Assembly: GCA_964610975.1 (NCBI GenBank)
Contig: CAZSYN010000002.1
Location: 216,076-280,075, forward strand
Source of the DNA: an uncultured Phycisphaeraceae bacterium
GTDB taxonomy: Bacteria > Planctomycetota > Phycisphaerae > WQYP01
Reading direction: 5' to 3'
Length of the DNA: 64,000 nucleotides
In this document: piece after piece, positions 1 through 64,000 of the stretch
How the letters are laid out: every line of letters begins with the position of its first letter
Position numbering within the stretch: the first letter of the stretch is position 1
Notes under the pieces: model-generated
What the model was told of the DNA's origin: nothing
The model's database searches: none
What the model saw: the letters and a program-made list of their open reading frames with translations, nothing else
Program-made: the position numbers and the translations under genes

Positions 1-531
1 CCACTTTTCCTGCTTGGGGCTGCTGAGCCCGACCCAGAGAATATCAGGCCGAGCCTGATTGATGGCATCAATGCGGCGCTGATCCTCCTGCGCGTAGCCA
101 TCACCAAACGGCGGCGAATAAGTCCCGGCAATCTGAAGTTGCGGGAATTGCGCGACAAGCCGCGAAGCCAGCAAATCAGCAACACCGGGCAGGCCGCCGT
201 AAAAATAATGCCGCCACCCATGACGCACGGATTCCTGGCACATGGCAAAAAGCAGATCCGGGCCATATACGCGGCGCGTGTTGCGGGCGCCGGCCCAGCG
301 GCACAGCCAGACCAGCGGCATACCGTCAGGCGTCACCATGCCTGCACGGTTATGTATGCCGCGCAATTCAAGATCACGCCGGCATCGCATCACGCCGTGC
401 ACATCACGCACGCAAACGTAATTCTGCTCGCGCGCTTTAACCCATCCGGCAATCGTCTCAACGGCCTGAGTCATATCAATCGCACTGATGCCGACTCCCA
501 GAACATTCACACGATGAATTGAATCAGTCAT
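1..531 (-). CDS. WecB/TagA/CpsF-family (GT26) glycosyltransferase, 3' part runs off window start
   Basis: Minus-strand frame from ATG at 531-529 reads MTDSIHRVNVLGVGISAIDMTQAVETIAGWVKAREQNYVCVRDVHGVM...TPDGMPLVW...YFYGG...LSSPKQEKW without a stop to position 1. This matches the WecG/TagA N-acetylmannosaminyltransferase pattern. The start overlaps the upstream gene's stop by 8 nt. Not in the supplied ORF track, which has no minus-strand ORF over 1-523 (this frame has no stop before position 1). Confidence 0.6.
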   Translation of the reverse strand, partial: MTDSIHRVNVLGVGISAIDMTQAVETIAGWVKAREQNYVCVRDVHGVMRCRRDLELRGIHNRAGMVTPDGMPLVWLCRWAGARNTRRVYGPDLLFAMCQESVRHGWRHYFYGGLPGVADLLASRLVAQFPQLQIAGTYSPPFGDGYAQEDQRRIDAINQARPDILWVGLSSPKQEKW

Positions 532-1879
532 GGTGAATCTCCAGCTCGTCCTGGCTTTTTTCAGACAGACACATGGCGATCCCCAGCATGATCCAGTATG
601 CGGCATTATGCATGGGGCGCTCAAAAAAAAGTACAAAAAAGGCATATCCGGACATGGCAAAGAGCATGGCGCCTGCGGCCAGGCGATCCGGATCAACACG
701 ATGGCGCGCATGTTGCTCCCGCATTAATCGCTTGTGCAGATGCCAGGCAATCACACCATGCAGAAAAAGCAAAAGCAGCAGTCCGACAATGCCCATGCGT
801 GCCAGAACCATCAAATAGGTGTTGTGCGGCATGCCCTGATTAAATCCCGATCCTTCGGCCTCTGATGGCGGCACAAGCATCGGATCAACAATCGGTGTTA
901 CAAATCCCACGCCAAAAATGGGAGACCCCTGCCAGATCATCAGCGTAGAGGCCCATCGCAAAAGCCGCCATGACGCATTGGCGTCATCACCAGGCGCCAG
1001 GGCGCTGACGAGAGCCATGCGCAGCTTGGCAAACTGATCGCCCATCGGCAGAAAATCCCCCGCATCCGAAAGTAACAAAACCCCGACAAACGCAACTAAC
1101 ACAAAAACCAGCACCATCATTCGCAGGGAGCGGCGATATACAAATAGCATATACATGCATGCAAGTGATATTCCGACAAATCCTGCGCGCGTTTGCCCAA
1201 GCGCCAGCGCGGGAAGGCACAATACGATAAAAAATAAATGGACCATGCGCCGGCGCGCCGAGGCAATCGCAAGCGCCGTCAGGCCAACGAGCGTAAAGGC
1301 CAGCATCCCGCCGACGTCGCCGCCGCCGACACCGGAAATAGACCCGGCGGATGTGGTGCGCAGCGAAGTGGCGTAAAGGCCGGTAAACCCGCCGCCGGCA
1401 TAATCAATCAACAGCATGGCCGCGAGTATAACTCCGCTGTAGATCATCAATCGCAAAAGAAAAGCAGCATGACGCGGCGCGCCCAGAGCCTTAACGGTAA
1501 GCGGCAAAAAAAGGATATATGCAAAAATGGCGCAGTCATGAGCGGCCGACAGCAGTGACTGCCCGGCGGAAAGGCCAAAACGCATCAGAGCCATGATCAG
1601 GATGCACACAATCAGCACAGTGACCAGCCGTCCCGCCGGATGATGACAGGCCCAATTGAATGGCCAATGCAAAGAACGCACGGAAGTAAGAACCAGAAGC
1701 AGGCCTAAAATCAGATCCGTTAAAAAAAGAGGAACCCCGCCGACGGGTATATTCAGCTTGGCCGCCTCAATATGCCCGATACGAGTCAGCAGTAAATAGG
1801 CGATCAACAGGATACAGCGAAAGCCCACTTGCGGAATGCGTATATCAAGCAATGCGGGATCAAGTGTTGTGCGAGTCAT
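524..1879 (-). CDS. O-antigen ligase / polymerase family membrane protein (Wzy_C-like)
   Basis: 451 aa, about 10-12 hydrophobic helices. Has a periplasmic-loop motif ...GFNQGMPHNTYLMVLARMGIVGLLLL, the H-N-x-Y-L signature of the Wzy_C / WaaL family. ATG overlaps the stop of the upstream pyruvyl transferase. Confidence 0.6.
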   Translation of the reverse strand: MTRTTLDPALLDIRIPQVGFRCILLIAYLLLTRIGHIEAAKLNIPVGGVPLFLTDLILGLLLVLTSVRSLHWPFNWACHHPAGRLVTVLIVCILIMALMRFGLSAGQSLLSAAHDCAIFAYILFLPLTVKALGAPRHAAFLLRLMIYSGVILAAMLLIDYAGGGFTGLYATSLRTTSAGSISGVGGGDVGGMLAFTLVGLTALAIASARRRMVHLFFIVLCLPALALGQTRAGFVGISLACMYMLFVYRRSLRMMVLVFVLVAFVGVLLLSDAGDFLPMGDQFAKLRMALVSALAPGDDANASWRLLRWASTLMIWQGSPIFGVGFVTPIVDPMLVPPSEAEGSGFNQGMPHNTYLMVLARMGIVGLLLLLFLHGVIAWHLHKRLMREQHARHRVDPDRLAAGAMLFAMSGYAFFVLFFERPMHNAAYWIMLGIAMCLSEKSQDELEIHHD

Positions 1880-3090
1880 TATGAGTCTCCCGCATTGGCG
1901 CGAATCAGAGACAATCCGCCATTTTGGGGCGGCGCCAGCATATGACTGCGGTGCAATTCGGCCAGCATCAAAGCGAGATACTCATATTGCGCATGCTGCT
2001 TGAGAGAGCGCAGCCCCTCTGATATCAATTCGCCATCATGCTCAAAATCATGACAGACTTGCAGAATATCACTTGGCGTTACGGTGCGTATATCCAGAAC
2101 CGGCAGCTTAAATTGACGAACCAGATCCGCCCGGCTGTCACCTCCGATTGCCAGCGCGGGCCTGTTCATGGATGCGGCCGCGGCCGCCCCGTGAACACGA
2201 TTACAGATCGCAAAATAGGCTTTTGAGTACGCTGCCAGCAGAACTGTGCCCTCCCGACTGCACACCAGCGGCCTGCCGGGAAACCATTGCGCCGCCGTGC
2301 GTGCCTCATCTTCACTATGGCAGACCAAAAGCACGCGATGTTTCTTTTCTATCTGCGGCAGCACCTGCCGTATGGTCTTTTCCCACCGATGCGGATCAAG
2401 CGATTGGCCGCGCGACGTGTGCACACCGGCCGGCATGATGTTGATGGCGACATACTCAGGCGTCTGCGGCCTGATGCCGGCGCCTTCGGAGGCCCACAAT
2501 GAAGTGCACGGCAGCACGGGCACCTGATAACCAAGCTGGGAAAGAATGGTTGCCGTCAATTCGTCACGCGCGGTTATCAGTGCTGTGCGATTCAGTGATT
2601 GATGCAGGAACGAAGTCACGCGCCGATCCGATAAAACATCCTGAATGCGGGAACTATCATCAATGCTGGTGCCGGCCGCGAGATTCATGACGGGTTTATC
2701 CCGCATGACGTGAATTAACCGTCCCCATGTGGGCGACACCCATTCGGCATTGGCGCTTGTGCACGGCAGCACATGCGTGTGCTGTCTGAAAATAAACGGC
2801 GTTCCGGCAAAAACAACAAGATCAGTCCGGGCAAGTTTGTCTGAAGATGTCCCGTTTATAATCCGCATTGCTTGATACAATAGCGGGCTCAGCAGGCGAT
2901 GCGGCGTTCGGCGACGCTGGCAAAAATGCTCATACAATGTCCGAGGATCATGCTTATGCACATAGCTATAATTAACTGAAGGAATAATTTGCTTGAACAG
3001 GTGTTCCTGCCCAAGCCGTATTAATTCATCACCGGGATTGTGATGTAAAGTCGTGATAAACAGGATATTCACAGTACGCGGAGTGTTCAT
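1879..3090 (-). CDS. polysaccharide pyruvyl transferase family protein (CsaB/WcaK-like)
   Basis: Likely start is MNTPRTVNILF... at 3090 (ATGA overlap with the Wzx stop). Has the NPGDELI motif and the C-terminal NRVHGAAAAASMNRPALAIGGDSRADLV block typical of the PS_pyruv_trans family. Confidence 0.55.
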   Translation of the reverse strand: MNTPRTVNILFITTLHHNPGDELIRLGQEHLFKQIIPSVNYSYVHKHDPRTLYEHFCQRRRTPHRLLSPLLYQAMRIINGTSSDKLARTDLVVFAGTPFIFRQHTHVLPCTSANAEWVSPTWGRLIHVMRDKPVMNLAAGTSIDDSSRIQDVLSDRRVTSFLHQSLNRTALITARDELTATILSQLGYQVPVLPCTSLWASEGAGIRPQTPEYVAINIMPAGVHTSRGQSLDPHRWEKTIRQVLPQIEKKHRVLLVCHSEDEARTAAQWFPGRPLVCSREGTVLLAAYSKAYFAICNRVHGAAAAASMNRPALAIGGDSRADLVRQFKLPVLDIRTVTPSDILQVCHDFEHDGELISEGLRSLKQHAQYEYLALMLAELHRSHMLAPPQNGGLSLIRANAGDS

Positions 3091-4367
3091 GCCGCTTGCT
3101 CCAGTATGGGCCGCTGGCTTGCCGCGCGTGCCCGGCGCGCGGCAAGCCAATGCGCCAGAATGAGTGAGAGCGCGCTCTCACACATCATGCCAAACATGGC
3201 CCCGGTCACCCCCCACCATCTGACAAGCGGCACAATGCCGGCCAGCAGCAGAAGTGTTCCGGAAAGCCGGGAAATCAGAACGCCTTCCGGATAGCCTGTC
3301 ATTCCGAGTTGAACAACCAGCAGCGAATTTAATCCGTTCACCAGCGCCAGAAAGCAGTAACCTGCCGCCAGCGGCGCCAGGAAATCAAAATGTTTTTGCA
3401 GGATCACATCCGAAAATGGCCCCGCGGCCAGGCAGGCCGGCACGCCATAACCAAGAGTCAGCAGAATTAAAATGATATACCAGCGCGAGATAAAAACCCC
3501 CATGCCGGATACACCATTTTGACGCCATGCGCGCGATACGCCCGGAATGGTAAATGACGTAATCCCGGCCACCACAACCTGAAGCGGCGCAATGACCTGC
3601 CGCGCAGCTTCAACTCCGGCCAGCGCCGACATTCCGGCGATAGAGCCTGTTGCCATCAGCACGATGCGCCGCGATACAATAATCATGATATTTGAGGGCG
3701 CATACATGCGGGCCACCGGCAGATAGCCGCGCATGACGTCACGCACCTTGAGTGCGGATGCTGGCAAGCGGCGGAGTTTTATAGCCGAAAAAAAATATCC
3801 CGCCGCCGCGCCGACGGATAACGCAACAAGGCCGGCGTAAAGCGCGGAGTATTTTACCATATGACACAGGATCAGCGCGGCCACGGATATTGCGGCATAA
3901 CCAATATCCGCAAGCAACACAGACCTGCCGTCATTGATGCAAAATAAGATGCGGCGATTTATCTCGTGCAGAGTTGTCATCAACATGACCGGCGATATCA
4001 GCAAGGCCGCCATCACATTGGGGCTGAACTTCCCTTCTGCCCACCACATCACACAGGCGCACAATAACGCCGCGACGGCAAGAATCACTCCGTATAGCGC
4101 AGAAAGGATGCGTGTCGGCCGAAATATTTCCGGCTCATGCCTCATGCTCATCGGCAGCCAGATTGCGCCGCGATGAAGATCCGCCGCCCCAAGTACGATC
4201 AACAACAAAAATGCATATAAACCAAGATCCAGCTTGCTTGCGTATCTGCCGACATAAAGTCCCATGATAAAATTTGCGCCTGAATACACAATCTGATCGG
4301 CCATCGCCACAACGGCCGAATGCCGCCAGAGCGAGACGTATTTTGAAATTAAACGTTCAGGTGTCAT
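3087..4367 (-). CDS. wzx: oligosaccharide flippase (Wzx / MOP superfamily polysaccharide biosynthesis protein)
   Basis: 426 aa, about 12 TM helices. Sits among Wzy, glycosyltransferase and Wzc genes; composition is typical of Wzx/RfbX flippases. Confidence 0.55.
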   Translation of the reverse strand: MTPERLISKYVSLWRHSAVVAMADQIVYSGANFIMGLYVGRYASKLDLGLYAFLLLIVLGAADLHRGAIWLPMSMRHEPEIFRPTRILSALYGVILAVAALLCACVMWWAEGKFSPNVMAALLISPVMLMTTLHEINRRILFCINDGRSVLLADIGYAAISVAALILCHMVKYSALYAGLVALSVGAAAGYFFSAIKLRRLPASALKVRDVMRGYLPVARMYAPSNIMIIVSRRIVLMATGSIAGMSALAGVEAARQVIAPLQVVVAGITSFTIPGVSRAWRQNGVSGMGVFISRWYIILILLTLGYGVPACLAAGPFSDVILQKHFDFLAPLAAGYCFLALVNGLNSLLVVQLGMTGYPEGVLISRLSGTLLLLAGIVPLVRWWGVTGAMFGMMCESALSLILAHWLAARRARAASQRPILEQAA

Positions 4368-4382
4368 ACGTAATCACTTCCG

Positions 4383-5582
4383 TTATGCCGATTGATACGT
4401 CCATTTAGCATGGCGCGGCCGTGATGACTTGAGCTGCGCCAGCGCATGCAGCAACTGGTTTTTCACCATCTGCGAAGTCAGCAACTGCATGCAGATCGGA
4501 GCGCGATGTATGCAGCGATCAAAACACGGCCGGCACGGCATCGGCTCAACCATCACCACGGAATCACATTTTCCGCTGGGGCCAAACAATCGTGGGCATG
4601 CCGGTCCGTAAATGCCGACAACCCGGCTGCCGCATGCCGATGCCAGATGCAGAACGCCGCCATCAACGGCGAGGGTAATGTCCACCGCGTGCAGCAAACC
4701 TTTAAGGTCACTCAGTTTCGTCTGCCAGGGTATCAGCAGAATATGTTTGGGCACTCTTACCGTGGGGAGTTTTTCATGAGGCTCAAGAACCCATATGACC
4801 GCACCGATATATTCCGGCAGATCCTCAAGCACCTGCTCAAACTGACTCACGGGCCACTTGCGAATCGGATTCCCCGCGCCATTGCTGACGGCCAGTATCA
4901 ACCCATTGCGGTATCCCTGTTTTCGCAATACACCAAGCGCACGGCAGGTGCTGTGCATATCGGCGTTCATCACGGGAAGATCATCAGTTTTTTGGCCCGT
5001 TATTTTCTCTGCGGCGGCAACCGCGTCATGCCGCGTATGCCAGGGTTCTGATAAATGCGGCGGCCGGCCCAAATTCAAATCAAGCCAATATTTTCCGCCG
5101 GAAGCGCCGTAGGCCGCTTTAGCCCGCGCGGATAACAACGCCAACTGCATCAATTCGCGCGGATCATGTCTGATGCTGATGAGCAAATCCCACGAGTGCG
5201 TCCTGAGAGCGCGAAGCTGCTGTAAAAATACGCGCCATTCTTTTTTCCAGAAACGATATTTTCCTGTGTACTGTGTCCACGGCGGAACCAGCACGTGAAC
5301 TTGGTCGCACAATCCGGTATCAACAAACAGGTCATTCAGCCACGGTTTACCGATGAGTTCAATGGACGCTTTCGGCCAGCGTTTTCGCAAGCCTGCCAAA
5401 AGCGGCTGCGCCAATATCGCATCACCGATGCCCCACTGCTGAATCACGCCGATTTTCGGAGACAAATGGCCCGAAGACTCAAATGATTTCCACGCGCCGT
5501 GAGGTCTTTTCCCAAACCATGAGATCACATCGGCAATCTTGGTCATCATATGAATTTTGTCATCACGCCGAGACATGGCCAT
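4383..5582 (-). CDS. glycosyltransferase family 9 (heptosyltransferase-like)
   Basis: Has GIGDAILAQPLL near the N-terminus and LAVDGGVLHLASACGSRVVGIYGP near the C-terminus (GT9 RfaF/RfaC-type motifs). Probable start is MAMSRRDDK at 5582, which overlaps the CpsB stop as TGATG. Carries a Cys-rich C-terminal tail. Confidence 0.6.
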   Translation of the reverse strand: MAMSRRDDKIHMMTKIADVISWFGKRPHGAWKSFESSGHLSPKIGVIQQWGIGDAILAQPLLAGLRKRWPKASIELIGKPWLNDLFVDTGLCDQVHVLVPPWTQYTGKYRFWKKEWRVFLQQLRALRTHSWDLLISIRHDPRELMQLALLSARAKAAYGASGGKYWLDLNLGRPPHLSEPWHTRHDAVAAAEKITGQKTDDLPVMNADMHSTCRALGVLRKQGYRNGLILAVSNGAGNPIRKWPVSQFEQVLEDLPEYIGAVIWVLEPHEKLPTVRVPKHILLIPWQTKLSDLKGLLHAVDITLAVDGGVLHLASACGSRVVGIYGPACPRLFGPSGKCDSVVMVEPMPCRPCFDRCIHRAPICMQLLTSQMVKNQLLHALAQLKSSRPRHAKWTYQSA

Positions 5583-6406
5583 CACCGCCGATTCATTTCG
5601 TGCTCGCCAGGCGAGCGGGAAGGAGCAATGTTGCATTTCTCATACACCGGCTCATTATTCATCAGCCGTTGCTGCAAATCATAATTGAATGCATCCCCGG
5701 CATGGCGCCCCAGCCATTGCCACGCATCGCGAATCACCTCCAGATGTTCCTGCTTGTGCAGATCACTTCCCACCAAATCAATTAATCCGGCGCGCAATAA
5801 TTTTCGTGCGATATGCGCCGCTTTTGGCCCATACTGACCGACAAAAGATCCCAGGTTCACCTGAAGTTTAACCCCCGCCTCGCGCCAATCCCGGCAAACA
5901 TTCAGATCATTCATATTCTGAATAAATGCGTATCGTTCAACATGCGCCAACACGGGAGTGATGTTCAAATCGCAGCATTGATTGATAAACCGCTCAAAAT
6001 AAACAGGCAGATCATATTTCGGCAATTCAAACAGCAGCATGCGGCCATGTTGATTCAGATACAAAAGCTCATGGACGCGCTCGCGAAAATAATCCACCAT
6101 CTGCGCGTCCAGGAAATATTCCGCAGCAAGCCGCAAATGAAATTCAGGAAACATTTCGTGCGCGGCGGCTGACATTTTTTCAAATTGTCCCCGCAGGCTC
6201 GCTTCTGTATTTCTAAAAACATCCGCATAAATATGCGGCGTTAAAATCGCGCCGGAATATCTCAATGCCAAAAGGCCATGAATGCAGCGCAGCATATCCT
6301 CCTGCGTTGCCGCGCCGTCATCGACATTTGGCAAAAGGTGGCAATGCATGTCATAACGCACGCTCGCCGCATTTAGTTTTGCCTGAAAGACAGAAAACAA
6401 ATTCAA
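5582..6406 (-). CDS. PHP-family manganese-dependent protein-tyrosine phosphatase (CpsB/CapC/YwqE type)
   Basis: N-terminal DMHCHLLPNVDDGA matches the CpsB signature DIHCHILPGIDDG. Has a further His/Asp-containing PHP-fold block. Lies immediately downstream of the Wzc kinase. Confidence 0.7.
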   Translation of the reverse strand: MNLFSVFQAKLNAASVRYDMHCHLLPNVDDGAATQEDMLRCIHGLLALRYSGAILTPHIYADVFRNTEASLRGQFEKMSAAAHEMFPEFHLRLAAEYFLDAQMVDYFRERVHELLYLNQHGRMLLFELPKYDLPVYFERFINQCCDLNITPVLAHVERYAFIQNMNDLNVCRDWREAGVKLQVNLGSFVGQYGPKAAHIARKLLRAGLIDLVGSDLHKQEHLEVIRDAWQWLGRHAGDAFNYDLQQRLMNNEPVYEKCNIAPSRSPGEHEMNRR

Positions 6407-6468
6407 GACAATCTCCCCATGATCATCCCGTCATCAACAACTCTTCGCGCGCCGATTTCAGCGCATCA

Positions 6469-8874
6469 TCATTTTTGTGCGTACTGCCGGCTCTGCATTT
6501 TGGTCACAATTTTTCCTGTCGCCTGGCCTGATTCATTGCCGTATCCATAACCATAGCCATATGCGGCATGAGATCCCGTTGAGTTAACAATCAACCCCAC
6601 ATGACGGTTAACGGCCTGCAATTCATCAACATGATGGCGGAATCCGTTGCGCAATGTCTTTTTAAGCCGGCACACGCACAGGATGCGATTGACCTGTTCC
6701 GCCAGGATCAGCGCCGTTGTGGTGGCCGGATATGGCGGCGCATCAAGGACGGTAAAGCTGTAATGTTCGCGGGCATAATCAATCAATTGCTGCATGCCCG
6801 GCGATTCAATCAATTCAACTGGCGATGGCGGCGTGGGCCCGGCGCATATCAAATCAAATTCACGCCCATCCGGCAGACTCACCGTTCGTATTATCTGTTC
6901 AAGCGAAGCCTGGCTGTTCAGATATTCCGACAGGCCCGGGCTCACCGGTTGTTCAAAAATATCCGCCAGTGATTGTTTATGCATATCGCAATCAATGAGT
7001 AAAACGCGATCAACACGTTCAGAGCGGCACAGCGTGGCCGCAAGATTGACCGAAATTGTCGTTTTCCCTTCTCCCGGCATTGAGCTTGTCAGCATCACAA
7101 TCTGAGATTTTTTCCCGGCCATTGAGTGAAGCAGATTGGTCCTGAGCTGGCGGATTGATTCAAGAAACGGACTTTGCATTTTAAGATCAATCGTTTCGCG
7201 CGAAGCCCTGCGCAAACGCCGGCCACGGCCGGGAACAACGGCAAAAACTGGCTGCTCAAAACTATTTTTGATCTGCGTGACATCCGTATAGTAATTGGTC
7301 ATCGCCGTCTTCAGAATCAGCGCGGCAAAAGCGCTGATGGCGCCCAGCGCCACGGCAATCAGCCCGCTGTTGAGCGGTTTGGGAAAGTTCACTTTAAGCG
7401 GCAAAATGGCCTGCCCCACCACGTGCAGATCCGTTGTCGTGCTGGCCACGGCAATCTGCGTATTTTGCTGCTGCTTGAACAGGAACAGATAAAGTTCCTC
7501 ATACAGTTGCGTCGTGCGCATGTGCTCGGCCAGCACGCGAGCCGATATCGGCATCTTTTTGAATTTGGCCTGATATTCATCCACCACGCGGCTTAATTCA
7601 GCGCGATCACTTTGGGTGCGTTCATAGTAACGCTCAAGCGTTTCCTTAAGCTGGGCCTGCGTTTTATTTCGCACTTCAAGGCGGTCTTTCAGAGGCGGAT
7701 ATTCAGAAGAGAACCGCGATTCAAGCGCCGCGATTTCTTTGCTCTGGTCAATCAGATCGCCGGCCAGTTTCTGCAATACCGCGTCATCCATAAACGCATA
7801 CAGATACGCATCGGCATTGGGCTTGTTGATATTTTTCAGCAGGTTCTCCATCTCCGCCAGTTTGACATCCGCTTCTTTAAGCTTGACTTCACTTTCAACA
7901 AGCTGCGTGACCTGGGCCTCAACCTGCGGCTCAAGCGAGATCAGGCCCGATTCACTCTGATAACGCGCCAGGTTTTCCGATGTGCGCGTCAGGTTATTTT
8001 TCAGATCCGCAACCTGGCTGTTCACATATTCAAGAAGAGCCCGCGACGATTCGGTGGCCCATCCCTGTTTGATCCGGCCAAATTCGCTGATGATTCCCGT
8101 CACCACATTTCGGGCAACATACGGCGATTCGGCGGTATAGGATATTTTGATCACATTGCTGGTGCGATTGGCAATTTTGCCGCCTCCGCCGCTGACGTCC
8201 AGCGCTTTTGAAAAATCTTCCAGTAAAAGCGATGCCGGCGTTAATTTCAGCGTCATGTCCGTTCCCGCGGCCACGGGCGTATCCAGATGTTCTCCATTGA
8301 GAATAAACTGGCTCCCGCCGATTTGAACGGGTTTATTGAGTGCGCTTTGAACAACTTTGTCCGGTGATGTCACATCATAAATGGAAAATTTTCTGCCATT
8401 TTCAAACTGTATCCTGTAGGTCCTCACTCCCAGCAGTTCGCCTTCAACGGCCTGAACCCAAATTCCGTTGGCATAGGCGCTGACATCCCGGCTCAGCCAC
8501 TGATTCGCGCTGCGCGGCGTTGACGGAAGATACATGCCCGGCCCGGTAAGCTCGGCATTCAATCCCAGCTTGTTAATCACGGTGATCGCCAGATCACTGC
8601 TGCAAAGCAGATCCTTGTGCGATTCCACATTCTCGCCGCCGGCCCCCAGCAGCGGCATCAGCCCGCCCAGCGCGCTGGCCGAGACATCCGATTTTTCTTC
8701 AATATAAATCGCGCCCGAACTGGTGTATTTGGGCCTGAGAATCGCAAGAACAGACAAAACCAGCAGCATCACCGCCAGCCAGACAATCACGATCCGCCCC
8801 CAGTTCTGGCGGCAGATCATGACAATTTCCCGCAGGGAGATTTCTTTATTTTGTGCGTGATCCTGTTCCGGCAT
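6469..8874 (-). CDS. wzc: polysaccharide co-polymerase / BY-kinase (Wzc / GumC-EpsB fusion type)
   Basis: 801 aa. N-terminal TM, a Wzz-like periplasmic coiled-coil region and a second TM. Cytoplasmic Walker A (SSMPGEGKTTISVNLA), A' (LLIDCDMHKQS) and B (FTVLDAPP) motifs. C-terminal tyrosine cluster YGYGYGYG. Confidence 0.85.
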   Translation of the reverse strand: MPEQDHAQNKEISLREIVMICRQNWGRIVIVWLAVMLLVLSVLAILRPKYTSSGAIYIEEKSDVSASALGGLMPLLGAGGENVESHKDLLCSSDLAITVINKLGLNAELTGPGMYLPSTPRSANQWLSRDVSAYANGIWVQAVEGELLGVRTYRIQFENGRKFSIYDVTSPDKVVQSALNKPVQIGGSQFILNGEHLDTPVAAGTDMTLKLTPASLLLEDFSKALDVSGGGGKIANRTSNVIKISYTAESPYVARNVVTGIISEFGRIKQGWATESSRALLEYVNSQVADLKNNLTRTSENLARYQSESGLISLEPQVEAQVTQLVESEVKLKEADVKLAEMENLLKNINKPNADAYLYAFMDDAVLQKLAGDLIDQSKEIAALESRFSSEYPPLKDRLEVRNKTQAQLKETLERYYERTQSDRAELSRVVDEYQAKFKKMPISARVLAEHMRTTQLYEELYLFLFKQQQNTQIAVASTTTDLHVVGQAILPLKVNFPKPLNSGLIAVALGAISAFAALILKTAMTNYYTDVTQIKNSFEQPVFAVVPGRGRRLRRASRETIDLKMQSPFLESIRQLRTNLLHSMAGKKSQIVMLTSSMPGEGKTTISVNLAATLCRSERVDRVLLIDCDMHKQSLADIFEQPVSPGLSEYLNSQASLEQIIRTVSLPDGREFDLICAGPTPPSPVELIESPGMQQLIDYAREHYSFTVLDAPPYPATTTALILAEQVNRILCVCRLKKTLRNGFRHHVDELQAVNRHVGLIVNSTGSHAAYGYGYGYGNESGQATGKIVTKMQSRQYAQK

Positions 8875-8891
8875 ATGCGTATTTACCCACC

Positions 8892-10511
8892 TTAAAAATC
8901 AAGGCTCAGGCCGATATTCCCGATCGGCACAACGGATGCTTCTCCGGTACCGTTCGCCTTGCTCAGATCTCTGGCGGAATCTCCCAGCACCATCACATGG
9001 CATCCCAAAGTCAGCATCCAGCGAAAACTCCGACCGCCATCGGCCGGTATGTTTGCCAGCGGAATTTTCAAATCAACGCCCGTCTCAAAGTAACCAAAAA
9101 AATCATCGTGTCCGGTGGTATCTTCGTAATAATTGGCAAGACTCATGCCGACCCTGGCGGGCACCGCCATCATCACCGGCTTATCAGGCGAAAGATCAAA
9201 AAGTTTGAACTCAGGCCGCGCGCCCAGTTCAAGATACGTTCCCGTCTGAAAACGGGAACTTGTGGAATTGGCATTTGAAATCCACCCGCCATCCGATTGA
9301 TTTTCGTATTCAACTGAAACAGTGGCGTAAGGATTAAGACTCCAGTTGTAGTTGGGATCGCGATCATCAAAAGCCAGCGTGAAATTAAACTGATGAACAT
9401 CACGATACGCCGTTCGGATGGACTCCATGTTGTCATAATCAATGGTAAAGGCCCATCTTTGCAGGAACCCAAAGGTCACGCCGCCATACCAGTCAAATTC
9501 CTGCCATTTTTCGCCGGTTGTTCCGTCCCCGCCGTAGGGCCCCCAGAAATGTCCGCCGCGGAAACCAAAATTCAGATCCACATAATCCAGAACGTTGTTC
9601 GGCTCGGTACTCCACGAATTATCAAAAATTCGCAACCTGGTGGCCAGCCAGGGCTCAAGGATAATATTCTGATTTTCGCGCCCGATTCCGCGGTAGTAGT
9701 ATGCGCTCATGGTATCAACCCCGGCCGAGAGCGAGAGCCGCCAGCGATCCTTATGTTCTATGATTTCGCTGTTATCTCCCGGCACCGCCCCCATCGTTGT
9801 TGCGGGCTCCGCAACCCGAACGGGTTGAATCATTTCCTGCTCACCAGGCGTTGGCCGCCCCCCTTCCGCAGCGGAAATACGCGTGGACGGAGCAGTTTCA
9901 GATGACGCCTGGCTTGCTGCGTCTCCGAAAACTGCTCGCGCCACGCCAGTGGGGATCTTTGCCCCGCCCCTTGATGATGCCCCTATCAGGACATGGGCAT
10001 ACTGGGCGTCAGGACATGTCAGCGTCAATTCTTCCGCATTATTCTTCAGCACCAGCCCAATCCACCGGCCACGCAAAGACACCATCTCGCGGCCGTTGAC
10101 CGTAACCGACGGACTCTGCGCCGAACCATTCAATTCAATCACATTCCGCCGATCCGGCTCAAGCGGAATTTCAAGAGCCAGCGCCTTCCCTCCCGCTAAA
10201 ACACAGCTCGCCGCATCCGTCAGCATCTCCAGAACAACGCGCTTGTTCTTAAACTCTCCGCTTTTGAGCGACAAAACGGCTTGCTGATTCTGGCCGTCCG
10301 GCACAAAAACCAGCGTGGGATCCGCCTGTGACGAGAACCAGTGCGTATTGACTTGTGCGTCGGAAAGATAAGGGCAATCCGCCATAGCCAAGCAGGCCCC
10401 GCCTGTTTCTATCACCAAAGCCATCGCCACATAACGCGATACGGTGAGCGGCCCCAAAACCTCCTTCATAACCCACATGTGCGACATCCTTATCCTGCCA
10501 TTCATGAACAA
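8892..10511 (-). CDS. hypothetical outer-membrane beta-barrel protein in the EPS locus
   Basis: 539 aa. Signal-like N-terminus (LTVSRYVAMALVIETGGACLAMA). The C-terminal ~330 aa are rich in alternating aromatic/hydrophilic strands and end in ...GLSLDF with a terminal Phe, the OMP beta-barrel signature. No family recognised. Confidence 0.4.
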   Translation of the reverse strand: MFMNGRIRMSHMWVMKEVLGPLTVSRYVAMALVIETGGACLAMADCPYLSDAQVNTHWFSSQADPTLVFVPDGQNQQAVLSLKSGEFKNKRVVLEMLTDAASCVLAGGKALALEIPLEPDRRNVIELNGSAQSPSVTVNGREMVSLRGRWIGLVLKNNAEELTLTCPDAQYAHVLIGASSRGGAKIPTGVARAVFGDAASQASSETAPSTRISAAEGGRPTPGEQEMIQPVRVAEPATTMGAVPGDNSEIIEHKDRWRLSLSAGVDTMSAYYYRGIGRENQNIILEPWLATRLRIFDNSWSTEPNNVLDYVDLNFGFRGGHFWGPYGGDGTTGEKWQEFDWYGGVTFGFLQRWAFTIDYDNMESIRTAYRDVHQFNFTLAFDDRDPNYNWSLNPYATVSVEYENQSDGGWISNANSTSSRFQTGTYLELGARPEFKLFDLSPDKPVMMAVPARVGMSLANYYEDTTGHDDFFGYFETGVDLKIPLANIPADGGRSFRWMLTLGCHVMVLGDSARDLSKANGTGEASVVPIGNIGLSLDF

Positions 10512-10522
10512 TTAAAACTTAC

Positions 10523-11209
10523 TTAATATGCACCGCGACAACCCAATACGGCCGGCACGGTCCGCAGCAGAATCCCCATATCAAGCAATGGCGACCAGTG
10601 ACGGATGTAATACGTATCAAGATACCGCATGATGTTCGGCCCGCCGTCACTGCGCACCTTCACCTGCCACAGGCCCGTCAACCCGGGCAAAACCGATTGG
10701 CGCAGCGTCCTGAATGAACGCGGAAAATGTTCAAGATGATAAGCCGGCAACGGGCGCGGGCCGATCATGCTCATATGTCCGCAGAGCACATTCCACAATT
10801 GCGGCAATTCGTCCATGCTGCTGCGCCGGATGATTTTCCCGATATACGGCAGCACGCGCGGATCATTCCTGAGCTTCCTTTTTTTGGCCCATTCCCGCGC
10901 AGCTTCAGGATTTTGCTTCAGATGGCGCGCCAATCGTTCCGCCGCATCCGGATACATGGTGCGGATTTTCCAGACGCGAATGATCTGCCCATGCAATCCG
11001 ATTCGCTCCTGGGTAAATAACACCGGCCCTCTGCTGATCAGTTTGATCATCACGCCCAGCACCACCAGCAGCGGCAGCGCCGCCATCAGCATGGGCCAGG
11101 CCACCACAATATCCATACAGCGTTTGATTACCGGAACCCGCGGCATCAACGGCGCTCTGGAGATTTCCATCTCCTCCGCAATTTCAATTTTTGATATCTG
11201 CAATGTCAT
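10523..11209 (-). CDS. undecaprenyl-phosphate sugar phosphotransferase (bacterial sugar transferase, WbaP/WcaJ C-terminal domain type)
   Basis: Has a TM helix (VVAWPMLMAALPLLVVLGVMIKL), then GPVLFTQERIGLHG, DELPQLWNVLCGHMSMIGPRP and TGLWQV (Bac_transf motifs). Start chosen at an internal Met; the track ORF extends to 11260. Confidence 0.8.
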   Translation of the reverse strand: MTLQISKIEIAEEMEISRAPLMPRVPVIKRCMDIVVAWPMLMAALPLLVVLGVMIKLISRGPVLFTQERIGLHGQIIRVWKIRTMYPDAAERLARHLKQNPEAAREWAKKRKLRNDPRVLPYIGKIIRRSSMDELPQLWNVLCGHMSMIGPRPLPAYHLEHFPRSFRTLRQSVLPGLTGLWQVKVRSDGGPNIMRYLDTYYIRHWSPLLDMGILLRTVPAVLGCRGAY

Positions 11210-11620
11210 GCCTGATGATCCCGGTTTTGGTTTTGCGACAATACAACTCCCGTCGGCCATGCATACCGATAAAACTTCCCTTCTTTTTTACTTAAAAAGT
11301 TAAAAGACTTTCGCCAAAAACTTTTTCAATCATCTGAGTGAGGAGTGGGTTTGTCAGATTCTTGAAAATATTGGCCCAATCAGCGGTTATTTCCGGCTGC
11401 TTCAACCTACATAACGGATGATTTTTAATCTTGTTGGTTTTGTTTTTATTTTTTTTTTACGAAACTCACCTCTTATCTTTGTGTTTTAAGAATATAGTGT
11501 GCATGCTCACCATGCCTGTTCATCCATAATTGAAGTGTATTTCTACTTTCTGTGATTATTTTTACACTTTCCGCCAACGCACGCGCCGAAAGTTCGTTCT
11601 TATATGTTGAGGAGAAGGGT

Positions 11621-12157
11621 TTGCCAGATTCGGATGATCAGACATTATCAATTGCCCATCAGCGTGCGCGGCGGGCTCAGGAATGCGTGGATCAGCACTG
11701 GTCTGCGGTGTACTGCATCATGTACCGGCTCACAAATAATACGCACGATGCGGAAGAATTAACGCAGGAAGCCTTTGCGCGCGCGATTGAAAAACTGGAG
11801 CAATACCACAACGGAACGTCCATGCGGGCGTGGATTGTCAGAATTGCGATGAATCATCTGATTGACGGCAAACGGCGCATGCAGCCGATCATCGCCGGCG
11901 ACGATGCCCCCTGGGACCGCCAAACATCCGATCACCGCCAGCTTTCGCAACTTGAAGTTCAGGAACGCAGCAAGTTAATTCAGTCCGCAATCAACCAACT
12001 TCCGCAGACACAAAAAATCGTTTTGATTCTGCGCTCCATGCAGGAATACTCCTTTGAACAGGTTGCGGAAATCATCGGTACTTCTGAGGCCACGGCCAGG
12101 TGGCACATGATGCAGGCACGGCAACATCTGATTCGCATTCTGAATGGACGGGTATAA
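11621..12157 (+). CDS. RNA polymerase sigma-70 factor, ECF subfamily
   Basis: Region 2 (EELTQEAFARAIEKLEQY...WIVRIAMNHLIDGKRR) and region 4 (LPQTQKIVLILRSMQEYSFEQVAEIIGTSEATARWHM). The track ORF begins at GTG 11552. I prefer the in-frame TTG at 11621, which is preceded by GAGGAGAAGG, but the start is uncertain. Confidence 0.75.
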   Translation: MPDSDDQTLSIAHQRARRAQECVDQHWSAVYCIMYRLTNNTHDAEELTQEAFARAIEKLEQYHNGTSMRAWIVRIAMNHLIDGKRRMQPIIAGDDAPWDRQTSDHRQLSQLEVQERSKLIQSAINQLPQTQKIVLILRSMQEYSFEQVAEIIGTSEATARWHMMQARQHLIRILNGRV

Positions 12158-12183
12158 CTTTGGGCGCGTTACGCAGGACAGGC

Positions 12184-14007
12184 ATGAATTGCACGGACAT
12201 ACAAAATCAGTTGCTGACGGCAGACGATCTCAATCGCCTGGCGGATTCCGCATTGGCGGAACATGTCCGCAATTGTCCGCAATGCGCGGAGATGCTCCGC
12301 CAATTATCCTCCATTGAAGCAGCGATTCATGATCTGCCCGCCCCGCCGGAAGCGGAAGATGCAAAAAAAAGATTTCTTGCCAAAATGAATCTTGATGCTT
12401 CAGCGCCTCTCGCGACCCAATCAACGCCCGCAACCCGGCGTTGCTTCGCATGGACAGGCGGGCGCCATCTGGCGCGAGCAGCCATACTCTTGCTCGTGGC
12501 TGGCCTGGTCATCTGGCTGACGTGCATTCAAAATTCCGCAACCGCCCGGGCCGATCGTTATCTGGAGCGGCTGATTGAATGGAATATTAAACTGGCCAAC
12601 ACCCAGCAATCGGCCGAACGCATTAAGCTGCACGATCTTCAGCTAAAAATCTTCCAGCAGGAACTGAAAAACATCAGCCTGACGGATCATCAGAAAAAAA
12701 TCGCGGAATCACTTTTGGTCAGCGCCGGGCAATTGGCTCACAGCGATCTTGCACTTACGCGGTCCAATTTACTCATGCGCCTGGGAGATCAGTTGGCGCA
12801 GGATGCGCTGATTGAAAAAGATTCCGGCCAAGCCGCCACGATGGACATTCTGGCAAAAGGCAGCCGCCAGATTATTACGGAAGGCGCGATTCCCAACTAT
12901 ATTCTTTCCGAAACGGAATTGCTGAATCAAGAGCAGCAGCAGCAACGCCGCCAACTGCATGAGCAAATCCGCAGCCGAATTGAAAATGACAATCACCCCT
13001 CGCAAAATGAACTCAAAGGCGTTCCCAATACGCGCCCCGGGACATCGCCCGGCGGCATTCAATCCGCAACTCCGTCAACCGGCGACGGATATGCCTCCGC
13101 ACCCAATCGGCCGGCGAAAAACACAACGGAAGCAAACGATGCCCCGTCACGCCAACTCCCCGGCGACGGCATCAAGGTCAATCCGCGCGCAGAGTCCTTT
13201 ACCATAAACGCCATCAACGGCCAGCGTATCACCAACAATGCGGGCCAATGGTCATCCATGTTACTGGCCGATGTGACCGGACAAGCCGCCACCCACGCCG
13301 GAGATTCCGGCATCATCTCTGGGATCGCCGGCAATGACATGACCTATTCATTTCGCAATGGCGCATTGATCAATGCCGGCGGTTTTGCGGTTTCAAGCAC
13401 GATGAACATTCGCAACGCAACCAGAGACATGATTCAATTTTCAAACAGATCCTTCGGCGATGCGGCAATACAGTTATATGCCGATAACCAGATTGACGGC
13501 TGCGATCCTATTGATATTGCATATGCACAGAGTCATGGACGCGCGGCCGCATGGGCCGCAACCGGAAACAATACGGACGCGGATAATATCAACACCCTGA
13601 TTCTCGCCCAGTCCCCGAATAAACTATCAGATGTGCAGCTAACCCTCGCTGAGATGCTGAAAATCAAGCAGACCGCCCCTGCCGCGCCCGAACCCACATC
13701 GGACGAAACAAAAGCGGATGCCATTGCCGCCCAGGCATACACGCTGCCTCTGATACAGCGGCTTCTTGCCGCCACTGCGGCCAATACGCCCGAATCAACG
13801 GCAACACAAACCATACCGCAACCCGATCCCGTCCCGGTTGTGCTTGCGGCGGATCTTTCCGCGACATATCCGCTTACCACACCGGACTTCGTCTTTTTAC
13901 CTATGATCACCGCCGTTCCCGAACCCTCTTCGTTGCTTTTGATGCTGCTATCCGCGGGATTATTGATGACGCGCCGTACCCGCAGCGCAACCGGTGATCA
14001 CTCATAA
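12184..14007 (+). CDS. zf-HC2 anti-sigma factor, membrane-anchored, with C-terminal PEP-CTERM sorting signal
   Basis: N-terminus MNCTDIQNQLL...HVRNCPQCAEML is the putative zinc-finger anti-sigma motif. A TM helix follows (AAILLLVAGLVIWLTCI), then a ~450-aa extracytoplasmic Ala/Thr/Gln-rich region. The C-terminus is ...VPEPSSLLLMLLSAGLLMTRRTR, i.e. PEP plus a hydrophobic stretch plus an Arg cluster. Starts 27 nt after the sigma factor's stop. Confidence 0.6.
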   Translation: MNCTDIQNQLLTADDLNRLADSALAEHVRNCPQCAEMLRQLSSIEAAIHDLPAPPEAEDAKKRFLAKMNLDASAPLATQSTPATRRCFAWTGGRHLARAAILLLVAGLVIWLTCIQNSATARADRYLERLIEWNIKLANTQQSAERIKLHDLQLKIFQQELKNISLTDHQKKIAESLLVSAGQLAHSDLALTRSNLLMRLGDQLAQDALIEKDSGQAATMDILAKGSRQIITEGAIPNYILSETELLNQEQQQQRRQLHEQIRSRIENDNHPSQNELKGVPNTRPGTSPGGIQSATPSTGDGYASAPNRPAKNTTEANDAPSRQLPGDGIKVNPRAESFTINAINGQRITNNAGQWSSMLLADVTGQAATHAGDSGIISGIAGNDMTYSFRNGALINAGGFAVSSTMNIRNATRDMIQFSNRSFGDAAIQLYADNQIDGCDPIDIAYAQSHGRAAAWAATGNNTDADNINTLILAQSPNKLSDVQLTLAEMLKIKQTAPAAPEPTSDETKADAIAAQAYTLPLIQRLLAATAANTPESTATQTIPQPDPVPVVLAADLSATYPLTTPDFVFLPMITAVPEPSSLLLMLLSAGLLMTRRTRSATGDHS

Positions 14008-14037
14008 CGCCATTTCAGCAGGATAATAAGAATTAAA

Positions 14038-15162
14038 ATGTTTTATTACAACAATATGTCTAAATTTGTCATTTTGTTCCTGGCGTCGGCCGGCATGTGC
14101 ATGCCCGGCGGATGCTCCATGTGGACCGGCTCAGCCTTCCGGGATAAACAGGTAGAGACGCATACCGCCATCGCCGCCACGCAATCAGCCCAGGCGCAAC
14201 GCACCATCATTCCCGGATCAGACAAAAACGCCGTTGTTGAACTCAAGACCGTGACCATACCGCCGCAGCATCGCGAACCGGCGCCGGGCGATTACATCAT
14301 CGGCCCGAATGACGCTTTATACGTCAATGTTTCAGGCCTGCCGGATATGGGCAGCCCGCTTGCGGGCACGGCCGGAAGCAGGATCATCGGTTCATCCGTG
14401 GACGGCAAAGGCAATATTCAACTTCCTTTGATTCAGAGCGTACACGTGGCGGGCATGACAACATCTCAGGCGCAAACCAAAATCCGCGAAGCTTTTAAGC
14501 CTTTTGTCAAAAACCCCTGGGTCATTGTTGAGGTGGTGGATCATCGCAGCCAGCCCATTTATCTCGTCGGGCAATTCGGGCAGCCTGGCGTATATTACAT
14601 GGATCGGGCCACGGATGTCGTTCAAGCCATCGCAATGGGCAAGGGAATCGCCGCCAATGCGGATCTTCGGGGAGCCTGCATTCAGCGCGGCAAACAGGTA
14701 TTGCCGGTCGATATTTACAGGCTTTTGCGCGAAGGCGATCTTGATCAGAACATCTGGCTCCGGCCGAACGATACGGTATACGTTCCTGATGCATCTGAGC
14801 AGCAGGTATTTGTCTTGGGTTCTGTTGCCAATCCCGGCGTTTATCCCATGCTCAATGGGAAACTGGACCTTCTTCAGGCGCTTTCGCAGGCAAAGGCCGC
14901 GATATCGCCGGGCAGTGCCATGCAGTTTATCCGGATCATCCGTTCGCGCACGCCCACGCGTGGTGAGCTGATCGTGGTAGACGCCAACAAACTCTTGACC
15001 GGCGCGGCATTGCCGTTTCCGCTCATGGGCGGCGATATCGTCTATGTCCCGCGCAGCAAGCTTGGGAGCTGGAATGACATCATGAAAGAAATCCTCCCGT
15101 CCATTCAGGTGGTATCCGCGGTTGTGAACCCATTTGTATCAATCTCAAATTCATCAGATTAG
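14038..15162 (+). CDS. wza: polysaccharide export outer membrane protein (Wza-like; Poly_export + SLBB domains)
   Basis: Lipoprotein-like signal. PGDYIIGPNDALYVNVSG is the Poly_export motif. Later there are soluble-ligand-binding beta-grasp-like repeats. Co-located with wzc. Confidence 0.7.
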   Translation: MFYYNNMSKFVILFLASAGMCMPGGCSMWTGSAFRDKQVETHTAIAATQSAQAQRTIIPGSDKNAVVELKTVTIPPQHREPAPGDYIIGPNDALYVNVSGLPDMGSPLAGTAGSRIIGSSVDGKGNIQLPLIQSVHVAGMTTSQAQTKIREAFKPFVKNPWVIVEVVDHRSQPIYLVGQFGQPGVYYMDRATDVVQAIAMGKGIAANADLRGACIQRGKQVLPVDIYRLLREGDLDQNIWLRPNDTVYVPDASEQQVFVLGSVANPGVYPMLNGKLDLLQALSQAKAAISPGSAMQFIRIIRSRTPTRGELIVVDANKLLTGAALPFPLMGGDIVYVPRSKLGSWNDIMKEILPSIQVVSAVVNPFVSISNSSD

Positions 15163-15362
15163 TTTATTCTCAATAAAGATAGAACGCATGAGGTAACCCC
15201 ACAGGCAAATTCGTCCGTGAACGCGGCTATCTGCATCATATTATCTTTTTCGCGCGGTGGTGCATGAGCCTTTGGGGCATTATTGATAGAATCTCTCTAT
15301 AATGTGGGATGTTGGTGTGTTCGCCCCACCCCGGGATTAAAACCCACGGAGCTTTCTATCTA

Positions 15363-16634
15363 TCAATGCGAAGTGGGCGCGTCGGCGCGGATCTGGGTTG
15401 TTTTGCACGCCATTAATTTGGGGTTAATGAGTACGCGGCGCTTTTTAAGCAATGTTTGCAGGGCCGGGACGTCCAGTTTGCAGAAGGATTTGGCCTGATG
15501 GCGGGCGAGCATGGCTGAGGCTGCGCCTGCGGCCTCGCCGGTGACGGCGCATGCGGGAATCACACGGACGATATCCCATGTATTGTGAGCGGAAGAAATA
15601 CAGCGCCCCGCCGTGATTAAATTGGCGGTGCCCGGCGCATAAAGCGAACGGAACGGAATGCCGAAAACCGGGCCACTTTTGCGCCAATCGGAAATCATGC
15701 CGACCGTATCGTCAAAGAAGCGGCGATCATCTTTTTCGCACAACTCATAGATGCCGGCAAGGCGCCGCGTCATGCGGAATGAGGAAATTGACGGCGGCCG
15801 AAGTATATGCAGCGGCGATTCAGGATGATTTTTACGAAGCTTATCAAGCTGTCGCGCCATGCTCTTGTTGCTGGCGAGAATATGCGCGGTGACATCACGG
15901 GAATCCCGCAAGGTTAAGCCGGCCGTGGCGTTTTTGGGAAGCGTCATGGCGCCGGCGTCGTAAGGCTCCGTATGCTTGGCAAGCTTGACGGTACTGCGAT
16001 TATCAAGGTAATAAAACCATCCGCAGGGCACGTTGACATCACAGTGCGCAAGAGGTTCTCCGGCGGCAAGGCAGACATCCGCATCGCCGCTGGCGTCAAC
16101 AACGGCCCGGCAACCCAACGCGGCGCGGCCGCCTTTATCCTCAATGATCACGGCGTCAATGACGTTGCCTTTTTTGTGCACAGAACAAAAACGCGCATCG
16201 TAACGCAGCGTCACGCCGTTTTTCAGAAGCAATTTTTCCATCTCAAAAGCAAAGGTGGCGGGGTTATAGGCGGATAAATAGCGTTGTTTTGAACGAAGTT
16301 CAGGAGCGCTTTTCTTCTGCCAGCATTCGGGAATGGCGCTGCCACCGGGAGTGACAAGATGAGAGCCATCACGAACGGAAAGTTTAAGAAGCATTTCGGC
16401 AATGCCGGCCGAGATGAGATGGCCAAAACCATCGCATAGCGGCAGATAAATGATGATGTTGCCGAGAGTGGCCAATCCGCCGAGGCCGTATTCTTTTTCA
16501 AGCAGGCAGGTGCTGGCGCCTTCGCGTGCGGCGGCGAGGGCCGCGGCCACGCCGGCGATACCGCCGCCGACGACAATGACGTCAAAATTTTCACGCACCG
16601 GAATACGACGCTGCGGCTCAAGAACCGAACTCAT
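15363..16634 (-). CDS. FAD-dependent oxidoreductase
   Basis: N-terminal DVIVVGGGIAGVAAALAAAREGASTCLLEKEYGLGGLAT is a Rossmann GxGxxG FAD-binding fold. 423 aa. Composition resembles the FAD_oxidored family that is abundant in PVC bacteria. Confidence 0.6.
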   Translation of the reverse strand: MSSVLEPQRRIPVRENFDVIVVGGGIAGVAAALAAAREGASTCLLEKEYGLGGLATLGNIIIYLPLCDGFGHLISAGIAEMLLKLSVRDGSHLVTPGGSAIPECWQKKSAPELRSKQRYLSAYNPATFAFEMEKLLLKNGVTLRYDARFCSVHKKGNVIDAVIIEDKGGRAALGCRAVVDASGDADVCLAAGEPLAHCDVNVPCGWFYYLDNRSTVKLAKHTEPYDAGAMTLPKNATAGLTLRDSRDVTAHILASNKSMARQLDKLRKNHPESPLHILRPPSISSFRMTRRLAGIYELCEKDDRRFFDDTVGMISDWRKSGPVFGIPFRSLYAPGTANLITAGRCISSAHNTWDIVRVIPACAVTGEAAGAASAMLARHQAKSFCKLDVPALQTLLKKRRVLINPKLMACKTTQIRADAPTSH

Positions 16635-16784
16635 GACATACCTCTACTGCAACGAACACAAAACAATCATAGCCAAACCATAGTGCACTATAACCTCAAC
16701 TGAGGCATGACAAAATAAAACATACGCAAAAAACAGTTTCGCATATGAAATAAGCGGGGATTGTTCAGGTATGAGAAACAAGCG

Positions 16785-16959
16785 GCCTAAGAGCGTGTAT
16801 TAAAAGTAGCGGGAAGCCAAATGCGCAGGCTGCCGGCCGATCAACGAGGACGCAGGACCGAGTGATATTCACCACTATCAGCGAGCGTCCGAGGACGAAG
16901 TTGAGGGGCTGGCAGACCAGCAGATGGCCCCGATTACTTTTAATACACGCTCTCAGCGC
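16785..16959. mobile_element. MITE-like element, ~175 bp, with ~24-bp terminal inverted repeats (copy A)
   Basis: Left end is cctaagagcgtgtattaaaagtagcggg. Right end is ccgattacttttaatacacgctctcagcg, whose reverse complement matches the left end at about 21 of 22 positions in the core. A second, shorter inverted copy lies at 20791-20882. No coding capacity. Confidence 0.5.
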
Positions 16960-16961
16960 GA

Positions 16962-17438
16962 TCAGGATTGGCCTGTCAGCTCATTGCTATTGCTGAAAAG
17001 TTGCTTCTCAAACTCGGCGATTTTTTCAAGACGGCGCTGATGGCGGCCATTTTCAAAGGGAGTAAGCAACCACGCATCAACGATGCGGCGGATGAGTTCA
17101 TCACCCAAAAGATCGGCCGCGAAACAAAGGATGTTGGCGTTGTTGTGGCGGCGGCTGATTTCGGCGGTGAGCTCATCATGGCAGATGGCCGCGCGAATGC
17201 CGGGGAGTTTGTTTGCGACGATTGACATGCCGATGCCGGAACCGTCAATGAGAATACCGCGATCGCACTGGCCGGCGGCGACAGCCTTAGCGGCCGGGAC
17301 GGCAAAGTCAGGATAATCACAGGGGCGAGAATTATCCGTGCCAAAATCAACGATTTCGTGCCCGCGATCAATGATCTGGGCAACAATGCGTTGCTTGATG
17401 GAAAAACCACGATGATCACAGGCGATGGCGATTTTCAT
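16962..17438 (-). CDS. rpiB: ribose-5-phosphate isomerase B
   Basis: MKIAIACDHRGFSIKQ...ILIDGSGIGMSIVANK...CHDELTAEISRRHNNANILCF is the RpiB/LacAB family. Confidence 0.85.
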   Translation of the reverse strand: MKIAIACDHRGFSIKQRIVAQIIDRGHEIVDFGTDNSRPCDYPDFAVPAAKAVAAGQCDRGILIDGSGIGMSIVANKLPGIRAAICHDELTAEISRRHNNANILCFAADLLGDELIRRIVDAWLLTPFENGRHQRRLEKIAEFEKQLFSNSNELTGQS

Positions 17439-18580
17439 AGGCGTATCTCACTGAGCCGACGTTCAATCACATCTCTTAAATGACTTGCGACTTGAGAATA
17501 AACATTCTGGTCGTAACCGATGGGATCTTCAATATCCCCGTCGGGGTCAAGCATGAACGTCTTGGCGGCAGCGTCAGGATATCGGGCTAAGATCTCTTCG
17601 CGATGTGATTCTGTCATTGTATAAACCACGTCGGCGCGACGCAATAATTCGGCAGTGGCGGGCTGAGAAAAATGGCCGGATAAATCGCCGTGCTGCTCTG
17701 CCGCGGCCACAACGGCCTCAGGCGTGGCGGGCATGCCGTGGCCGGCGAAAACGCCGGCGGATAACACTCGCACGCGGCGCGCGCCGAGATCTTCCGGCTT
17801 TACGCCAAGACGATCCGCAAGCACCTTGCGCGCGATGGCCATGGCCATCGGCGAACGGCAGGTATTACCCGAACACACGAAGAGTATGACAAAATCTGCC
17901 AAGCGATCCACAATCCTTTCGTCAATCACGCCCGGGCGCACAACCTGAACGCGATTATCGGTAACCGAAACAAGCGTTGAAGTTTTTTTATAACGTGTCG
18001 CGCCGTCATCCACAATAGCGTCAGCTTCCTGCAAAATAGATGGGGAGATGCCGGCAATGTCCGTGGCCGGTTGCCCTGGTAAAGAAGCGCCGACAAGTAT
18101 GACCGGAAATTGCGTGCGCGAAAGCAACGAGCGGGTAAAAAAATGATCCGGACAACGCACGCGCCAAGTGGGCGGCGTGCCGGTTATCACGCGTGTGGCG
18201 GCCGGGCCGAGCCACGATTGCAGGCCCTGCTTATCCTGAGCGGTTACCGGAAGTTCATAGGCCACCGGGCCAGGCCAGGTTTTGCGGACCAGGCGCTGCG
18301 CCAGGGGCGAAAGCGACGGCATGCGGCGATGAAGTTCATCAGCATCGCTTAAATGAACAACCCAGGGGGCCTGAACGGTTGACGGCTTGAGCTGCTCAAT
18401 GCGGCGCAGAGCAGATTCAGAACGCAAATTGGCCGCGATGGCGTATACCGTTTCCGTCGGCAGAATCACCAGCTCGCCGGATACCAAAGAATGTATGACT
18501 GCGGCAATCTGATCGCTTTGCGCGGGTAGTAGTCTCTGATCTGAACCTGGCATCGCGAGCCCTTTTTCTGGCAGAATCAA
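17435..18580 (-). CDS. L-threonylcarbamoyladenylate synthase (YrdC/TsaC domain) fused to low-molecular-weight protein-tyrosine phosphatase
   Basis: N-terminal VILPTETVYAIAANL... is the YrdC fold. C-terminal ILFVCSGNTCRSPMAMAIARKVL is the LMW-PTP CX5R P-loop. ATG overlaps the rpiB stop. An alternative start is Met10 at 18553. Confidence 0.75.
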   Translation of the reverse strand: MILPEKGLAMPGSDQRLLPAQSDQIAAVIHSLVSGELVILPTETVYAIAANLRSESALRRIEQLKPSTVQAPWVVHLSDADELHRRMPSLSPLAQRLVRKTWPGPVAYELPVTAQDKQGLQSWLGPAATRVITGTPPTWRVRCPDHFFTRSLLSRTQFPVILVGASLPGQPATDIAGISPSILQEADAIVDDGATRYKKTSTLVSVTDNRVQVVRPGVIDERIVDRLADFVILFVCSGNTCRSPMAMAIARKVLADRLGVKPEDLGARRVRVLSAGVFAGHGMPATPEAVVAAAEQHGDLSGHFSQPATAELLRRADVVYTMTESHREEILARYPDAAAKTFMLDPDGDIEDPIGYDQNVYSQVASHLRDVIERRLSEIRL

Positions 18581-19010
18581 GTATCCGCATATACGTAAAA
18601 CTAATCTCGCCCCATATTTATGTGATCATTGTAGGAAAATGACAAAGCATGAATCAAGCGATAATACCGGGTGAAAATGATCATAACAGAATATGACGAG
18701 AGCCTAAAAAAGTCATTTTGGCGGGTAGTGCGCCGTCCGGGCAAAAAAATTGTTGCCCGACGTGTATTTATACACGATAATAATGGGTGATGAGACGCAT
18801 AAGCGCGCCAGATCAGGCGTGAGAAAGGATGGTGGCGGACAAAAACAAAACGAGATGTGCTGTCGAGATTCATCATACGGATGAATCATCACCGCAACGG
18901 ATAAGCCGACGAACTCATAAGTAGCATCTGCTATAGTGCATAATTCATAACGAGTGAGCGGCCGAACGCTGCGGTGTTTTTTTGCCCGCATCGGGCGTCA
19001 AACAAAATGC

Positions 19011-19055
19011 AAAAAAAAGAAACAGGGACGGTTATCAACCGTCCCTGTTTTATTT
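19011..19055 (-). terminator. intrinsic terminator downstream of map (hairpin with U-tracts on both sides)
   Basis: aacagggacgg-ttatcaa-ccgtccctgtt is a perfect 11-bp stem. It is followed by a run of T on the minus strand (aaaaaaaag on plus) and by tttatttc on plus. Confidence 0.6.
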
Positions 19056-19076
19056 CACTGATGTGACAACCGCGAC

Positions 19077-19859
19077 TCAGTTCGGGTCTGTCAGCACTTC
19101 GCAGCCTGTCGGCGTGACGGCAATGGTGTGCTCGTAATGCGCGGCCGGCGTGCCGTCTTTGGTAACGACTGTCCATCCGTCATCAAGCAAGACGACTTCG
19201 TGACGGCCGAGGATCACCATCGGCTCAACGGCGAGCGTCATGCCGGGCTGAAGATAAAAATCGCCACGACGCAGGAATGCATCGTTGACGTAATTGGGGA
19301 CTTTCGGATCTTCGTGCATGTGCGTGCCGATGCCGTGGCCGACAAATTCGCGCACGGCCGACATCTTGTTATCTTCAACATATTTCTGCATCAGGCGCGC
19401 GACATCAGACCAACGCTTGCCGGGCTTAATCTCGCGGATGGCAAGGTTGAGCGTTTCTTCGGTGACGGCGCAGAGACGCTTGGCGTCTTCGCTGCCTTTG
19501 CCGACAACAACAGTCGTGGCAGAATCGCCGCAGTATCCGCCGATTTTGACGCCGCAATCAACAGAAAGCACATCACCTTCCTGAAGCTTTCGGTCACCGG
19601 GAATACCGTGCACAACTTCATCATTGATGCTCAGGCAGGTATTGCCGGGGAAACCTTTGCCGGGCTCGTATGTGGGATACCACTGAAAAAGACCCACGCC
19701 TCCGGCGGCGGTATACGTATCGTAAAGAATCTGGTCAAGCTCGCGTGTGGTCATGCCGGCTTTGGCCACTTCGCGCGCACGAAGTAAAGTACGGCCGACG
19801 ATGCGGCCAGCCTGGCGCATGAGATCAAGTTCACGACGCGATTTGAGCTGAATTGACAT
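19077..19859 (-). CDS. map: type I methionine aminopeptidase
   Basis: 260 aa. Metal-ligand context ...FVGHGIGTHMHEDPKVPNY... and ...TLAVEPMV... Lies at the end of the secY-adk-map cluster. Confidence 0.9.
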   Translation of the reverse strand: MSIQLKSRRELDLMRQAGRIVGRTLLRAREVAKAGMTTRELDQILYDTYTAAGGVGLFQWYPTYEPGKGFPGNTCLSINDEVVHGIPGDRKLQEGDVLSVDCGVKIGGYCGDSATTVVVGKGSEDAKRLCAVTEETLNLAIREIKPGKRWSDVARLMQKYVEDNKMSAVREFVGHGIGTHMHEDPKVPNYVNDAFLRRGDFYLQPGMTLAVEPMVILGRHEVVLLDDGWTVVTKDGTPAAHYEHTIAVTPTGCEVLTDPN

Positions 19860-19982
19860 GTATTATTCTCTTTTCGTGGCTGCTGTATGGCCCCAGGTTT
19901 TTAGCCCCGGGATAGGTTCGTTAACCCCGCCACTGGCGTTGACGCGCTTACCTCAGAGCATGTATGACACCCGGAGTATGAG

Positions 19983-20633
19983 TTAATCCTCAAAGTGCCG
20001 CTTGATTTTTTCAATCGTCGCTTTCGTCACTGAATCAATGCTGCCTGTGGCGTCTACTGTTTTCAGGCAACCAAGCTTTTTATAGTAGGCCAGGATCGGG
20101 TCCATTGTTTCTTTGTAAGTAGAAAGCCGCTGCTGAACCACTTCAGGTTTGTCGTCGGCGCGAATAATCAGCGCCGTACCGTCGTGATCACACTTGCCGG
20201 CAACCTTTGGCGGAAGCGATTCTATGTGATATACCGCCTGGCAGGTCGGGCAAATGCGCCGGCCTGAGAATCGGCGGGCAAGCGCCTCAAGAGGCACGTC
20301 AAAATTGAGAACAAGATTGAGCGGACGATCAAGCTCAAAAAGCATGCGATTTAGCGCTTGAGCTTGCACCAATGTACGGGGGAAACCATCAAGAACAAAG
20401 CCTTTTTCGATCTTCTGAATGTGCTCACGCATCAAAGAGAGCGTCAGCTCATCCGGAACAAGCTGGCCGGCGTCCATGTACTGCTTGATTTTGATACCGG
20501 CCGGTGTGCCTGCGGCTTTTTCGGCTCGCAGAATATCACCGCTTGACATGTGCTTGAGCCCGAATTCTTCACAAATCCGAGCCGCCTGTGTTCCCTTCCC
20601 CGCCCCTGGAGCACCCAGTAGCGCAATCCTCAT
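19983..20633 (-). CDS. adk: adenylate kinase
   Basis: MRIALLGAPGAGKGTQA P-loop. Zinc lid RRICPTCQAVYH...KCDHDG. Confidence 0.9.
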   Translation of the reverse strand: MRIALLGAPGAGKGTQAARICEEFGLKHMSSGDILRAEKAAGTPAGIKIKQYMDAGQLVPDELTLSLMREHIQKIEKGFVLDGFPRTLVQAQALNRMLFELDRPLNLVLNFDVPLEALARRFSGRRICPTCQAVYHIESLPPKVAGKCDHDGTALIIRADDKPEVVQQRLSTYKETMDPILAYYKKLGCLKTVDATGSIDSVTKATIEKIKRHFED

Positions 20634-20790
20634 TTTCTGATACCTCGGGCATCAGGCGTCAACATCTTGCGAACACCTTTTGCCGGACAAACGCACTCAT
20701 GAATGAGAGAATATCTGACGACGAGAGAATAAGGAGGCCATCGCACGCGCGCACTCTCTCATTCTTGATTCTCTCATCCGCTCGTTGGCG

Positions 20791-20882
20791 TCTATAGAGC
20801 GTTCATCAAAAGTATTCGGGGCCATCTGCTGGTCTGCCAGCCGATCTGGCTTCCCGCTACCTTTAATACACGCTCTTAGGCC
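20791..20882. mobile_element. MITE-like element, short (~90 bp) internally deleted copy B, inverted relative to copy A
   Basis: The reverse complement of 20848-20882 is cctaagagcgtgtattaaaggtagcgggaagcc, 32 of 33 identical to the copy A left end. The internal ggctggcagaccagcagatggcccc block is shared with copy A. It sits between the secY stop and the adk start, and its terminal repeat contains the secY stop codon. Confidence 0.5.
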
Positions 20883-22363
20883 GCGGGCTGTGATCCGCGA
20901 ACCGGGCCGCCTTTGGTCTTTTTGAGTTTGGCTCCGTTACCGCCATCTTCAAGAAAACCACCGTAGTTACGCATCACAAGGTTTGCTTCAATACGGTTAA
21001 CAAGATCAAGCATCACGCTGATCACAATCAGCAGGCCCGTACCGCCCAAAAAGCTGCTGACAGTGAAGCTGACATCAAAAAACTTATAAACGACAGACGG
21101 GATCACGGCGATCACGCACAAGAATGCCGCGCCGACATACGTCATGCGGTTCATCACATTCTCAAGATACTCGGCCGTGCGCGGACCGGGACGCAAACCC
21201 GGAATAAAGCTGCCGTAATCACGAAGCTGATTGGCCATTTCCTTCGGCTGAAACTGAACGGTATTCCAGAAATAGCTGAAGAAGAAAATCATGCCGATAT
21301 ACATAAATTCGTAAAGGAACTCGCCGATATCAAAACCGCGGCCCAGGGAGATCGTAAACGTGTTGGGCCAGCGATCGACAATCATGCGGATACCCGCATG
21401 CGGGAAGAGCATCAGCGAACTGGCGAAAATGATCGGCATGACGCCAGCGTGGTTGACGCGCAGAGGCAGGTACTGCTTCTGGCCGCCGTAAACCTTGCGG
21501 CCACGCAGATGCTTGGCCTGCTGAATCGGAATGCGGCGCTGAGCCTGCGTAATCAGGATTGAGCCGGCCACGACAAACACAAAGCAGGCTGCCAACACCA
21601 GGACCACAAGCAGACCATACTTCGGCTGGCCGGAGTTCATCATGCGGCCGACATTCTGAAATGCCTCAACAAGATTGCCGCCGAGATGCCAGTCTTTGAA
21701 GAGAATATTAAAGAAATTGGTAAACGCGGATTGAGAGTAAACCTCATGGATTGCGTTGGGCAGGCGGCTGACGATACCGGCCGTGATGATCAGCGATACG
21801 CCGTTGCCGATGCCGTACTGGTCAATCTGCTCGCCAAGCCACATCAGGAACATACTGCCGGCAGTAAGAACCGTCAGGCCCATGACCCAGAACAAAAGCG
21901 GATGATCTTCGCTCATGAACGGATAAAGCAACTCATTGCGGCTTGAGGCCAGGGTCCACATCCACCATCCGCCCTGAATCAGGCAGATCAGCACGGTAAG
22001 GTAACGCGTCCACTCGTTGATTTTGCGAATGCCCGGCTCGCCTTCCTTTTTGAGTTTTTCAAGGCTCGGCACAACCGTGGCCAAAAGCTGCAAGATAATG
22101 GATGCGGAAATGTACGGCATAATGCCCAGGCCGAAAATACGCGACTGGGACAAATCACCGCCGGAGAAGACCGACATGTAATTGGCCAACGCGCCGAAGG
22201 CTGTGTTGGCGCTTTCCTGCGCCTGACGCAGAACGTTTTCGGCATTGACGCCAGGCAAGGGCAAGGCGTAACCGATGCGATACACCACCAGCATGCCGAG
22301 AGTAAAGAGCAGTTTGTTACGCAGTTCCGGAATACGAAACGTGTTCGTGAGCGTTTTAATCAC
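20876..22363 (-). CDS. secY: preprotein translocase subunit SecY
   Basis: MIKTLTNTFRIPELRNKLLFTLGMLVVYRIGYALPLPGVN...; 10 TM helices. 495 aa with a basic C-terminal tail. Confidence 0.9.
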   Translation of the reverse strand: MIKTLTNTFRIPELRNKLLFTLGMLVVYRIGYALPLPGVNAENVLRQAQESANTAFGALANYMSVFSGGDLSQSRIFGLGIMPYISASIILQLLATVVPSLEKLKKEGEPGIRKINEWTRYLTVLICLIQGGWWMWTLASSRNELLYPFMSEDHPLLFWVMGLTVLTAGSMFLMWLGEQIDQYGIGNGVSLIITAGIVSRLPNAIHEVYSQSAFTNFFNILFKDWHLGGNLVEAFQNVGRMMNSGQPKYGLLVVLVLAACFVFVVAGSILITQAQRRIPIQQAKHLRGRKVYGGQKQYLPLRVNHAGVMPIIFASSLMLFPHAGIRMIVDRWPNTFTISLGRGFDIGEFLYEFMYIGMIFFFSYFWNTVQFQPKEMANQLRDYGSFIPGLRPGPRTAEYLENVMNRMTYVGAAFLCVIAVIPSVVYKFFDVSFTVSSFLGGTGLLIVISVMLDLVNRIEANLVMRNYGGFLEDGGNGAKLKKTKGGPVRGSQPAA

Positions 22364-22600
22364 GCAAGATCCCCGTAAATGGCGTTCTCAGACCCGTTGA
22401 CAATCACCTCATGATTCGCCTGCTCATGGCACTGGCCGCAACGCGGCTGCCGCATACAGGAAAACGATTCATACCGGCGATACGATTTATGCATCATCCG
22501 CACGTATCCGACTTTGAGACAAGCGTGCGGCAGACATTCTATATTATCCGATTTACGTTGCTTAACCAAGCAACAACGGCCAGTGCGATCCTGAATTGCA

Positions 22601-22655
22601 GGATAAAAACAAGCTATAAAGCGCAAAACCCTCGGCGAAGGCCGAGGGTTTTGTG
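22601..22655 (-). terminator. hairpin + U-rich tract downstream of rplO (putative intrinsic terminator / attenuator before secY)
   Basis: aaaaccctcggc-gaag-gccgagggtttt is a 12-bp stem. On the minus strand it is followed by gcgctttatagcttgtttttatcc. Confidence 0.45.
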
Positions 22656-22704
22656 TATTTCAACATGAGCGGACAGAAGCCCGTCGGCTTGCCGGCATCC
22701 GTGA

Positions 22705-23235
22705 TTATTTTTTCGCCTTCGCGGGTTCTTTCTTCTGCGAAACGAACTTGCCAGTCTTCGGGTTAACCTTGCCCTTGTTGCGATCAAGCTCAAGGACTTC
22801 GGTTGTGCCGCCGGCCTTGGCGATCTTGTCAGCGGCCTGCTTGCTGAACTTACCGGCCACGACGGTGAACTTCTTGGTCAGCTCGCCATCGCCGAGAACC
22901 TTGACCGGGAAACGTTCATCGCGAACCAGACCCTTTGAGATCAGCGCGCTAAGGTCAATCTTGGCGCCGGCGTCAAAGTTCTTTTCGAGATCGCTGACGT
23001 TCACAATGCTGAAGTTCTGGCGGAATACGTTGTTATTAAAGCCGCGCTTGGGAAGACGGCGATACAGCGGCATTGCGCCGCCTTCTGAACCATACTTGAT
23101 GGCTCCGCCCGCACGAGCGCCTGAACCTTTGGTGCCGCGGCCCGAGGTTTTGCCACGGCCCGAGGACTCGCCACGGCCCACGCGGATACGCTTTTTGTGA
23201 GCACCTGCCTGGGCGGTAATTTCGTGAATCATCAT
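22705..23235 (-). CDS. rplO: 50S ribosomal protein L15
   Basis: GRGESSGRGKTSGRGTKG...GAMPLYRRLPKRGF. Carries a Lys-rich C-terminal extension of about 28 aa. Confidence 0.9.
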   Translation of the reverse strand: MMIHEITAQAGAHKKRIRVGRGESSGRGKTSGRGTKGSGARAGGAIKYGSEGGAMPLYRRLPKRGFNNNVFRQNFSIVNVSDLEKNFDAGAKIDLSALISKGLVRDERFPVKVLGDGELTKKFTVVAGKFSKQAADKIAKAGGTTEVLELDRNKGKVNPKTGKFVSQKKEPAKAKK

Positions 23236-23441
23236 AGTACATTACTCCTTGCGGGAAAATCAGCCACGGCCATCTGAATCCAGAAGACAGGCCGCCGAAA
23301 AAGCTCGGAAACTGATTTTCCCTCGCTCTTCACTCAGAAAATCGCGGTCAGCCAAGCTGCCGCACAATACGCCGCGGAGTAACTTCATCTGGATTCAGTA
23401 CTCACGGGGCGAAACAGACACTTTTACCAGATTTTGCGAGT

Positions 23442-23480
23442 TAAAAAAAGCCCCGGGGATAAAACCCCGGGGTCTTATTT
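23442..23480 (-). terminator. GC-rich hairpin with flanking A/T runs between rpsE and rplO (putative intrinsic terminator, bidirectional)
   Basis: gccccggggataaaaccccggggtc. On the minus strand it is followed by ctttttttaa, on plus by ttatttc. The rpsE-rplO spacer is 310 nt and there is no L30 gene. Confidence 0.5.
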
Positions 23481-23545
23481 CAACATTGATATCCGGGTTA
23501 ACGGACATGCCGCAGAGAAAAGACTCTGAAGCTTCAGATTGATAC

Positions 23546-24034
23546 TTAGCTCAGCGAGATAGCGCGATCGGACTCAACGGTTTCGCGTGAGCGGAGGCTC
23601 TTGAGCGCGGCCAGAGCGGCTTTGCTCAGGTTGCGCTTGTTGGTTGAGCCGTAAGCTTTGGTCAGGATGTCCTTGATGCCGACGAGTTCAAGCACCGGAC
23701 GAACCGACTTACCTGCCTTGATGCCGGTACCCGGACGGGCCGGTACGAGGCGGATTGACGAAGCGCCGAACTGGCCGGTGACTTCGTGCGGAATGGTGCC
23801 GCCGACGAGCGGAACCTGAATCATGCTGCGGCGAGCGTCTTTGGTCGCCTTTTCAACCGCGGCCGGAACTTCTTTGGCTTTGGCATAACCAATGCCGATT
23901 GAGCCGTTGCGGTCGCCAGTTGCCACGAGCGCTTCAAACGCGAAGTTTTTGCCGCCCTTGACCACCTTGGCTGAACGGAATACGCCGATCGTGCTTGACT
24001 CGACGCCCTGATCTTTTTCAAATCGTTCGTTCAT
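23546..24034 (-). CDS. rpsE: 30S ribosomal protein S5
   Basis: GGKNFAFEALVATGDRNGSIGIGYAKAKEVPAAVEKA. Confidence 0.9.
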   Translation of the reverse strand: MNERFEKDQGVESSTIGVFRSAKVVKGGKNFAFEALVATGDRNGSIGIGYAKAKEVPAAVEKATKDARRSMIQVPLVGGTIPHEVTGQFGASSIRLVPARPGTGIKAGKSVRPVLELVGIKDILTKAYGSTNKRNLSKAALAALKSLRSRETVESDRAISLS

Positions 24035-24094
24035 TTTATCATCCAGTTTTTGCTGTCTGCGATCCCGACAGGCATAAGCCTAACTTGACACAAC

Positions 24095-24472
24095 TTAGAA
24101 CTGCAAGCCGCCTTCGCGAGCTGCATCGGCCAGAGCCTTGATGCGGCCATGATAGCGGTAGCCGTTACGATCAAAAGCAACCTTCGTGACGCCGGCGGCT
24201 TTGGCTTTTTCAGCCACGGCCTTGCCGATGACCACGGCAGCCTTGACGTTGCCGCCGTGCTTGATGCTGCCGGCTTCTGCAACGCCCTTCTGGCGGCTTG
24301 AAGCGGCGGCAAGCGTGCGGCCGGTCTGATCATCAATCACCTGAGCCTCAATATGCTTGAGGCTGCGGTACACGCACAGACGCGGACGTTCAGTTGTTCC
24401 GCGAACCGCGCCCTTGACCCGCGAATTACGATTTTCGTAACGGGCCCGTTTAATTTTATGAATCGTGCTCAT
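24095..24472 (-). CDS. rplR: 50S ribosomal protein L18
   Basis: [20 protein letters not shown]...[27 protein letters not shown]. Confidence 0.9.
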
Positions 24473-24541
24473 TGTTCAATCCATCTTATATAGTGCCGGT
24501 TTCCGATAAGGGTTCGGAAGGTCCGGAAAATTTGAATCAGA

Positions 24542-25096
24542 TTACTTAGCACCCGCACCAGCGAACTGCTTACCGACCTTACGGCGGACACTTTCACCGA
24601 CGTAACGGATACCCTTGCCCTGGTAAGGCTCAGGCTTGCGCTGACGGCGGATGTCGGCGGCGAGCTGGCCAACGGCCTGCTTGTCGGGGCCGCTGATATT
24701 GATCTTCAGGCCCTGGCCGTCAATCTTGACCGCCACGCCATCCGGAACCGCAACTTCAATCTGGTTGGCAAAGCCAACAGACAGGATAACCACTTTACCC
24801 TTGAGCTCGGCTTTGTAACCGACGCCCTGAATTTCAAGATCTTTGACGTAACCTTCGCTGACGCCCTTGACATTGTTGGCAATCAGAGCGCGCGTGAGGC
24901 CGTGTACTGAACGGGAAATTTTCTCATCATCAGCGCGAGTCACAATCACGTGATCGCCTTCTACCTTGACGCTGACGGCCGGGTGATGCTCAAGAACGAG
25001 CTTACCCTTGGGGCCTTCAAAATTGATCGTGCGACCATTGATCGCGATCTTGACGTTTTTGGGGAAAGCGACGGGCTTTTTACCGATACGACTCAT
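24542..25096 (-). CDS. rplF: 50S ribosomal protein L6
   Basis: MSRIGKKPVAFPKNVKIAINGRTINFEGPKGKL. Confidence 0.9.
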   Translation of the reverse strand: MSRIGKKPVAFPKNVKIAINGRTINFEGPKGKLVLEHHPAVSVKVEGDHVIVTRADDEKISRSVHGLTRALIANNVKGVSEGYVKDLEIQGVGYKAELKGKVVILSVGFANQIEVAVPDGVAVKIDGQGLKINISGPDKQAVGQLAADIRRQRKPEPYQGKGIRYVGESVRRKVGKQFAGAGAK

Positions 25097-25216
25097 GACT
25101 CACCTCTATTTGCCGTCCGGTACCATCCCCGCCACATGCGAGGGCCTTCCGGCATTATTGAATATTCTTCAGCGGCCCCTTGCGGGGTTACGGCCTTTTG
25201 GGCCAAGCCGCATATC

Positions 25217-25612
25217 TTACTCGATCGTGGCCAGCAATTCACCACCGACGTTTTCCTGGCGCGCCTTGCGATCAGACATCACGCCGCGCGAGGTGGAGAG
25301 AATCGCCACGCCCAGACCCTGAATGATCTTCGGGAGGTTGTTCACGTCACGGTAGACGCGGCAACCGGGCTTGCTTACGCGCTTGATCTCGCGGATCACG
25401 CGCTCGCCGGCCGGGGTGTATTTGATGGTCAGGCGGATCAGGCCCTGCTTGGTGCCGTCATCCAGCACAGCAAAGTCCGTCACATAACCTTCATCCTTGA
25501 GCACCTGGGCAATGCCCTGGCAGATCTTGGAATTTTTCACGTCCACCGTTTTATGCTTCGCACCAACAGCGTTGCGAAGACGGGTGAGCATGTCAGCAAT
25601 CGTATCGCTCAT
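25217..25612 (-). CDS. rpsH: 30S ribosomal protein S8
   Basis: MSDTIADMLTRLRNA... Confidence 0.9.
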   Translation of the reverse strand: MSDTIADMLTRLRNAVGAKHKTVDVKNSKICQGIAQVLKDEGYVTDFAVLDDGTKQGLIRLTIKYTPAGERVIREIKRVSKPGCRVYRDVNNLPKIIQGLGVAILSTSRGVMSDRKARQENVGGELLATIE

Positions 25613-25718
25613 AGTATCCTCGGGAAGTCGTCAAAAGTTTAGCAGGCTAAACGGGCTTATCTGGTTAAGCATCATTTTCGCTTAACACGGACCTCGTTTA
25701 ACTTGGTCCCTGTCTTGT

Positions 25719-25988
25719 TTACCAGCTCGATTTTTTCAGACCCGGAATCAGACCCTTGTGGCCCAGTTCGCGGAGCATGATACGGCTGATTTTGAACTTG
25801 CGGTAATATCCGCGGCGGCGACCAGTCAGCTCGCAACGACGAGCCAGACGGGTGATGCTTGAATCGCGCGGAAGCTTGGCAAGAGCCGCCCAATTCTTCT
25901 CAGCCTTGAGTTGCCGACGCTTTTCAGCGTACTTTTCAATCAGCGCGAGCCGTTTCTGATACCGATTTTTCCATGCCGTCGTCGCCAT
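25719..25988 (-). CDS. rpsN: 30S ribosomal protein S14
   Basis: [13 protein letters not shown]...LPRDSS...[11 protein letters not shown]. Start placed at the internal Met of the track ORF, by alignment to S14. Confidence 0.85.
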
Positions 25989-26048
25989 AGAATCCTCAAT
26001 TATGAGCCTGATCCGCAATGACATCGCAAATCAGGCACTTTCTTGAAC

Positions 26049-26831
26049 TTAACCAGCCTTCTTTACTTCATCCACACGGAACGGCATGCCCAGCGCCTTC
26101 AGAAGCGCGCGGCTGTTAACATCGTTGCCGCCGGTCATCTGAATGGTGATGTTCATACCCTGATGGAATGTCAGGGCTGCCGTATCCACTTCCGGGAACA
26201 CTGACTGTTCAGTCAGGCCCATTGAATAGTTGCCGCGGCCGTCAAAACCCTTGGGGTTCAGACCACGGAAGTCTTTGACACGCGGAATCGCCAGGTTGAT
26301 CAGACGATCAAGAAATTCCCACATGCGCTGGCCGCGCAGGGTAACCTTGGCGCCGATCTCCATGCCTTCACGCAGTTTAAAGTTTGACACGCTCTTGCGA
26401 GCCTTGCAAACCACGGCCTTCTGGCCGGCGATCAGGGTCAGATCCTTAAGGGCTGCTTCAAGACGCGGCTTTTCAGCAATCGCCTTGCCCAAACCCATCG
26501 AAATCACAATCTTGTCGATACGCGGGACAGCCAGCAGGTTGTCGAGCTTAAGCTCTGTCTCAAGCTGCGGAACGACTTTCTCAACGTAGGCCTTCTGAAG
26601 ACGCGGCTTATAGCCGGCTGGGAAAGCGGCAGGACCAGCCGCTTCTTCTTTGCCCTTGCGGCCTTTGGCCTTCGGAGCTTCTTCAGCGGCGGCTTCTTCG
26701 CCCTTGCCTTCTTTGGCTTTGGCGGCCATCTCAGCCTTCTTGGCAGCTTTGGCAGCCTTTTCGGCTTCAATCTGCTCAGCCGACTTGGCCGGCTTCTTCT
26801 CTTGTTTCTTATCTTCTTTGTCTTTGGCCAT
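26049..26831 (-). CDS. rplE: 50S ribosomal protein L5 with ~80-aa Lys/Ala/Glu-rich N-terminal extension
   Basis: The conserved L5 core starts about 85 residues into the ORF (...PRIDKIVISMGLGKA...RGQRMWEFLDRL...FDGRGNYSMGLTEQ). Start chosen at MAKDKEDKK, which is preceded by aaGGAGAgcc. There is no later in-frame Met closer than 40 aa before the core. Confidence 0.85.
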   Translation of the reverse strand: MAKDKEDKKQEKKPAKSAEQIEAEKAAKAAKKAEMAAKAKEGKGEEAAAEEAPKAKGRKGKEEAAGPAAFPAGYKPRLQKAYVEKVVPQLETELKLDNLLAVPRIDKIVISMGLGKAIAEKPRLEAALKDLTLIAGQKAVVCKARKSVSNFKLREGMEIGAKVTLRGQRMWEFLDRLINLAIPRVKDFRGLNPKGFDGRGNYSMGLTEQSVFPEVDTAALTFHQGMNITIQMTGGNDVNSRALLKALGMPFRVDEVKKAG

Positions 26832-26903
26832 TGCTGGCTCTCCTTTATGCCGCCCCAAGCTGTTCTTGGTTACGGTGTGCGCCGCTTAAGCAGCGTAAAT
26901 CAG

Positions 26904-27233
26904 TTACTTCTTGGCGATCACGCCCAGGTCTGAACCGGTCTTGGCGGCCACGCGGTGCTTGGCACCCTCAATCACGGCAGACTTCACGCGGCAGCCTTTA
27001 TTGGTCTTGGGATCGATCGGCTGAACCTTGCAGGCCTGAATCCAAGCTTCGCGCTGGATGCGGCTGCCTTTGGGGTTCTGCTGGGTCGGCTTGAGGTGTT
27101 TCCATTGAACGGCCACACCTTCAATTTTGACCTTGCCGTTTTTCGGATCAATGGCAATAACCTTGCCGGTCTTGCCCTTGTCATCGCCCGAGCGAACGAA
27201 GACCATGTCATCTTTTTTGATACGCGATGCCAT
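26904..27233 (-). CDS. rplX: 50S ribosomal protein L24
   Basis: MASRIKKDDMVFVRSGDDKGKTGKVIAI is the KOW motif. Confidence 0.9.
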   Translation of the reverse strand: MASRIKKDDMVFVRSGDDKGKTGKVIAIDPKNGKVKIEGVAVQWKHLKPTQQNPKGSRIQREAWIQACKVQPIDPKTNKGCRVKSAVIEGAKHRVAAKTGSDLGVIAKK

Positions 27234-27281
27234 TTTTTATTCCTCACATCACGGTGCTTTTCAGCGCCGCTGCTTATCCTT

Positions 27282-27668
27282 TTAGACCACTTCGCTGGCC
27301 AGGGAGACGATCTTCATGAAATTCTTTTCACGCAGTTCACGGGCGACCGCGCCGAAGATGCGCGTGCCTTTGGGGTTACCGTCGCCGTCGACGATCACGC
27401 AGGCGTTACGGTCAAAGCGCACATAGGAACCGTCCGAGCGGCGGGTCGTCTGCTTGGTGCGGACGATCACGGCCTTCTGAACGTCGTGAAGCTTGACATC
27501 GCCATTGGGAGCAGCCGTCTTGACGGCAATCACGATCAGATCGCCGATGGCGGCGACTTTACGCTTAAACTTGCCGCGGGCGGTTGAACCACCGAGCACC
27601 TTGATGCACATGCAGGTCTTGGCGCCGGTGTTGTCGGCAACGTCGAGTCTGGTTTGCTGTTGAATCAT
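27282..27668 (-). CDS. rplN: 50S ribosomal protein L14
   Basis: [17 protein letters not shown]... Confidence 0.9.
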
Positions 27669-27762
27669 ATTCCACCTAAAGGCTAAATTCTGAATGCTGA
27701 AGGCTAAAAGGGCTGACTCGTTGTTCTCAGCCTTTAGCCTTTATCCTTCAGCCTTAGCGTCC

Positions 27763-28134
27763 TTATTCCTTAGCTGGCTCAGCCGCGGGAGCCGCTTCTT
27801 CCTTCTTCTTCTCAAACATCTGCGAGGCTTCGCCTTGCAGGATGCTGGTATCGATCTGCTGCGCCTTGATGACCACGCGCACCAGACGGTAGCACTTGGT
27901 CTTGCTGATCGGGCGGCAGCTCATCACTTCCACCTGATCGCCAAGACGCGACTCATTCTTTTCATCATGCACATGAAGCACGGTCTGGCGCTTCACGTAC
28001 TTGTTGTACTTTGAGTGCTTTGAGAGGTACTCAAAGACAACCTTGCGGGTCTTGTTGACTTTATCGCTTACGACGACCCCGATCATACGGGGGCGAAGCT
28101 TGCGTTTGCTCTTTTCTGTCGCAGCAGTGGTCAT
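27763..28134 (-). CDS. rpsQ: 30S ribosomal protein S17 (with N- and C-terminal extensions)
   Basis: GVVVSDKVNKTRKVV...KLHVHDEKNE...CRPISKTKCYRLVRVV. Confidence 0.85.
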   Translation of the reverse strand: MTTAATEKSKRKLRPRMIGVVVSDKVNKTRKVVFEYLSKHSKYNKYVKRQTVLHVHDEKNESRLGDQVEVMSCRPISKTKCYRLVRVVIKAQQIDTSILQGEASQMFEKKKEEAAPAAEPAKE

Positions 28135-28199
28135 TGTTCAGCGTCCAGTTTCAGTGTTCTTATCCCAGACAGGCCAAAGCCTGTCGCATTTCCCTGTTA

Positions 28200-28406
28200 T
28201 TACTTCTTGGCAGCGATTTGACGCTGCTTGAGAATCGTGTTGATGCGAGCGATATCTTTTCTCGCTTCGCGCGCCACGTTCGGTTTGGGCTTTTCCTGAT
28301 TCTGCGCGGTGCGCAGATCAAAAACCTTGCGGCGCAGTTCGGCTTCTTTTTCCTTGAGCGTCGCGTCGTCGAGCTTTTTGAGTTCATCCAAAGCCATGTC
28401 ATTCAT
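28200..28406 (-). CDS. rpmC: 50S ribosomal protein L29
   Basis: LKKLDDATLKEKEAELRRKVFDLRTAQ. The overlapping 28160-28402 ORF in another frame is judged spurious. Confidence 0.85.
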   Translation of the reverse strand: MNDMALDELKKLDDATLKEKEAELRRKVFDLRTAQNQEKPKPNVAREARKDIARINTILKQRQIAAKK

Positions 28407-28451
28407 CCTATCAATTCGGGGTCTTAATCAAGACCGCCAGCATTAACAATC

Positions 28452-28871
28452 TTAGAGCGTGTGACGACGGGCCACGAAACGGCAACGGACCGGCATCTTG
28501 TAAGCCACACGGGTAAACGCGCGCTTGGCGACACCTTCATCCACACCGGCGATCTCAAAGAGAATCGTGCCGGGCTTGACTTCGGCTGCCCAGAACTCCG
28601 GTTCACCCTTACCGGTACCCTGACGAGTTTCCAGCGGCTTCTTGGAGAAGCTCTTGTGCGGGAAGATCCGGATGTAGACCTTGCCTTCGCGAGCCAGGAA
28701 GTGTGAGCAGGCCATACGACCGGCTTCCAACTGGCGGCCGGTGATGCGGCCCGGCTCAAGCGCCTGAATGGCGTACTCGCCGAAGCTGACCTTGTTACCG
28801 CGCGTGGCGTTGCCACGCATTACACCGCGTTGCTGCTTGCGCCACTTGACTCGTGATGGCATCAGTGCCAT
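28452..28871 (-). CDS. rplP: 50S ribosomal protein L16
   Basis: MPSRVKWRKQQRG...ALEPGRITGRQLEAGRMA. Confidence 0.9.
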   Translation of the reverse strand: MALMPSRVKWRKQQRGVMRGNATRGNKVSFGEYAIQALEPGRITGRQLEAGRMACSHFLAREGKVYIRIFPHKSFSKKPLETRQGTGKGEPEFWAAEVKPGTILFEIAGVDEGVAKRAFTRVAYKMPVRCRFVARRHTL

Positions 28872-28973
28872 GTGTGTTACTCCGTACCAGAGTGAGCCGG
28901 ATACCGGCCCGACTCAGAAACTCTCAATAACCCTAACCAACTCGCCAGCCGGAGGCTGACGCATCCGATCACC

Positions 28974-29669
28974 TTACCGGCGACGCGGACGACGGGGACG
29001 ACTGGCCTGTTCAGCGGCCAGGGCTTCCAGTTCGGCATACAGGCCGCGGAAGATCCAGACCTTGATGCCGATGACGCCGTAAGGCGTGCGGCAGTGAACC
29101 TGGCCGAAGCTGATGTCCGCCTGCAACGTGTGCAGCGGAATCGAGCCGACGATCATTTTTTCAACACGGGCGATTTCAGCGCCGCCGATACGGCCGGAGA
29201 GCTGAATCTTGATACCCTTAGCGCCGGCGTTCTTGGCCGCGTCAGCTTTCTGCTTGAGGACGCGACGGAAAGAAGCGCGCTTCTTGAGCTGCTCAGCGAT
29301 ACCTTCGGCGATCAACTGGGCATTGGCGTCGGGGTTGCCGATTTCGGCGATCTCAACTTTGACCTTGCGGCCAGTGAGGTCTTCGATTTCGTTGCGGAGC
29401 TTGTCGACTTCCGCGCCCTTGGGGCCGATCACCACGCCCGGACGAGCGGTGTGAAGGACAACCTTCAGCTCTTCGCGGGTGCGTTCAATCTCAACTTTGG
29501 CAATGGCCGCATAAGGCGGATTGCGGTTGAGCTTGCCATCCACAAAATCCCGGATCTTCTGGTCTTCGACCAGCAGCTCGCCATAAAGTTTCTTAGGAGC
29601 AAACCAACGGCTGTTCCAGCCTTCGGTGATGCCAACCCGGAATCCATTTGGATGAACTTTCTGACCCAT
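28974..29669 (-). CDS. rpsC: 30S ribosomal protein S3
   Basis: MGQKVHPNGFRVGITEGWNSRWFA; KH domain; Arg/Pro-rich C-terminal tail. Confidence 0.9.
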   Translation of the reverse strand: MGQKVHPNGFRVGITEGWNSRWFAPKKLYGELLVEDQKIRDFVDGKLNRNPPYAAIAKVEIERTREELKVVLHTARPGVVIGPKGAEVDKLRNEIEDLTGRKVKVEIAEIGNPDANAQLIAEGIAEQLKKRASFRRVLKQKADAAKNAGAKGIKIQLSGRIGGAEIARVEKMIVGSIPLHTLQADISFGQVHCRTPYGVIGIKVWIFRGLYAELEALAAEQASRPRRPRRR

Positions 29670-29678
29670 GTGATCCTC

Positions 29679-30080
29679 TTATTTCTGTTCAGCCGCCGGA
29701 GCAGCTTCAGTCTTAGCTTTACCCTGCTTCTTGCTCTTCTTGGTTTCGCCCTTGCCTTCATCAACTTCAATAGTGATGTGGCAGGTGCGCTTTTTGATTT
29801 CGTAAGCCTTTCCACGATCCTTCGGCTGAAAACGCTTCATGATCGGGCCGTCATCACAGAAAGCCTTCGAGACAACCAGAGTCTCAACATCCGCTTCCTG
29901 AGCGTCGGCATTGGCGATGGCGCTCTTGAGCACTTTGCTCACCATGACCGCCGCGCGCTTTTTGTTGAAACGCAGCAGGTCCAGCGCCACGTCGACGGGC
30001 TTATTCTGAATCAGATCGGTCACCAGACGCGCCTTGCGAGCGCTGATCCGTGCGAACCGCCATTTGCTGGTAAATGCCAT
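29679..30080 (-). CDS. rplV: 50S ribosomal protein L22 (Lys-rich C-terminal extension)
   Basis: ARKARLVTDLIQNKPVDVALDLLRFNKKRAAVMVSKVLKSAIANA. Confidence 0.9.
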   Translation of the reverse strand: MAFTSKWRFARISARKARLVTDLIQNKPVDVALDLLRFNKKRAAVMVSKVLKSAIANADAQEADVETLVVSKAFCDDGPIMKRFQPKDRGKAYEIKKRTCHITIEVDEGKGETKKSKKQGKAKTEAAPAAEQK

Positions 30081-30144
30081 ATCTTTAGTCCTTGGTCAAC
30101 TGGTCTGAGCCATCAGGCCCTGTACCGTTATTACTGAGCCGCTG

Positions 30145-30426
30145 TTACTTGGCAGCCACTTCTTTGGCAACCGCCGTGTGACCCTTGAACACGCGGGTCG
30201 GGGCAAACTCGCCGAGCTTGTGGCCAACCATGTCTTCAGTCACGAACACCTTGACGAAACCCTTGCCGTTATGCACGTCAAACGTGTGGCCAACAAAGTC
30301 CGGAATGATCGTGCTCGAGCGCGACCATGTTTTGATGGCCGATTTGGCATGACGCTCATTAAGAGCTTCAACCTTCTTGAGCAGGTGCTCCGCGACGAAC
30401 GGGCCCTTTTTAGTGCTGCGACTCAT
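30145..30426 (-). CDS. rpsS: 30S ribosomal protein S19
   Basis: [11 protein letters not shown]...[16 protein letters not shown]. Start chosen at the internal Met. Confidence 0.85.
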
Positions 30427-30567
30427 GTCTTTCCTCTTGTTCCGTTGACTCACTCATTCCTGCATTGGCCTGAGCGGTTTTAACGTTTTTATCTTTTTAT
30501 CATCCTGAGTCCGCTTGCTGATCAACCGGACTCGCCAAGCCTTTTAAAGCTCGCACAAACCGTCATA

Positions 30568-31434
30568 TTATTTACGCTTCAGCAGTGATTCGCCGTAACG
30601 AACCGTCATGCGGCGACGAATAATCTTGCTGCTGGAGTTCTTACGCGGATTACGGGTCTTGCCGCCCTTAGCCGGCACGCCCCACTTGCTGACTGGGTGA
30701 CGACCGCCACCGGAACGACCTTCACCACCACCGAGCGGATGGCTGACCGGGTTCTGAGCCACGCCACGAACCGTCGGGCGGATGCCACGATGACGGGTGC
30801 GGCCGGCCTTGCCCCAGCGGACGTTGATCCAGTCAATATTGCCAAGCTGGCCGATGGTTGCGCGGCACTTCCAGTTGATCTGGCGGATTTCGCCGGAGGG
30901 CAACTGAATGGTGGCAAAGCCCTGATCTTTACCGATCAGACGGGCCACGCCGCCGGCGCTGCGGCAAAGCTTGCCGCCCTGGCCAGGGATGACTTCAACA
31001 TTATGAATTTCAAGACCGACCGGCATGACTTCGAGAGTCATTGTATAGCCGGGGGCTTTTTCAACATCAGATTTGACGGAAGACATGACCGTGTCGCCGA
31101 CCTTGAGGGCCTGCGGAGCAAGAATGTAGCTCTTGACGCCGTCATCATATTTGATCAGAGCGATAAAGACCGAGCGGTTCGGATCATATTCAATCGCTTC
31201 GACTTTGGCAGCCACGTCATCTTTGACGCGCTTGAAATCAACCTTGCGGTACATCTGCTTGTTACCGCCGCCGATATGACGGCAGGTGATCCAGCCGGTA
31301 TGGTTACGGCCGCCGGTTTTCACCTTCTTTTCAAGCAGGGATTTTTCCGGCTTGGTCTTGGTGATTTCGGCGTAAGCGTTCACCGAGCTGTTGCGGCGGG
31401 CTGCGGTGGTCGGTTTATAAATCTTAATTGCCAT
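30568..31434 (-). CDS. rplB: 50S ribosomal protein L2
   Basis: 288 aa. ...GRNHTGWITCRHIGGGNKQMYR...GRTRHRGIRPTVRGVAQNPVSHPLGGGEGRSGGGRHPVS. Confidence 0.9.
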   Translation of the reverse strand: MAIKIYKPTTAARRNSSVNAYAEITKTKPEKSLLEKKVKTGGRNHTGWITCRHIGGGNKQMYRKVDFKRVKDDVAAKVEAIEYDPNRSVFIALIKYDDGVKSYILAPQALKVGDTVMSSVKSDVEKAPGYTMTLEVMPVGLEIHNVEVIPGQGGKLCRSAGGVARLIGKDQGFATIQLPSGEIRQINWKCRATIGQLGNIDWINVRWGKAGRTRHRGIRPTVRGVAQNPVSHPLGGGEGRSGGGRHPVSKWGVPAKGGKTRNPRKNSSSKIIRRRMTVRYGESLLKRK

Positions 31435-31473
31435 GACTTTTAAGTCCTGCGTCTTGAGTTCAGAGTCTCGAGC

Positions 31474-31764
31474 TTAGAACAGGTCAATCTTGCTCTGTTC
31501 ATTCAACTTGACAACGGCCTTTTTCCATTCGGTCGGAGTTGAGAAGCCCTTCTTGGTGCGATGAGCTTTGCCCAGCACGCGGATCGTGCGGACATCTTCA
31601 ACCTTGACCTTATAGAGCTCTTCCACGGCTTTTTTGATCTGGGTCTTGTCGGCCGCGCGATCAACTTCAAACGTGTAGGAGTTCCGGCTGTTAGCAGCCC
31701 AGGTGCTCTTTTCAGAGATCAGCGGGCGCTTGATGATTTCAGTTGACTTCAGTTCCAGTGCCAT
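31474..31764 (-). CDS. rplW: 50S ribosomal protein L23
   Basis: IIKRPLISEKSTWAANSRNSYTFEVDRAADKTQIKKAVEELYKVKV. Confidence 0.9.
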   Translation of the reverse strand: MALELKSTEIIKRPLISEKSTWAANSRNSYTFEVDRAADKTQIKKAVEELYKVKVEDVRTIRVLGKAHRTKKGFSTPTEWKKAVVKLNEQSKIDLF

Positions 31765-31817
31765 AATTTCACTCGTCTATAAGCCGATGGCCTTGACCAT
31801 CAGTCAGGTTAACCTTC

Positions 31818-32465
31818 TCAGGCCTCAACTTTCACTTTGCTGGGTTTGGCTGTCTTGAGAACATCTTCAAAGGCCGCCTTTGTGATCACCATGGTGCGCT
31901 TGGTCAGCACGTCGTAAGCGCTGATTTCGCGAGCCGGCTTGATGGCCGTCTTGGTGATGTTGCGGGATGAGAGAACCAGGTTCTTATCAAGGCCGTTGGT
32001 TGCGATAAGCACCGAACGATTGGCGTTAAGAGCCTTGAGAACCTTGGCAACTTCTTTTGTCTTGGGGGCCGAAACGGCCAGGTTATCGAGAACCTTGAGG
32101 TTGTTGGAGAGGATCTTGGCGAGGATCGCGTTGTTGCGGGCAAGGCGACGCTGCTGAAGAGGCATATCCTGACGGAAATCACGCGGACGCTTGGCGAAGG
32201 CCATGCCGCCGCCCTTCATCACGTTCGTGCGAATGTTACCGCGACGCGCGTTACCGGTATGCTTCTGGCCATAGAGCTTCTTGGTTGAGCCTTCGATTTC
32301 AGCGCGCGAACGCGTGCGAACCGTGCCCTGACGATTGTTGGCATGATACATCACCAACGCCTGCTTGAGCAGCGCGGGACGAACCTGCTCGCCCAGGAGA
32401 ACTTCATCCACCTGGAGCTTGCCAACTTCCTGGCCTTCGATATTGAGAATCGGGACTTCGATCAT
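31818..32465 (-). CDS. rplD: 50S ribosomal protein L4
   Basis: ...GTVRTRSRAEIEGSTKKLYGQKHTGNARRG... Confidence 0.9.
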   Translation of the reverse strand: MIEVPILNIEGQEVGKLQVDEVLLGEQVRPALLKQALVMYHANNRQGTVRTRSRAEIEGSTKKLYGQKHTGNARRGNIRTNVMKGGGMAFAKRPRDFRQDMPLQQRRLARNNAILAKILSNNLKVLDNLAVSAPKTKEVAKVLKALNANRSVLIATNGLDKNLVLSSRNITKTAIKPAREISAYDVLTKRTMVITKAAFEDVLKTAKPSKVKVEA

Positions 32466-32635
32466 GGATTCTACTCGGAATATGAAGCGTAGCTTTGAAC
32501 AACCTGGTTTTTAACAACCCGCGTCGTCATCACATCGCCTGTCTTACCGAGTCTCCTTTCAACCAGTTCTCTTGTTAGTCTTTTTGGCGGCCGCTTGTGA
32601 CGGCCGCATCAAAATTCACGTTATCAGCATCACAC

Positions 32636-33319
32636 TCAGGCATTCTTGGTCGTCTTGGCTTTCTTGACGAAAACCAGCGAGCCGTTGTAGCCCGGAACCG
32701 TACCCTTGATCAGCAGCAGATTCTTTTCTTTATCCACGCCGACGAGAGCGAGATTCTTGGCAGTGATCTGCTCGTCACCATAGTGACCAGCCATCTTTTT
32801 GCCCTTCTTGATCGTGCGGCCGTGGCCACGGGTAGCAGTACCGCCACCGATACCACCGGGCGAACGATGCTTACGTTCAGTACCGTGCGAAGCCGGCTGG
32901 CCGCCGAAGTTCCAGCGAACCATAACGCCCTGGAAACCGCGGCCTTTGGTGCGGCCAACAACGTCCACAAACTTGATGCCTTCAAATGTTGAGACATCCA
33001 CCGTGCTGCCGGCGGCCACCGACGGCTTATCCGTCAGGCGGACTTCATGAAAGAAGCGCTTGGCAGTCGTCTGTCCGGTCTTTTTGCAGTGACCGACAAC
33101 AGGCTTGCTCTGGCGGCGTTCTTTAATGTCTTCAAAGCCGAGCTGAACGGCGTTATAGCCGTCTTTGCCGTCGGCCGTTTTGACCTGGGTGACCACGCAG
33201 GGACCAGCCTGAACGACAGTGACCGGGATGATGACGCCATTGGCATCATAAACACGGGTCATGCCGACCTTGCGGCCCAGAAGCGCGGCAATAGAAATTC
33301 CGTTACCATTTTCGCTCAT
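32636..33319 (-). CDS. rplC: 50S ribosomal protein L3
   Basis: ...KVGMTRVYDANG...TKGRGFQGVMVRWNFGGQPASHG... It is first in the cluster here. No rpsJ (S10) gene lies upstream; a ~340-nt leader follows. Confidence 0.9.
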   Translation of the reverse strand: MSENGNGISIAALLGRKVGMTRVYDANGVIIPVTVVQAGPCVVTQVKTADGKDGYNAVQLGFEDIKERRQSKPVVGHCKKTGQTTAKRFFHEVRLTDKPSVAAGSTVDVSTFEGIKFVDVVGRTKGRGFQGVMVRWNFGGQPASHGTERKHRSPGGIGGGTATRGHGRTIKKGKKMAGHYGDEQITAKNLALVGVDKEKNLLLIKGTVPGYNGSLVFVKKAKTTKNA

Positions 33320-33845
33320 GGCATTCCTCGCTCCACGTCATACCTCATCTGAACCCGTTTCCCCGGCGAAGGGGTGTCAGGTTCACCGCGATATCCCGTC
33401 TGGCCGATTTCGGCAGCTCACAAAGCGGCCGACACTTACCAGATTCTCGATCCGGGACCCGTAATTGGCGATTACCTTTCGGAGATCGTACTGAGCGGTG
33501 GTGCCGCAAGTCGCATGCTGGCATAAAGCCAATCAGGACTTATTTCAGACGATCCTCGCCGTTCTTGGCCCGGCCGGGATCACTCAGGTTGGGCTTACGT
33601 GGAAAACATTCGTTTTCATTTATGCCCTGCGGCTTGCGCCGCCCTTGCCGACTAAGTTAAAAGCCTATGAATAAGCCTTCAATCAGGGGCAAGACGGAGA
33701 AGTGTAACAGAACCTGCCTGACACGTCAAGCGAAAGTGCAGTTACCCCAAGTTTTACGCGTTTTGGGATTATGGGACGAAGGAATTGCGGCTAAAATGAA
33801 GGCTTATTTGATTGCATATGACTATCAGAAGTCTGTGTTGCCTAT

Positions 33846-33948
33846 TTGTGGCGTGGCTGACTTTTTTCATTCTCTTTTCTCCGCGGCTCTGCGGCTCCGC
33901 GTGAGATCCTGCTCTTTTTCTTTTTCACGCGGAGGCGCGGAGACGCGG
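33846..33948 (+). repeat. ~100-nt direct repeat, copy 1, containing a long imperfect hairpin
   Basis: ttgtggcgtggctgacttttttcattctcttttctccgcggctctgcggctccgcgtgagatcctgctctttttctttttcacgcggag... is near-identical to 35125-35219. Left arm attctcttttctccgcggctctgcggctccgcgtg pairs with right arm cacgcggaggcgcggagacgcggaaaaaagagaat, about 29 of 35 bp. Confidence 0.7.
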
Positions 33949-34408
33949 AAAAAAGAGAATTACAATTGATCATGCAATTATTTCTGCATTGCATACACTC
34001 AAGGTTTTATCCACTGATCACTTTCTATATTTGTGCTCTCTATTCGGGCAGTAATTTCTTCACCCCCCTCTCGGGGTGAAGAACAGTTGTTTTCCACGGG
34101 TTCGCTGCGGCTCACCCGCGACTAGAATGCGCTGGTCTTTCGGGCCGGTAGGCATGCATGCTAAGTTCGTAAGATATCGGGGATGTGGGGTGTGATCAGA
34201 ATATTCAAAGACTGCATCCCAAAGTAGTGTGCTCGCGCCGCGCCAAAAAGTTCTGGCGGAACGTTGCCGGGATGCGGAAATTGTCACGCTCCTTCAGAGC
34301 TGCCGGTATTTGAGGTACGCTAAACCGCCGGATAAATCCGGCGGTTATAGATATGGCGTCCTTTCAGGACGCATCATCTTGCCCATGATCATCAGTTGCC
34401 CGCCATCA

Positions 34409-34972
34409 TCACTGACTCGCGATGATCCATGAATTGCGGGCCATATCGCGGATGCAAGAAAGCAATTGTCCTATTGCACACGACGTTATGCCACCTAATA
34501 TGCAACTGAAAAATGCAAGTATTACAGCCCCCATGGACTCTATATTAAATTCGCCATTGTATATAATAAAGCCAAAGCCACCAATTAGAACAACTACGCC
34601 AACAATAAAACATATGTATCCAAATGCCATATAACTTGAAACAATGAAATTCAAGAACCCATACTCAGGCGCTTTAATTTTAACGGATGCATGCCCAACA
34701 TCAGAACCTACAACACCTGCACCTGCCCTATTTGCATAGCGCGTATAATCCACATCAGACGCCGCAACCTCTTCGCGCATTTCTGCACGGGCCTTTTTTT
34801 CGTATTCAGCCTGAGCAGCGGCGCGGTCTACGGACTCTTTTTCATCCTTCTGCGCCAAAAGCCGTTTGTGGCATTCCCAACATACGACGGAACTTTCCCA
34901 TACCCGCGGAGTTTCCAGCTTGCCGATGGCCTGCCCGCAATTCTCACATCTTTCTTCTGAGTTGTTTGTCAT
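34409..34972 (-). CDS. hypothetical zinc-ribbon membrane protein
   Basis: Start MTNNSEER is preceded by TAAGGAttattctATG. Has CENCGQ...CWECHKRL (four Cys, zinc ribbon), a charged coiled segment (EKESVDRAAAQAEYEKKARAEMREE) and two C-terminal TM helices. It is flanked by the two direct-repeat copies. Confidence 0.55.
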   Translation of the reverse strand: MTNNSEERCENCGQAIGKLETPRVWESSVVCWECHKRLLAQKDEKESVDRAAAQAEYEKKARAEMREEVAASDVDYTRYANRAGAGVVGSDVGHASVKIKAPEYGFLNFIVSSYMAFGYICFIVGVVVLIGGFGFIIYNGEFNIESMGAVILAFFSCILGGITSCAIGQLLSCIRDMARNSWIIASQ

Positions 34973-35124
34973 AGAATAATCCTTACATGAGAATGCATGA
35001 ATCTTAACACCATGCCAATGGTCTGCAAGCGGTATGACATGGATATTATGATATTCAAAGACTTCATCCATATTCAAGGCGTCTCAACAAAGCGGAAATT
35101 TTGTCAGGAGTCGGCATTACTTAG

Positions 35125-35219
35125 TTGTGGCGTGGCTGACTTTTTTCATTCTCTTTTCTCCGCGGCTCTGCGGCTCCGCGTGAGATCCTGCTCTTTTTCT
35201 TTTTCACGCGGAGACGCGG
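35125..35219 (+). repeat. ~95-nt direct repeat, copy 2 (8-nt shorter, hairpin right arm truncated)
   Basis: Identical to copy 1 over about 85 nt, then lacks one gcgcggag unit. Confidence 0.7.
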
Positions 35220-35530
35220 AGGGGAAATCATTACGAGTTCATAGCCTGGGGTGCGCTCACTGCCGGTCGCGCTACTCCTGGCTACTTTATGCCAACTCTT
35301 CACGCTGATCGGACTGATCATTTATCTATCAACCTGAGTTTCGGATAAGGATCAAAAAAATGTGTGCCCCCAAGCCCCGGGGTTTTAGTGCAAGTGCCAA
35401 AAAGAATTAACGGCTGACAGATTTACAAAGCTGCCCCGCGATGGCGTGGCGGCAGATCACGCGCTAAAACATTTTGACACATACTGGCTCTGTTGAAAAG
35501 ATTCAGCAAGCCCCATCCTTTTAGAGGATC

Positions 35531-35627
35531 GGGCACAAACAGCTATCCAGAAACGATTACATCCTTTGGGTGTTACTCGTTTTCTTTCACAGTTTGTGCC
35601 CCGCGCCATGAAGGCGACGGGGCTTGG
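35531..35627 (+). ncRNA. candidate structured RNA / repeat motif, copy 1 (gggcacaaac...gtttgtgcccc-stem-AUGAA-loop-ggggcttg)
   Basis: A 35-nt core gtttgtgccccgcgccatgaaggcgacggggcttg, with a distal complementary arm gggcacaaacag 60 nt upstream. A second copy at 53470-53610 keeps the same stem through three compensatory base-pair changes. Strand and function are unknown. Confidence 0.3.
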
Positions 35628-35935
35628 TTTCGGATTTTTCAACAAAGCAACACATACTATAGAGTATCTCTCGAAAGTCTTCCGCATATAGAACCAGCAA
35701 AACGGCCGAGATATGCCGTTTTTGGGACGGACTCGTTGCGGCCTTTCGGTAAAGATTTTTGAGAACCGCTATAACTCCGGGGTTTGTCCGTTATCGCCAA
35801 ATGTTGGCGTGCTCGCATTCCACCCCGGGGTTAAAACCACCGGGGCTTTCTTATCCTGAACTCTGGTTTTGTGGTTTGTACAGGCGCCGTTGTATGCATC
35901 TTATTGATATAAGAATCATGTGTTTGGCGAATGCA

Positions 35936-36670
35936 TCACATTCTGAACTTGCCGGCGTCTTTGCCGCTTTTGTGCGAGCCGTGCTTGATGCCGACGGGTT
36001 CTGATACGCGGCGCATCGCGGCGCGCTGGGCCGGCGTGATGAGCCGGCGCGGCGCGGAACGCGGCGTGAGGCGGTAAATGGCCTCCTCAACGGTGGCCCA
36101 TTCCACGTTTTTACTTTCAATCTGCCGCAAGGCCATGTCGCCCTCGTAAGGGTCCCACATGCCAAGAGCATCCTTGATCACCACAATCTTGTGGCGGCGC
36201 TGAAGCAGGCCCAGCACGGCCGTGCGAAGAGTCCACTCAAGCGGGCCGCCGAGAATAAACCATGTGACGCCGTCGTTTTCGGAAAGCACGCGATCAAGGC
36301 GCGGCGACTCAAAAAGATTCAGATTCGGAATATCAAAAACAAACTGCTGATACTTGCGAAAACCCTCAATCGGCAGCGTGGTGGCGCAATCGGCCGGAAA
36401 CTCCATGCGACTGTGCAAAAGAGAGAACGGCATTTTGCCCGCGCCGGAAGCATGGGCGACGGTTTTGGTCACGCCGGGCGTGATCTGAACGGTGGTGTCG
36501 CGCAGGCGCGTGGAGATGATGGGAGTTTTGCTGCCGGCGAGAAACTTGAAGAACCGGCTGGTGGCTAACGTCAAGGCGTCAAGCTGCACAAAAGGCGCAA
36601 CGCCCTGCGGCGAGTAAAAATCCTGCTGAATGTTGATATCCAGAACGGCCGTTCCGGGAACCGTAACCAT
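35936..36670 (-). CDS. isochorismatase-family (cysteine hydrolase) protein
   Basis: VLDINIQQDF near the N-terminus, then WFILGGPLEWTLRTAVLGLLQRRHKIVVIKDA (isochorismatase fold pattern). Start chosen at an internal Met that is preceded by gcatAAGGtgccctATG. Confidence 0.5.
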   Translation of the reverse strand: MVTVPGTAVLDINIQQDFYSPQGVAPFVQLDALTLATSRFFKFLAGSKTPIISTRLRDTTVQITPGVTKTVAHASGAGKMPFSLLHSRMEFPADCATTLPIEGFRKYQQFVFDIPNLNLFESPRLDRVLSENDGVTWFILGGPLEWTLRTAVLGLLQRRHKIVVIKDALGMWDPYEGDMALRQIESKNVEWATVEEAIYRLTPRSAPRRLITPAQRAAMRRVSEPVGIKHGSHKSGKDAGKFRM

Positions 36671-37076
36671 AGGGCACCTTATGCGATTGACTGGCCCGAG
36701 AAACAGAGCCGAATCCCCCAAAACGCATTCATATGCGTATACGTTTGGTATCGGCTCATCCGCTGTTGAACTATATGCCGCGAGCACAAAGAGTTTGTTA
36801 AAAATTGCGATGTAATATCAAAATAAAACGCTTTTGGGACTTAAATTATTTCGTATAAATAAGGAGGCGTGAAGAAATGGCGAAGAAATAATTCGTATAT
36901 GCGATATTTGACTTTTTCAAGCTGAGAGGTTCAATAACCGATTCGCCAGCTATGGCATGTATATAGGATAGAGGGTGGGACGCCGAAGGATATCAGCATT
37001 GGCGTGAGTTCACCAGGATTTGTAAGTATTGGCCGCTTCTCCCTTTACGAAAAGAAGCAGAAAGGTAATATGCCCC

Positions 37077-39704
37077 GTGGCCAAAGCATCAGCCAAAACT
37101 TCCGGCAGTGGTAAGGCGCTTGTGATCGTGGAGTCTCCGGCCAAAGCCAAGACAATTAATAAGTATCTTGGCGATAATTTTCAGGTCAAAGCGAGCATGG
37201 GACACGTGCGCGATTTGCCTGAAAAAGGCATGGGCGTTGACATAGAACATCATTTTGAGCCGACCTACGAAATTCTGGATTCCCGCAAAAAGGTAATTTC
37301 CGAATTGCGTAGCGCCGCCAAAGGCAGCGACGAAGTCTATCTGGCAACAGATTTGGACCGCGAGGGTGAGGCGATTGCGTGGCATCTTGCGGCCGCGCTG
37401 GGCCTTGATGGCAAATCAACCAAACGCGTGGTCTTTAACGAAATTACCAAGTCGGCGATTCAGAATGCGTTTAACAATCCGCGATTGATTGATGAATCAA
37501 AAGTCAACGCGCAACAGGCGCGGCGCGTGCTTGATCGGCTGGTGGGATATAAAATCTCGCCGCTGCTGTGGAAAAAAGTGGCGCGCGGACTCTCGGCCGG
37601 GCGCGTGCAATCGGTGGCGACCAAACTGGTTGTAGATCGCGAACGCGAGATCATGGCGTTTATGCCTGAGGAATACTGGAAATTAACAGGCGTATTTACC
37701 ACGGATCTGCTGCGGGCCAATGAACTGGCGTCGGAGTGGGAAAGTTTTCTCACCGGTAATCAGGATGAAGAAGCCGTTGACGACGGCACGGATTCGGCCA
37801 TGGCGGCCAGCGGCCCGACCAATGCTCAAAAAACGCAGTGGATGCAGAGCAACAAGGCGTTTAAGGCCGATCTGATTGAATATAACGGAAGCAAATTCAA
37901 CGTGACCCAGGCGCAGGACGCCGAAAATGTGGCGATGCAGCTTGGCATGGTTGAGCTTCAGATTGATACGAAGGATAACGACGGAACGAACGGTCCGCGC
38001 GGAATACCGGCCAAAGGACCGGCGGAAAAAATCAGCCGCATCTTCGGCCGGGTGTTGATCAATAAGGAATCGCCGGCATTTACCGTGCGTGAGCTGATCA
38101 ACAAGCAATCGACATCGCGCGCGCCTGGGCCGTTTTCCACCAGCACGCTACAGCAGGCCGCCAGCAACAGCCTGAGCTTTGGCGCCCAGCGCACCATGCG
38201 CACGGCACAGCAGCTTTACGAAGGTGTTGATCTTGGCGGCGAGATCGGCATGGTGGGCCTGATTACCTACATGCGTACGGATTCGCAGAATATCTCGGCC
38301 GATGCGATCAAAATGGTGCGCGGATTTATCAGCGAGAAATTCGGCGAGAAATACCTGCCGGAATCTCCCAATTTTTACGCCAGCAAAGCCGGCGCGCAGG
38401 AAGCGCACGAAGCCATCCGCCCGACGGATGTGAACCTGACGCCGCAGATGATCAAAGGCGCATTGAGCGATGAGCAGTTCAAGTTATATGAACTGATCTG
38501 GAAGCGATTTGTGGCTTGCCAGATGACGCCGGCCAACTGGCTTGTGACCGAAGCCATCATTGACGCCACGCAGAATGGCCAGAAATTTGCGACGTTTAAG
38601 GCGACCGGCCGCACGCTGCAATTTGACGGCTTTACGCGCGTGGCGGGCATCTTTACGCGCGCGGAAGAACAGATTTTGCCGAAGCTTGATCAGGGCCAGT
38701 CGGTAGCGCCGCTTGATCTGACGCCGACGCAACATTTTACCAGTCCTCCGCCGCGCTACAGCGAAGCGAGCCTGGTTAAGGCGCTTGAGTCGGAAGGCAT
38801 CGGCCGGCCATCTACGTATGCCAGCATCATTAATACGATTCAGGACCCGCGCCGGCCGTATGTAGAGAGCAAAGGCCGCACGCTCTACGCCACGGATCTC
38901 GGCATGAAGGTAACCGACAAGCTCATTGAGGGCTTCCCGGACATCATGGACACGGGATTTACGCGCCGCGTTGAGGCCGAGCTTGACCAGGTTGAGGAAT
39001 CGCATCGCAACTGGGTTGATGTAGTGCAGAGTTTTTATGAGCCGCTTGAGCGTGACCTGGTGACGGCCGAGGAACGCATGACGCATGCGCGCGCGGAAGC
39101 GGAGCCTTCTGATTATAAGTGCCCCACCTGCGGCGCGCCGATGGTTTACCGTCTGAGCAAGCGCGGCCGGCGATTCCTGAGCTGCTCACGCTATCCGGAA
39201 TGCACCGGCGCGATGAATGTTGATCGCGAAGGCAAACCGATGACCGTTGAGCTGACGGAATATAAATGCCCGATCTGCGGCAAATTCATGCAGAAACGCA
39301 TGGGGCGTTTCGGGCCGTTTTTGGGTTGCTCCGGCTATCCGGAATGCAAAACAATTCTCAATCTGGATCGCAAAACCGGCGAGCCGCTGCCGCCAAAACC
39401 GCCGGCGGAAGATACCGGCATTGCCTGCCCCAAGTGCGGCAAAAAGCATCTGCTGATCCGCACGGGCAAGCGCGGCAAGTTCATCAGTTGCGGCGGATAT
39501 CCGCGTTGCCGCATGACGCTGCCTTTTGAGCGACTTGAGGAGATCAAGACGTCACTGGCCGAGGGAAAATGGCCGGAGGATATTCTGGCCAAGATCGGCG
39601 GCAAGGCAGCCGAAGTGAATATTGAGAAGCCCAAAGAAAAGAAGCCGGCCAAGAAACGCACGGTGAAGAAAAAGGCGGAAACGCCGGAGAATCCGGCGGA
39701 ATAA
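37077..39704 (+). CDS. topA: DNA topoisomerase I
   Basis: KALVIVESPAKAKTINKYLG (Toprim); active-site region; four C-terminal C4 zinc ribbons (CPTCGAPM, CPICGKFM, CPKCGKKH and others); Lys-rich tail. Start taken as the GTG at 37077; the track ORF starts at the TTG at 37029. Confidence 0.9.
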   Translation: MAKASAKTSGSGKALVIVESPAKAKTINKYLGDNFQVKASMGHVRDLPEKGMGVDIEHHFEPTYEILDSRKKVISELRSAAKGSDEVYLATDLDREGEAIAWHLAAALGLDGKSTKRVVFNEITKSAIQNAFNNPRLIDESKVNAQQARRVLDRLVGYKISPLLWKKVARGLSAGRVQSVATKLVVDREREIMAFMPEEYWKLTGVFTTDLLRANELASEWESFLTGNQDEEAVDDGTDSAMAASGPTNAQKTQWMQSNKAFKADLIEYNGSKFNVTQAQDAENVAMQLGMVELQIDTKDNDGTNGPRGIPAKGPAEKISRIFGRVLINKESPAFTVRELINKQSTSRAPGPFSTSTLQQAASNSLSFGAQRTMRTAQQLYEGVDLGGEIGMVGLITYMRTDSQNISADAIKMVRGFISEKFGEKYLPESPNFYASKAGAQEAHEAIRPTDVNLTPQMIKGALSDEQFKLYELIWKRFVACQMTPANWLVTEAIIDATQNGQKFATFKATGRTLQFDGFTRVAGIFTRAEEQILPKLDQGQSVAPLDLTPTQHFTSPPPRYSEASLVKALESEGIGRPSTYASIINTIQDPRRPYVESKGRTLYATDLGMKVTDKLIEGFPDIMDTGFTRRVEAELDQVEESHRNWVDVVQSFYEPLERDLVTAEERMTHARAEAEPSDYKCPTCGAPMVYRLSKRGRRFLSCSRYPECTGAMNVDREGKPMTVELTEYKCPICGKFMQKRMGRFGPFLGCSGYPECKTILNLDRKTGEPLPPKPPAEDTGIACPKCGKKHLLIRTGKRGKFISCGGYPRCRMTLPFERLEEIKTSLAEGKWPEDILAKIGGKAAEVNIEKPKEKKPAKKRTVKKKAETPENPAE

Positions 39705-39715
39705 TCAGGCTTAAC

Positions 39716-39770
39716 AGCAGGGGTAACAGGCATGTTGCCCCTGCTCTATTTTTGCGTCCGTTTTTTATTG
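39716..39770 (+). terminator. intrinsic terminator after topA
   Basis: agcaggggtaacaggcatgttgcccctgct hairpin, followed by ctatttttgcgtccgttttttatt. Confidence 0.6.
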
Positions 39771-39780
39771 ACTTTTTCCC

Positions 39781-39805
39781 TCATGAGTACATAATGTACT
39801 CATGA
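39781..39805. promoter_or_regulatory. perfect 12-bp inverted repeat (tcatgagtacat-a-atgtactcatga) overlapping the higB start codon; putative HigA operator
   Basis: Read directly from the sequence. The higB ATG (39802) lies inside the right arm. Confidence 0.55.
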
Positions 39806-40110
39806 AGATCATCAAGCCGTCGCGCATCCGGGAATTTCAGGATCAATATCCCAAAGCCCGCAAGAACCTGGGACGATGGGTTGATTATGTGGAAAAATCG
39901 ACATGGAAAAACATTGCCGAAATTCGCAAAGTATTCCCAACTGCCGATGCGGTTAAGGTTGACAGTGGCCGAACTGTAACAATTTTTAACATCTGCGGTA
40001 ATGACTTCCGGCTGATAACGGCGATTCACTACAACAGACAGATGATCTTTGTGATGCTCTTTTTGACTCACGCCGAGTACAGTAAAGAATCATGGCGAGG
40101 TGTATTATGA
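39802..40110 (+). CDS. higB: type II toxin-antitoxin system HigB-family toxin (RelE/ParE superfamily mRNA interferase)
   Basis: 102 aa. C-terminal ...TIFNICGNDFRLITAIHYNRQMIFVMLFLTHAEYSK matches the HigB signature (FNIxGNxYRLIxxIHYxxxxVxIxxIGTHAEYD). A 4-nt ATGA overlap joins it to the downstream antitoxin. Confidence 0.8.
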   Translation: MKIIKPSRIREFQDQYPKARKNLGRWVDYVEKSTWKNIAEIRKVFPTADAVKVDSGRTVTIFNICGNDFRLITAIHYNRQMIFVMLFLTHAEYSKESWRGVL

Positions 40111-40529
40111 AAAAAATTGCACGAACCATCACATTCAAGGATATCCCAAAAAAATATTCCGGGTTGATTGAATTATTCCCGCTGCGCCCATTGAATGACA
40201 AAGTTGATTATGAAAATGCGGGCGAGATTATTGATGCGATGGCCGGCCATGATCTTAATAAAGACCAGGATGATTACCTGGCGGTTCTTTCTACTTTGGT
40301 GAATCAATATGACACCGAAAATATGCCGCAGCCATTCCGTGAGAATGACCCGATCGGCAATCTTGAGTTTCTACTGGAGCAGCACCAGATGAACGCGTCC
40401 GATCTTGGCCGCATACTTAATGAACGCACTCTGGGATCAAAAATTCTCCGGCGGGAACGCGAACTAAGCAAAATGCATATAAGGAAAATTGCCGAATACT
40501 TTAACACCAATCCGGCGATCTTTTTGTAA
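40107..40529 (+). CDS. higA: HigA-family antitoxin (XRE-type HTH)
   Basis: Begins MKKIARTI at the ATGA overlap. C-terminal helix-turn-helix NASDLGRILNERTLGSKILRRERELSKMHIRKIAEYF. About 140 aa, like E. coli HigA. Confidence 0.7.
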   Translation: MKKIARTITFKDIPKKYSGLIELFPLRPLNDKVDYENAGEIIDAMAGHDLNKDQDDYLAVLSTLVNQYDTENMPQPFRENDPIGNLEFLLEQHQMNASDLGRILNERTLGSKILRRERELSKMHIRKIAEYFNTNPAIFL

Positions 40530-40570
40530 TACGCGCCGAGTCCCGGCCTGATATCCTCTCGCCGGGGCTT

Positions 40571-40580
40571 GTGTTATAAT
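40571..40580 (+). promoter_or_regulatory. extended -10 promoter element (TGTGtTATAAT) upstream of metY
   Basis: tgtgttataat lies 49 nt upstream of the metY ATG. The 5' UTR looks too short for a riboswitch. Confidence 0.4.
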
Positions 40581-40628
40581 GCCTCCCTCGTATTTTTGTA
40601 ATGGGAAACGAGAGAGGAGCGGTAACGT

Positions 40629-41924
40629 ATGTCAGCCAGTCAGCATCAACCGGGAATCAGCACGATCGCATTGCACGCGGGGCAAAAGCCGGACCCGGCA
40701 ACCGGGTCGCGCGCGGTGCCGATTCATCAGACGACAAGTTATGTATTTCGCGATACCAAACACGCGGCCGATCTTTTTGGCCTGCGCGAAATGGGGTGGA
40801 TTTACACGCGCCTGATGAACCCGACAACCGATGTGCTTGAGCAGCGCATGGCCGCGCTTGATGGCGGCGTTGGCGCGCTGGGCGTGTCATCGGGGATGAG
40901 TGCGATTTCTGTTGCGCTGATGAATCTGGCGCATAACGGCGGGCATATCGTGGCCAGCGAAGCGCTTTATGGCGGCACGCTGAGCCTGCTGGGGCAAACA
41001 TTCCGCCGGCTTGGCATTGAGTTAACGTTTGTGGACATGACGCAAACGGAAAATGTCCGCAAGGCGATCAAGGCCAACACGCGCGCGGTTTATTTTGAGA
41101 GCGTGGCCAATCCCAAGAATGATGTGCTTGATTATGATGCGATTGCCAAAATTGCCCATGACGCCGGCGTGCCGGTGGTCTGCGATAACACGGTGACGCC
41201 GACGCTCTTTCGTCCTTTTGAACATGGCGTTGATATCGCGGTGTACTCGGCCACGAAATTCATCGGCGGCCACGGCACAACCATCGGCGGCGTGATCGTA
41301 GACTCCGGCAAGTTTGACTGGACCAAAGAACCCAAAAAGTGGCCGCAGTTTACAGAGCCTGATCCGGCATATCACGGCGCAATCTTCAGCCAGGTTGTCG
41401 GCAATCTGGCGTTCATCATCACCTGCCGCGTAAGCTGGCTGCGCGATATGGGCTGCGCAATGAGCCCGATGAGCGCGTTTTTGTTCCTTCAGGGTCTTGA
41501 GACATTGCCGCTGCGTATACAAAAGCACAGCGAAAATGCTCTGGCCGTGGCCAAGCATCTTAAGGCGCATCCGCAGGTCACATGGGTTAATTATCCGGGA
41601 CTTGAAGATCACCCGAGTCATGCCAATGCCAAAAAGTATCTGAAAAAAGGCAACGGCGCGATTCTGGGTTTTGGCATCAAGGGCGGCAAGGCCGCGGCGG
41701 CCAGGTTTATTGAATCAGTCAAGCTGGCATCGCATCTGGCCAATATCGGCGACGCCAAGACGCTGGTGATTCATCCGGCAACCACTACTCACAGCCAGCA
41801 GAGCACGGAAGAATTGCTCAAGGCCGGCATTACGGAAGATTATATCCGCGTGAGCGTGGGCCTTGAGGATGTGGCCGATATCCTGGCGGATTTTGACCAG
41901 GCACTGACGAAAGCAAAAGCATAA
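40629..41924 (+). CDS. metY: O-acetylhomoserine sulfhydrylase (PLP-dependent Cys/Met-metabolism enzyme)
   Basis: GISTIALHAGQKPDPATGSRAVPIHQTTSYVF...; 431 aa. The lysine motif sits in ...YSATKFIGGHGT... RBS GAGAGGAG. Confidence 0.85.
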   Translation: MSASQHQPGISTIALHAGQKPDPATGSRAVPIHQTTSYVFRDTKHAADLFGLREMGWIYTRLMNPTTDVLEQRMAALDGGVGALGVSSGMSAISVALMNLAHNGGHIVASEALYGGTLSLLGQTFRRLGIELTFVDMTQTENVRKAIKANTRAVYFESVANPKNDVLDYDAIAKIAHDAGVPVVCDNTVTPTLFRPFEHGVDIAVYSATKFIGGHGTTIGGVIVDSGKFDWTKEPKKWPQFTEPDPAYHGAIFSQVVGNLAFIITCRVSWLRDMGCAMSPMSAFLFLQGLETLPLRIQKHSENALAVAKHLKAHPQVTWVNYPGLEDHPSHANAKKYLKKGNGAILGFGIKGGKAAAARFIESVKLASHLANIGDAKTLVIHPATTTHSQQSTEELLKAGITEDYIRVSVGLEDVADILADFDQALTKAKA

Positions 41925-41971
41925 ATAAGGCGTGAGCATTGAGCATGAGTGATGAGAACAACTCATGACTC

Positions 41972-43771
41972 ATGCTCAAGTTCAAACGATTCGGCATGGC
42001 AGATCAAATTCCGGAAAGTTCAGACAGCATCCGCAGCGCAAAGCCGCTCAAGCATGCACAGAAAATCCATTTTAAGGAGCCTGTGCCGCTTGATAACGGT
42101 GATGTGCTGCCGGAACTCACCGTGGCGTATGAGACATGGGGCAAGCTCTCGCCGGCGCGTGATAACGCCGTGTATATTTGCCATGCGCTGACGGGCGATT
42201 CTCATGTGGCGCGCCATGATGAGCAGGATGATCCGGGATGGTGGGATATTCTTGTTGGCCCGGGCAAAGCCGTTGATACGGATAAATATTTTGTCATCTG
42301 CGCCAACGTGCTTGGCGGCTGCCGCGGCACTACGGGCCCGGGCAGCATCAATCCTAAAACCGGCAAGCCTTACGGCGGCGATTTTCCGCTGATCACTATC
42401 GGCGATATCGCGCATGTTCAGGATATGCTTGTCGAAAAACTTGGCGTTAACAAACTTCATGCGGTCATCGGCGGATCACTCGGCGGGCATATGGCGCTTG
42501 AGTGGGCCACGCGCTATCCGCAGCGCATCGGTTCGGTGCTGCTGATCGCAACGTCGGCGTTTATTACGCCACAGGCATTGGCATTTGATATCGTCGGGCG
42601 TAACGCCATTTTGCGCGATCCGAATTTTTCCGGCGGACAGTATTACCAGAATCACGGCCCAGCCGACGGACTTGCCGTTGCGCGCATGCTGGCGCACATC
42701 ACGTATCTTTCGCCGGAAGCCATGATCAATAAATTCTCCGGCCCGGCGATTCTTGATGACACAACGGAATTTGAGAAACGTTTTCCGGTCGGTTCCTATC
42801 TGGTCAAGCAGGGCAATCGTTTCGTAGAACGATTTGACGCCAACAGCTATATCGCCCTCACGCGCGCGATGGACCAATTTGATCTTGGCCGCACGCCGCA
42901 GGATCTGGCGGACTCGCTGGCGAGCACAACCTGCCGGTGGCTGGTGCTGAGTTTTTCTTCAGACTGGCTTTTTCCGACATATCAATCACGGCAGATTGTT
43001 CACGCGCTGACCATGCTGGGCCGGCCGGTGACGTATGTCAATCTTGAGAGTCCGCACGGGCATGATGCGTTCTTGCTTAAGCATGATCTTGATCGTTACG
43101 GCGGTTTTGTAAAAGCTGCGCTTGATGGCCAGCATCCGGGACTCAGCGTAGCGCATAGCGAACCTGCGCCGGTTGACGGCGCGGATCTGCCGCGCATTGA
43201 CAATGACACGATTATTGAATTGATTGAGCCGCACGCAAGCGTGCTTGATCTGGGTTGCGGATCAGGCGAATTGCTTGAGAGTCTTGCACGCCGAGGCCAC
43301 GGGCACCTTGTCGGCGTTGAGCTTGATGAGTGGGAATTGCTGGCCTGCGCGCGGCGCGGACTGAATGTTGTTCAGGCGGATCTCAATGGCGGATTGCCGC
43401 TGTTCCGCGATGGCCAATTTGATGTGGCAGTGCTTTCGCAAACATTGCCGGTGGTGCGCGATGTTGATCACGTTGTGCAGGAAATCTTGCGCGTGGCAAG
43501 GCGAGGCATCATCAGCTTCCCAAATTTTGCATATGAGCCGTATCGCCGCCAGTTGCTTGATGCCGGCCGCGCTCCGGTACCAGGCGGACTCAAATGGTAT
43601 AATACGCCCAATCTGCGATTCCTCTCTATTGCTGATTTTGAGGATTACTGCGCGCAGAGGAATATTCAGATTCATGAGAGGGTCGCGCTTGATTCGCAGC
43701 ACAAACGCCGCGTGAATCAAGATCCGAATCGCAATGCGGATACGGCCGTGTTTGTGATCGGAAAACGCTGA
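41972..43771 (+). CDS. metX: homoserine O-acetyltransferase MetX fused to MetW-type methyltransferase-like domain
   Basis: N-terminal ~390 aa are alpha/beta hydrolase (VIGGSLGGHMALEW nucleophile elbow, ...PHGHDAFL). C-terminal ~200 aa are LDLGCGSGELLESLARRGH...GLNVVQADLNGGLPLFRDGQFDVAVLSQTL, a class I SAM-methyltransferase fold like MetW. Confidence 0.8.
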   Translation: MLKFKRFGMADQIPESSDSIRSAKPLKHAQKIHFKEPVPLDNGDVLPELTVAYETWGKLSPARDNAVYICHALTGDSHVARHDEQDDPGWWDILVGPGKAVDTDKYFVICANVLGGCRGTTGPGSINPKTGKPYGGDFPLITIGDIAHVQDMLVEKLGVNKLHAVIGGSLGGHMALEWATRYPQRIGSVLLIATSAFITPQALAFDIVGRNAILRDPNFSGGQYYQNHGPADGLAVARMLAHITYLSPEAMINKFSGPAILDDTTEFEKRFPVGSYLVKQGNRFVERFDANSYIALTRAMDQFDLGRTPQDLADSLASTTCRWLVLSFSSDWLFPTYQSRQIVHALTMLGRPVTYVNLESPHGHDAFLLKHDLDRYGGFVKAALDGQHPGLSVAHSEPAPVDGADLPRIDNDTIIELIEPHASVLDLGCGSGELLESLARRGHGHLVGVELDEWELLACARRGLNVVQADLNGGLPLFRDGQFDVAVLSQTLPVVRDVDHVVQEILRVARRGIISFPNFAYEPYRRQLLDAGRAPVPGGLKWYNTPNLRFLSIADFEDYCAQRNIQIHERVALDSQHKRRVNQDPNRNADTAVFVIGKR

Positions 43772-43796
43772 ATGTAAAAAACACAGCGTTCATTGT

Positions 43797-44621
43797 TTAC
43801 CGTTCAGTGTTCTTTATCCTCGCCTCTTCAGGCCAATCACCAAAGAGTTTTCCCTGAAGATTCGCCGGCAGCGATGCGATCAATTTCCCCGCCAGATTCA
43901 GATGCAGTGTGATGCGCGGAATCATCACCGCCAGCAAAATACCGGCCGTGACATCAGAAATATAATGCATTGCGACAATCACACGCATACCGGCCGTAAT
44001 GCCGGCCAAACCCATAAAAATAGCCCGGCCACGCGGATAAAACCATGACAGCGCCGTGGCCAACGCAAAAGCGCCCGTGGTATGCGCGGAAGGAAATGAA
44101 CCAAATGCCGAGCCGACGGTAAATCCCGCGCGCGGGCCAAGCACAAGCCATTCGCCGGTCATCATGTCGCTGTTATATACACCGGGCCGGGTCCGGCCGA
44201 CGCAACCTTTGAGTAAATAACACACGAGCACCGTCACAAAGCAGGCAATCGCTATGGCAAAAGCCTTGCGCCGCCCCTGCTTATCAAGCAACATCACGCA
44301 GACAATAATGATCACACTGCCGACCCACTGGCCGAACTGCTCAAGCATGGCAAGTTCCCGGCGAATGTCGCTGCCGATCTTATAATAATGACCATGAATA
44401 AAAAGATGGCCGTCATGAATTTCTTCGCGATGATGAAGTGCCCATGACGCCGCCGGCATATCCCACCAGTGATACGCAATCACGGTAATCACCACCATCA
44501 GCAACACTTTAGCCCACCACGGGATACGCAAATCAAATTGTTTTGGCGCAGTCACATGCCAAAGCGCCGGCATCGCCGAATCGCCGCCGGGCCGAGGATC
44601 TTGAGTCGTCTTGCTTGTCAT
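43797..44621 (-). CDS. PAP2-family phosphatase (undecaprenyl-diphosphate / lipid phosphatase-like)
   Basis: GRTRPGV (KX6RP), GSFPSAHT (PSGH) and AMHYISDVTAG (SRX5HX3D) motifs. Multi-TM. Confidence 0.7.
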   Translation of the reverse strand: MTSKTTQDPRPGGDSAMPALWHVTAPKQFDLRIPWWAKVLLMVVITVIAYHWWDMPAASWALHHREEIHDGHLFIHGHYYKIGSDIRRELAMLEQFGQWVGSVIIIVCVMLLDKQGRRKAFAIAIACFVTVLVCYLLKGCVGRTRPGVYNSDMMTGEWLVLGPRAGFTVGSAFGSFPSAHTTGAFALATALSWFYPRGRAIFMGLAGITAGMRVIVAMHYISDVTAGILLAVMIPRITLHLNLAGKLIASLPANLQGKLFGDWPEEARIKNTER

Positions 44622-44706
44622 GGTCGCGTTTTGGCCCTTCTGTGTTTATAGTGTGGTGTTCCTGATCCTGTTGATTGTAACTTGTATTGCCAGGAAAAAC
44701 AAACGC

Positions 44707-46782
44707 ATGACCGCAGGCCGGACCATAAATCGTTGGTGGAGTCGCGAGGACATCCTGCTGATTCTGCTTTTAGGAGCGTTGCTCTATCTGCCGGGACTCG
44801 GGCAGATTTCGCTTTTTGATCGCGATGAGCCGCGCTTTGCCACGGCCACGCGCGAAATGCTGACCACCGGTGACTGGGTCGTCCCCCATTTTAACGGCAA
44901 TCTGCGCAGCGATAAACCGCCACTGCTTTATTGGGTGATGATGGCGTCCTATTCGCTCGTGGGCCAAAATGAACTTGGCGCGCGGCTACCCTCGGCCATA
45001 TTCAGCACCATGACACTGCTGATGGTTTACTGGATCACCGGCAGCCGCTTTGGCCGGATCACCGGCATTGTCTCGGCGGTGATGCTTGGCTCATGTTCAT
45101 TGTTCATTGCCGAATCCCGATTGGCCACGGCCGACGCAACCATGCTCTTTTTTATCGTAACGGCGCTTGGCTGCGTCTGGCGCGCATGGGATGCCGCCGG
45201 CACGCATCAGGATGCGCCCACCATTTTGCCCCGGCCTAAATATCTTGTAGATCAACCGGAAACCGTTGAGTTTGTTAACACTGGCGTGCGTCACGGCCCG
45301 GTGCCGCTCTGGTTGGTGATTCTTTTTTGGGTATCGCTTTCGCTTGGCACGCTGACCAAAGGCGTGCCGCTGATGTTTGTTTTTGTGCCGATGATCACGC
45401 TGTCAATTGCCACCGGTAAATGGTGCGAACTCTGGCATCAGTGGCGGCAAAGCTCCTGGCCGGCGCGCATTTATCATGCGCCCACGTTTTTCCTGCGCGC
45501 CATCTGGCAAGGCAATTGGGGCTGGTGGCGCCAGCTTAAGCCGGCGCTCGGATTCCTGATCCTCATCGCTTCCGTCGGCGCATGGGTCATCGCGGCCGGC
45601 ACCAGAACAAACTGGGTTCTCATCAACCAGATGGTCGGCATACACTTTCTTGTGCGCACCATGGGCCCGCTTTTAAGCAGCCTGGGAATCGTCATTCCGG
45701 ATATCGCGCATCCCGGCGGCAATGATCCGATGTCCGCATATCGCCACCCGCCCGGTTTTTATACCGCGCTGGTGTGGGTCACGTTCTGGCCGTGGACGCC
45801 GCTGCTGATCCCAATGGTATACCACACGCTGCGCCGAATGCTGCGCCGCACCGCCATGAACATTGATCCCCGGCCATACCAGTTCCTGGTGGCGTGGGTT
45901 GTGCCGATGTGGATTTTGCTTGAGCTTTCGCGCGGCAAATTACTGCATTACTGCCTTCCTCTGTATGTGGCCATGATTATTCTGTGCGCTGATACCATGG
46001 TTCAAAGCTGGTTCAGGTTGACGGAAGTTCTCGCGGCGCGCTGGTTCAGTTGGGCGCGTTATGCATGGCTGCTGGTGTGGCTTGGCATGGGCGCGGCCGC
46101 GGTTCTGGCCAACACGTATTGGCTCAATGATCCGCAGCTTACGCGGGTGTCGTTTATCGTCGCCGGCGCATTTGCGGTTGTGGGCATTGTCGGCACCATT
46201 TCGTGGGGCAAACCCGCGTGGATTTTTATCACTGTTCTGGGTTACGCCGCATCGCTGATGATCGCCAACACGCTTTATGTGCCGCAAATTAAGGGACTGC
46301 ATGCCACGCAATGGGCCATGGCCGAAGCCAAAAAAGTTCGCGACCGCGGTTTTCAGCTTATCGCCATCGGCCACGATGAGCCGACAATGGTCTTTTACAG
46401 CGAACAGACGCTGAAGTTTGTGAACGTGCCGGTGGATCTCGCCGCCATGCATCATGCGGGGACGCAACCATCCGTCGCGGCCACGCCATCAGCTCAAATG
46501 ACCGGACGCATAACACCGGCTGGAGAACAATCCGCAACCGATAAATTCACTCAGCTTTGGTCCGGCAAACCTAAAAAGCACGCCACGCCCGGCACGTACA
46601 CAGATGATCCGAATATCGCAACCGTGGCCGTCATCAGCAAAGACGCGCTCAAACAGCTTGACGTCATGGGGCTTAAATACTGGATTGTCGATTCATTCCC
46701 GCTTTTGCCGCGCCAGGGCAAGCCGGAGCGGCGGCTCTTTATCATCACCAATACTGAGCCGTATGAAAAAAATCCGTCATGA
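44707..46782 (+). CDS. GT83/GT39-family glycosyltransferase (ArnT / PMT-like, lipid-carrier-dependent)
   Basis: N-terminal DRDEPRFATATREMLTTGDWVVPHFNGNLRSDKPPLLYWVM is the ArnT/PMT_2 signature loop. About 12 TM helices, then a ~250-aa soluble C-terminal domain. Divergent from the PAP2 gene. Start chosen at an internal Met; the track starts at the TTG at 44611. Confidence 0.65.
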   Translation: MTAGRTINRWWSREDILLILLLGALLYLPGLGQISLFDRDEPRFATATREMLTTGDWVVPHFNGNLRSDKPPLLYWVMMASYSLVGQNELGARLPSAIFSTMTLLMVYWITGSRFGRITGIVSAVMLGSCSLFIAESRLATADATMLFFIVTALGCVWRAWDAAGTHQDAPTILPRPKYLVDQPETVEFVNTGVRHGPVPLWLVILFWVSLSLGTLTKGVPLMFVFVPMITLSIATGKWCELWHQWRQSSWPARIYHAPTFFLRAIWQGNWGWWRQLKPALGFLILIASVGAWVIAAGTRTNWVLINQMVGIHFLVRTMGPLLSSLGIVIPDIAHPGGNDPMSAYRHPPGFYTALVWVTFWPWTPLLIPMVYHTLRRMLRRTAMNIDPRPYQFLVAWVVPMWILLELSRGKLLHYCLPLYVAMIILCADTMVQSWFRLTEVLAARWFSWARYAWLLVWLGMGAAAVLANTYWLNDPQLTRVSFIVAGAFAVVGIVGTISWGKPAWIFITVLGYAASLMIANTLYVPQIKGLHATQWAMAEAKKVRDRGFQLIAIGHDEPTMVFYSEQTLKFVNVPVDLAAMHHAGTQPSVAATPSAQMTGRITPAGEQSATDKFTQLWSGKPKKHATPGTYTDDPNIATVAVISKDALKQLDVMGLKYWIVDSFPLLPRQGKPERRLFIITNTEPYEKNPS

Positions 46783-46823
46783 CATGATGATCAATAAAAT
46801 GATCAGCCAAAAAAATATGACTT

Positions 46824-46857
46824 AAAAAAACGGGACGCATAGCGTCCCGTTTTTTGT
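46824..46857 (+). terminator. bidirectional intrinsic terminator
   Basis: aaaaaaacgggacgc-atag-gcgtcccgtttttt. Confidence 0.65.
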
Positions 46858-46909
46858 CAATCATTCACACAAAATCAGACCACGCCAGATGATTCCGTGA
46901 CATGACGAC

Positions 46910-46956
46910 GATTAAAAAATAACCATGCAGGGGCGGCGAATAAACCGCCCCTGCAT
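46910..46956 (-). terminator. intrinsic terminator for the 46994-47728 gene
   Basis: tgcaggggcgg-cgaataaa-ccgcccctgca, followed on the minus strand by ggttatttttt. Confidence 0.6.
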
Positions 46957-46993
46957 ATTCTCAGTGCGAAAGATTAATTGCACTACGGCAAAA

Positions 46994-47728
46994 TCAAGCG
47001 CGACGACGACGAGCCAGCAAACCCGCACCCGCCAAAACCATCACACCCATCGTGGCCGGTTCAGGAACGGCATTGACGGTAATGAGCGTATCGCCGGTAA
47101 CACTGTAATCCGCTACCACAGGATTGGTCAGCTTAACGTGCGTTGACGCCTGAGCACCCGAAACCGCATTTGCATAAAAAACTTGTATGCCGGAATCACC
47201 GCCAACCGGAGTAAACAGGAAGGAACTTGTGCCTTGCGCCAGGCCAACAATGTCACCCTCCATGATTGTAAAATAATCGGTCGTGCCAAGTTTATACTTG
47301 GCGGCAAGAGAACTCTTGGCGAGATTTGTAGTTGGCGGCGCATTTTCGCTCAGCAGCATTTCGTTCAGGCCGCCATTGGCAAGCTGCCCGCCGCCAGGCA
47401 TCATGTCCGGAGTCTGGTAAAGGCCCGAAAATTCACCACCAAAATCCTGCGCGCTTATCCACACGCTGGGAATGTCAGCTTGAATGATACCGGAAGTACC
47501 GCATTCAATGGTGTAAAAAAGTTTCTGAAAACCACCAACAACACCTAATGCGCCGGTGTTATCAGTGACTTTTGCCTCAATTGTGTAGTGAGCCGTCTCA
47601 CCAACGGCAATTGAAGTTTTATCAAAAGTAATCCGGATATTGGCTACGGCAGCGTGGCTTGCTGAAGCCGCAGCCAACACGACTGCGCCAGCCAGTAATG
47701 AACACATGGTACGATTCATAAAATACAC
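46994..47728 (-). CDS. secreted PEP-CTERM protein, hypothetical
   Basis: Signal peptide MNRTMCSLLAGAVVLAAASASHA. C-terminal VPEPATMGVMVLAGAGLLARRRRA. Confidence 0.7.
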   Translation of the reverse strand: MYFMNRTMCSLLAGAVVLAAASASHAAVANIRITFDKTSIAVGETAHYTIEAKVTDNTGALGVVGGFQKLFYTIECGTSGIIQADIPSVWISAQDFGGEFSGLYQTPDMMPGGGQLANGGLNEMLLSENAPPTTNLAKSSLAAKYKLGTTDYFTIMEGDIVGLAQGTSSFLFTPVGGDSGIQVFYANAVSGAQASTHVKLTNPVVADYSVTGDTLITVNAVPEPATMGVMVLAGAGLLARRRRA

Positions 47729-47788
47729 TCCATATTATAATAATCTCAAATGTTACGAATGTTTATCCACAGTGGATAAACAGTTCCC

Positions 47789-50440
47789 TTATTTGCGGCG
47801 GCGCATCAGCAACGCTACGCCACCGATTGCTGCGATTGCAACGGAAGCCGGTTCAGGAACAGATGCCATATATGCACTGAATGCCTCATCAAAACTGATG
47901 GGCCCCTGCTGCCAGTTCAATGAGATATAATTAAAGTCAGCGGCGTTGACGTAGCCATCGCCGTTGAAGTCGCCAGACGCCCACCCGCTGACGTTCTGCT
48001 GCCAACTGATGGACATGGCGCTAAAATCAGAAGCATTGACATAACCATCAAGATTTGCGTCACCAAAATGAGTGCCGAGAATACCCTCAACCAATTCAAT
48101 AACGTCATTTGTATTGATTTTCAGATCACCGTTCATATCGGCGGAGAGATCCGCGCGAACATTGATGAGTGAATTGTTGTTAGCACGAGTGAGCAGATCG
48201 GTAAAACCGCCGACACTATCACCTGTAGTAACGGCAACCAGGGAAACCTGGCCAGTGGCGCCGAGAACCTGCTTGATGACGTAATCAATATCAGCGGCGT
48301 TAATTTTGCCGTCATAGCCGGTCGGGGCCGCGCCTGCGGTCACGCCGGAAACATTACCGGCCACATCACCGCGGGCGTCGCCGGCCGCGTAGGCCTTGCC
48401 GGTGCTGTAAGCCGCAATGCCGAAATAATTTTTGCTGCCGGTAAGACTATTCCATTGATTATCAACTTCGGTAAAGCCTTTCTTGCGATCAAGTTTGCCC
48501 GTGCCAGAATCAATCGCAAGACCGTCAGCGAAATAACGGACGTCTTTTGAATCAAAATTGCCGTCACCGTTAAAATCACCCAGGATTTCGACCACCGCCG
48601 CACTGCCAAGATTAGCGCCGCTCTGGCCACTGTTGTGCGCTTTGGCCCATGCAGTAGCGTCTTTGGCGGCGCTCATCATTTCGGCAATCTGGCCGATATT
48701 ACGAACGCCAGTGCCGTTAAAGTCACCGGCAACCTTGTTACGGCCATTGAGTGCCGCGCCATAAGCAAGTGTCTGCTCGTTGCCGTCTTGATCAAAAAAG
48801 TGGTACGTTGCGCTCTTGCCATCAGAGTATGTGGCAGTATTCAAACGCGTGGGCGCTACGCCGGCATTAATGGATGAATCAGACACAAGCTTGGCGTTAT
48901 AGGTGCCCAACTGAAGCGCCGCATCCTGAACACTCTGAACCTTGTCGCCATTAGCAACCCACGCGGTAGCATCGGTTGCAGACTGTACATAATCCGAAGC
49001 GCTTGTGAGCAGATACGTGGTGTTGAGAACTTTGGCGGGCATGGCCGTATTCGTATCTGAATTAGTATACGCGGCATAATTGGCGATGCTCTCTTCAATA
49101 TTGCGGATATATTCAGCGGCGGCGGTATTGGCCATCTGCGGATTGGTGGTCGTGGCCGGATATTCCGCATTGACCGCAGTGGCGTTGGGATCGCCAACAG
49201 TGATCAATGTTTCCTGGCCGCTGATGCGCCAGCCAGTGTTGACATCGCCGTTGTGAATAATGCTTGAGGTACTGGAGGTCACATATTCAGTGCCGCCCTG
49301 GGTATCAAACATCACCTGCATTGATCCCCACTTTGCGCCGTTTTTACTCTGGGCACGATCTGAACCGTCATAACCAATGCCCAGGCGGGTATTGGTCAGA
49401 CCGGTTTCGAGATCACCTGATCCGGCATAGTTGCCCGGCTGATACGTTGCGCCGAGGATGTTGTTGCCGGCGGTGCTGGTGCCGATGTTTTCGCCAACGC
49501 CATAGGACGGATCAATCCCCAGCGAGTTCATGGCGGCATTGCGCGTGCCGGAAACGACGGAACGGGTTACCGCGACAAGATTTTCGCCATTGGCCATGCG
49601 GCCGGTGACGTATAGATGCTGAAGTTCTGAAGCTTTGATTTTATCCGTGCCTACGCCGGGATTGGCAACAATATTGATCGGGGCGATGGCAATGGCCGTA
49701 TCATATACGGTGCGGTTGTCTGGCGTAGTGGTCGAAGAGGCCAGGTTAAAAGTCACGCCGTTTGAGGTCAGCGAGGCGAGTTGATTGGTCTGGCCTGTGC
49801 TTGACGTGACGGAATTGGTGCCGTAACCGGCCTGAGTCGGCTTGCGATTCCACGCGGAAGTACCCGATGCCTGAACAGCCCATGTTGAACGCACATCAGA
49901 AGTTGCGATGTCTACGCCATTAAGAGCAATTGCATTGGGAATGCCGGTAACGGCATTTGAATTGGGAACAGAAACCGCACCATCACCCACAACTTTTGTC
50001 GTATTGACGTAAGCAACGGAAACGCCTGAACGCGGGACGCTCCAGTTGGTGGCGCCGGCGGCCGTGGCCAGCAGTTCCTGAATACCTTCTACTGAACCAG
50101 TGCCGCGATACACAACCGTCCACTGGCTGGTGCGGCTGACGCCCGCAACAGACGTGGCATAGCTGACATTGCTGCCGCCGTTGGTAAAGGTGGCCGTTGG
50201 CGCGAGCTGCTGAACATAATACGGCGTACCGTTGCTGTTGTATCCGTAAACACCGTCATTGTTCACATCAATGTAGTCATTGGTAGAACCGGGAGCTTTG
50301 AAGAAATTTTCAAAAAGCGTTGCGCCGGCGATGGATACGACTGTCGGCGTCGTGCTTTCCGCGTGAATAGCCTGCGTCACGGCCAGCGCCAGAATGGACG
50401 CTGCGGCAATGCCGCACATTTTACGTTTGTGAGATTGCAT
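47789..50440 (-). CDS. large secreted PEP-CTERM protein with dockerin-like Ca-binding repeats
   Basis: Signal peptide (MCGIAAASILALAVTQAIHA). 883 aa, Thr/Ser/Gly/Asn-rich. Paired D-x-N-x-D-G-x-x-N-x-x-D repeats (DFNGDGNFDSKDV, DMNGDLKINTNDV, DANLDGYVNASDF, DFNGDGYVNAADF). C-terminal VPEPASVAIAAIGGVALLMRRRK. Confidence 0.7.
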   Translation of the reverse strand: MQSHKRKMCGIAAASILALAVTQAIHAESTTPTVVSIAGATLFENFFKAPGSTNDYIDVNNDGVYGYNSNGTPYYVQQLAPTATFTNGGSNVSYATSVAGVSRTSQWTVVYRGTGSVEGIQELLATAAGATNWSVPRSGVSVAYVNTTKVVGDGAVSVPNSNAVTGIPNAIALNGVDIATSDVRSTWAVQASGTSAWNRKPTQAGYGTNSVTSSTGQTNQLASLTSNGVTFNLASSTTTPDNRTVYDTAIAIAPINIVANPGVGTDKIKASELQHLYVTGRMANGENLVAVTRSVVSGTRNAAMNSLGIDPSYGVGENIGTSTAGNNILGATYQPGNYAGSGDLETGLTNTRLGIGYDGSDRAQSKNGAKWGSMQVMFDTQGGTEYVTSSTSSIIHNGDVNTGWRISGQETLITVGDPNATAVNAEYPATTTNPQMANTAAAEYIRNIEESIANYAAYTNSDTNTAMPAKVLNTTYLLTSASDYVQSATDATAWVANGDKVQSVQDAALQLGTYNAKLVSDSSINAGVAPTRLNTATYSDGKSATYHFFDQDGNEQTLAYGAALNGRNKVAGDFNGTGVRNIGQIAEMMSAAKDATAWAKAHNSGQSGANLGSAAVVEILGDFNGDGNFDSKDVRYFADGLAIDSGTGKLDRKKGFTEVDNQWNSLTGSKNYFGIAAYSTGKAYAAGDARGDVAGNVSGVTAGAAPTGYDGKINAADIDYVIKQVLGATGQVSLVAVTTGDSVGGFTDLLTRANNNSLINVRADLSADMNGDLKINTNDVIELVEGILGTHFGDANLDGYVNASDFSAMSISWQQNVSGWASGDFNGDGYVNAADFNYISLNWQQGPISFDEAFSAYMASVPEPASVAIAAIGGVALLMRRRK

Positions 50441-50543
50441 GTTTTCCCTCCAAAAAATTCCTGTTTTCTCTTAACACAAGTGACATAAAACAGAAGAGCC
50501 ATAAGCTTTTCTGCCGAATCAGATTTTCAGCAAGCGATGTGCA

Positions 50544-51629
50544 TTATTCGCCGAGGGTCGACGGACCAACGCGCACGCGATTGTCGCCATTAATGGCGTA
50601 ATAACGATCACCCCATTCCCAGTTGGCGGTATTGGCTTGATCCACAACGGTTTGCGCGATGTTCTTTCTTTCAACATGGCCGTCAACATAAAGGAAGTTG
50701 GTGCTGCCGCCGTAATTTTTCCCGTTATGGGAATAACTTCCCGGATGATTGCGCCCCACGGCATTAAGCTGGCTTGAACTATCCTCAATCAACTGCTGGC
50801 CTGAATTGGCATAGGAATTAAGCGTGTTGATGTCATAAAGACTGCTGACATCCGTGGGAATAAAGAAATCAGAAGACGGATCGGTAATGTATTCATTGGT
50901 TCCGCCTGAAAGCGAAAAGAACGGAGAAACCGGGCGGTGGCTTTTTGAGACAACGGTTGCGCCGCCGCTGGCCGCGGTGATTGCTTTCCAGTTGGTGTTA
51001 AATTCAGTGGCGAGAATCGTGTGGGATTCGTTACGGACCTGATTACGCTTAACCCACACATTCAGGCGCTGGCCATTGCCACCATCAGCCTGCGCCACGA
51101 CGGGGCTGAATTTATTTCTGGGCATCACGGCCGCATTGGCGGTATATGCAACAAAAGGCCCCTGTTTATCTTCAATGCTGCTGGCGCTGCGGCCCTGGGC
51201 CGTCTGGTCAACCTGGCCGGGCATCCAGTTGCTATCACCGGGACCGGGGTTGGTACGCGGCAGACCGCCGCGTTCAAATTCCGGGCAGGTAAAAGCGCGG
51301 ATACCCGTTGAATTGCCAAAAAGAAAATAAGACCAGTGAGCGTAACCGGCCGGATGCGTGGCATCCTGATTATTAAAATCGACACTGCCGTCAGCTTTGG
51401 GATAAAAGTATGCCGCGGGAAACACATTGTCATTTTCCGCGTTATAGCTGGCCACAGCAGTACCGATTGAGCGCATCTGGGCGCCGCATTTGGTGGCGCG
51501 GGCGATGGCCCGGGCTTTGCCCAGGCTGGGTATCAAGATACTAATGAGAAGCGCAATAATTGCTACCACAACAAGAAGTTCAATCAAAGTGAAGGCGTTC
51601 TGAGAAGTTTTCCGCATCCGCAGCTCCAT
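50544..51629 (-). CDS. prepilin-type N-terminal domain protein with DUF1559-like C-terminus (PVC-type pseudopilin-like)
   Basis: N-terminal [24 protein letters not shown] is a type IV pilin-like hydrophobic segment. The C-terminus ends ...[14 protein letters not shown], the H-x9-DG-type end of the DUF1559 family. The leader lacks the canonical Gly at -1. Confidence 0.65.
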
Positions 51630-51777
51630 AAAATAATGTTGATTTCCCGTGCAAACAGAACAGCTCTATTGTTTGCACGCAAGACGCTCAGCTGGTCTAC
51701 CTTATTTTTTTGAGTGCGAGCACTATCGTCTAGTTGTTTTAAGAAAGAATGTCAGAGTTATTAAGATCCCATCATAT

Positions 51778-51863
51778 ATGCGCTAAATACGCGCAAACAT
51801 AATGCATAATACAGGCGCAAACAGGGCGTTTTCTTAACATCATCATGCGCAAATAACGCGCAT
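51778..51863. promoter_or_regulatory. two related 19-bp imperfect palindromes (ATGCGC-wAAATA-CGCGCA) 67 bp apart in a 600-bp AT-rich divergent intergenic region
   Basis: atgcgctaaatacgcgca at 51778-51795 and atgcgcaaataacgcgcat at 51845-51863. Candidate operator pair; no regulator gene is adjacent. Confidence 0.3.
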
Positions 51864-52227
51864 AATCCTTACCTTTTCGATGCTTATTTTATTTTGTATT
51901 CGTTATATTTTTATATTTACTCTTAATAATTCATACACTGATTCAAAACGAGGCAGCCGGTCTCCGTCAGACTTCGCGCATGATTTGCGCATGCGTATAT
52001 CCGCAAATAAGACGAATCGCCGATCTTTTGGCGCATCCGTTTCCCGCATGGCAATCAGCCATACAAACCGTGTCCGCATGACTTCAGCAACACGGTTTTT
52101 ATACCGATCAACCGCGCAGATTAACTCATTCTTAACACAATCAACATCTTTCGGCAGTTTTTGAAAGTTCACTTGGGCTCAACAGTAAATTCGCGTATTG
52201 TGGTAACATATAAAACCTGGAGGACGT

Positions 52228-53412
52228 ATGCGTGTTTTGATCACGGGCCAAATTGGTCTTGATAAAAAAAGTTACATTGAAGCGACCGCGGCGCTTGCCC
52301 GTGCCAACGGCGAAGACGTCAAAGTTTTTCATATTGGCGATATGATGTATCGCGAAGCGCCGGATGTGCGTCCCGGGCGCATTTTGGATTTGCCTCTGGC
52401 AAGGCTCAATCAGTTGCGCAGATCGGTCATGCGTGATGTGCTGGCCGAGGCCGGCCGGCATCAACATATCATCGTCAACACGCATGCCACATTCCGCTGG
52501 CGTCACGGGCTCTTCAGCGCTTTTGATTTTGACCAGCTTGCGATGTTCAATGCTGATCTGTATGTCACGCTTGTGGACAATATTGAGACGGTTCACCAAC
52601 GCATGGTGCGCGATCACGATCTTGAGCATTCGCTTAAAGATTTGATGGTCTGGCGCGAAGAGGAAATCCTGGCGACGGAACTTTGCGCCAAAGCCCACAC
52701 GTTGGCGCGCACGCCGGCCGGAGGAGATTCGCGCAGTGAACTCCCGCCGGCGCCAAAATATTACGTTCTTTCGCGCGGACGTCACACGGCCACGACGGAA
52801 ACGCTTTTCCGATTGATTTTCCGCCCCAATATGCGGAAGGTTTATCCGTCATTCCCGATGTCACATGTGATGGATCTTCCCGATACGCTCGCGGAAATTA
52901 ATGAGTTTCGCTCGGCGATGGCCAAAAAATTCATTACATTTGATCCGGGCGATGTGGATGAAAAAGTGCTTGCGGATACGGCGCTGGCCGCCGCGCGCAA
53001 CGGCCAGCAGTTTATTGACGTTCCGCCATTGCCTGGCCAGCAGCCGCAGGGCAATTCGCCGCATGATCCGGGCTCAAACAAACTGCCGGTGCGGGAAGTC
53101 ATGGACATTGTCGGCGACATTGACGGGCAAATTTACGCGCGCGATTTTCTGCTGGTGCGCCAGTCAGACATGATTGTCAGCTATATTCCTGAACTGCCCA
53201 CCGGCAAACCGGGACTCTCAAGCGGCGTTGAGCGCGAGCTTCAGCACGCCCACGAGCACGCCAAAGATGTCTTTGTCATCTGGAAGCCGCGCAAAGATCC
53301 CAGTCCGTTTATCACGCAGACGGCCAACAAGGTTTTTCATTCCGTGGCCGAGGCACTGGCGTATTTTGATCAGGCCGGGTTCTGCGTTCCGTATAGTCTC
53401 TTCGGAACGTAA
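52228..53412 (+). CDS. hypothetical two-domain protein: N-terminal P-loop-kinase-like fold, C-terminal nucleoside 2-deoxyribosyltransferase-like (Rcl/LOG-type) fold
   Basis: N-terminus MRVLITGQIGLDKKS... is glycine-loop-like. The C-terminus DFLLVRQSDMIVSYIPE...SSGVERELQHAHEHAKDVFVIW resembles the D-x-x-SD...G-[TS]-x-x-E-[LI]-G pattern of deoxyribosyltransferase-like N-glycosidases. The assignment is tentative. Confidence 0.4.
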   Translation: MRVLITGQIGLDKKSYIEATAALARANGEDVKVFHIGDMMYREAPDVRPGRILDLPLARLNQLRRSVMRDVLAEAGRHQHIIVNTHATFRWRHGLFSAFDFDQLAMFNADLYVTLVDNIETVHQRMVRDHDLEHSLKDLMVWREEEILATELCAKAHTLARTPAGGDSRSELPPAPKYYVLSRGRHTATTETLFRLIFRPNMRKVYPSFPMSHVMDLPDTLAEINEFRSAMAKKFITFDPGDVDEKVLADTALAAARNGQQFIDVPPLPGQQPQGNSPHDPGSNKLPVREVMDIVGDIDGQIYARDFLLVRQSDMIVSYIPELPTGKPGLSSGVERELQHAHEHAKDVFVIWKPRKDPSPFITQTANKVFHSVAEALAYFDQAGFCVPYSLFGT

Positions 53413-53469
53413 TGGGCTAAATCCGGGATCATGAGTGTTGATTTTCAAGCCCCGCTCCATCATGGGGCT

Positions 53470-53610
53470 GGGCACAACAGATGTGCGAGCGATCAATGTC
53501 TGTTGAACGCTTAATCATGTGCGAACGAATTACCCCCGATTCGTTCCAGTCATGAGCAATTGCCAACGATGATGAGTTTGTGCCCCATCCCATGAAGGGA
53601 ATGGGGCTTG
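53470..53610 (+). ncRNA. candidate structured RNA / repeat motif, copy 2
   Basis: Core gtttgtgccccatcccatgaagggaatggggcttg. The stem ccccatccc/gggaatgggg versus copy 1 ccccgcgcc/ggcgacgggg keeps pairing and a bulged A through compensatory changes. A distal arm gggcacaac lies ~100 nt upstream. A perfect 8-bp hairpin (gaacgaat...attcgttc) sits in between. Confidence 0.3.
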
Positions 53611-53901
53611 CTCAGACTCATGACCAGAATGGCCGGCAGGTCTTATATTATCATCACAGAATGAGTGGCATTGCGGATGAGATGAGCCAAAGAAAAAGCG
53701 GCCAAAATATTGCTCAATTCAGCCATTTTTGGTTGGCATTATCTCAGAAACAGTGTAAATAATACTTGTAATTTCTGCGAGCAACTCGTTTAACAACCTG
53801 CCGTCAATGTATGTAGTGGGTATCAGGGGAGAAGGCCAAAAGAAGGACTGAGCGCGACCAACAAAGCCGGCGCAGGTACTCTTTTGGTAATTGAGTGGGA
53901 T

Positions 53902-54801
53902 TATATGCGTAAGCGGATTTTTTCGTTGTTGGCATTCGGGGCACTGGCGGCAATCTCAACATCAGCAGGCGCGTCCACAATACGAACGGATAAGGCGGAT
54001 AGCCTGTATACGACGCTGGCCACGCTGCCGGAATATTCAGGCGTCGGCAAAGTTATTCATTCAACAGCAATTGGTTCAGGGACGCTCATCTCGTCGCAAT
54101 GGGTGCTCACAGCAGCGCACATGGTGAAGGATAAATCCGCGCTGCAATTTGTACTTGGCGGAACCACATATACCGCCGATTATTCTACGTACTATTCCGG
54201 ATATGACACCAGCAATTATTATGGCGATCTGGCGCTTGTTCATATCAGTTCCGCCATCTCCGGCGTTACCTACGCAACCTTATATTCCGGCACAACCAGC
54301 GACCTTGTAAGCAATCACCAGACAGCGACGTATGTGGGTTACGGTTATAACGGCACCGGCACATCCGGATTTACCACGAATACTTACGGTACAAAACGAG
54401 CTTTTCAAAATAAAATTGATGAGATCGCTTCAGATTACATCAGTACGTGGCCCGCTAACGATCTTTTGAGTGATTTTGATTCTCCCGGCGGCGCCAAAAC
54501 GCACATTGGTGATGGAGAACCGCTATCACTTGAAGGAAATATCGCGCCGGGCGACAGCGGCGGCGGCGTGTTCGTCAATATTGGCGGCACAACGTACCTG
54601 GCCGGCGTTATTTCTCTGCTGGGCTCAACAGATGGCACTAAAAATGCCAACTATGGTGATTTTTCAATGTCCGTCAGCGTGACGGATTTTTCTTCATGGA
54701 TTTACTCCACCATGTCCGCTTATGAGGCAACTATTCCCGAGCCGGCCAGCATGTCCCTGCTGCTCTCCGGCGGACTTTGGCTGCTTAAACGGCGCAAATA
54801 A
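53902..54801 (+). CDS. secreted trypsin-like (S1 family) serine protease with PEP-CTERM anchor
   Basis: Signal peptide MRKRIFSLLAFGALAAISTSAGAS. WVLTAAHMV (His site). GDSGGGVF (Ser site). C-terminal IPEPASMSLLLSGGLWLLKRRK. Confidence 0.75.
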   Translation, partial: YMRKRIFSLLAFGALAAISTSAGASTIRTDKADSLYTTLATLPEYSGVGKVIHSTAIGSGTLISSQWVLTAAHMVKDKSALQFVLGGTTYTADYSTYYSGYDTSNYYGDLALVHISSAISGVTYATLYSGTTSDLVSNHQTATYVGYGYNGTGTSGFTTNTYGTKRAFQNKIDEIASDYISTWPANDLLSDFDSPGGAKTHIGDGEPLSLEGNIAPGDSGGGVFVNIGGTTYLAGVISLLGSTDGTKNANYGDFSMSVSVTDFSSWIYSTMSAYEATIPEPASMSLLLSGGLWLLKRRK

Positions 54802-54825
54802 AAAAACGAAATCTGAATTGATCAC

Positions 54826-54860
54826 AAAAACGGGAAGAATATCTCTTCCCGTTTTTTATT
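54826..54860 (+). terminator. intrinsic terminator after the protease gene
   Basis: acgggaagaatatctcttcccgttttttatt. Confidence 0.65.
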
Positions 54861-55166
54861 GACACGAATTAACCTTTGGCAGTAACGTAAGGACATCTCT
54901 TTGAAGGTGCCGGATGATTGCCCCGAATGTTCATATCGCCTGATCACGCCATCAACTCACGAATGTGAGCTGATGGGCCGCTGATCATTGTGACCGCCGC
55001 ACAGGCACAGTTTGTGCGGAAGGTTTTGTTTTTAATTTTAACATTTAAGCTCATGCGTTTGTGCGCATGTATTGTGACGTGAGGAAATTTATGGCCACGC
55101 CCATTGTCGTTTCTGGTTTGTGCGAATTTGTGTTTCGTATCATATCTTCATCAATAAACCAGGATA

Positions 55167-55529
55167 TTGAACATGTCAGATCATTACCGCCATCGCGGAC
55201 CAAGCGAGGGCTTTATTTGCCGCCACTGTGGCCGCGGCGTTAATCCGTGCCAGTATGGCTCTCAGCATCGTAATCACTGTCCGTATTGCCTCTGGAGTCT
55301 TCACGTGGATGATGCGCCGGGCGACCGAGCCTCGCACTGCAAAGGCAGCATGCAGCCGCTGGCCGTGTGGGTACGCCAAGACGGAGAATGGGCCATTATT
55401 CATCGTTGCGCTTCGTGCGGATGTCTGAAAAGCAACCGCATCGCCGGCGATGACGACCCGTGGGCGCTCATGGCGCTGGCCGCGCAAGCCATCAGCCGCC
55501 CCCCGTTCCCCATCACGATGCCACAGTAA
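55167..55529 (+). CDS. RNHCP-domain protein (Cys-rich, function unknown)
   Basis: FICRHCGRGV...QHRNHCPYCLWSLHVDD...HRCASCGC: the literal RNHCP motif plus three Cys pairs. Confidence 0.6.
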   Translation: MNMSDHYRHRGPSEGFICRHCGRGVNPCQYGSQHRNHCPYCLWSLHVDDAPGDRASHCKGSMQPLAVWVRQDGEWAIIHRCASCGCLKSNRIAGDDDPWALMALAAQAISRPPFPITMPQ

Positions 55530-55534
55530 CCAAC

Positions 55535-55575
55535 AAAAAACCCCGAGGCCAAAACCTCGGGGTTTTTATTTGTTC
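55535..55575. terminator. bidirectional intrinsic terminator between the RNHCP gene and folC
   Basis: aaaaaaccccgagg-ccaaaa-cctcggggttttt. Confidence 0.65.
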
Positions 55576-55591
55576 ATTTTGTATGCTGCTA

Positions 55592-57094
55592 TCAATTCTG
55601 CTTGGCGGCCTGGCGTTCTGTGTAAAGCTGCTTGGCTTCGCCGATGAGATAAAAGCTGCCGGTGATGGTCAGCAGATCTTCGCGGCCGATGGCGCGCTCA
55701 GCGATCTCAATGGCTTCCGGCAGCGTTTGTGCCACCTGGGCCATTTTGCCATAACGCTCCGTATACAGATGCGAAAGCTCAAGCGGGTCGGCCGATTTGG
55801 GATTGTTGCGCGAACGCGTAAAGATCACCTTGTCGGCGCCAAGCGAAACCTGCTCAAGCATGCCATCAATGTCTTTATCACAGTTGCAGCCAAAAATCAC
55901 CACCATGGAGTCATACGGAATATGCTGGCCGATGCCGCGGAAAAGCGCCTGAACGCTTGCGGCATTGTGCGCGCCGTCAATGATCACACGCGGGTCCGTG
56001 GCGATGACCTCAAGGCGGCCGGAAAGCTTGAGTTTCTGCAAACCATCAAGCGCTTTGGCCTCTTCTATCTTAAAGCCGCGGCGCTTGAGCACATCAAGCA
56101 TGGCCAAAGCCAGACCGCAGTTAATCGCCTGATGCTCACCCATGAGCGGCACAGTCAGGTGCTCAAAACGGCTGATGTCAGTCGTCAGGCACACACGCAT
56201 GTGCGGGCCGATCGGGCGAGTACACTCAAAACGATACGAAAATTCAATATCCGTGCCGACAACCTGAAGTGTGGTTTTGGCTTCGGCCGCTTTGCGGCGG
56301 AAGACCGAAATCACTTCCGGGTCCTGAATGCAGGTGAGCGCCGGAACATCCTTCTTGAAGATGCCGGCCTTTTCTTCGGCAATCTTGGCGATGGTGTTGC
56401 CCAGCACAGCCATGTGATCTTTGCTGATGCTGGTAATGGCCGTAACTTCCGGCGTGATGACATTGGTAGAATCAAGCCGGCCGCCCATGCCTGTCTCAAT
56501 GACGGCGATATCCACGTTCTGATCGGCAAAGAAACAGAACGACATGGCCGTAAAGATCTCAAAGAAAGTCGGGCGGTCTGCACCCATCTTTTTGAGCACA
56601 GGTTCAATTTTTTTGACGTAATCAACCAGATCCTGCTGGCTGATCATCTCGCCGTTGAGCTTAATGCGCTCGCGGATATCAAGCAGATGGGGACTGGTAT
56701 AAAGACCGGTCTTAAGGCCGCCATGCTGCAACATTGTCGCAATCATGTGGCAGGTTGATCCTTTGCCCTTTGTGCCTGCGACATGAACGGTCTTAAACTT
56801 GAGCTGCGGATTGCCCAAATGCTTGAGCAGCGTCCGCATGCGATCAAGATTAAACGTAGACGTGTTATAACGCACCACGCGCATCCGCTCGTAGTCGGTG
56901 TGGCTCATCAGGAAACTGACAGCCTTTGCATAAGGGGAGGGTGGCTCAACTACCGGCTTGAGGGGCGGCGCCTTAACGCTCACCACAACCGGCGTTTTGA
57001 GTTTGGGGGCAGGTCTTGATCCTCGAGCTTTCGAGGACTTTGACTTGCCAATACGCCCCGGGGCCCGATTCTTGGACTTCAAGATGGTCGCCAT
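55592..57094 (-). CDS. folC: bifunctional folylpolyglutamate synthase / dihydrofolate synthase
   Basis: Mur-ligase fold: VAGTKGKGSTCHMIATMLQHGG, the Mg site, and the C-terminal domain. It has a ~60-aa basic Lys/Pro-rich N-terminal extension. Confidence 0.8.
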   Translation of the reverse strand: MATILKSKNRAPGRIGKSKSSKARGSRPAPKLKTPVVVSVKAPPLKPVVEPPSPYAKAVSFLMSHTDYERMRVVRYNTSTFNLDRMRTLLKHLGNPQLKFKTVHVAGTKGKGSTCHMIATMLQHGGLKTGLYTSPHLLDIRERIKLNGEMISQQDLVDYVKKIEPVLKKMGADRPTFFEIFTAMSFCFFADQNVDIAVIETGMGGRLDSTNVITPEVTAITSISKDHMAVLGNTIAKIAEEKAGIFKKDVPALTCIQDPEVISVFRRKAAEAKTTLQVVGTDIEFSYRFECTRPIGPHMRVCLTTDISRFEHLTVPLMGEHQAINCGLALAMLDVLKRRGFKIEEAKALDGLQKLKLSGRLEVIATDPRVIIDGAHNAASVQALFRGIGQHIPYDSMVVIFGCNCDKDIDGMLEQVSLGADKVIFTRSRNNPKSADPLELSHLYTERYGKMAQVAQTLPEAIEIAERAIGREDLLTITGSFYLIGEAKQLYTERQAAKQN

Positions 57095-57406
57095 ATCTCA
57101 TCAGAATACCAAATTCCGATCTTGCTCTGCAAGCGTGCCAAAATGACAGAAATGCAGAATTGCGACCATAAGTATATAGTTTACAAGTTATTACAGAAAT
57201 ATCGCGATTTATTTAGTTTTTCTTAAAGTTTTGGGACTACAACATCTTGTGGTGCAAAGAGGCGATAGACGCATTCTCCTTTGCGTATAATTGACGCATT
57301 TTTCAGCAAACAGGCACTCATTTTTGCCCACAAGATAGCAACTCTATGTTATAGGACGATGCAATAGGCGGCAATAGGCGGGAAATTGATGAGTTCAGCC
57401 AATGGG

Positions 57407-58255
57407 TTAGCGAACCGGCAGCGCAAAAACGTCGGCCACGATGTTGGCCATGCGCTGCGCGCCAAGATTTGATAAATGCAGTCCGTCAACAGTGGTGGCC
57501 TTGCCAAGAAAGACGAAAGACATGCGGTGCTTGGGAATCAGAGGGATATTGTATTTGAGCGCCAACTTGCGCTGAGCATTGCCGATGCCCGCATCCCAGG
57601 GATAAAGCGGTAACTCAAACATAACTACAGGATGCCCACTGAGTTGCGAAATCAACTGATCAAGATCACGGTAAAACAAGTCAGGATTCTGGCCATCAAG
57701 CAGATCGTTGCCGCCAATCTCAAGGAGCACCCAGTCATTGTTCTTCGGAATGCGCTGAACCTGCGGAAGCGCTGTGCGAAGCGTAGCCCCGGCAACAGCA
57801 TAATTATTCACAATGATGCGGCGTTGTTTTTCAAGCAGATCCGGCCAACGCACGTCGCCGATGCCGGCCGTCAGAGAATCGCCAACGATATACACTTGAT
57901 CCGGAGCGGCCGCTAACCGCGGAGTGCGCCACCAGTAGGCTTCCGCGGCCAAAAAAGTAACGGTCATCATCAGCACAATAATGTGAGCAATCTTCTGAAT
58001 GCGGATTATTCTGTCTGCCGGAAGATGCGTCATGATGAGCCAAAATACGATGACAAGTATAGCAACGATCAGGCGCGGCCGATCAATCGGCGTACCGGAA
58101 AGCACAATCAAGGTTAGCGCCAGGAACACAATAATATTGGTAACGATACGAAAACGCTTTGGCCAAAGCATGCGCACAAGCACAGCCAGAATAAGCAAAG
58201 CACCGCCACAATAAAGACTTAATCCGCTGGCGAAAAGCATCAAGAACGGGTTCAT
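57407..58255 (-). CDS. SGNH/GDSL hydrolase-family protein with N-terminal membrane anchor
   Basis: Four N-terminal TM helices, then VYIVGDSLTAGIGD (GDSL block I) and the ...GGNDLL... block. Confidence 0.6.
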   Translation of the reverse strand: MNPFLMLFASGLSLYCGGALLILAVLVRMLWPKRFRIVTNIIVFLALTLIVLSGTPIDRPRLIVAILVIVFWLIMTHLPADRIIRIQKIAHIIVLMMTVTFLAAEAYWWRTPRLAAAPDQVYIVGDSLTAGIGDVRWPDLLEKQRRIIVNNYAVAGATLRTALPQVQRIPKNNDWVLLEIGGNDLLDGQNPDLFYRDLDQLISQLSGHPVVMFELPLYPWDAGIGNAQRKLALKYNIPLIPKHRMSFVFLGKATTVDGLHLSNLGAQRMANIVADVFALPVR

Positions 58256-58267
58256 GCGGGCATCCTG

Positions 58268-61261
58268 TTAATTATCACGCATACTGCGCGTCAATTGAGT
58301 AAGAACGGCCGCGGCATCCTGGGCTGTGGCATACTTGCCAACCCTGATGCCGGCACGCAGTTCATCAATGGCCACAGGAAGGTCTTTTAACTTCTCGGTC
58401 ATGGCGAGAAATTCATCAGGCAACACTCCGCCGTGATCCTTTGTGCGAAAATCAAGCAGCCAGCGGCCCTTGCGCAACACCATCTGCATTCCGCTGCCGT
58501 TGGCAATAGTGGCGATATCACCATCAATTTGCCACTGCATGGCAGAAAGAGATATCACATCACGCGCAATGGTGCTGGTAAATGCACTTTGTGATTCATC
58601 TTTGCCAAAACGTTTTTCAGATTCACGATTGAGCAACTCAATGGCAACAATCAATCTCGCTATCACATCCGCCGCTTTCTGCTCAGCGACATCACCAGCA
58701 GTGACGTATAGGGCGGCCTTAACCGCGTCAACATCTTTTTTGCGGGCATCCTCGTATATCATCGCCAAAGAACCGACCGGCGTTTTGGGATCTGGCGCAA
58801 CAGAAGGAGACGATGCGGGTATGTTCTTCTTTGCAGGAATCGTGGACGGTTGAGGCGGAGCAACATTTGCGGGTTGCGCAGCGGGCGTATTGCGCATGGC
58901 CGCAGCAGGGGCGGCTTTGCCAGTGGCCAGCGAAACGGGCGCACGCGCAGGGATTGTGGCCGGGACAGGCGTATTGGGCGTTACTTTCAGGTTGTCAAAA
59001 GAGACCCACACACGCGGCCGCGACCAGAGTTCAAGCTTGTCAACTTCTTTCCACTGCACGGATGACCAGCATTGCAGATTATCATTACCGCCGCGATCAG
59101 GACCCTCCGCGCTGATAACCGGACGCGGCGCGCCGAGCATCGGCATCACGCGGCCATTTTTTAACTTGAGGACAAAATAATACTCCACGTTCTCGCGATA
59201 AGGGCACTGCGTCCACAAGCTGACGTTATTGGTGGCGCCAAATGACGTGCTTAACCGCAGGTCTACGTCGCCGATGCGCTGTTTTTCACGGGTGCGCTCT
59301 ACTTCACCGATCAGTTGCCCTTCTCCGCCATCAACGCCGACGCGGATGCGGGGACTGTTCAGGTTTACTTCATATGAAATTTGCGACCAGTTATCCGTAT
59401 TGTTATACGAACTGTTGCCGCGATTGCCGCGGCTGAAATTATCGTTGTTGCGGTTGCGATTTTTGGCATCCTGCGTGGCCGGCGGAATTTTAGGCGCACT
59501 GGCCTCAACAAGCACGCAGAAAGTACCGGAACCATTGCTCATATACCGCTCCGGCGGAACACCGCGAAGCGGATCACCCTGTGGATCCCACCAGCATAGC
59601 GCGCCCATATCGCTGCGCGAAATGGCCAGCACGCGAACGGTCACATCGCCGGCGGTCTTTTCCCACTCAGGCAGACCGGGTTTGTTGGTCATGAATGTTT
59701 TTTGCGCCTTACTTTCCCACGCCAGTGCGCGGTCGGCCACCCACCGGGCGGCATCAGGGCCGTATGTGGCCCAATTCCATCGTGAAATTTCACTGAGAGA
59801 CTGCATCACGCGTGCCTCGGGCATCGTGGCGCCGAAAGGCTCAAGCACCATGATCAGCACAAGCGACAGGTCATCCACGCGCACCGTGTCGCTGATCATC
59901 AGCAGAACATCCTGCTGGGCCAACTGCGTTTTGAGCTTGATGTCGCCGCGAAATTCCGCATTCGTGCGATACGGTTCACCAAGATACGCCCTGCCGTTAT
60001 CAAGTGTGGCGTTAATATTAAGCGCCAACTGGCGATCCGCGTTTGTGGTCAGTTGCGAAGCCTGCCCCTGCGTGCGCCAGTATCCCTGCATCCAGTTGAT
60101 GGGCAGCAGATCGTCGTCATTATCACGGCCGCCCTGCAAATATGGCAGTATATTGTACATATGAGAATTATTTTGTGTGATCTGCACATTGCGCGCCGCA
60201 TAGCCAAGCGCTTCGCGCGCGGGGCCAAACTGAATGGTGCGGACAAAGCGATGCAGATCAACGGCGGGCATGCGGTAAAGCGTGAATTTGCTGCTTTCTG
60301 ATTGCTCCGCACTGCCGATTGCGCGTAATTTATTGGCGGTAAATTCTTCCGTTATAAAAGCATAACCCGCAACATGCAGAGGACTGGCGGCATCCGCCGG
60401 CTGCATGGCCGGCTCAACAAGAATATTTGACGGCAATACAGTTGCCGGCGCCGCCGGCTGAAATGGCGGCGGCGGAATAACCACTTTGCTGGTGTTGCCG
60501 ATCCGGTTGACAACAAAACTTGTGATAATGCCGGCGGCAATAATCAGCACCAACACTGCGGCGGCGCGCCACAACAGGGGAAAACTGGACTGATGTCCCC
60601 AGGACATCAACAATCGCCGCAATGACGGCCTAAATTGCCTTGCCATCTCAGGAGCGGACAATGCCGATGCCACGGCGGATTCCGGCACAGGCAAGCCGGT
60701 TTCGGACAAAATCGCCTGCATCATAGCGTCACGGCCGAGGGCAAGGCCTTTTTTCTCAAGAAGACGATTGAGTTTTTCACACGCACGTGAGGAACGTTTT
60801 TCAAAAGTAGCCGGCGAAATAGCCAGAGCCGAGGCGGCATCAGCAGGCGAGTGTTTTTCAAAAAACGCACGCAACATGATTTCGCGATCACGTTCTCCCA
60901 GCCGCAGCAATGCGCCATCAATCTGCGAACGAAAATCGTTTTTGCATTCCGGCACGGCCGCGGCCGCCGGACGGGGCAGGGATTGCGCATTGCGCCGCTC
61001 TTTTGCCTGATGTTTCAGATGCCGCTGGCAGGCATGGCAAGTGACCTCATGCAGCCAACCGGCAACCGAAATGCGGTCAAGCAGCCGCGAGGCGCGATCC
61101 GCCAGAAGTAGAAAACTGGCGTGCGCAATTTTTTCAGCATCCTGCGGATCAACCTGCCGGCGCGCAGCCTGGTAAATCATGGCCGCGTGTCGCTGAATCA
61201 GTTGTTTTATCGCGGCGGTATCACCTTCAAGATACTGCTGCAAGAGTTGCTGGTCGGTCAT
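58268..61261 (-). CDS. ECF sigma-70 factor fused to a transmembrane segment and a ~740-aa extracytoplasmic domain
   Basis: N-terminus LQQYLEGDTAAIKQLIQRHAAMIYQAARRQV (region 2) and ILRAFFEKHSPADAASALAISPATFEKRSSRACEKLNRLL (region 4). A TM helix follows (AAAVLVLIIAAGIITSFVV). The large C-terminal region has no recognised domain; it contains a Pro/Ala-rich linker. Start chosen at MTDQQLL (61261); the track ORF extends to 61360. Confidence 0.65.
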   Translation of the reverse strand: MTDQQLLQQYLEGDTAAIKQLIQRHAAMIYQAARRQVDPQDAEKIAHASFLLLADRASRLLDRISVAGWLHEVTCHACQRHLKHQAKERRNAQSLPRPAAAAVPECKNDFRSQIDGALLRLGERDREIMLRAFFEKHSPADAASALAISPATFEKRSSRACEKLNRLLEKKGLALGRDAMMQAILSETGLPVPESAVASALSAPEMARQFRPSLRRLLMSWGHQSSFPLLWRAAAVLVLIIAAGIITSFVVNRIGNTSKVVIPPPPFQPAAPATVLPSNILVEPAMQPADAASPLHVAGYAFITEEFTANKLRAIGSAEQSESSKFTLYRMPAVDLHRFVRTIQFGPAREALGYAARNVQITQNNSHMYNILPYLQGGRDNDDDLLPINWMQGYWRTQGQASQLTTNADRQLALNINATLDNGRAYLGEPYRTNAEFRGDIKLKTQLAQQDVLLMISDTVRVDDLSLVLIMVLEPFGATMPEARVMQSLSEISRWNWATYGPDAARWVADRALAWESKAQKTFMTNKPGLPEWEKTAGDVTVRVLAISRSDMGALCWWDPQGDPLRGVPPERYMSNGSGTFCVLVEASAPKIPPATQDAKNRNRNNDNFSRGNRGNSSYNNTDNWSQISYEVNLNSPRIRVGVDGGEGQLIGEVERTREKQRIGDVDLRLSTSFGATNNVSLWTQCPYRENVEYYFVLKLKNGRVMPMLGAPRPVISAEGPDRGGNDNLQCWSSVQWKEVDKLELWSRPRVWVSFDNLKVTPNTPVPATIPARAPVSLATGKAAPAAAMRNTPAAQPANVAPPQPSTIPAKKNIPASSPSVAPDPKTPVGSLAMIYEDARKKDVDAVKAALYVTAGDVAEQKAADVIARLIVAIELLNRESEKRFGKDESQSAFTSTIARDVISLSAMQWQIDGDIATIANGSGMQMVLRKGRWLLDFRTKDHGGVLPDEFLAMTEKLKDLPVAIDELRAGIRVGKYATAQDAAAVLTQLTRSMRDN

Positions 61262-61461
61262 GATGACGGTCTGCCTTTCTGCACTCCGGCCATAATCACG
61301 TGGTGACATCCACAACATCCGCCGATGCACGCACGCAACACATATAGGATATAACGCCACTGAGGCTTATGTATTGACAAGACACGTGGCAGATTTGTAA
61401 ATTTCGCGCCGCTATGAACAGGATAACGCGGCCTATGGCAGACGTGCAAAAAAGTAGAGAA

Positions 61462-61920
61462 TCAATCTGAATTGGGCACAAGAGTCAGCACCCACTGGCC
61501 GGTGCTATCGCCGCCGGCCAGATCCTCCTGATTAACCGTCAGCATGCGCGTGGTGGCAAGAGAACGCGCATTAAATGTATCAACGCCATTTTCGACGATG
61601 CGCTCTTTGCACTCAAAGCTGATTTTACCGGTAAAACGATCCGCATCTGCTTGCTTAAACATCCCGGAGACCGTCACTTGCAGAGCGCCATACTGAATTT
61701 GCGAATAAAAAGGAATCCCCGGAATAAGCCCCACATGCATGGCTGTGACAGGCTCCTTTTCCGCGGTTGCCGGAGCAGTGGTTGCGGCCGCAGTTGCCGG
61801 CCGCCAGACGATATGCAGGACGTAATCCGGCTTGGCATCATGATCGCCGGCGGCATACACCGTCAGCGCGGCAATCCCGATGAGCAAAATTCCCAGTACC
61901 GGCATAAAGCGAAAATACAT
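61462..61920 (-). CDS. hypothetical secreted protein
   Basis: Signal/anchor MYFRFMPVLGILLIGIAALTVYA. About 150 aa. No recognised motif. Confidence 0.4.
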   Translation of the reverse strand: MYFRFMPVLGILLIGIAALTVYAAGDHDAKPDYVLHIVWRPATAAATTAPATAEKEPVTAMHVGLIPGIPFYSQIQYGALQVTVSGMFKQADADRFTGKISFECKERIVENGVDTFNARSLATTRMLTVNQEDLAGGDSTGQWVLTLVPNSD

Positions 61921-62131
61921 GACATGCTCCGAATATGATCCTGTTATCTTTAAATTGACAGGCATAATCACTTTACGTTAGTTGCGATGAATCACAATAG
62001 GCCCGCCAAAAACAATTTCAGAAGTTATAATGCGTCAGCAAGTGCCATAAGTTTGGGGCCATGCTACAATTCAGCAAGTGGATATGCGAAAATCACCTCA
62101 TCTCGGAATGCGGATGACAGAGGTCTTTTGT

Positions 62132-62680
62132 ATGCTGAAATTTCTGCCGGAGAAATATCGCAGCCTGCTTAAATCGCGGCCGGTCATTTATTCCGCCATT
62201 CTGATTTTTCTTGCCCTGATGACATTCTGCTTCAGCGTGGTCCGCTCAGCGCATTTTGACTGGAATGCACGCGATGTGAGCGAATTACAGATTCAACAGT
62301 TCGCCGTTTATGACAACGTAAGCCGGCCGCAACGCATCCTGAGCATTCAGGATGAATCACTGATCAGCGATATCCTGGGCAGCATTGAAAAATTACAGCC
62401 GCAACAGGCGCCGCGCGAACCGGCAGCAGGCAAAATCATCATTCTACGATTTCGCAGACAATCAGATAACCAGTGGAGCGCATATCAGTTGATGATAATC
62501 CCGGAAAAGCAGGACCAGGGTAAAAAACGCAAGGAATATATCGTATCACTGCTGCGCGATGCCGCATGGTTTGAGCTGGGAGATTATGACGGACCGGAAT
62601 TGGGAGAACTGCTTGATGCCACCGTTGCGCCGCCGCGGCCGGCAATGCCAAAACCAGCCGGCGCATCCCAGAAAAAATAA
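62132..62680 (+). CDS. hypothetical membrane-anchored protein
   Basis: Start MLKFLPEKYR is preceded by gacAGAGGtc. One TM helix (VIYSAILIFLALMTFCFSVV). Acidic C-terminal region. Confidence 0.4.
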   Translation: MLKFLPEKYRSLLKSRPVIYSAILIFLALMTFCFSVVRSAHFDWNARDVSELQIQQFAVYDNVSRPQRILSIQDESLISDILGSIEKLQPQQAPREPAAGKIIILRFRRQSDNQWSAYQLMIIPEKQDQGKKRKEYIVSLLRDAAWFELGDYDGPELGELLDATVAPPRPAMPKPAGASQKK

Positions 62681-62703
62681 GCCACACTCAAATACTCACG
62701 AAT

Positions 62704-63597
62704 TTACTGCGCACGCGCTTCGGGCTGAAAATCACCTTCAATCCGCGGACGGTGAATGACGTAATCAAGATTACTCAACTCAACAAAAACACAGGCGCTG
62801 CGGTCATCACGCCGCAAGGAAGACTGAATCGTAATCACAGGAATGGCCCAGCAGCGGGTTTTGAGTTCACCTGATTCAGAAACACCCGGACGCCATGCCT
62901 GAAAATCAAAATTCATACGGATGCTACGGCTGATTTTAACATCAAGAATCGCCGCGCTGCCCAGCGGCGTAAGCGTAACGGGCATGCTGGCGTCTTTACC
63001 GACGTCAATTGAGAATTTCTGCCACTTGCTCACCGGCGATTGCAGGCGCGTCCACTGTGGCCCCAGCGTTGTGTCATTCAGCTCATAGGCGCCGTATACA
63101 TAAATTTCCGCCTGCTTCTGCAATGCAATTTTATTCTGCGCCTCCTCAATCAGCGCCGGTATAGTGGCGATCCGCTCGCGGGTAATGCGATCTGATTGAG
63201 CGTCAATGGCCTTTTTGGCCAGCTTTAACAGTGCGCTTTCCGTGGTATTTTTAGATGCCAGAAATTCCGCCGCGGCCATACGCGCCTGCTGCGCCTGGCT
63301 ATTGATCACTTTTTTAATGGCCTGCTGAACGGCACCGTCATCGTAACGCGGCTCACTGTTAAAAAATGTTGTAAATAAATACTCAAAATCCTGATCGCGG
63401 ACGCTGAGTTGATAGCTCAATGTCGCGCTGCCGATTTGCCTGGCCGGCGAAGCGGCCTGCGCCATCAGCGGGGCAGGCCTACTCAACATACAAAATAAAG
63501 CGCCAAGCGCGATTCCCGCTTTTATGCGTATGTTGCGGGCACAATGACATGCCGCTTTATGATGAATCAACATGGCCGGCCTCTCAATTTTGTTCAA
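62704..63597 (-). CDS. hypothetical secreted protein
   Basis: Signal peptide ...GIALGALFCMLSRPAPLMAQA. 297 aa. No recognised motif. Confidence 0.4.
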   Translation of the reverse strand: MNKIERPAMLIHHKAACHCARNIRIKAGIALGALFCMLSRPAPLMAQAASPARQIGSATLSYQLSVRDQDFEYLFTTFFNSEPRYDDGAVQQAIKKVINSQAQQARMAAAEFLASKNTTESALLKLAKKAIDAQSDRITRERIATIPALIEEAQNKIALQKQAEIYVYGAYELNDTTLGPQWTRLQSPVSKWQKFSIDVGKDASMPVTLTPLGSAAILDVKISRSIRMNFDFQAWRPGVSESGELKTRCWAIPVITIQSSLRRDDRSACVFVELSNLDYVIHRPRIEGDFQPEARAQ

Positions 63598-63674
63598 AAC
63601 AGCAGCGACAAAGACGTGACCAGGTCACACGCGCATGCATGTTACATTCATGAGGCGTAAAAACAAGGCTCTTT

Positions 63675-64000
63675 TTATGCCGCTGATGAATTTACACTGA
63701 CATGCCACGTTGTTTTTTCAGATACCGGGCGACGTTTGCCAGCCGGCCATTCACCGCTGGGCCAGCCGACAAAAAAGAATCCCATCAATTTCGCCGGCGG
63801 ATTAAGTCCCAGTTTGGCGGCCACAACCGGATGATTCATCACGGCGTTTGTCGTCCATTTTGCGCCAAGCCCCAACGCGGAAGCCATCAGGTGCATGTTC
63901 TCAACCGCGCAGGCCACGGCCAGTTCTTCTTCAATTTCAGGCATGGCAAGGCTGCCGTCGGCACGCTGCGCCGGCGACATGGCAATCGCAATCCACGCGG
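63675..64000 (-). CDS. nitroreductase-family protein, C-terminal part (N-terminus beyond window end)
   Basis: ...AVENMHLMASALGLGAKWTTNAVMNHPVVAAKLGLNPPAKLMGFFFVGWP is the nitroreductase-fold C-terminus. The reading frame stays open to position 64000. Confidence 0.5.
   Translation of the reverse strand, partial: AWIAIAMSPAQRADGSLAMPEIEEELAVACAVENMHLMASALGLGAKWTTNAVMNHPVVAAKLGLNPPAKLMGFFFVGWPSGEWPAGKRRPVSEKTTWHVSVNSSAA

Follow-up and report, generated by a model that had tools for sequence, protein, structure and literature searches.

A PEP-CTERM tail on the transmembrane anti-sigma factor of an ECF sigma/anti-sigma pair in an EPS locus of an uncultured planctomycete

An uncultured member of the Phycisphaerae (Planctomycetota) carries what is, as judged from sequence, a two-gene module of an ECF sigma factor and a transmembrane anti-sigma factor, whose placement in an EPS locus is particular to this organism. 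The anti-sigma factor ends in a PEP-CTERM sorting domain, and sequence comparison shows this tail to be a trait of a whole clade of anti-sigma factors and not a one-off. An anti-sigma factor with an exosortase sorting tail seems to be an undescribed design; our literature search found no paper linking PEP-CTERM or exosortase to anti-sigma or ECF factors, which agrees with the claim of novelty made in a preliminary description of the window (the whole stretch of 64 kb that was analysed). From that description the pair, the tail and the divergence from EPS genes survive, and release of the sigma factor by cleavage is not supported; nor is the link to EPS a family-wide one. In the reading that we put forward, the module belongs to a Wzx/Wzy EPS locus, its sigma factor is autoregulated and drives the EPS genes, and the anti-sigma factor is an exosortase substrate; we hold this whole to be about equally likely to be right or wrong.

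Organisation of the locus

Three genes follow each other on the plus strand:

11621..12157, + strand: ECF sigma factor (group IV, sigma-70 family), 178 aa when read from TTG 11621
12184..14007, + strand: transmembrane zinc-motif (ZAS-like) anti-sigma factor with a PEP-CTERM sorting domain at its end, 607 aa
14038..15162, + strand: wza, Wza-type outer-membrane polysaccharide export protein (OPX); Poly_export E 1.2e-19, SLBB_2 E 1.2e-20

Their contiguity and the gap of 30 nt between anti-sigma and wza had been described correctly, and the gap between sigma and anti-sigma is 26 nt, not 27. No terminator is predicted on the plus strand in 11000-15500, and wza is probably co-transcribed as the third gene of the sigma operon. 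The sigma product matches Sigma70_r2 (E 1.5e-14) and Sigma70_r4_2 (E 4.2e-13) in profile searches, and scores 84.7 bits against TIGR02937 (cutoff 42.9); these domains, the zinc motif of the partner protein and the gene order all support the assignment as an ECF sigma and zinc-motif anti-sigma pair. A start of the sigma gene at GTG 11552, as first proposed, is probably too far upstream, and TTG 11621 is probably the true one: the gene call on independent Logan contigs gives 178 aa, an AGGAG lies 6 nt 5' of the TTG, and the longer reading would contain the conserved promoter motif at 11574..11598.

On the other strand lie the EPS genes:

1..11209, - strand: divergent Wzx/Wzy-type EPS operon, nine genes
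10523..11209, - strand: Bac_transf priming transferase
8892..10487, - strand: 531-aa protein, family not assigned
6469..8874, - strand: Wzc tyrosine kinase
5582..6406, - strand: CpsB phosphatase
4383..5582, - strand: GT9
3087..4367, - strand: 426-aa multi-TM protein (Wzx candidate)
1879..3090, - strand: pyruvyl transferase
524..1879, - strand: Wzy
cut by the window start, - strand: WecG-type GT

The first gene of this operon begins at 11209 or 11260. Its divergence from the sigma operon had been seen before; the ten translationally coupled genes of that account are, however, nine, which overlap at four junctions only, the four remaining gaps being 15-62 nt.

Putative promoter motifs

The hallmark of ECF promoters is an AAC in the -35 and a CGT in the -10 element. 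A bipartite motif of the ECF type, CCAAC-N16/17-CGTT, which is new in the present analysis, lies about 50 nt 5' of the sigma gene, and the window holds three exact matches to it:

11574..11598, + strand: putative autoregulated ECF promoter of sigma/anti-sigma/wza; -35 CCAAC, 16 nt, -10 CGTT
11413..11437, - strand: second copy, CCAAC-N16-CGTT, pointing off the sigma gene toward the EPS operon
8446..8471, - strand: third match, in the 5' part of wzc, reading the same way as the EPS operon

In the window and in the lineages L003/L004, L006, L008 and L014 the distance from the first base of the motif to the sigma start codon is 47-54 nt, and L013 has CATT in the same place where the others have CGTT; a shared 5+4 bipartite motif appeared in none of 30 shuffles. 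A copy on the opposite strand is present in five of the six lineages (besides the window L003, L006, L013 and L014), and the two sites are the sole motif matches in the loci of L003 (21.7 kb) and L006 (12.3 kb). No annotated gene lies behind the divergent copy in L006, L013 and L014, which weighs against reading it as the sign of a regulon. Three matches in 64 kb against 1.15 expected is not significant alone; all three lie within the sigma/EPS locus, each directed at genes of that locus. The site at 8446..8471 is the best-scoring one of the window with a leave-one-out PWM, and could be a promoter within the operon or a match by chance.

The anti-sigma factor

The protein is divided as follows:

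12184..12399, + strand: cytoplasmic anti-sigma domain, aa 1-72, four helices, C3/H27/C31/C34, pLDDT ~88-97
12466..12537, + strand: TM1 signal-anchor helix, aa ~95-118; N-terminal (cytoplasmic) flank rich in Arg
12538..12990, + strand: periplasmic helical-bundle domain, aa 119-269, pLDDT 95-98
13015..13914, + strand: long variable linker, aa ~278-577, predicted disordered, pLDDT <50
13915..13983, + strand: PEP-CTERM domain, aa 578-600, made up of VPEP, a hydrophobic helix of 14 residues and TRRTR

Invariant M1 and C3 in the homologues confirm the start at ATG 12184. The zinc motif reads C3...H27-x3-C31-x2-C34, with H27, C31 and C34 invariant in 120 family members and C3 kept in at least 90% of them. 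A profile of the family places its H-x3-C-x2-C onto the H-x3-C-x2-C stretch (HLSLCDEC) of ChrR (2q1z/2z2s, E 0.007), with weaker matches to DdvA, RsiW and 3hug_B. The preliminary description had spoken of a zf-HC2 motif; the invariant Cys/His motif is there, but the Pfam zf-HC2 model gave no match to the 607-aa protein at E<=1, nor to any of the 120 family members at E<=0.01. We make the zinc-finger call because of the invariant motif, the weak profile matches to solved ZAS anti-sigmas and the gene context.

Like the present protein, the class I zinc-binding (ZAS) anti-sigmas ChrR, RslA, RsiW, RsrA and DdvA have an N-terminal helical anti-sigma domain in which H-x3-C-x2-C comes 23 residues after a Cys/His ligand, and a gene directly 3' of that of the ECF sigma factor; RsiW and RslA share with it the single TM helix after the anti-sigma domain. 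The present protein differs in a match too weak for the zf-HC2 model and in a periplasmic bundle without a solved relative. We know of no described ZAS factor with a C-terminal sorting signal or a second TM helix.

Hydropathy, with a peak at aa 94-121, and the AF2 model, in which a helix at 95-139 starts at TM1 and another spans aa 581-594, agree on the topology; as modelled, they show a hairpin membrane protein with N- and C-terminus both cytoplasmic. What had been taken for a low-complexity periplasmic region of about 450 aa is disordered by prediction only at about 278-577, and aa 119-269 form the folded bundle. This bundle is the probable sensing or regulatory domain. It is common to the short (~300 aa) family members, and its W133, N134 and R146 are invariant across the PEP clade; no significant fold match was found for it in the PDB. 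The linker of about 300 aa shows no conservation in the clade alignment and cannot be aligned between homologues.

The C-terminus of the protein is AVPEPSSLLLMLLSAGLLMTRRTR, with seven extra residues after TRRTR. Against TIGR02595 the whole protein scores 23.3 bits and the isolated tail 29.4 bits (cutoff 16), and the score against Pfam PF07589 is 19.4, just under 20.7; the PEP-CTERM signal noticed at first thus passes the former check and narrowly misses the latter. Three more PEP-CTERM proteins had been pointed out in the window, and their profile scores confirm all of them:

46994..47728, - strand: PEP-CTERM protein, 22.3 bits
47789..50440, - strand: PEP-CTERM protein, TIGR02595 21.3 bits; PF07589 21.1 bits (gathering cutoff 20.7)
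53884..54801, + strand: PEP-CTERM protein, 23.5 bits

These three have signal peptides, and their tails and that of the anti-sigma factor are alike, of the form [VI]PEP[AS][ST]...RR(R/K).

The clade and its other loci

Relatives were taken as the best 150 matches, with homology confined to aa 1-~310 and mostly to 1-~260. Eleven of these 150 are 500 aa or longer, and every one of the eleven ends in PEP, a helix and a basic cluster; the tailed members group together in a neighbour-joining tree built from the N-terminal domain. P579-E580-P581 are invariant in the 12 clade members (window included), no less so than the zinc ligands, at an overall identity of 20-24% and with linkers that cannot be aligned. 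The conservation of the tail across the clade strengthens the case for an anti-sigma factor with a PEP-CTERM domain. The TIGR02595 cutoff is reached by six of the 12 tails, that of the window among them, and four more score 13-14.6 bits.

A sigma-sized ORF lies directly 5' of the anti-sigma gene in all eight other loci; sigma domains are recorded in six of these ORFs, and P0035 and P0040 are without Pfam data. Between the sigma protein of the window and the sigma factors paired with the other PEP-type anti-sigmas, identity is 40-48%. Neither wza nor EPS genes adjoin the pair at any of the eight, so that the link to EPS is specific to the present organism and not family-wide, and the general signal of the family may be something other than EPS.

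Is the anti-sigma factor an exosortase substrate?

We hypothesize the following course of events. The sigma factor would autoregulate its own operon, wza included, and through the divergent copy of the motif it would also drive the nine-gene EPS operon. The PEP-CTERM tail would make the anti-sigma factor a substrate of the organism's exosortase, which would cut off the C-terminal helix. Sortase, archaeosortase and rhombosortase suggest by analogy that the enzyme would also join the newly formed C-terminus to an acceptor in the envelope or associated with EPS. TM1 would then still hold the processed protein in the inner membrane while its other end is tethered, and its stability, in the sense of how readily it undergoes site-1 and site-2 proteolysis, would vary with the state of the exosortase/EPS pathway. 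If true, that state would tune the EPS export genes by way of anti-sigma stability.

It had been suggested that exosortase cleavage of the anti-sigma factor would itself couple to release of the sigma factor, which does not follow from the topology. Cleavage at the PEP (aa 578-581) would take off no more than the C-terminal helix and would not in itself free the sigma-binding domain; TM1 would still hold the zinc domain, together with about 460 residues in the periplasm, so that at least one further step is needed. On the predicted topology, exosortase cleavage alone cannot free the sigma factor, and exosortase-gated release is for us a hypothesis.

The tail has the PEP, the short hydrophobic helix and the basic cluster of the PEP-CTERM/exosortase (EpsH, Xrt) system, several PEP-CTERM proteins lie in the same region, and location in an EPS locus is the classical association of that system. 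Canonical PEP-CTERM proteins carry a signal peptide that is cleaved off and no further TM segment (97%; Haft 2006, PMC1569441). They are surface cargo, whereas the present protein is a cytoplasmic regulatory domain on a signal-anchor, and exosortase processing is in this respect an extrapolation; with its N-terminus so held, the protein cannot simply be released. Every PEP-CTERM-positive genome in Haft's profile had an EpsH/exosortase homologue (PMC1569441). An exosortase gene was found neither in the window or its adjoining 10 kb on the left nor near any of the nine loci (window and eight others), and its lack in the window and those 10 kb weighs against the exosortase reading, as does the half of the clade tails under the TIGR02595 cutoff.

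The lack at the nine loci and those low scores would suit the rather unlikely alternative that the tail is a second membrane anchor only, never cut by exosortase, which keeps the periplasmic segment looped, in an ordinary ECF pair whose helical periplasmic domain answers an unrelated envelope signal. The protein is also without the signal peptide typical of exosortase substrates, and relatives of ~300 aa, which lack the tail altogether, have the sensing-type helical domain too. A generic anchor needs no motif, however, and yet P-E-P is kept in 12 of 12 members after 250-300 residues that cannot be aligned, and the tail alone scores higher than the secreted PEP-CTERM proteins of the window (21-23.5 bits).

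It is unlikely, but not far-fetched, that exosortase processing is a constitutive maturation that attaches the end of the linker to a component of the outer envelope or the EPS and makes the anti-sigma factor a trans-envelope tether, and that the signal is loss of or strain on this tether, a measure of envelope or EPS integrity, as in trans-envelope signalling of the FecR type. A disordered linker of 250-300 aa could reach across a wide periplasm, wza is in the operon, an ECF-type motif faces the EPS operon, and in Haft's model PEP-CTERM cargo is passed to an acceptor bound for the EPS layer (PMC1569441); against this, no acceptor of exosortase is known, and EPS genes are absent from the other loci.

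A mis-assembly or frameshift fusion with a PEP-CTERM gene, or a chance resemblance of the C-terminus, is highly improbable and was rejected: the central ~300 residues are of low confidence and without homologues, but the identical 607-aa product is found on three independently assembled contigs, eleven distant homologues (NCBI, JGI, ENA, Logan) have the same architecture, and NCBI already lists one homologue, HVT79679.1, under the name 'PEP-CTERM sorting domain-containing protein [Phycisphaerae bacterium]'.

Comparison with other regulatory systems

The PrsK/PrsR/PrsT system of Proteobacteria is, like the present module, a dedicated transcription system tied to PEP-CTERM/EPS loci. It consists of a two-component system, sigma-54 and an enhancer site, with regulators that lack PEP-CTERM, whereas the present system uses an ECF sigma factor and its regulator itself bears the sorting signal. 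Rhodopirellula baltica, the one planctomycete in Haft's table, has PEP-CTERM proteins and EpsH without these proteobacterial regulators (PMC1569441).

In RseA/DegS/RseP, RsiW/PrsW/RasP, FecR and RsgI/SigI, as here, the anti-sigma factor spans the membrane and its large extracytoplasmic part sets its stability, and in FecR and RsgI (polysaccharide sensing in Clostridia) the distal end touches a polysaccharide or a component of the outer envelope. The RseA, RsiW, FecR and RsgI systems do not use an enzyme of the sortase family, and cleavage some 25 residues before the C-terminal end cannot be equated with a site-1 cut near the membrane. No protease partner was identified at the present locus. 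In one subclade of the family the anti-sigma gene is followed by a gene for an S49 (SppA-like) peptidase.

The sigma and anti-sigma genes

Three genes on the plus strand, which code for an ECF sigma factor, a predicted membrane-bound anti-sigma factor that ends in a sorting signal, and a polysaccharide exporter, form the core of the locus:

from 11621 (+), ECF sigma gene, 178 aa
12184..14007 (+), anti-sigma gene, 607 aa, beginning 26 nt past the sigma stop codon
14038..15162 (+), wza, beginning 30 nt past the anti-sigma gene

The sigma protein has Pfam matches to Sigma70_r2 (PF04542, E 1.5e-14) and Sigma70_r4_2 (PF08281, E 4.2e-13), and scores 84.7 bits against TIGR02937 of NCBIfam (cutoff 42.9). 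With regions sigma-2 and sigma-4 only, and a length in the class of ~170-200 aa, it has the build of ECF group IV. It fits no named subgroup, as all NCBIfam subgroup and equivalog models stay far under their cutoffs; the best is PRK12513 (90.8 vs 206), and the Rhodopirellula/Verrucomicrobium family TIGR02989 reaches 60.5 (cutoff 124.55). The preliminary description was right about an ECF sigma gene at this place, but let it start at a GTG at 11552. The gene calls of independent assemblies start at the TTG at 11621, which has AGGAG 6 nt 5' of it. A start at the GTG would place a conserved promoter motif within the gene, and it is therefore probably 69 nt too far upstream. Identity between the partner sigma factors read is 40-59% across lineages.

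The anti-sigma protein begins MNC...AEHVRNCPQC, which gives C3 and H27-x3-C31-x2-C34 and thus the ZAS motif H/C-x23-26-H-x3-C-x2-C in an N-terminal helical domain. H27, C31 and C34 are invariant among 120 family members. The zf-HC2 assignment made earlier did not survive the Pfam model (PF13490), which matches neither this protein at E<=1 nor any of the 120 family members at E<=0.01, and NF052375 'antisigma' gives only 23 bits vs a cutoff of 100. The family profile gives a weak match to the solved ChrR at E 0.007, with H-x3-C-x2-C aligned to the HLSLCDEC stretch of ChrR, and more weakly DdvA (E 0.41), RsiW (E 0.44) and 3hug_B (E 0.54). From the conserved motif, these weak profile matches and the gene context we accept the 607-aa protein as a ZAS-like anti-sigma factor, a predicted sigma inhibitor, from a family not covered by current domain libraries.

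A hydrophobic helix with an Arg-rich N-terminal flank lies at aa ~95-118. An AlphaFold2 model made from the 120-sequence alignment consists of the following parts:

aa 1-72, N-terminal four-helix domain, pLDDT ~90
aa 119-269, helical bundle into which the transmembrane (TM) helix continues, pLDDT 95-98
aa 278-577, low-confidence stretch, presumably disordered
aa 581-594, terminal helix

The modelled topology is a hairpin, with the N-terminus in the cytoplasm, ~460 residues in the periplasm and the C-terminus in the cytoplasm again, which is the orientation that a PEP-CTERM domain requires. A fold search with the model gave generic helical bundles only, and no PDB match at E<=0.001.

A PEP-CTERM tail conserved in one clade

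The protein ends in AVPEPSSLLLMLLSAGLLMTRRTRSATGDHS, that is, a PEP motif, a TM helix and a basic cluster at the extreme C-terminus. The PEP-CTERM signal proposed in the preliminary description is borne out by TIGR02595, which matches aa 578-600 of 607, the complete protein scoring 23.3 bits and the isolated tail 29.4 bits (cutoff 16); Pfam PF07589 falls narrowly short (19.4 vs 20.7). The rest of the protein is not that of a canonical substrate. Of PEP-CTERM proteins 97% combine a signal peptide with the lack of any other TM segment (Haft 2006, PMC1569441), whereas the anti-sigma factor has a cytoplasmic zinc domain of ~90 aa followed by a signal-anchor at aa 95-118 (TM1), and no cleavable signal peptide.

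A word-indexed homologue search, with the whole protein or with a 12-sequence alignment, returned the query itself only, probably because low-complexity words flooded the list of candidates. An exhaustive HMMER scan, run over 1.84 billion representatives, yielded 267 relatives, whose homology is limited to aa ~1-310, mostly 1-260; each full-length relative among the matches listed has H-x3-C-x2-C. The majority are of ~300 aa and have a Lys/Arg-rich end. Among the best 150 of the 267, all 11 relatives of at least 500 aa have a C-terminus made up of PEP, a hydrophobic stretch and then a cluster of Arg/Lys (P0008 from assembly GCA_016307145.1, P0016 from assembly GCA_035545975.1, P0035, P0040, P0046, P0060, P0082, P0083, which is truncated, P0098, P0105 and P0117). 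The invariant columns in an alignment of the tailed members include the four zinc ligands, W133, N134, R146 and P579-E580-P581; the 250-300 residues between the bundle and PEP defy alignment, and over their whole length the proteins are 20-24% identical. The TIGR02595 cutoff is reached by 6 of the 12 tailed members (the one in the window counted), and 4 others score 13-14.6 bits, so that half of the tails are sub-threshold. One of the relatives, P0016, is the NCBI protein HVT79679.1, 'PEP-CTERM sorting domain-containing protein [Phycisphaerae bacterium]', a name that recognises the tail and misses the anti-sigma nature of the protein. That the tail is an artefact is excluded by this named relative, by the distant homologues and by independent contigs with the identical protein. 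A profile search of genome contigs with an alignment of the close subclade gave one match, an Alteromonas histidine kinase, which was rejected as a false positive.

When 146 family members are placed in a neighbour-joining tree by their N-terminal 240 residues, the tailed proteins group together, with two apparently truncated sequences among them and the anti-sigma factor of the window, the most divergent tailed protein, at the edge of the group. The simplest reading of these sequences is that the linker and the PEP-CTERM domain were acquired once, long ago, and have been retained since. The tail could be merely a second membrane anchor, in which case all that would be left of the finding is an anti-sigma family that lacks annotation, and its conserved bidirectional promoter. 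A single old acquisition and a PEP that is conserved throughout the clade argue for selection on the motif itself and not on a generic anchor, and we regard the anchor as a possible but rather unlikely explanation.

Gene neighbourhood

The product of wza is a Wza-type exporter, with matches to Poly_export (PF02563, E 1.2e-19), PF22461 (E 1.2e-20) and PF10531 in the order Poly_export then SLBB; against PRK15078 it scores 126 bits, under the cutoff of 333. No terminator-like site is predicted on the plus strand in 11000-15500, and sigma, anti-sigma and wza are therefore most simply read as one operon. The divergent operon on the minus strand is of the Wzx/Wzy type for exopolysaccharide (EPS). 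The preliminary description had it as ten translationally coupled genes; the operon itself stands, but it comprises nine genes, with overlaps at 4 junctions only and gaps of 15-62 nt at the others:

Bac_transf priming transferase
8892..10487 (-), second gene, 531-aa protein without family
Wzc
CpsB phosphatase
GT9
3087..4367 (-), 426-aa multi-TM protein, 9-10 predicted TM helices
pyruvyl transferase
Wzy
WecG-type transferase, interrupted by the start of the window

The sole component absent from this operon is wza, which sits behind the anti-sigma gene. The 426-aa protein has no Pfam or NCBIfam match even at E<=10 and is by elimination a candidate for the missing Wzx flippase; it is formally possible that it is an unusual exosortase. 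The 531-aa protein, also without any Pfam or NCBIfam match, ends ...GNIGLSLDF. Outer-membrane beta-barrels typically have Phe as their last residue, and for that reason the protein may belong to the EPS machinery as an outer-membrane component not characterised so far.

At 9/9 loci the anti-sigma gene has a co-oriented, sigma-sized gene immediately 5' of it; the two are -4 to +26 nt apart, and sigma domains are recorded in 7. In the comparison of orthologous loci, a step proposed in the preliminary description, all eight other tailed homologues looked up have such a gene directly upstream (gap -4 to +13 nt; sigma domains recorded for 6). None of the 8 other loci has wza or EPS genes, and the neighbours there are BON/YflT-like proteins, TruD and PLD. 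The conserved unit is the sigma/anti-sigma pair, and the placement at EPS genes is particular to the organism of the window and no family trait. In the subclade of P0060, P0082 and P0098 a membrane protease of ~600 aa from family S49 (SppA-like, signal-peptide-peptidase family) always lies directly downstream of the tailed anti-sigma gene, and this protease could be the partner that degrades the anti-sigma factor or its cleaved C-terminal helix (L numbers are DNA loci of relatives with the gene pair):

L008, 11289..13130, S49 protease
L013, 2634..4457, S49 protease
L014, 2647..4455, S49 protease

A conserved putative bidirectional promoter

One bipartite word, CCAAC-N16/17-CGTT, is common to the DNA upstream of the sigma gene in four lineages, while 30 shuffles gave no shared bipartite word at all. 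It begins 47-54 nt 5' of the start codon in the window (11574..11598) and in L003/L004, L006, L008 and L014, and L013 has a CATT variant at the place of CGTT. Since ECF promoters are marked by AAC in the -35 and CGT in the -10 element, the motif before the sigma gene is very probably an autoregulated promoter.

The opposite strand carries a second copy, which lies another 50-190 nt upstream and has its back to the sigma gene. It occurs in the window (11437..11413), L003, L006, L013 and L014, and not in L008. L003 (21.7 kb) and L006 (12.3 kb) contain no match anywhere besides these two sites. The chance of a match on a given strand within 250 nt is estimated at ~0.002 per locus, and with the recurrence in several independent lineages this means that the second copy is not a product of chance. 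The divergent copy faces a 401-aa secreted-looking protein in L003, and in the window the EPS operon, the first gene of which starts 153-204 nt downstream. There is no annotated gene ahead of it in L006, L013 and L014, where it may drive an ECF-dependent small RNA from these candidate regions:

L006, ~5975..6197 (-)
L013, 1..230 (-)
L014, 1..270 (-)

The region in L006 ends, ~180 nt past the divergent motif, in a strong hairpin and T-run, and L013, L014 and L008 have a conserved GC-rich hairpin, GGGCGCGATCCTYGTGGTYGCGCTC, in common.

The motif matches three times in the window, against 1.15 expected, always in the sigma/EPS locus and aimed at its genes. The third match, 8471..8446 (-) inside wzc, may be either a promoter internal to the operon or the match to be expected by chance. 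In a leave-one-out PWM the sigma promoter of the window ranks 19th of ~128,000 positions and the EPS-facing copy falls outside the top 25; this PWM was built from few, partly related sites and is unreliable for regulon prediction, and the exact core motif and its positional conservation were used instead. We infer that the sigma factor would drive its own operon, wza included, and probably the divergent EPS operon as well. A CCAAC-N15-CGTT at 50603..50626 (-), 165 nt upstream of the gene for a dockerin PEP-CTERM protein and inside the 3' end of a pilin-like gene (50544..51629), was rejected as probably chance, because its spacer lacks one base in comparison with the conserved promoters.

Other PEP-CTERM proteins and the exosortase

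The window contains the three further PEP-CTERM proteins that the preliminary description had listed, all with a signal-peptide-like N-terminus and all passing TIGR02595:

46994..47728 (-), 244-aa protein
47789..50440 (-), 883-aa protein with dockerin type I domain
53884..54801 (+), 305-aa trypsin-like serine protease

Four PEP-CTERM proteins per roughly 50 genes mean that the sorting system is heavily used in this organism. The three have the tail form [VI]PEP[AS][ST]...RR(R/K) in common with the anti-sigma factor. A PAP2 phosphatase (43797..44621, -) and a 723-aa PMT_2 enzyme (44611..46782, +) adjoin the PEP-CTERM gene pair; the latter is a GT-C membrane glycosyltransferase of the protein-mannosyltransferase/ArnT-like kind, which could glycosylate surface proteins or lipids.

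A search for an exosortase (EpsH/Xrt) gene found none, either in the window or in the 10 kb that adjoin it on the left. The scan covered all multi-TM ORFs of the window except 20876..22363 (-), which we take to be a SecY candidate from its place in the ribosomal-protein cluster; the others resolve to Wzy_C, PAP2, PMT_2, GDSL and the 426-aa protein without matches. Every genome scored as PEP-CTERM-positive in the profile of Haft 2006 (PMC1569441) has an EpsH homologue.

Proposed mechanism and alternatives

The mechanism that we propose goes beyond what is observed, namely the three gene identities, the hairpin topology, the clade-wide PEP-CTERM domain and the promoter pair, and its steps differ in strength. 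We are rather confident that the N-terminal domain would sequester the adjacent sigma factor. Recognition of the tail by the organism's exosortase has a slightly better than even chance in our judgement, given that the tail has the form of those of the PEP-CTERM proteins in the window and that EpsH accompanies such proteins in all positive genomes of Haft 2006. It is doubtful, though conceivable, that processing would alter the stability of the anti-sigma factor and thereby the activity of sigma. The preliminary description had exosortase cleavage itself releasing sigma, which does not work: a cut at PEP takes away only the last ~25 residues, and with the zinc domain still held by TM1 and ~460 periplasmic residues, the exosortase alone cannot set sigma free. 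It might instead act upstream of the usual site-1/site-2 proteolysis. Alternatively, processing could tie the anti-sigma factor to an acceptor in the envelope or EPS while it stays anchored in the inner membrane; loss of this tether, or strain on it, would then be the signal. That exosortase processing is only the constitutive maturation of a trans-envelope sensor seems improbable to us.

Tentatively, and with the odds against it, we suggest that for this clade of Phycisphaerae/Planctomycetota anti-sigma factors the exosortase, a sortase-family enzyme, is an input to the ECF sigma pathway, so that processing of the tail, or competition for it, would set the stability of the anti-sigma factor, and transcription from CCAAC-N16/17-CGTT would report the load or capacity of protein sorting and EPS. 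In the organism of the window the bidirectional promoter would then drive wza and the EPS operon. If the exosortase is such an input, this would be the missing regulator of PEP-CTERM/EPS systems outside Proteobacteria, and the first C-terminal sorting signal used in signal transduction. Rhodopirellula baltica has an EpsH homologue and PEP-CTERM proteins without the proteobacterial PrsK/PrsR/PrsT regulators, and further regulators remained to be found (Haft 2006, PMC1569441).

ECF sigma factors, ZAS-like anti-sigma factors, PEP-CTERM domains and Wza are all of known kinds. What is undescribed, as far as we can tell, is a regulator that itself carries the sorting signal and keeps it throughout a clade, and also the bidirectional promoter; full-text searches for PEP-CTERM or exosortase with anti-sigma or ECF gave incidental co-mentions or nothing, in agreement with the novelty first claimed for the arrangement. 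The anti-sigma clade retains a predicted exosortase recognition tail over deep divergence together with a recognisable cognate promoter motif. It would provide a way to report exosortase activity through transcription, a defined substrate that can be read out in the cytoplasm and a candidate regulator of EPS export in Planctomycetota. The ECF anti-sigma architectures also gain an extracytoplasmic module of a new type, which should be of relevance to work on ECF signalling, exosortases and planctomycete envelopes.

Other observations in the window

The Phycisphaerae lineage of the window is poorly sampled. The best named relatives of its ribosomal protein S3 are Phycisphaerales/Phycisphaerae MAGs with 81% identity, among 15 billion proteins even the ribosomal ones remain singletons for the most part at 90% identity, and the GTDB species representatives searched do not include the genome. 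No tRNA genes or Rfam matches were found in the 64 kb. At 58268..61360 (-) there is a 1030-aa protein with an N-terminal ECF sigma factor (TIGR02937 44.4 bits vs a cutoff of 42.9; Sigma70_r4_2 at aa 146-197), a single TM helix predicted at ~257, and beyond it an extension of ~770 aa without family matches, and thus a sigma factor fused to a membrane-spanning C-terminal extension. A single ORF of 599 aa at 41972..43771 (+), adjoined by a 431-aa ORF (40629..41924), joins an alpha/beta-hydrolase fold (Abhydrolase_1, possibly MetX-like) to MetW, which are usually separate proteins.

Follow-up and report, generated by a model that had tools for sequence, protein, structure and literature searches.

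A short inverted-repeat element lies between secY and adk in the DNA analyzed here, and one of its ends meets the secY stop codon. Such an arrangement raises the question of whether the element rewrote the gene that it adjoins. The first-pass annotation, which was made from the letters of the 64,000-nucleotide stretch alone (the window), proposed that a MITE had been inserted at this junction, that its terminal repeat supplied the secY TAA, and that the SecY C-terminus may have been rewritten as a consequence. We reexamined the element, its target site and the corresponding junctions of related genomes. The features to which we refer are listed in Table 1.

Table 1. Features of the secY-adk locus, of the second copy of the element and of the corresponding junctions in related genomes
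Sequence	Feature	Position	Strand	Description
Window	MITE copy B, short form	20797..20875		79-bp core GAGCG...CGCTC; terminal repeats and hairpin
Window	Copy B TIR, secY side	20858..20875		Reverse complement GAGCGTGTATTAAAGGTA; 17/18 vs. copy A
Window	Copy B TIR, adk side	20797..20814		GAGCGTTCATCAAAAGTA; degenerate, 3 mismatches (15/18)
Window	MITE copy A, long form	16791..16952		162-bp core; perfect 18-nt TIRs; flanks TAA (16788-90) and TCA (16953-55)
Window	secY	20876..22363	minus	495 aa, ending ...KKTKGGPVRGSQPAA
Window	secY stop TAA	20876-20878 (complement)	minus	Putative target-site triplet (TNA) adjoining copy B
Window	Putative second target triplet of copy B, decayed	20794..20796	minus	Reads TAT, 1 change from TAA; by analogy with TTA/TTA in L010
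Window	secY-adk spacer	20634-20875		242 bp
Window	Native conserved noncoding block	20670..20785	minus	GAGAGAAT / ATTCTCTC repeats; not part of the MITE
Window	adk	19983..20633	minus	216 aa
L002 (protein P0002)	secY-adk spacer			197 bp; SecY identity 88%
L002	Block upstream of adk	4680-4790		Same block as in the window
L026 (protein P0241)	secY-adk spacer			186 bp; SecY in the same 90% cluster as P0002
L026	Block upstream of adk	3192-3300		Same block as in the window
L025 (protein P0121)	secY-adk spacer			271 bp; SecY identity 91% over the last 130 aa
L025	Block upstream of adk	640-750		Same block as in the window

When the junction was compared with the window by BLAST, only one other locus matched. 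Positions 20847-20884 agree with 16782-16819, read as the reverse complement, in 37 of 38 bases, and 20808-20842 agree with 16907-16941, also inverted, in 34 of 35 (BLAST and repeat search). With up to three mismatches allowed, the window contains four occurrences of the 19-mer AGAGCGTGTATTAAAAGTA, which form two inverted pairs (16790/16953 and 20796/20876), whereas 0.00 occurrences were expected by chance (100 shuffles, ≤3 mismatches). The shared inverted repeat described at first pass was thus confirmed. Copy B lacks approximately 83 nt at the hairpin apex of copy A but otherwise corresponds to it, the shared parts being identical at 74 of 79 positions (approximately 94%). Homology between the two copies continues for 6 nt past the flanking triplet (GCGGCC), on the secY side of copy B only. 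The TIR had seemed to be 19 nt long and to include part of the stop codon because the A/T of the flanking triplets matches. The secY TAA, which had been placed within the terminal repeat, does adjoin the element, but the corrected core ends before it.

The TIRs of copies A and B (18-19 nt) are within the approximately 15- to 30-bp criterion for MITEs, and core lengths of 79 bp (B), 162 bp (A) and 165 bp (the copy in contig L010, described below) are inside the bacterial size range, for which the working definition is about 70-300 bp (PMC3733652). All ORFs overlapping copy B are spurious (≤46 aa), and a transposase gene would not fit into 79-165 bp. TIRs, hairpins, size and the lack of coding capacity all fit a MITE-type element, as the first-pass annotation had proposed.

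A third copy was found in an unrelated metagenome contig (L010, 2755-2919, 165 bp), with shared ends and a different interior. Its flanks read cgcTTA-GAGCG...CGCTC-TTAgatg, a perfect 3-bp TTA/TTA duplication; the conserved element begins at GAGCG, and the flanks beyond the triplet are not conserved. Because the ends are kept and the interior is unrelated, the conserved part appears to be the transposase-binding ends rather than an RNA structure. L010 was the sole real element among the 15 loci returned when metagenome contigs were scanned with AGAGCGTGTATTAAARGTA. The same scan of genome contigs, a collection without the source genome, returned seven single chance matches. Two gapped TIR...TIR scans of viral contigs found none, and approximately 10 kb beyond the left end of the window (L027) contained no further copy. 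The MITE is therefore dispersed, with two copies in 64 kb and one in a metagenome contig.

Other repeats were also observed in the window. A 118-nt direct repeat, D1, occupies 33825-33942 and 35104-35221 (93% identity between copies, 1279 bp apart). The Logan contig SRR9590235_47064, which carries this secY, starts within copy A (approximately 16924) and ends within D1 (approximately 33875), so short-read assemblies break at these repeats. A second short repeat family, with the GC-rich hairpin core AGTTTGTGCCCCGCGCCATGAAGGCGACGGGGCTTG, is present in two copies with 83% identity (35591-35626 and 53575-53610) and was found at 35489-35516 / 53601-53628 as well.

Five of the six triplets flanking the three copies are TNA (TAA and TCA for A, TAA and TAT for B, TTA and TTA for L010). 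The duplications are imperfect in two of the three copies, with one mismatch each (TAA/TCA in A and TAA/TAT in B), and perfect in L010. A 2-bp TA duplication of the IS630/mariner style fits none of the three. The MITE TIR GAGCGTGTATTAAAAGTAG agrees with GAGCGTGTTTGAAAAGTAG at 17 of 19 positions (short BLAST against plasmids) and at 22 of 28 when subterminal bases are included, and GAGCGTGTTTGAAAAGTAG lies precisely at the left end of an 871-bp IS from Synechocystis; the BLAST alignment is short (26/30, E 0.2) and cyanobacterial. A reversed-sequence query, used as a control, gave only weaker matches (E about 9), all in ordinary genes and none at an IS end. The Synechocystis IS (CP101711.1, 87726-88596; also pSYSM NC_005229.1, 38789-39659) has a 261-aa transposase (WLT40329.1; DUF4096+DDE_Tnp_1) that the annotation assigns to the IS5 family; TAA/TAA or TAA/TTA triplets border the copies of this IS. 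It may be ISY523. On plasmid CP101713.1 of Synechocystis sp. B12 (L036, 1504-3029), two copies of the 871-bp IS were observed head to tail with a single TTA between them.

Because its ends match the terminus of an IS5-family IS that duplicates TNA triplets, the element is, judged from its ends, an IS5-type MITE; assignment to an IS1031-like subgroup would require the cognate transposase. No full-length partner IS or transposase homolog was found in the window by tblastn, or in the adjoining approximately 10 kb that was read. Ends in GAG and a TNA target are the signature of IS1031. One ORF and a three-nucleotide target are typical of the IS1031 group of IS5 (PMC2516522), and Harbinger elements likewise have 3-bp target duplications (PMC12730594). 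The element resembles both the IS1031 group and the related eukaryotic PIF/Harbinger-Tourist MITEs in its putative 3-bp target duplication (PMC2516522 and PMC12730594, respectively, for the duplication in those groups) and in the short, TIR-bounded, nonautonomous derivatives. With the Synechocystis IS it shares GAG directly after the TNA triplet and, putatively, 3-bp TAA/TTA flanking duplications. The IS, however, is 871 bp long and has its own DDE transposase, whereas the MITE is 79-165 bp long and noncoding, with an unrelated interior; the hosts also differ (Cyanobacteriota vs. Planctomycetota/Phycisphaerae).

Correia elements duplicate TA and are present in hundreds of copies, and RNase III, IHF and promoter effects have been demonstrated for them. 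Their TIR sequences are unrelated to those of the window MITE, and their TA duplication contrasts with its TNA triplets. Correia-, ERIC- and RUP-type MITEs are co-transcribed into mRNA hairpins. The window MITE is like them in having long and short forms related by internal deletion and in its intergenic position within transcription units, and it is like Correia/NEMIS (Neisseria) and ERIC/RUP-type MITEs in size, long TIRs and whole-element hairpins (general description in PMC3733652). REP/REPIN sequences are also extragenic hairpin palindromes and are often found just 3′ of genes; REPs are 20- to 40-bp units with a GTAG or CGTC tag, RAYT tyrosine transposases and no TSD (PMC3733652). A REP/REPIN reading was rejected: GTAG follows the TIR in only two of the six arms (A-left and B-right), the remaining four having GTAA, GTAT, GTAT and CTCT, and the flanks are TNA triplets.

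By its SecY homologs, the organism belongs to Phycisphaerae. The effect on SecY was assessed by comparison with close relatives, of which the protein collection contained only three besides the identical protein (L002, L026 and L025). The window secY ends in AAA GGC GGC CCG GTT CGC GGA TCA CAG CCC GCG GCC TAA, directly followed by GAGCG. In L026, from which the element is absent, the gene ends in AAG GGT GGC CCG GTT CGC GGC ACG CAG CCG ACG GCC TGA, followed by tgttg. The two proteins (KGGPVRG-TQPTA-TGA in L026 vs. KGGPVRG-SQPAA-TAA in the window) stop at the identical codon position. Because L026 stops there without the element, the position of the window stop is ancestral, and GCG GCC are native codons. 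The secY genes of L025 and L002 end in ...CAG TCC GCC GCC TGA (TQSAA) and ...CAG CCG ACA TAA (TQPT), respectively. The comparison with element-free relatives that had been suggested at first pass therefore gave two results: the C-terminus is the same, matching codon for codon to the stop in L026, which refutes rewriting by the insertion, and the spacer differs from that of the window.

The basic tail of SecY, which had been considered unusual, is common: AK[LI][KR][KR]PKGGPVRG..QPQPAA was found in many of the Phycisphaerae SecY homologs listed, and the short version is present in element-free relatives. Many of the homologs listed continue with an approximately 11-residue (F/Y)D..PKGLPA end, which none of the four clade members (window, L002, L026 and L025) has. 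Because three of these four are element-free, the loss of this end predates the insertion. The most plausible reading of the secY TAA is that of a native stop, which would have served as the TNA target and then been duplicated, and not that of a codon borne by the element.

The MITE was absent from the secY-adk junction in all three relatives. Copy B is thus an insertion, in agreement with the first-pass annotation. The window secY is the outgroup to the other three (79-80% vs. 81-85% nucleotide identity), and only 52% of third codon positions are identical between the window and L002. Copies A and B are approximately 94% identical, so the insertion would be younger than the split from the relatives, which argues for a recent gain in the window lineage. 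An element footprint in L002, in which GCGGCGAAGAGAC follows the stop, was considered and rejected; the native spacer of L025 has the corresponding TCCG...GGGAGAGC.

The distance of 242 bp between secY and adk was measured again and agrees with the value given at first pass. The accompanying claim that the element had loosened a normally compact operon did not hold, since a conserved noncoding block before adk already makes the spacers of element-free clade members 186-271 bp long. Among more distantly related genomes, L033 has 73 bp between the two genes, and in L034 they overlap by 4 bp. Although the MITE contributes 82 bp, approximately 25-35 nt that the three relatives share just after the stop are missing from the window, and the net spacer gain is only approximately 45-56 bp. 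Because this native spacer sequence is missing, the event may not have been a clean insertion. The length of the L025 spacer is explained by another insert of approximately 85 bp near adk (approximately 770-855), with the hairpin GCCGCGGcaattCCCGCGGC; this insert has no relation to the MITE. Between rplO and secY, too, the spacing is wide (341 bp in the window, 22364-22704; 285 bp in L002, 2848-3132), and loose spacing in the ribosomal-protein/secY cluster is therefore a lineage trait.

The block upstream of adk (approximately 110 nt, GAUGAGAGAAUCAnGAAUGAGAGAGUGCGCGCGUGCG..CUCCUUAUUCUCUC..AUUCUCUCAUUCAAGAGUGCGUUUGUCCGG) is nearly invariant in the four genomes, although secY third positions are only approximately 52% identical. 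A conserved ORF was rejected because of a frameshift between the window and L002. The block matched nothing in Rfam, and no stable fold was consistent among the genomes; a 12-bp helix within it does not vary and so offers no sites for a covariation analysis. It was absent from the more distant Phycisphaerae L033 and L034. The block may act on adk as a regulatory site specific to this clade, and it may merit more follow-up than the MITE.

Copy A follows the rpiB stop at a distance of 9 nt and precedes the rpiB terminator. On the minus strand, the junction between the rpiB end and copy A (within 16953-17438) reads ...CAA TCC TGA TCG CGC TGA, directly followed by GAGCG; the triplet adjoining copy A is an in-frame TGA, two codons past the actual rpiB stop. 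RpiB is 158 aa long, compared with 162-176 aa (mostly 168) in the homologs inspected for their tails, and the local alignments do not reach the last residues of the query (approximately 3% of it). A search for the empty site of copy A through RpiB homologs was negative, the closest (86%) having unrelated downstream DNA, in one case leading into an rRNA operon. On the same arm of A and B, GCGGCC lies just outside the triplet (16782-16790 and 20876-20884). The chance that two CTNAG sites in this window share at least five upstream bases is approximately 0.002 per pair, and simple TNA targeting does not predict the sharing of GCGGCC. It could reflect chance after selection of the site by the first-pass annotation, a target preference that extends past the triplet, or an atypical origin of A or B.

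The alternative in which the repeat of the element brought the stop, together with the preceding Ala-Ala, and truncated or rewrote the SecY C-terminus is hardly credible. Copy A does have the same GCGGCCTAA beside its terminus, and the window SecY is without the (F/Y)D..PKGLPA end of many more distant Phycisphaerae. However, ACG GCC TGA in L026 and GCC GCC TGA in L025 occupy the same codons with the element absent, the missing end is missing from the element-free clade members as well, and L010 delimits a conserved element that starts at GAGCG with variable flanks beyond the triplet. The identical 9-nt junction in both copies, with its low expectation per site pair, might also suggest that A or B arose by recombination or template switching through GCGGCCTAA microhomology instead of transposition. 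We consider this very improbable: GCGGCC is native at secY, and the homology of the two copies breaks off at their other end precisely where the symmetric TIR terminates (CGCTC), as transposase cleavage predicts, which favors transposition. It is also improbable that the ancestral junction carried the element and that the three relatives lost it. With the window secY as the outgroup, one loss is as parsimonious as one gain, and copy B is decayed (apex deleted, one TIR with three mismatches, imperfect duplication). Nevertheless, A and B have remained approximately 94% identical although neutral sites are near saturation between the window and the relatives, a loss must restore a clean stop plus spacer, and the AAGAG that follows the stop in L002 resembles the native GAGAGC of L025 and not an element footprint.

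Two further readings would leave a transposon origin intact. One is that the MITE or its transposase has an extended target preference (GCGGCC-TNA), a bias toward stop codons at gene 3′ ends, or both. This is unlikely; the stop bias is suggested by copy B on the secY stop and by the TGA in frame with rpiB at copy A, TAA and TGA both being TNA. If true, the element would be a "safe-landing" transposon, restoring any stop into which it inserts. The other concerns the hairpin. Copy B is predicted to fold as one hairpin on the secY mRNA strand (dG -44.7 kcal/mol, z -6.5), and copy A to fold end to end (-92 to -95 kcal/mol, z -9 to -11, lowest -10.9). The hairpin of copy B is followed by UAUAGACGCCAACG, without a U-tract, and thus is not an intrinsic (Rho-independent) terminator; a terminator scan found no terminator-like site between secY and adk on the minus strand. 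Rfam 15 gave no gathering-level match in the window, and a relaxed scan of 20500-21000 gave noise only (E 7.6). By analogy with other bacterial MITEs, any effect of the predicted stem-loop would fall on mRNA processing or stability. The hairpin might accordingly have been co-opted to tune secY vs. adk, as an RNase III site, a 3′ stabilizer of secY mRNA or a translational uncoupler. On the mRNA strand, a very stable predicted stem-loop does start at the secY stop, copy A also follows a gene end, between the rpiB stop and terminator, and other bacterial MITEs have been reported to act in this way (PMC3733652). Co-option is nonetheless doubtful, given that the three relatives are without the element and retain a conserved block of their own before adk, that one TIR is decaying, that L010 keeps the termini only, and that Rfam gave no match.

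We therefore favor, with a probability of roughly 85%, the explanation that copy B is a nonautonomous, IS5-family-type MITE inserted in a TNA target at the secY stop, with SecY unaltered. A full-length IS elsewhere would have supplied the transposase in trans, and the TNA target entered by the element would by coincidence have been the TAA that ends secY (context GCC-TAA-G). After the 3-bp duplication, the upstream TAA would still end SecY and the downstream copy would have decayed to TAT; with one TAA left in place as the stop, SecY would be unaltered. The approximately 83 nt of the hairpin apex would have been lost either before or after the insertion, producing the short form. Once transcribed with secY(-adk), the element is expected to fold into a 79-nt stem-loop beginning at the stop codon. 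Copy B is probably a near-neutral passenger and an ordinary insertion.

The importance of the finding is modest. It adds an IS5-type MITE that had not been described before, from an uncultured lineage of Phycisphaerae, and the insertion places a strong predicted hairpin in the secY-adk transcript. It also suggests that a TNA-duplicating transposon can hit the stop codon of an essential gene and leave the protein unchanged, and it advises caution, since an element that overlaps a stop codon need not have rewritten the gene.

Follow-up and report, generated by a model that had tools for sequence, protein, structure and literature searches.

A Dispersed Intergenic Hairpin Motif in an Uncultured Phycisphaeraceae Bacterium, Probably a Lineage-Specific Family of Short Palindromic Repeats

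The Hairpin Motif and Its Copies in the Window

The window, by which we mean the whole 64-kb stretch of DNA that was analyzed, contains four copies of a short hairpin motif (Table 1). They are arranged as two inverted doublets, A (35507-35626) and B (53446-53610), with the GTTTGT heads facing inward in both, so that each reads ...ACAAAC-spacer-GTTTGT.... The doublets are intergenic: A lies in the gap that follows an isochorismatase gene, and B follows a gene encoding an AAA_17 protein. All four copies conform to the formula GTTTGT-GCCCC-(variable inner stem, 5-nt loop)-GGGGC-TTG. The unit measures about 34 bp (33-35 nt). A GTTTGT head leads into a GC-rich hairpin with 9-10 bp in the stem and 5 nt in the loop, and a CTTG tail follows; folding energies lie between -13 and -22 kcal/mol. 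Within a species the outer stem half (GCCCC/GGGGC) is invariant, and the inner half is variable but stays paired. Variants of the head (GTTGT, CATTGT, and GATCGT) are found across the family, and the tail reads either CTTG or CTTA.

The two plus-strand copies, A_right (core GTTTGTGCCCCGCGCCATGAAGGCGACGGGGCTTG) and B_right (core GTTTGTGCCCCATCCCATGAAGGGAATGGGGCTTG), share a block of 11 nt on the 5' side and one of 8 nt on the 3' side, an ATGAA loop and a bulged A, the last being present only in these two of the window copies. Their stems differ at three pairs and all three differences are compensatory (G-C to A-T, C-G to T-A, and G-C to C-G). The cores fold at -21.4 kcal/mol (z = -4.1) for A_right and -18.7 kcal/mol (z = -3.4) for B_right. 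An earlier, sequence-only reading had singled out these same two cores, and its description of their common flanks, AUGAA loop, shared bulged A and pairing-preserving differences at three positions per side agrees with ours, with the cores themselves placed one base too far to the right. It took the motif to be present twice; the inverted copies on the minus strand bring the number to four. It further proposed that distal arms 60-100 nt away enclose a larger domain. Such arms exist (35531-35540 and 53470-53478), at 51 and 97 nt, and each is the head of a complete copy, so that the larger domain is simply a pair of inverted copies.

The flank pattern did not occur in any of 100 shuffles of the window, and each of the four copies reaches 45-53 bits (E of ~1e-8 to 1e-9) with a covariance model derived from them. 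A scan of the window with this model gave nothing convincing beyond the four, the next best match reaching 18 bits at 30536-30560. This match and those at 34057-34088 and 21001-21029 are marginal and were not taken as members. The sequence at 30536-30560 (GTTTGTGCGAGCTTTAAAAGGCTTG on the minus strand; 14-18 bits) lies between two ribosomal-protein cluster genes and combines the head and tail of the motif with a short, weak stem; it is either a decayed copy or a product of chance. A perfect 15-bp GC-rich hairpin (TGGCTTGCCGCGCGTGCCCGGCGCGCGGCAAGCCA) at 3115-3149, where the minus-strand ORFs 1879-3150 and 3087-4367 adjoin or overlap, is unrelated in sequence to the GTTTGT motif.

Table 1. Motif copies, spacers and associated repeats of doublets A and B (window coordinates).
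Feature	Position	Strand	Remarks
A_left, inverted copy	35507..35540	-	GTTTGTGCCCGATCCTCTAAAAGGATGGGGCTTG on minus strand; 48 bits
Doublet A spacer	35541..35591		51 nt; own small hairpin GAAACGA...TCGTTTC
A_right	35592..35626	+	GTTTGT head, 10-bp stem, bulged A, ATGAA loop, CTTG tail; 52 bits
Element A outer inverted repeat, left arm	35487..35499		GCTCTGTTGAAAA; pairs with 35636-35648; 92% complementary
Element A outer inverted repeat, right arm	35636..35648		TTTTCAACAAAGC
9-bp direct repeat, left	35477..35485	+	ACACATACT; one base off outer inverted repeat; putative target-site duplication
9-bp direct repeat, right	35650..35658	+	ACACATACT; one base off outer inverted repeat
Larger nested inverted-repeat region enclosing A	35331..35868		z = -7.2; CCCCGGGG palindromes
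Possible degenerate fifth copy	35361..35386	+	TGTGTGCCCCCAAGCCCCGGGGTTTT; found by eye; missed by both covariance models
B_left, inverted copy	53446..53478	-	34 nt past AAA_17 stop; 45 bits
Doublet B spacer	53479..53575		97 nt; internal 12-nt direct repeat, 36 nt apart
B_right	53576..53610	+	stem GCCCCATCCC; 53 bits
Element B outer inverted repeat, left arm	53429..53436		TCATGAGT; pairs with 53616-53623
Element B outer inverted repeat, right arm	53616..53623		ACTCATGA

Anatomy of the Doublets

The inverted symmetry of elements A and B does not end with the motif but extends outward past it for ~13-20 nt. The outer arms of the two elements are dissimilar except for a TGTTGA hexamer, which is seen in three of the four. 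Either element can be folded in its entirety as one long hairpin or as a four-way junction (z from -4.2 to -6.9). When A is reversed and aligned to B, the reverse complement of A_right resembles B_left and that of A_left resembles B_right, the latter two having an ATCC inner stem and a GCTTGCT tail in common. This pairing of arms is a better match than the one compared in the sequence-only reading. Since the minus strand of A thus matches the plus strand of B arm for arm, the doublets are homologous as whole units, each with two different arms. The spacer of doublet B contains, in addition to its direct repeat, a hairpin (GAACGAAT...ATTCGTTC); compared by eye, the spacers of A and B have no more in common than one small hairpin, GAA(A)CGA...TCG(T)TTC, and show no clear homology. 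Including one from a relative (L195, described below), three dimers are known, and all have heads that face inward, arms with unlike stems, and spacers of variable length (51 nt in A, 97 nt in B, and 55 nt in L195).

Covariation in the Stem

Variation in the stem was analyzed in an alignment of seven copies, from two of which the bulged A was deleted (in the alignment and the model only) because this keeps the columns in register. In this alignment 91% of cells are paired, compared with 34-57% once the partner has been shifted by 1-3 columns. Two-sided changes were found at six of the ten stem pairs (13 cells) and one-sided changes at none, counts that are inflated by kinship among the copies and that come from copies picked for forming hairpins. 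The changes run from one Watson-Crick pair to another, without G-U intermediates, and the hairpin is therefore kept on both DNA strands. Pairing on both strands is the pattern of palindromic repeat DNA and is unusual for an RNA under selection on one strand. Only two wobble pairs were found, one in B_left (T-G on the plus, mRNA-sense strand) and one in arm 1 of the L195 doublet. In both, the G-U form falls on the sense strand of the upstream gene, a faint sign that the RNA may fold, two cases having a chance probability of 0.25.

The sequence-only reading held that covariation between the two cores argues for selection on structure and against simple duplication. Further copies with compensatory changes have indeed been found, in the window and in relatives, so that the observation withstands the refuting condition which that reading had set on additional copies. 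The conclusion about selection on RNA structure does not follow, given the pairing on both strands and the want of one-sided changes, and it is countered by single copies in both orientations, by presence and absence at orthologous sites, and by the 9-bp direct repeat around element A. Compensatory changes between two hairpins are insufficient to call a structured RNA, because palindromic repeat DNA gives the same signature.

Copies in the Same Genome, in Relatives and in Sequence Collections

Homologs of neighboring proteins place the organism in Phycisphaerae (Planctomycetota). The ~20 kb of the source genome that adjoin the window (about 10 kb per side) contain one further copy (L199, 14741-14774), giving five copies in the ~84 kb examined. 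It is located between the convergent genes thrS and that of a glycosyl hydrolase of family 35, and its stem is identical to that of B_right, although the GTTTGT head is missing. Relatives with 87-88% protein identity contributed four more copies, in 15 kb of sequence. Two of these are lone hairpins followed by ACAAAC, placed directly after the stop codon of the AAA_17 gene (L112, 2830-2863, stem CCCCGGGGC; L113, 1396-1429, stem CTCCACCGC); their stems are quite unlike each other, yet paired. The other two form the third doublet, which lies 3' of a gene for a Cys/Met PLP-enzyme in L195. Its arm 1 occupies 8665-8698, and its arm 2 (8754-8784; stem CTCCACCCC, near that of L113) is truncated by the end of the contig. 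Among these close relatives, stems vary from species to species, with the GTTTGT head retained.

Beyond this circle the motif was not recovered. Both covariance models gave zero matches in 958 kb of sequence from other Phycisphaerae, made up of 80 loci at which the AAA_17 protein is at most 70% identical, and no conserved hairpin with ACAAAC was found past the stop codon in these same loci. The pattern GTTTGTGCCC-N15-19-GGGGCTTG gave at least 52 single matches in public genome contigs, in unrelated taxa; among the matches listed none has an inverted partner, and most fold poorly and were taken as chance. Zero matches were obtained in a metagenome scan with a two-arm, 24-base pattern, and 57 scattered matches in a scan of viral contigs were judged to be chance. 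One viral contig (L067, IMGVR_UViG_3300009694_000671, 5263-5358) stands alone among the scanned sequences in matching the loose pattern twice in tandem, with both matches on one strand and 62 nt apart; these may belong to an unrelated tandem or CRISPR-like repeat. The motif family is dispersed and restricted to one narrow clade of Phycisphaerae.

Gene Context and Presence at Comparable Sites

All nine copies are intergenic, and at four of the six loci a stop codon lies within 40 nt. The L112 copy and arm 1 of L195 go further and provide the TAA stop codon itself, by way of TAAG. Lone copies point either way with respect to the upstream gene. Past the AAA_17 stop codon, the hairpin with ACAAAC recurs at a distance of 0-37 nt in three species (those of the window, L112, and L113).

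At two of three comparable sites, the presence of the element differs between species of ~88% protein identity. In the window, the isochorismatase gene is followed by an 858-nt gap with doublet A; in L195 the gap is 170 nt long and has a canonical terminator and no A. After the Cys/Met PLP-enzyme gene it is L195 that has a doublet, and the window has a 47-nt gap without an element. After AAA_17, arm 1 is found in all three species, with the spacer and arm 2 in the window organism only.

Further features were seen in the neighborhood of these sites. The gene that follows isochorismatase encodes a 220-aa protein without a Pfam match in the window and NTP_transf_5 in L195. A gene for a trypsin-like protease beside AAA_17 (window 53884-54801) is shared by the window and L113 but missing from L112, where an RNHCP gene comes directly after AAA_17. 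Upstream of the RNHCP-domain gene of the window, at 55010-55123, are three GTTTGTGC octamers, of which the whole window has nine against 3.1 expected. A 19-nt sequence in the same leader (atggccacgcccattgtcg; window 55091-55159, L112 3238-3256) is identical in the relative of 87% identity, in a leader that is otherwise unalignable, and could start a small leader ORF (MATPIV...) or be a regulatory element. Between the window and the Logan contig from SRR9590235 (L001) there is a net 4-nt indel within 53412-62078, the proteins being identical, which represents strain-level variation.

The Direct Repeat Around Element A

Element A is bounded on both sides by the perfect 9-bp direct repeat listed in Table 1, whose two occurrences in the 64-kb window are precisely these. 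A 9-nt repeat anywhere in the flanks arises in ~1% of shuffles, and one at both boundaries would be expected by chance at ~1e-5 by our own estimate. Judged from its sequence, element A has the look of a discrete inserted unit, 164 bp long, that duplicated 9 bp of its target site. A flanking direct repeat was also sought around B, the L199 copy and the larger nested repeat, and was absent from all three; the terminal repeat of element A recurs neither elsewhere in the window nor in 206 loci.

The larger region that encloses A has its arms at 35331-35349/35850-35868 and 35372-35386/35834-35848, and may be a second repeat element that received the insertion of A. In four samples, independent short-read assemblies all end at ~35827, which is 109 nt past the isochorismatase stop codon, and one more short-read contig ends near 35154. 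Shared breaks of this kind near A fit with repeated or hairpin-rich DNA. Strain variants with an empty A site were sought in the short-read contigs, none of which spans the site, all of them breaking at ~35827 or ~35154. An empty site reading ...TTTTGACACATACTATAGAG... in another strain would identify A as an insertion with a 9-bp duplication, and an insertion sequence whose ends match the GTTTGT hairpin or the GCTYTGTTGAAAA terminus, with 9-bp target-site duplications, would make the repeat a miniature inverted-repeat element (MITE).

A Family of Palindromic Repeats and Its Alternatives

In a genome that has ordinary terminators, what is the role of a hairpin that so often follows genes? Textbook bidirectional terminators, each with a perfect GC stem of 9-16 bp between an A tract and a T tract, were seen at 19019-19051, 22621-22656, 23450-23473, 46825-46855, 54826-54856, and 55536-55567, so this planctomycete uses canonical terminators. 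Since these exist, the motif was ruled out as the default terminator of the organism. Terminator scans of the window did not call the motif hairpins; depending on the strand, the hairpin is followed by CTTG... or by ACAAAC, and by a U tract on neither. With no U tract after the stem and the T-rich GTTTGT 5' of it, the motif does not have the layout of a canonical intrinsic terminator, whichever way it is read.

The motif is best explained, and in our view probably so, as a lineage-specific intergenic family of short palindromic repeats that resembles REP dimers, BIMEs or MITEs and is probably mobile. The family would spread or turn over as non-autonomous mobile DNA, and its hairpin would be maintained at the level of DNA, perhaps by a transposase or nuclease that recognizes the folded single strand. 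Alternatively, repair within the palindrome could make its halves match. Upkeep at the DNA level, as proposed, would explain the perfect Watson-Crick pairing on both strands. No transposase of the Y1/RAYT or DDE type was found in the ~84 kb examined, and no Y1_Tnp domain among the genes of the window and the flanking 20 kb. Transposition of the IS200/IS605 HUH type leaves no target-site duplication, and the putative 9-bp duplication at A would count against a RAYT/HUH mechanism; B and the L199 copy have no such repeat. A rough extrapolation suggests one copy per 10-17 kb genome-wide. REPs of E. coli stabilize or attenuate transcripts. Many copies of the present family lie at or just past stop codons and are thus probably included in mRNA 3' ends, where by analogy they may stabilize or attenuate transcripts, which we regard as a side effect.

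The strongest competitor makes this supposed side effect the function. The motif would be a cis-acting RNA in mRNA 3' ends that stabilizes the message, blocks 3' exonucleases, or stops or insulates transcription without a U tract. The recurrence of hairpin and ACAAAC after AAA_17 in three species, with stems that are entirely unlike and always paired, speaks for such an RNA and against the repeat family, and could reflect a conserved function at that site. The strong compensatory variation, the sense-strand orientation of both wobbles and the stable folding of elements A and B point the same way. However, G-U pairs are nearly absent and the hairpin forms on both strands; lone copies stand in both orientations, and the doublets, being inverted repeats, read alike on both strands. 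Presence of the element differs between close relatives at two of the three sites, a 9-bp direct repeat flanks A, and the element is missing after AAA_17 in the 80 more distant relatives. The organism already uses canonical terminators. Rfam, which the sequence-only reading had named as a check, gave no match for the whole window at the gathering threshold; with E up to 1, nothing meaningful was obtained around A and B, the one hit being a 10.5-bit tmRNA fragment (gathering score 47). We consider a functional RNA unlikely, and the REP-like half of the earlier proposal (structured RNA or REP-like element) is the one supported, by a motif that is dispersed, intergenic, present as inverted dimers and singles, and confined to one lineage.

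The same blocks could be read as DNA. The inverted arrangement of conserved blocks that face each other across a spacer, together with the enrichment of GTTTGTGC in the window, would suit paired binding sites for a host protein (a regulator, nucleoid protein or recombinase), with GGGCACAAAC...GTTTGTGCCC as half-sites and the hairpins incidental. We hold this to be highly improbable, as the spacing between half-sites ranges over 51-97 nt, single copies exist, and the variable inner stem stays paired, which a duplex binding site does not need. Nor do known sites of this kind fit when compared by eye. In a sigma-54 promoter reading (GGGCAC...GC), the spacing from GG to GC in the -24-like block is 2 nt off in both doublets, and neither a Xer/dif site nor the integron attC layout matches. 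In attC, paired inner boxes lie between AAC and GTT; here, paired inner boxes are absent, the R boxes are poor, and the context lacks cassettes and an integrase. DNA uptake sequence pairs were also rejected on reading the sequence, the hairpin forming within each arm and not between arms. That unrelated GC-rich terminator hairpins resemble each other by chance deserves next to no credence. The flank pattern did give scattered single matches in unrelated taxa among the public-genome matches listed, so that in very large databases the flanks by themselves turn up by chance, but four copies in 64 kb stand against none in the shuffles, each with E of ~1e-8, the copies form ordered inverted doublets, and the source genome and its close relatives yield more of them, with none in 958 kb of other Phycisphaerae.

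A bolder idea, which we rate as distinctly unlikely, is that the hairpin with GTTTGT/ACAAAC is an undescribed module of this clade, either a third superfamily of REP tags or an RNA 3'-end element that dispenses with the U tract. As a third tag it might be served by an unrecognized, possibly domesticated, nuclease or transposase; as an RNA it might be kept after particular genes such as AAA_17, stabilizing or insulating their transcripts. Returning to the repeat family, it would account for some long hairpin-rich intergenic gaps and some breaks in short-read assemblies in Phycisphaerae, and could be used as a strain-typing or lineage marker.

Comparison With Known Repeat Families

REPs were described as palindromes of 20-40 bp tagged with GTAG or CGTC, with stems of 5-13 bp, that are found as singles and also, in HH or TT orientation, as inverted dimers whose units lie 20-100 bp apart; in the TT form, with the tags inside, spacers vary, heterodimers have unlike stems, REP ends can provide stop codons, and dimers can sit inside larger palindromes (Di Nocera et al., 2013; PMC3733652). 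The present family is similar in nearly all of these respects. It consists of imperfect intergenic palindromes of 33-35 bp with a short tag at the end, a stem of 9-10 bp and a 5-nt loop, and it comes as single copies and as inverted dimers with spacers of 51-97 nt. The dimers are TT heterodimers with variable spacers, some lie inside a larger palindrome, and copies abut or provide stop codons. Stems are species-specific and the tag is common. Unlike in REPs, the head is GTTTGT, and neither end is GTAG, CTAC, CGTC, or GACG. REP superfamilies run to tens to thousands of copies per genome; the present family stands at five copies in the ~84 kb examined of this genome and four in 15 kb of close relatives. 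REPINs (Bertels and Rainey, 2011; PMC3116915) are grouped here with REPs. A REPIN-RAYT system has a cognate RAYT (Y1/HUH transposase) gene, typically with the repeats on its flanks; no RAYT gene was seen in the 84 kb examined, and doublet A has a flanking direct repeat of 9 bp, which is unexpected from HUH/RAYT transposition. If a cognate enzyme were found, GTTTGT would join GTAG and CGTC among the REP tags, from a clade of uncultured planctomycetes, a modest addition.

MITEs are recognized by terminal inverted repeats and flanking direct repeats, the target-site duplication (review, PMC10969869). Element A has both an inverted and a direct repeat, and B has an inverted repeat without a direct one. 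In common with Correia/NEMIS, ERIC, and RUP elements, element A is short (164 bp), non-coding, intergenic and bounded by inverted repeats, with the 9-bp direct repeat outside them; it folds whole into a long hairpin and is apparently nested in another palindromic element. Unlike MITEs, the copies have no common termini or spacer, the conserved part being a hairpin just inside the ends. Lone hairpins occur, the target-site duplication is seen at only one examined copy, and no parent insertion sequence was identified. A repeat family from 2011 (PMC3049150), named in the same review, is reportedly dispersed, with a terminator-like GC hairpin core that lies after genes. As far as its title and an abbreviation list allow a comparison, it is like the present motif in being a dispersed GC hairpin after genes, and the motif would differ from it in having no U tract and in carrying the T-rich GTTTGT 5' of the stem. 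Since the tag differs from those of REPs and the copies lack the common termini and spacer of MITEs, membership of neither named family is claimed; by analogy, the family appears to work like a REP dimer or a MITE.

Follow-up and report, generated by a model that had tools for sequence, protein, structure and literature searches.

A single-chain ECF sigma factor of a Phycisphaeraceae bacterium with a membrane tether and a conserved two-module extension predicted to lie outside the cell

Among sigma factors, those of the ECF type with fused extensions are seen as the counterpart of one-component systems. Planctomycetes encode dozens of extended ECF sigma factors per genome, and the extensions are very diverse. 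Planctomycetal ECF sigma factors with long C-terminal extensions are known as ECF01-Gob in the 2012 planctomycete classification and as ECF57 in the ECF classification 2.0 (PMC7671368, PMC8999054, PMC5766207). They are characterised by a pair of conserved cysteines, of which regions 2 and 4 contain one each (PMC8999054). Whether the extensions of planctomycetal ECF sigma factors are functional or accidental is openly debated (PMC7671368).

Among fused cases, only IutY (ECF243) of Pseudomonas putida, a sigma/anti-sigma hybrid that takes part in cell-surface signalling, has been studied by experiment; it is activated through processing by Prc and RseP, and its truncation results in constitutive activity (PMC8999054). 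For the actinobacterial groups ECF48, ECF52 and ECF53, proteolytic activation has been predicted (PMC8999054). In systems of the RpoE-RseA type, a cytoplasmic ECF sigma factor responds to a signal from outside, classically by means of site-1 and site-2 proteolysis (PMC7826278).

We describe here a gene located in a window of 64,000 nucleotides (the whole stretch of DNA that was analysed), whose product joins an ECF sigma core, a linker, a transmembrane (TM) helix and two modules, A and B (Table 1). It resembles the ECF01-Gob/ECF57 proteins in its phylum and in the succession of sigma core, segment after region 4 and one TM helix, followed by a large, variable extracytoplasmic extension. The extensions themselves differ: those of ECF01-Gob/ECF57 proteins are of WD40/beta-propeller, CarboxypepD_reg, HEAT, prenyltransferase-like or DUF1559 type, whereas the window protein carries A and B, and WD40-like repeats, a feature of ECF57/ECF01-Gob, were not found in it. 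With IutY, whose C-terminal domain is periplasmic, the window protein shares the arrangement of an N-terminal ECF sigma domain and one TM helix in one polypeptide. IutY, however, comes from another phylum, its outside domain is unrelated, and it has a FecR-type anti-sigma domain, a TonB-dependent receptor and a role in iron signalling, whereas neither a FecR domain nor such a receptor was found in the window. In members of ECF48, ECF52 and ECF53, too, the sigma core continues into an extension with TM segment(s), and in SCO4117 of Streptomyces coelicolor the TM part is followed by a stretch rich in proline and a binding domain on the outside (PMC8999054). They differ from the window protein in having an anti-sigma domain of the zinc-finger (ZAS-like) type ahead of the membrane segment(s), as no ZAS motif is present in the latter, and in the size of the extension, which reaches up to ~400 residues in these groups and ~825 residues after region 4 here. 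The logic of an outside signal reaching a cytoplasmic ECF sigma factor across the membrane would be common to RpoE-RseA and the window protein, but the former employs a separate membrane anti-sigma factor, whereas putative sensor, anchor and sigma factor are united in one chain in the latter. An ECF sigma factor with a TM-containing C-terminal extension is thus known already in Planctomycetota; the A/B modules are not in curated libraries.

Table 1. Features of the sigma gene and its neighbours, in window coordinates
Feature	Residues	Position	Strand	Basis or remark
Complete gene: ECF sigma - linker - TM helix - module A - Pro/Ala linker - module B		58268..61261	(-)	997 aa + stop
Sigma region 2	~17-87	61001..61213	(-)	TIGR02937, family alignment; PF04542 below cutoff
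Sigma region 4	~113-172	60746..60925	(-)	PF08281 and family alignment
Cytoplasmic juxtamembrane linker	173-228 (56 residues)	60578..60745	(-)	alignment of 24 N-termini
Single TM helix, LLWRAAAVLVLIIAAGIITSFVV	229-251	60509..60577	(-)	hydropathy; predicted N-in/C-out
Module A	~295-755 (homology ~260-775)	58997..60379	(-)	phmmer, alignment A1, AlphaFold2 model
Most conserved motif of module A, C-W-W-D-P-Q-G-D-P-L	556-565	59567..59596	(-)	alignment blocks
Asn/Arg-rich low-complexity insertion in module A	~596-625	59387..59476	(-)	sequence
Disordered Pro/Ala-rich linker between A and B	~772-819	58805..58948	(-)	composition, pLDDT
Module B	~828-996	58274..58780	(-)	phmmer, architecture table, model
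GDSL/SGNH hydrolase (membrane)		57407-58255		13 bp downstream of sigma gene
Three small ORFs with N-terminal hydrophobic segments		61462-63597		
Upstream small gene, N-terminal membrane anchor	152-169 aa	61462..61971	(-)	ORF and gene calls
Middle small ORF		62078-62680	opposite to sigma gene	

Gene model, sigma core and membrane tether

The minus-strand open frame extends over 58268..61360 and comprises 1030 codons, with a GTG at 61360. Translation from the ATG at 61261, the start used in the earlier sequence-only reading of the locus, yields 997 aa, and the gene call of NCBI and Logan, which hold an identical protein (P0001), begins at the ATG at 61309 (1013 aa). The start at 61261 is favoured because most homologues in the family alignment open with 'MTDxELL' right at this place. 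The chance of encountering ~1000 stop-free codons at this base composition was calculated to be ~1e-18. Two independent Logan assemblies (SRR9860463 and SRR9674393) contain the sigma locus with 100% identical DNA, free of mismatches and gaps, and the order sigma-TM-extension is seen again in distant homologues. The sigma-extension gene is real. A sequencing or assembly frameshift at 60.6-60.8 kb, fusing a normal sigma gene with a secreted-protein gene lying downstream, had been considered as a possible source of error; such an artefact is very unlikely, having in our view next to no chance, since the assemblies, made from different runs, agree completely with each other and with the NCBI record, and since about 20 distant homologues from many samples show the same fusion with the helix in the same place. 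One open reading frame, matches to sigma profiles and one hydrophobic peak bear out the sequence-only reading of a single-polypeptide ECF sigma factor with a membrane tether and a large C-terminal region.

The ECF sigma core occupies residues ~17-172, regions 2 and 4 being separated by a gap of about 25 residues. Both regions had been placed within the first ~210 residues. This holds for region 4, which scores 28.6 bits with PF08281 (Sigma70_r4_2, cutoff 25.7, residues 113-164), whereas region 2 reaches 14.5 bits with PF04542 (Sigma70_r2, residues 21-87) against a cutoff of 24 and is covered by a match to TIGR02937 (sigma70-ECF, residues 17-167), which passes with 44.5 bits against 42.9. No match to Sigma70_r1 or Sigma70_r3 of Pfam was obtained at E<=0.1. 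Every column of region 2 can be aligned with about 20 family members, and the products of the aligned members themselves bear PF04542, PF04545 and PF08281. Region 2 is divergent in the window protein, which reads AEKIAHASFLLLA where the family has AEDVTQAVFLLLA, and the glutamine of the family motif 'DVTQAVF' is replaced by histidine. The leave-one-out family HMM score of the window protein, 150 bits, is the third lowest of 19. Full sigma activity is not assured because of these three traits of divergence.

The sigma domains closest to that of the window protein are found in proteins of the A/B family (124, 110, 87, 84 and 83 bits), and the best matches outside this family are 680-1160-aa proteins of Gemmataceae, Frigoriglobus and Paludisphaera of the ECF01-Gob/ECF57 kind. 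In a neighbour-joining tree, the window sigma domain and others of the A/B type stand apart from those of the ECF01-Gob/ECF57 type (WD40, prenyltransferase-like and DUF1559 extensions), and it follows from this clustering that sigma domain and extension have long evolved together. Many members of the A/B family have a cysteine in the region-2.4 helix (C75 and C78 in the window protein); the region-4 cysteine of the window protein, C161, is not conserved in the family.

The segment that follows region 4 fits a clade-wide pattern, '(R/K)(R/K)G..(L/V)S....L..E.A..AAP..L', in an alignment of N-termini that includes members with WD40, CarboxypepD_reg, HEAT or DUF1559 extensions. Between region 4 and the helix, zf-HC2, RskA and FecR models of Pfam and NCBIfam gave no match at E<=0.1, and the linker contains no HxxxCxxC motif. 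The suggestion that the protein might be a sigma/anti-sigma fusion therefore finds no detectable anti-sigma domain in the linker, and the inhibitory element of IutY and ECF52-type fusions is either missing here or unrecognisable.

The Kyte-Doolittle 19-residue mean peaks at 2.75 in the helix, which is the sole strong hydrophobic segment of the protein, as had been noticed from the sequence; five arginines precede it, and one arginine and one lysine follow. The best 19-residue hydrophobic window of sigma-bearing homologues has its first residue at 215-250, with the exception of P0031, whose only listed peak is at 168. Because the post-region-4 linker and the helix are homologous across extension types, membrane tethering is a built-in feature of the clade. 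For the same reason, we rejected the idea that the helix goes back to a signal peptide acquired with a captured gene whose product was secreted.

Modules A and B and their relatives

The 746 aa located C-terminally of the helix match nothing in Pfam or NCBIfam, so their description as a region with no recognisable domain stands in this respect; they are neither featureless nor an orphan, however, as they belong to a two-module Planctomycetota family. An exhaustive HMMER/phmmer search of 1.84 billion representatives revealed 63 relatives of the C-terminal region, the best phmmer E-values for module A (~500 aa) being 1.4e-75 (P0014), 2e-62 (P0015) and 6.7e-58 (P0016). This result overturned the picture of an orphan region obtained from a word-index search with the full protein, which returned sigma relatives only; a word-index search with a 16-sequence profile returned the query alone. 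Low-complexity linkers swamping the candidate list are probably responsible for the latter outcome. One homologue is annotated as 'hypothetical protein'.

About 20 relatives consist of sigma domain, TM helix and module A, with or without module B (~170 aa), and these representatives are mutually <50% identical. In P0018 and P0056, the sigma domain and TM helix are followed by B as the sole extracytoplasmic domain. Relatives of the A-B, A-only and B-only kinds start with classical signal peptides; stand-alone module B proteins, ~200-260 aa in length, have one as well. Since homologous modules stand behind classical signal peptides in other proteins, the C-terminal region is placed outside the cell, and, judged from these sequences and from the arginine flank of the helix, its extracytoplasmic location is almost certain, in agreement with the ~740-aa extracytoplasmic domain claimed before. 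Secreted A-B and B-only paralogues sometimes form tandem arrays. Sigma-free A and B genes sit among unrelated housekeeping genes, and the primary function of the modules may have nothing to do with signalling.

Module A is also present C-terminally of a Peptidase_M56/BlaR1 domain in two ORFs of Planctomycetia, one from a member of Pirellulaceae (L037; E-values 3.6e-31 for M56 and 3.4e-49 for module A) and one from Schlesneria (L017; 1.5e-28 and 5.9e-49). These two M56 proteins thus share module A with the window protein, which has no other link to them, but BlaR1/MecR1 is a zinc protease acting on a repressor, whereas the window protein has a sigma output and no PF05569 match. Being joined to two different membrane signalling domains, ECF sigma and M56/BlaR1, module A appears sensor-like; on the level of sequence, secreted versions and M56 fusions support both the outside location and a sensor-type role. 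Module A was detected in genomes of Phycisphaerales, Tepidisphaeraceae and Planctomycetia. A scan of species-representative contigs with back-translated CWWDxDGxP gave 47 loci, most of them due to chance and six of them true family loci; a scan with patterns of alignment A2 gave no family locus among the species representatives scanned, which do not include the source genome.

The most conserved motif of module A follows the family pattern CWWDxDGxPV, and its columns C301, W303 and G307 are invariant in alignment A1. In the numbering of the protein, the invariant residues of the module are W497, G501, W515, C556, W558, G562, G646 and R748. Further motifs of alignments A1 and A2 are a VWEAF-like strand, helices with W..GP...R..A..A..W, and W.R.R.WVTF; the motif of module B is 'DP.TP.GA...A...GD...VR'. 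An AlphaFold2 model of the C-terminal region, based on the 16 sequences of alignment A1, has a mean pLDDT of 73.5 with long stretches >85, so that both modules are predicted to fold; prediction from the single sequence (pLDDT 32.6) was not usable. In the model, module A comprises an alpha/beta and large-sheet domain with three helices, a small beta domain, on which the CWWDxDGxP motif sits, and a beta-sandwich region, and module B is mainly helical with a four-strand sheet. The pLDDT falls below 50 at residues 338-353 of the C-terminal domain, overlapping the Asn/Arg-rich insertion, and at residues 517-564, in the linker between A and B (26% Ala, 24% Pro).

None of the 16 aligned C-terminal regions matched Pfam, WD40 and beta-propeller models included, and a profile search of PDB sequences with the C-terminal region also returned nothing. 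Foldseek comparison of the full model with PDB gave nothing at E<=1e-3 and only weak, low-probability partial matches of Bet v 1/PYR1-like and Ig-like kind; comparison with BFVD reached E 1e-5 at best, with TM-scores <0.1 and an rmsd of about 28 Å, which does not make an analogue. There is no hint of a ligand, as no structural analogue was found. By these searches, A and B are a conserved pair that no curated library (Pfam, NCBIfam, PDB sequences) describes.

Genomic neighbourhood

The SGNH hydrolase and the three small ORFs flank the gene as described from the sequence, except that the middle ORF lies on the opposite strand. The small proteins had been thought of as possible regulon or sensory partners of the sigma factor, but for the most part the neighbours are not specific to it: a close relative (L054, FolC 91% identical) is devoid of the sigma gene and keeps the SGNH hydrolase (46% identical) in the same position, and the counterpart of the middle ORF, a 370-aa discoidin-domain protein 34% identical in its N-terminal part, also holds its place there. 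We also rejected a single insertion comprising the sigma gene and all three small genes, because the middle gene is orthologous to this backbone gene of L054. Of all neighbours, only the small gene directly upstream is adjacent, shares the strand of the sigma gene and is lacking from L054 along with it; its product has no Pfam match, and it is uncertain whether it belongs to the sigma system. Hhalign and phmmer comparisons with modules A and B showed no relationship for any of the three small proteins, which were therefore rejected as relatives of the modules, and none of their genes recurs beside sigma homologues, whose gene neighbourhoods are not conserved.

The upstream regions of the sigma gene and of its neighbours, for which a search for a sigma-type promoter had been suggested as a check, contain no AAC...CGT motif of ECF type, and five homologue loci have no promoter motif in common. 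No separate anti-sigma gene is adjacent to the sigma gene. Site-1 and site-2 proteases are likewise absent from the window, as are a further sigma gene and conserved target genes. Scans for Rfam families and tRNAs gave no match there.

Signalling by release and other explanations

We favour, with a probability of roughly 0.55, the explanation that the gene product is a one-component transmembrane signalling protein, in which an ECF sigma domain is tethered to A and B and freed by proteolysis upon an outside cue. Release by regulated proteolysis, modelled on IutY and on the activation predicted for ECF48, ECF52 and ECF53, is our best guess. In the anchored state, the tether would keep the sigma domain away from RNA polymerase, and the conserved segment after region 4 possibly adds to this restraint. 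An extracytoplasmic cue sensed by A and B would cause trimming of the outside part, a site-2 protease would then make the intramembrane cut, and the freed sigma domain would bind core RNA polymerase and turn its regulon on. Several observations speak against this explanation, namely the absence of a promoter motif, of a conserved neighbourhood and of site-1 and site-2 proteases in the window, the lack of any anti-sigma element found, the existence of sigma-free A/B proteins and the divergence of region 2.

Part of these observations could be accommodated by signalling without release, where the anchored sigma domain would be exposed by a conformational change passed through the helix or by oligomerisation driven by A and B, and RNA polymerase would be recruited to membrane-proximal DNA, as in membrane-bound transcription factors of the ToxR/CadC type. 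No anti-sigma domain or protease-related feature is recognisable, the linker after region 4 is conserved clade-wide and could be a switch element, and ECF57-type planctomycetal extensions have been filed under 'activated by protein interaction' and not under proteolysis (PMC8999054). A single helix between flexible linkers rich in Ala/Ser/Thr/Gly and in Pro/Ala would, however, pass a conformational change poorly, and IutY, the one studied fusion, is freed by proteolysis. Furthermore, we know of no sigma factor that acts while membrane-tethered, and we consider such signalling quite improbable. The divergence of region 2 and the third lowest score of 19, together with the absence of the gene from L054 and the existence of free A-B and B proteins, would suit yet another history, in which a duplicated sigma unit captured a secreted A-B gene and the product is now mainly an anchored outside protein with a decaying sigma part and a regulatory role that is small or absent. 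Captures of this kind have been described in planctomycetes, and their functionality was questioned by Pinto & da Fonseca 2020 (PMC7671368). This history is unlikely in view of the retention of sigma-TM-A(-B) in about 20 representatives of such low mutual identity, the occurrence of module A from Phycisphaerales and Tepidisphaeraceae to Planctomycetia, and a sigma phylogeny that broadly tracks extension type; moreover, the sigma part is an intact frame above the cutoffs of TIGR02937 and PF08281, and the TM helix is part of the conserved sigma unit, not a remnant of a captured gene.

The gene reveals no new principle. It defines two protein modules that are without a description in curated libraries, and it offers a clean case of an extension that is a conserved, by prediction foldable, two-module outside domain, with evidence of co-evolution of extension and sigma domain in the A/B family. 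As a tentative idea of low probability, A and B might constitute a Planctomycetota-specific sensor cassette serving at least two kinds of membrane signalling device, ECF sigma factors and BlaR1-type proteases, with secreted paralogues acting as soluble partners or competitors of the tethered sensor in an extracytoplasmic partner-switch of sigma release. As to the debate on planctomycetal extensions, the joining of module A also to BlaR1-type transducers argues for function rather than accident.

An ECF sigma core and a membrane helix in one chain

The window protein is a single chain in which an ECF sigma core in the cytoplasm is followed by one helix and by conserved modules outside the membrane, and it belongs to a conserved family. 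It is encoded by a single minus-strand open reading frame, spanning 61360 to 58268 in the ORF list. In NCBI and Logan the public gene call, P0001, begins at ATG 61309 and yields 1013 aa; the sequence-only reading had chosen ATG 61261, giving 997 aa. The latter start is preferable, because most homologues in the family alignment begin with 'MTDxELL', aligned precisely with it. Residue numbering throughout refers to the 997-aa protein.

Profile searches recognized Sigma70_r4_2 at residues 113-164 (28.6 bits, cutoff 25.7) and the whole-core model TIGR02937 at residues 17-167 (44.5 bits, cutoff 42.9); Pfam region 2 scored 14.5 bits, below its cutoff of 24. Of the two sigma regions named initially, region 4 is thus recovered together with the core as a whole, and region 2 stays under the Pfam threshold. 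Residues 229-251 form the sole strong hydrophobic segment in the hydropathy profile. Five arginines precede it and one arginine and one lysine follow, a charge bias that fits an N-in, C-out orientation. The finding is therefore real, and its architecture, an ECF sigma factor with one transmembrane (TM) helix and a large outside region in one polypeptide, was correctly described. The sigma/anti-sigma fusion that had been considered is disfavoured: within the 56-residue linker, Pfam, NCBIfam and the alignment reveal neither an anti-sigma domain nor a zinc motif.

The fusion might also have originated from a frameshift joining two genes near 60.6-60.8 kb, as the same reading had allowed. Two Logan assemblies from different sequencing runs (SRR9860463 and SRR9674393) match the sigma locus at 100%, free of mismatches and gaps, and the sigma-TM-extension fusion is seen again in many distant homologues, with the helix at the same place. 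On these grounds an assembly or sequencing artefact appears very unlikely.

The C-terminal modules and their family

The 746 residues C-terminal to the helix have no match in Pfam or NCBIfam. A word-index search returned sigma-domain relatives only, nearly all of them long proteins of planctomycetes whose extensions are of other kinds (WD40, CarboxypepD_reg, HEAT, prenyltransferase-like, DUF1559); none of the C-terminal homologues came up, not even with a 16-sequence profile as query. Exhaustive phmmer search of 1.84 billion representatives yielded 63 relatives of residues 256-997; the idea of an orphan region was rejected as a sensitivity artefact of the word-index search. The region, initially said to hold no recognisable domain, is thus indeed absent from the domain libraries and nevertheless consists of two modules with relatives: module A (residues ~260-775; best E-values 1.4e-75, 2e-62 and 6.7e-58) and module B (residues ~828-996). 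Reading of the sequences and mapping of their domains revealed sigma + TM + A + B in about 12 proteins, sigma + TM + A in about 5, sigma + TM + B in two complete proteins (P0018 and P0056), signal peptide + A, with or without B, in about 10, and signal peptide + B in more than 20 small proteins.

An alignment of 16 C-terminal regions, A1, contains invariant columns of Trp, Gly, Cys and Arg and the motifs VWEAF, W..GP...R..A..A..W, CWWDxDGxP and W.R.R.WVTF. None of the 16 members was matched in a Pfam scan, and the A1 profile found no match among PDB sequences. The single invariant Cys of A1 lies inside CWWDxDGxP, in an extracytoplasmic domain; A1 holds no invariant partner Cys and no invariant His. 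This Cys might act in redox chemistry, metal binding or an intermolecular disulfide, or might be structural. AlphaFold2 reached pLDDT 32.6 from the single sequence and, with A1, mean pLDDT 73.5 and pTM 0.59. The A1-based model starts with an alpha/beta domain of a large sheet and three helices; next come a small beta domain with the CWWD motif and a beta-sandwich region. Beyond a disordered Pro/Ala linker lies module B, mostly helices plus a four-strand sheet. Foldseek, with the whole multi-domain chain as query, which lowers sensitivity, found no credible analogue in PDB (none at E<=1e-3) or in BFVD (TM-scores <0.1), so the modelled fold offers no ligand proposal.

In species-representative genomes, a pattern scan with HMM check located module A in Phycisphaerales, Tepidisphaeraceae, Pirellulaceae, Schlesneria and another Planctomycetota MAG. 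In a Pirellulaceae and a Schlesneria MAG it shares one long ORF with an N-terminal BlaR1-type Peptidase_M56; the latter ORF additionally has beta-propeller and CarboxypepD_reg regions. Two unrelated membrane signalling domains, sigma and M56, thus have module A as a partner in the same chain, and free secreted versions of the module exist as well. These contexts are the best available argument that it may serve as an outside sensor or interaction module. Sigma-less A-B genes also stand in tandem at two loci. One of these sets, on a Phycisphaerales chromosome, seems split across several overlapping frames, which could reflect assembly frameshift errors or decaying copies.

The sigma domains nearest to that of the window protein are those of A/B family members (124, 110, 87, 84 and 83 bits), the closest, at 124 bits, being that of P0018. 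Two exceptions aside, a rough neighbour-joining tree, without support values, distinguishes A/B-type sigma domains from the WD40, prenyltransferase-like and DUF1559 types. The window sigma domain is among the family's more divergent ones: its leave-one-out HMM score of 150 bits ranks third from the bottom among 19, and it has His for Gln in the 'DVTQAVF' motif. Since the TM helix and the segment behind region 4 align as homologous in all extension types, the exchangeable part begins after the helix, and membrane tethering is, judged from the alignment, a built-in feature of the clade. P0018 (479 aa) stems from the sequencing sample that also yielded the window protein and is found on an NCBI contig (379,505 bp) too, so it probably belongs to the same genome as a paralogue. 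Thirteen bp further on, a plain ECF sigma gene (196 aa) lies on the same strand.

Possible mode of action

ECF sigma factors with fused extensions are already well documented. C-terminal extensions are known from nineteen ECF groups (PMC7826278), transmembrane ones have been described in ECF48, ECF52, ECF53 and IutY (PMC8999054), and a planctomycetal clade carries very diverse ones (PMC7671368). ECF01-Gob and ECF57 have an additional C-terminal domain, composed of WD40-like repeats in ECF57 (PMC5766207, PMC8999054). The window protein follows the same design and differs in two points: it has no recognisable anti-sigma domain, and its extension consists of two modules absent from the descriptions of every curated library. 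Of the leads that emerge, the most interesting are the association of module A with BlaR1-type proteins and the abundance of free paralogues.

A plausible mechanism, of the kind suggested initially (proteolytic release), is that the tether, perhaps together with the conserved segment after region 4, keeps the sigma domain in an inactive state. Once a cue had reached modules A and B, trimming outside the membrane and then intramembrane cleavage would follow, and the freed sigma domain would bind RNA polymerase. This reading is drawn from IutY of P. putida, the only fused case studied, which is processed by Prc and RseP and is constitutively active when truncated, and from the proteolytic activation predicted for ECF48, ECF52 and ECF53 (PMC8999054). 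A less likely alternative is that the protein signals without release. Gene capture has been proposed for planctomycetal extensions (PMC7671368), and the protein might be its non-regulatory by-product; conservation of the family and co-evolution of sigma domain and extension weigh against this.

Gene neighbourhood

The window represents ordinary core chromosome rather than a mobile element; besides the clusters listed in the table, it contains topoisomerase I and methionine genes. No RseP-, Prc- or DegS-type protease and no second sigma gene is present within the 64 kb. The window FolC is 72-73% identical to proteins of Phycisphaerae and Phycisphaerales bacteria and 60% to FolC of Fontivita pretiosa, which places the source among the uncultured Phycisphaerae. 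It is 91% identical to FolC of L054, a close relative's locus without the sigma gene. There the order is nitroreductase, the discoidin-domain protein on the opposite strand, membrane GDSL hydrolase and FolC.

Features and their coordinates (in the window unless a locus of a relative is named)
Feature	Position	Strand	Description
Polysaccharide synthesis/export cluster	524-15162		Wzy_C, pyruvyl transferase, GT9, CpsB/CapC, Wzz-type tyrosine kinase, sugar transferase, Poly_export
Ribosomal protein operon	~19000-33400		with SecY, adenylate kinase, methionine aminopeptidase
Trypsin-like serine protease	53884-54801	+	secreted; PEP-CTERM sorting signal at end (IPEPASMSLLLSGGLWLLKRRK)
RNHCP-domain protein	55167-55529	+	
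Segment with invariant Cys	59567-59596		residues 556-565
Small membrane-anchored protein	62078-62680	+	34% identity to N-terminal half of L054 discoidin-domain protein; without F5/8 type C (discoidin) domain
289-aa gene	62704-63597		
Discoidin-domain protein	L054 3978-5090	-	370 aa; C-terminal F5/8 type C (discoidin) domain
M56 + module A	L037 2-3667	+	Pirellulaceae MAG
M56 + module A	L017 3-6467	-	Schlesneria MAG
Tandem A-B genes	L012 933-4921		Phycisphaerales chromosome
Tandem A-B genes	L052 4284-8000		Tepidisphaeraceae MAG
P0018, sigma + TM + B	L006 3350-5393		Logan SRR9860463 contig
Upstream element, P0014 and P0016	L003 ~2040-2103; L004 ~7940-8000		'AATTTyTGTCCGsTTC ... GGTACATT ... GAGGGAT'

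The window GDSL hydrolase is a full-length orthologue (46% identity) of the one in L054. Because their orthologues sit in this sigma-less locus, the hydrolase and the small membrane-anchored protein are best regarded as backbone genes, not sigma-specific partners. Relative to L054, the window has in addition the 289-aa gene and the pair of a 152-aa gene and the sigma gene. No neighbour recurs between loci of homologues or between these and the window, and the small neighbour proteins show no relation to modules A or B. The suggestion that neighbouring genes form the regulon or the sensory partners of the sigma factor is thus mostly not borne out, and no ECF-like promoter motif was found upstream of the sigma gene or its neighbours.

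No gene for the trypsin-like protease was noticed in the corresponding syntenic stretch of L054, where an 893-aa PEP-CTERM protein is encoded nearby instead. Only two close orthologues, P0014 and P0016, have an upstream element in common, possibly a promoter plus ribosome-binding site; the window and the loci of P0015 and P0018 lack it. The upstream genes of these two orthologues differ despite the common element.
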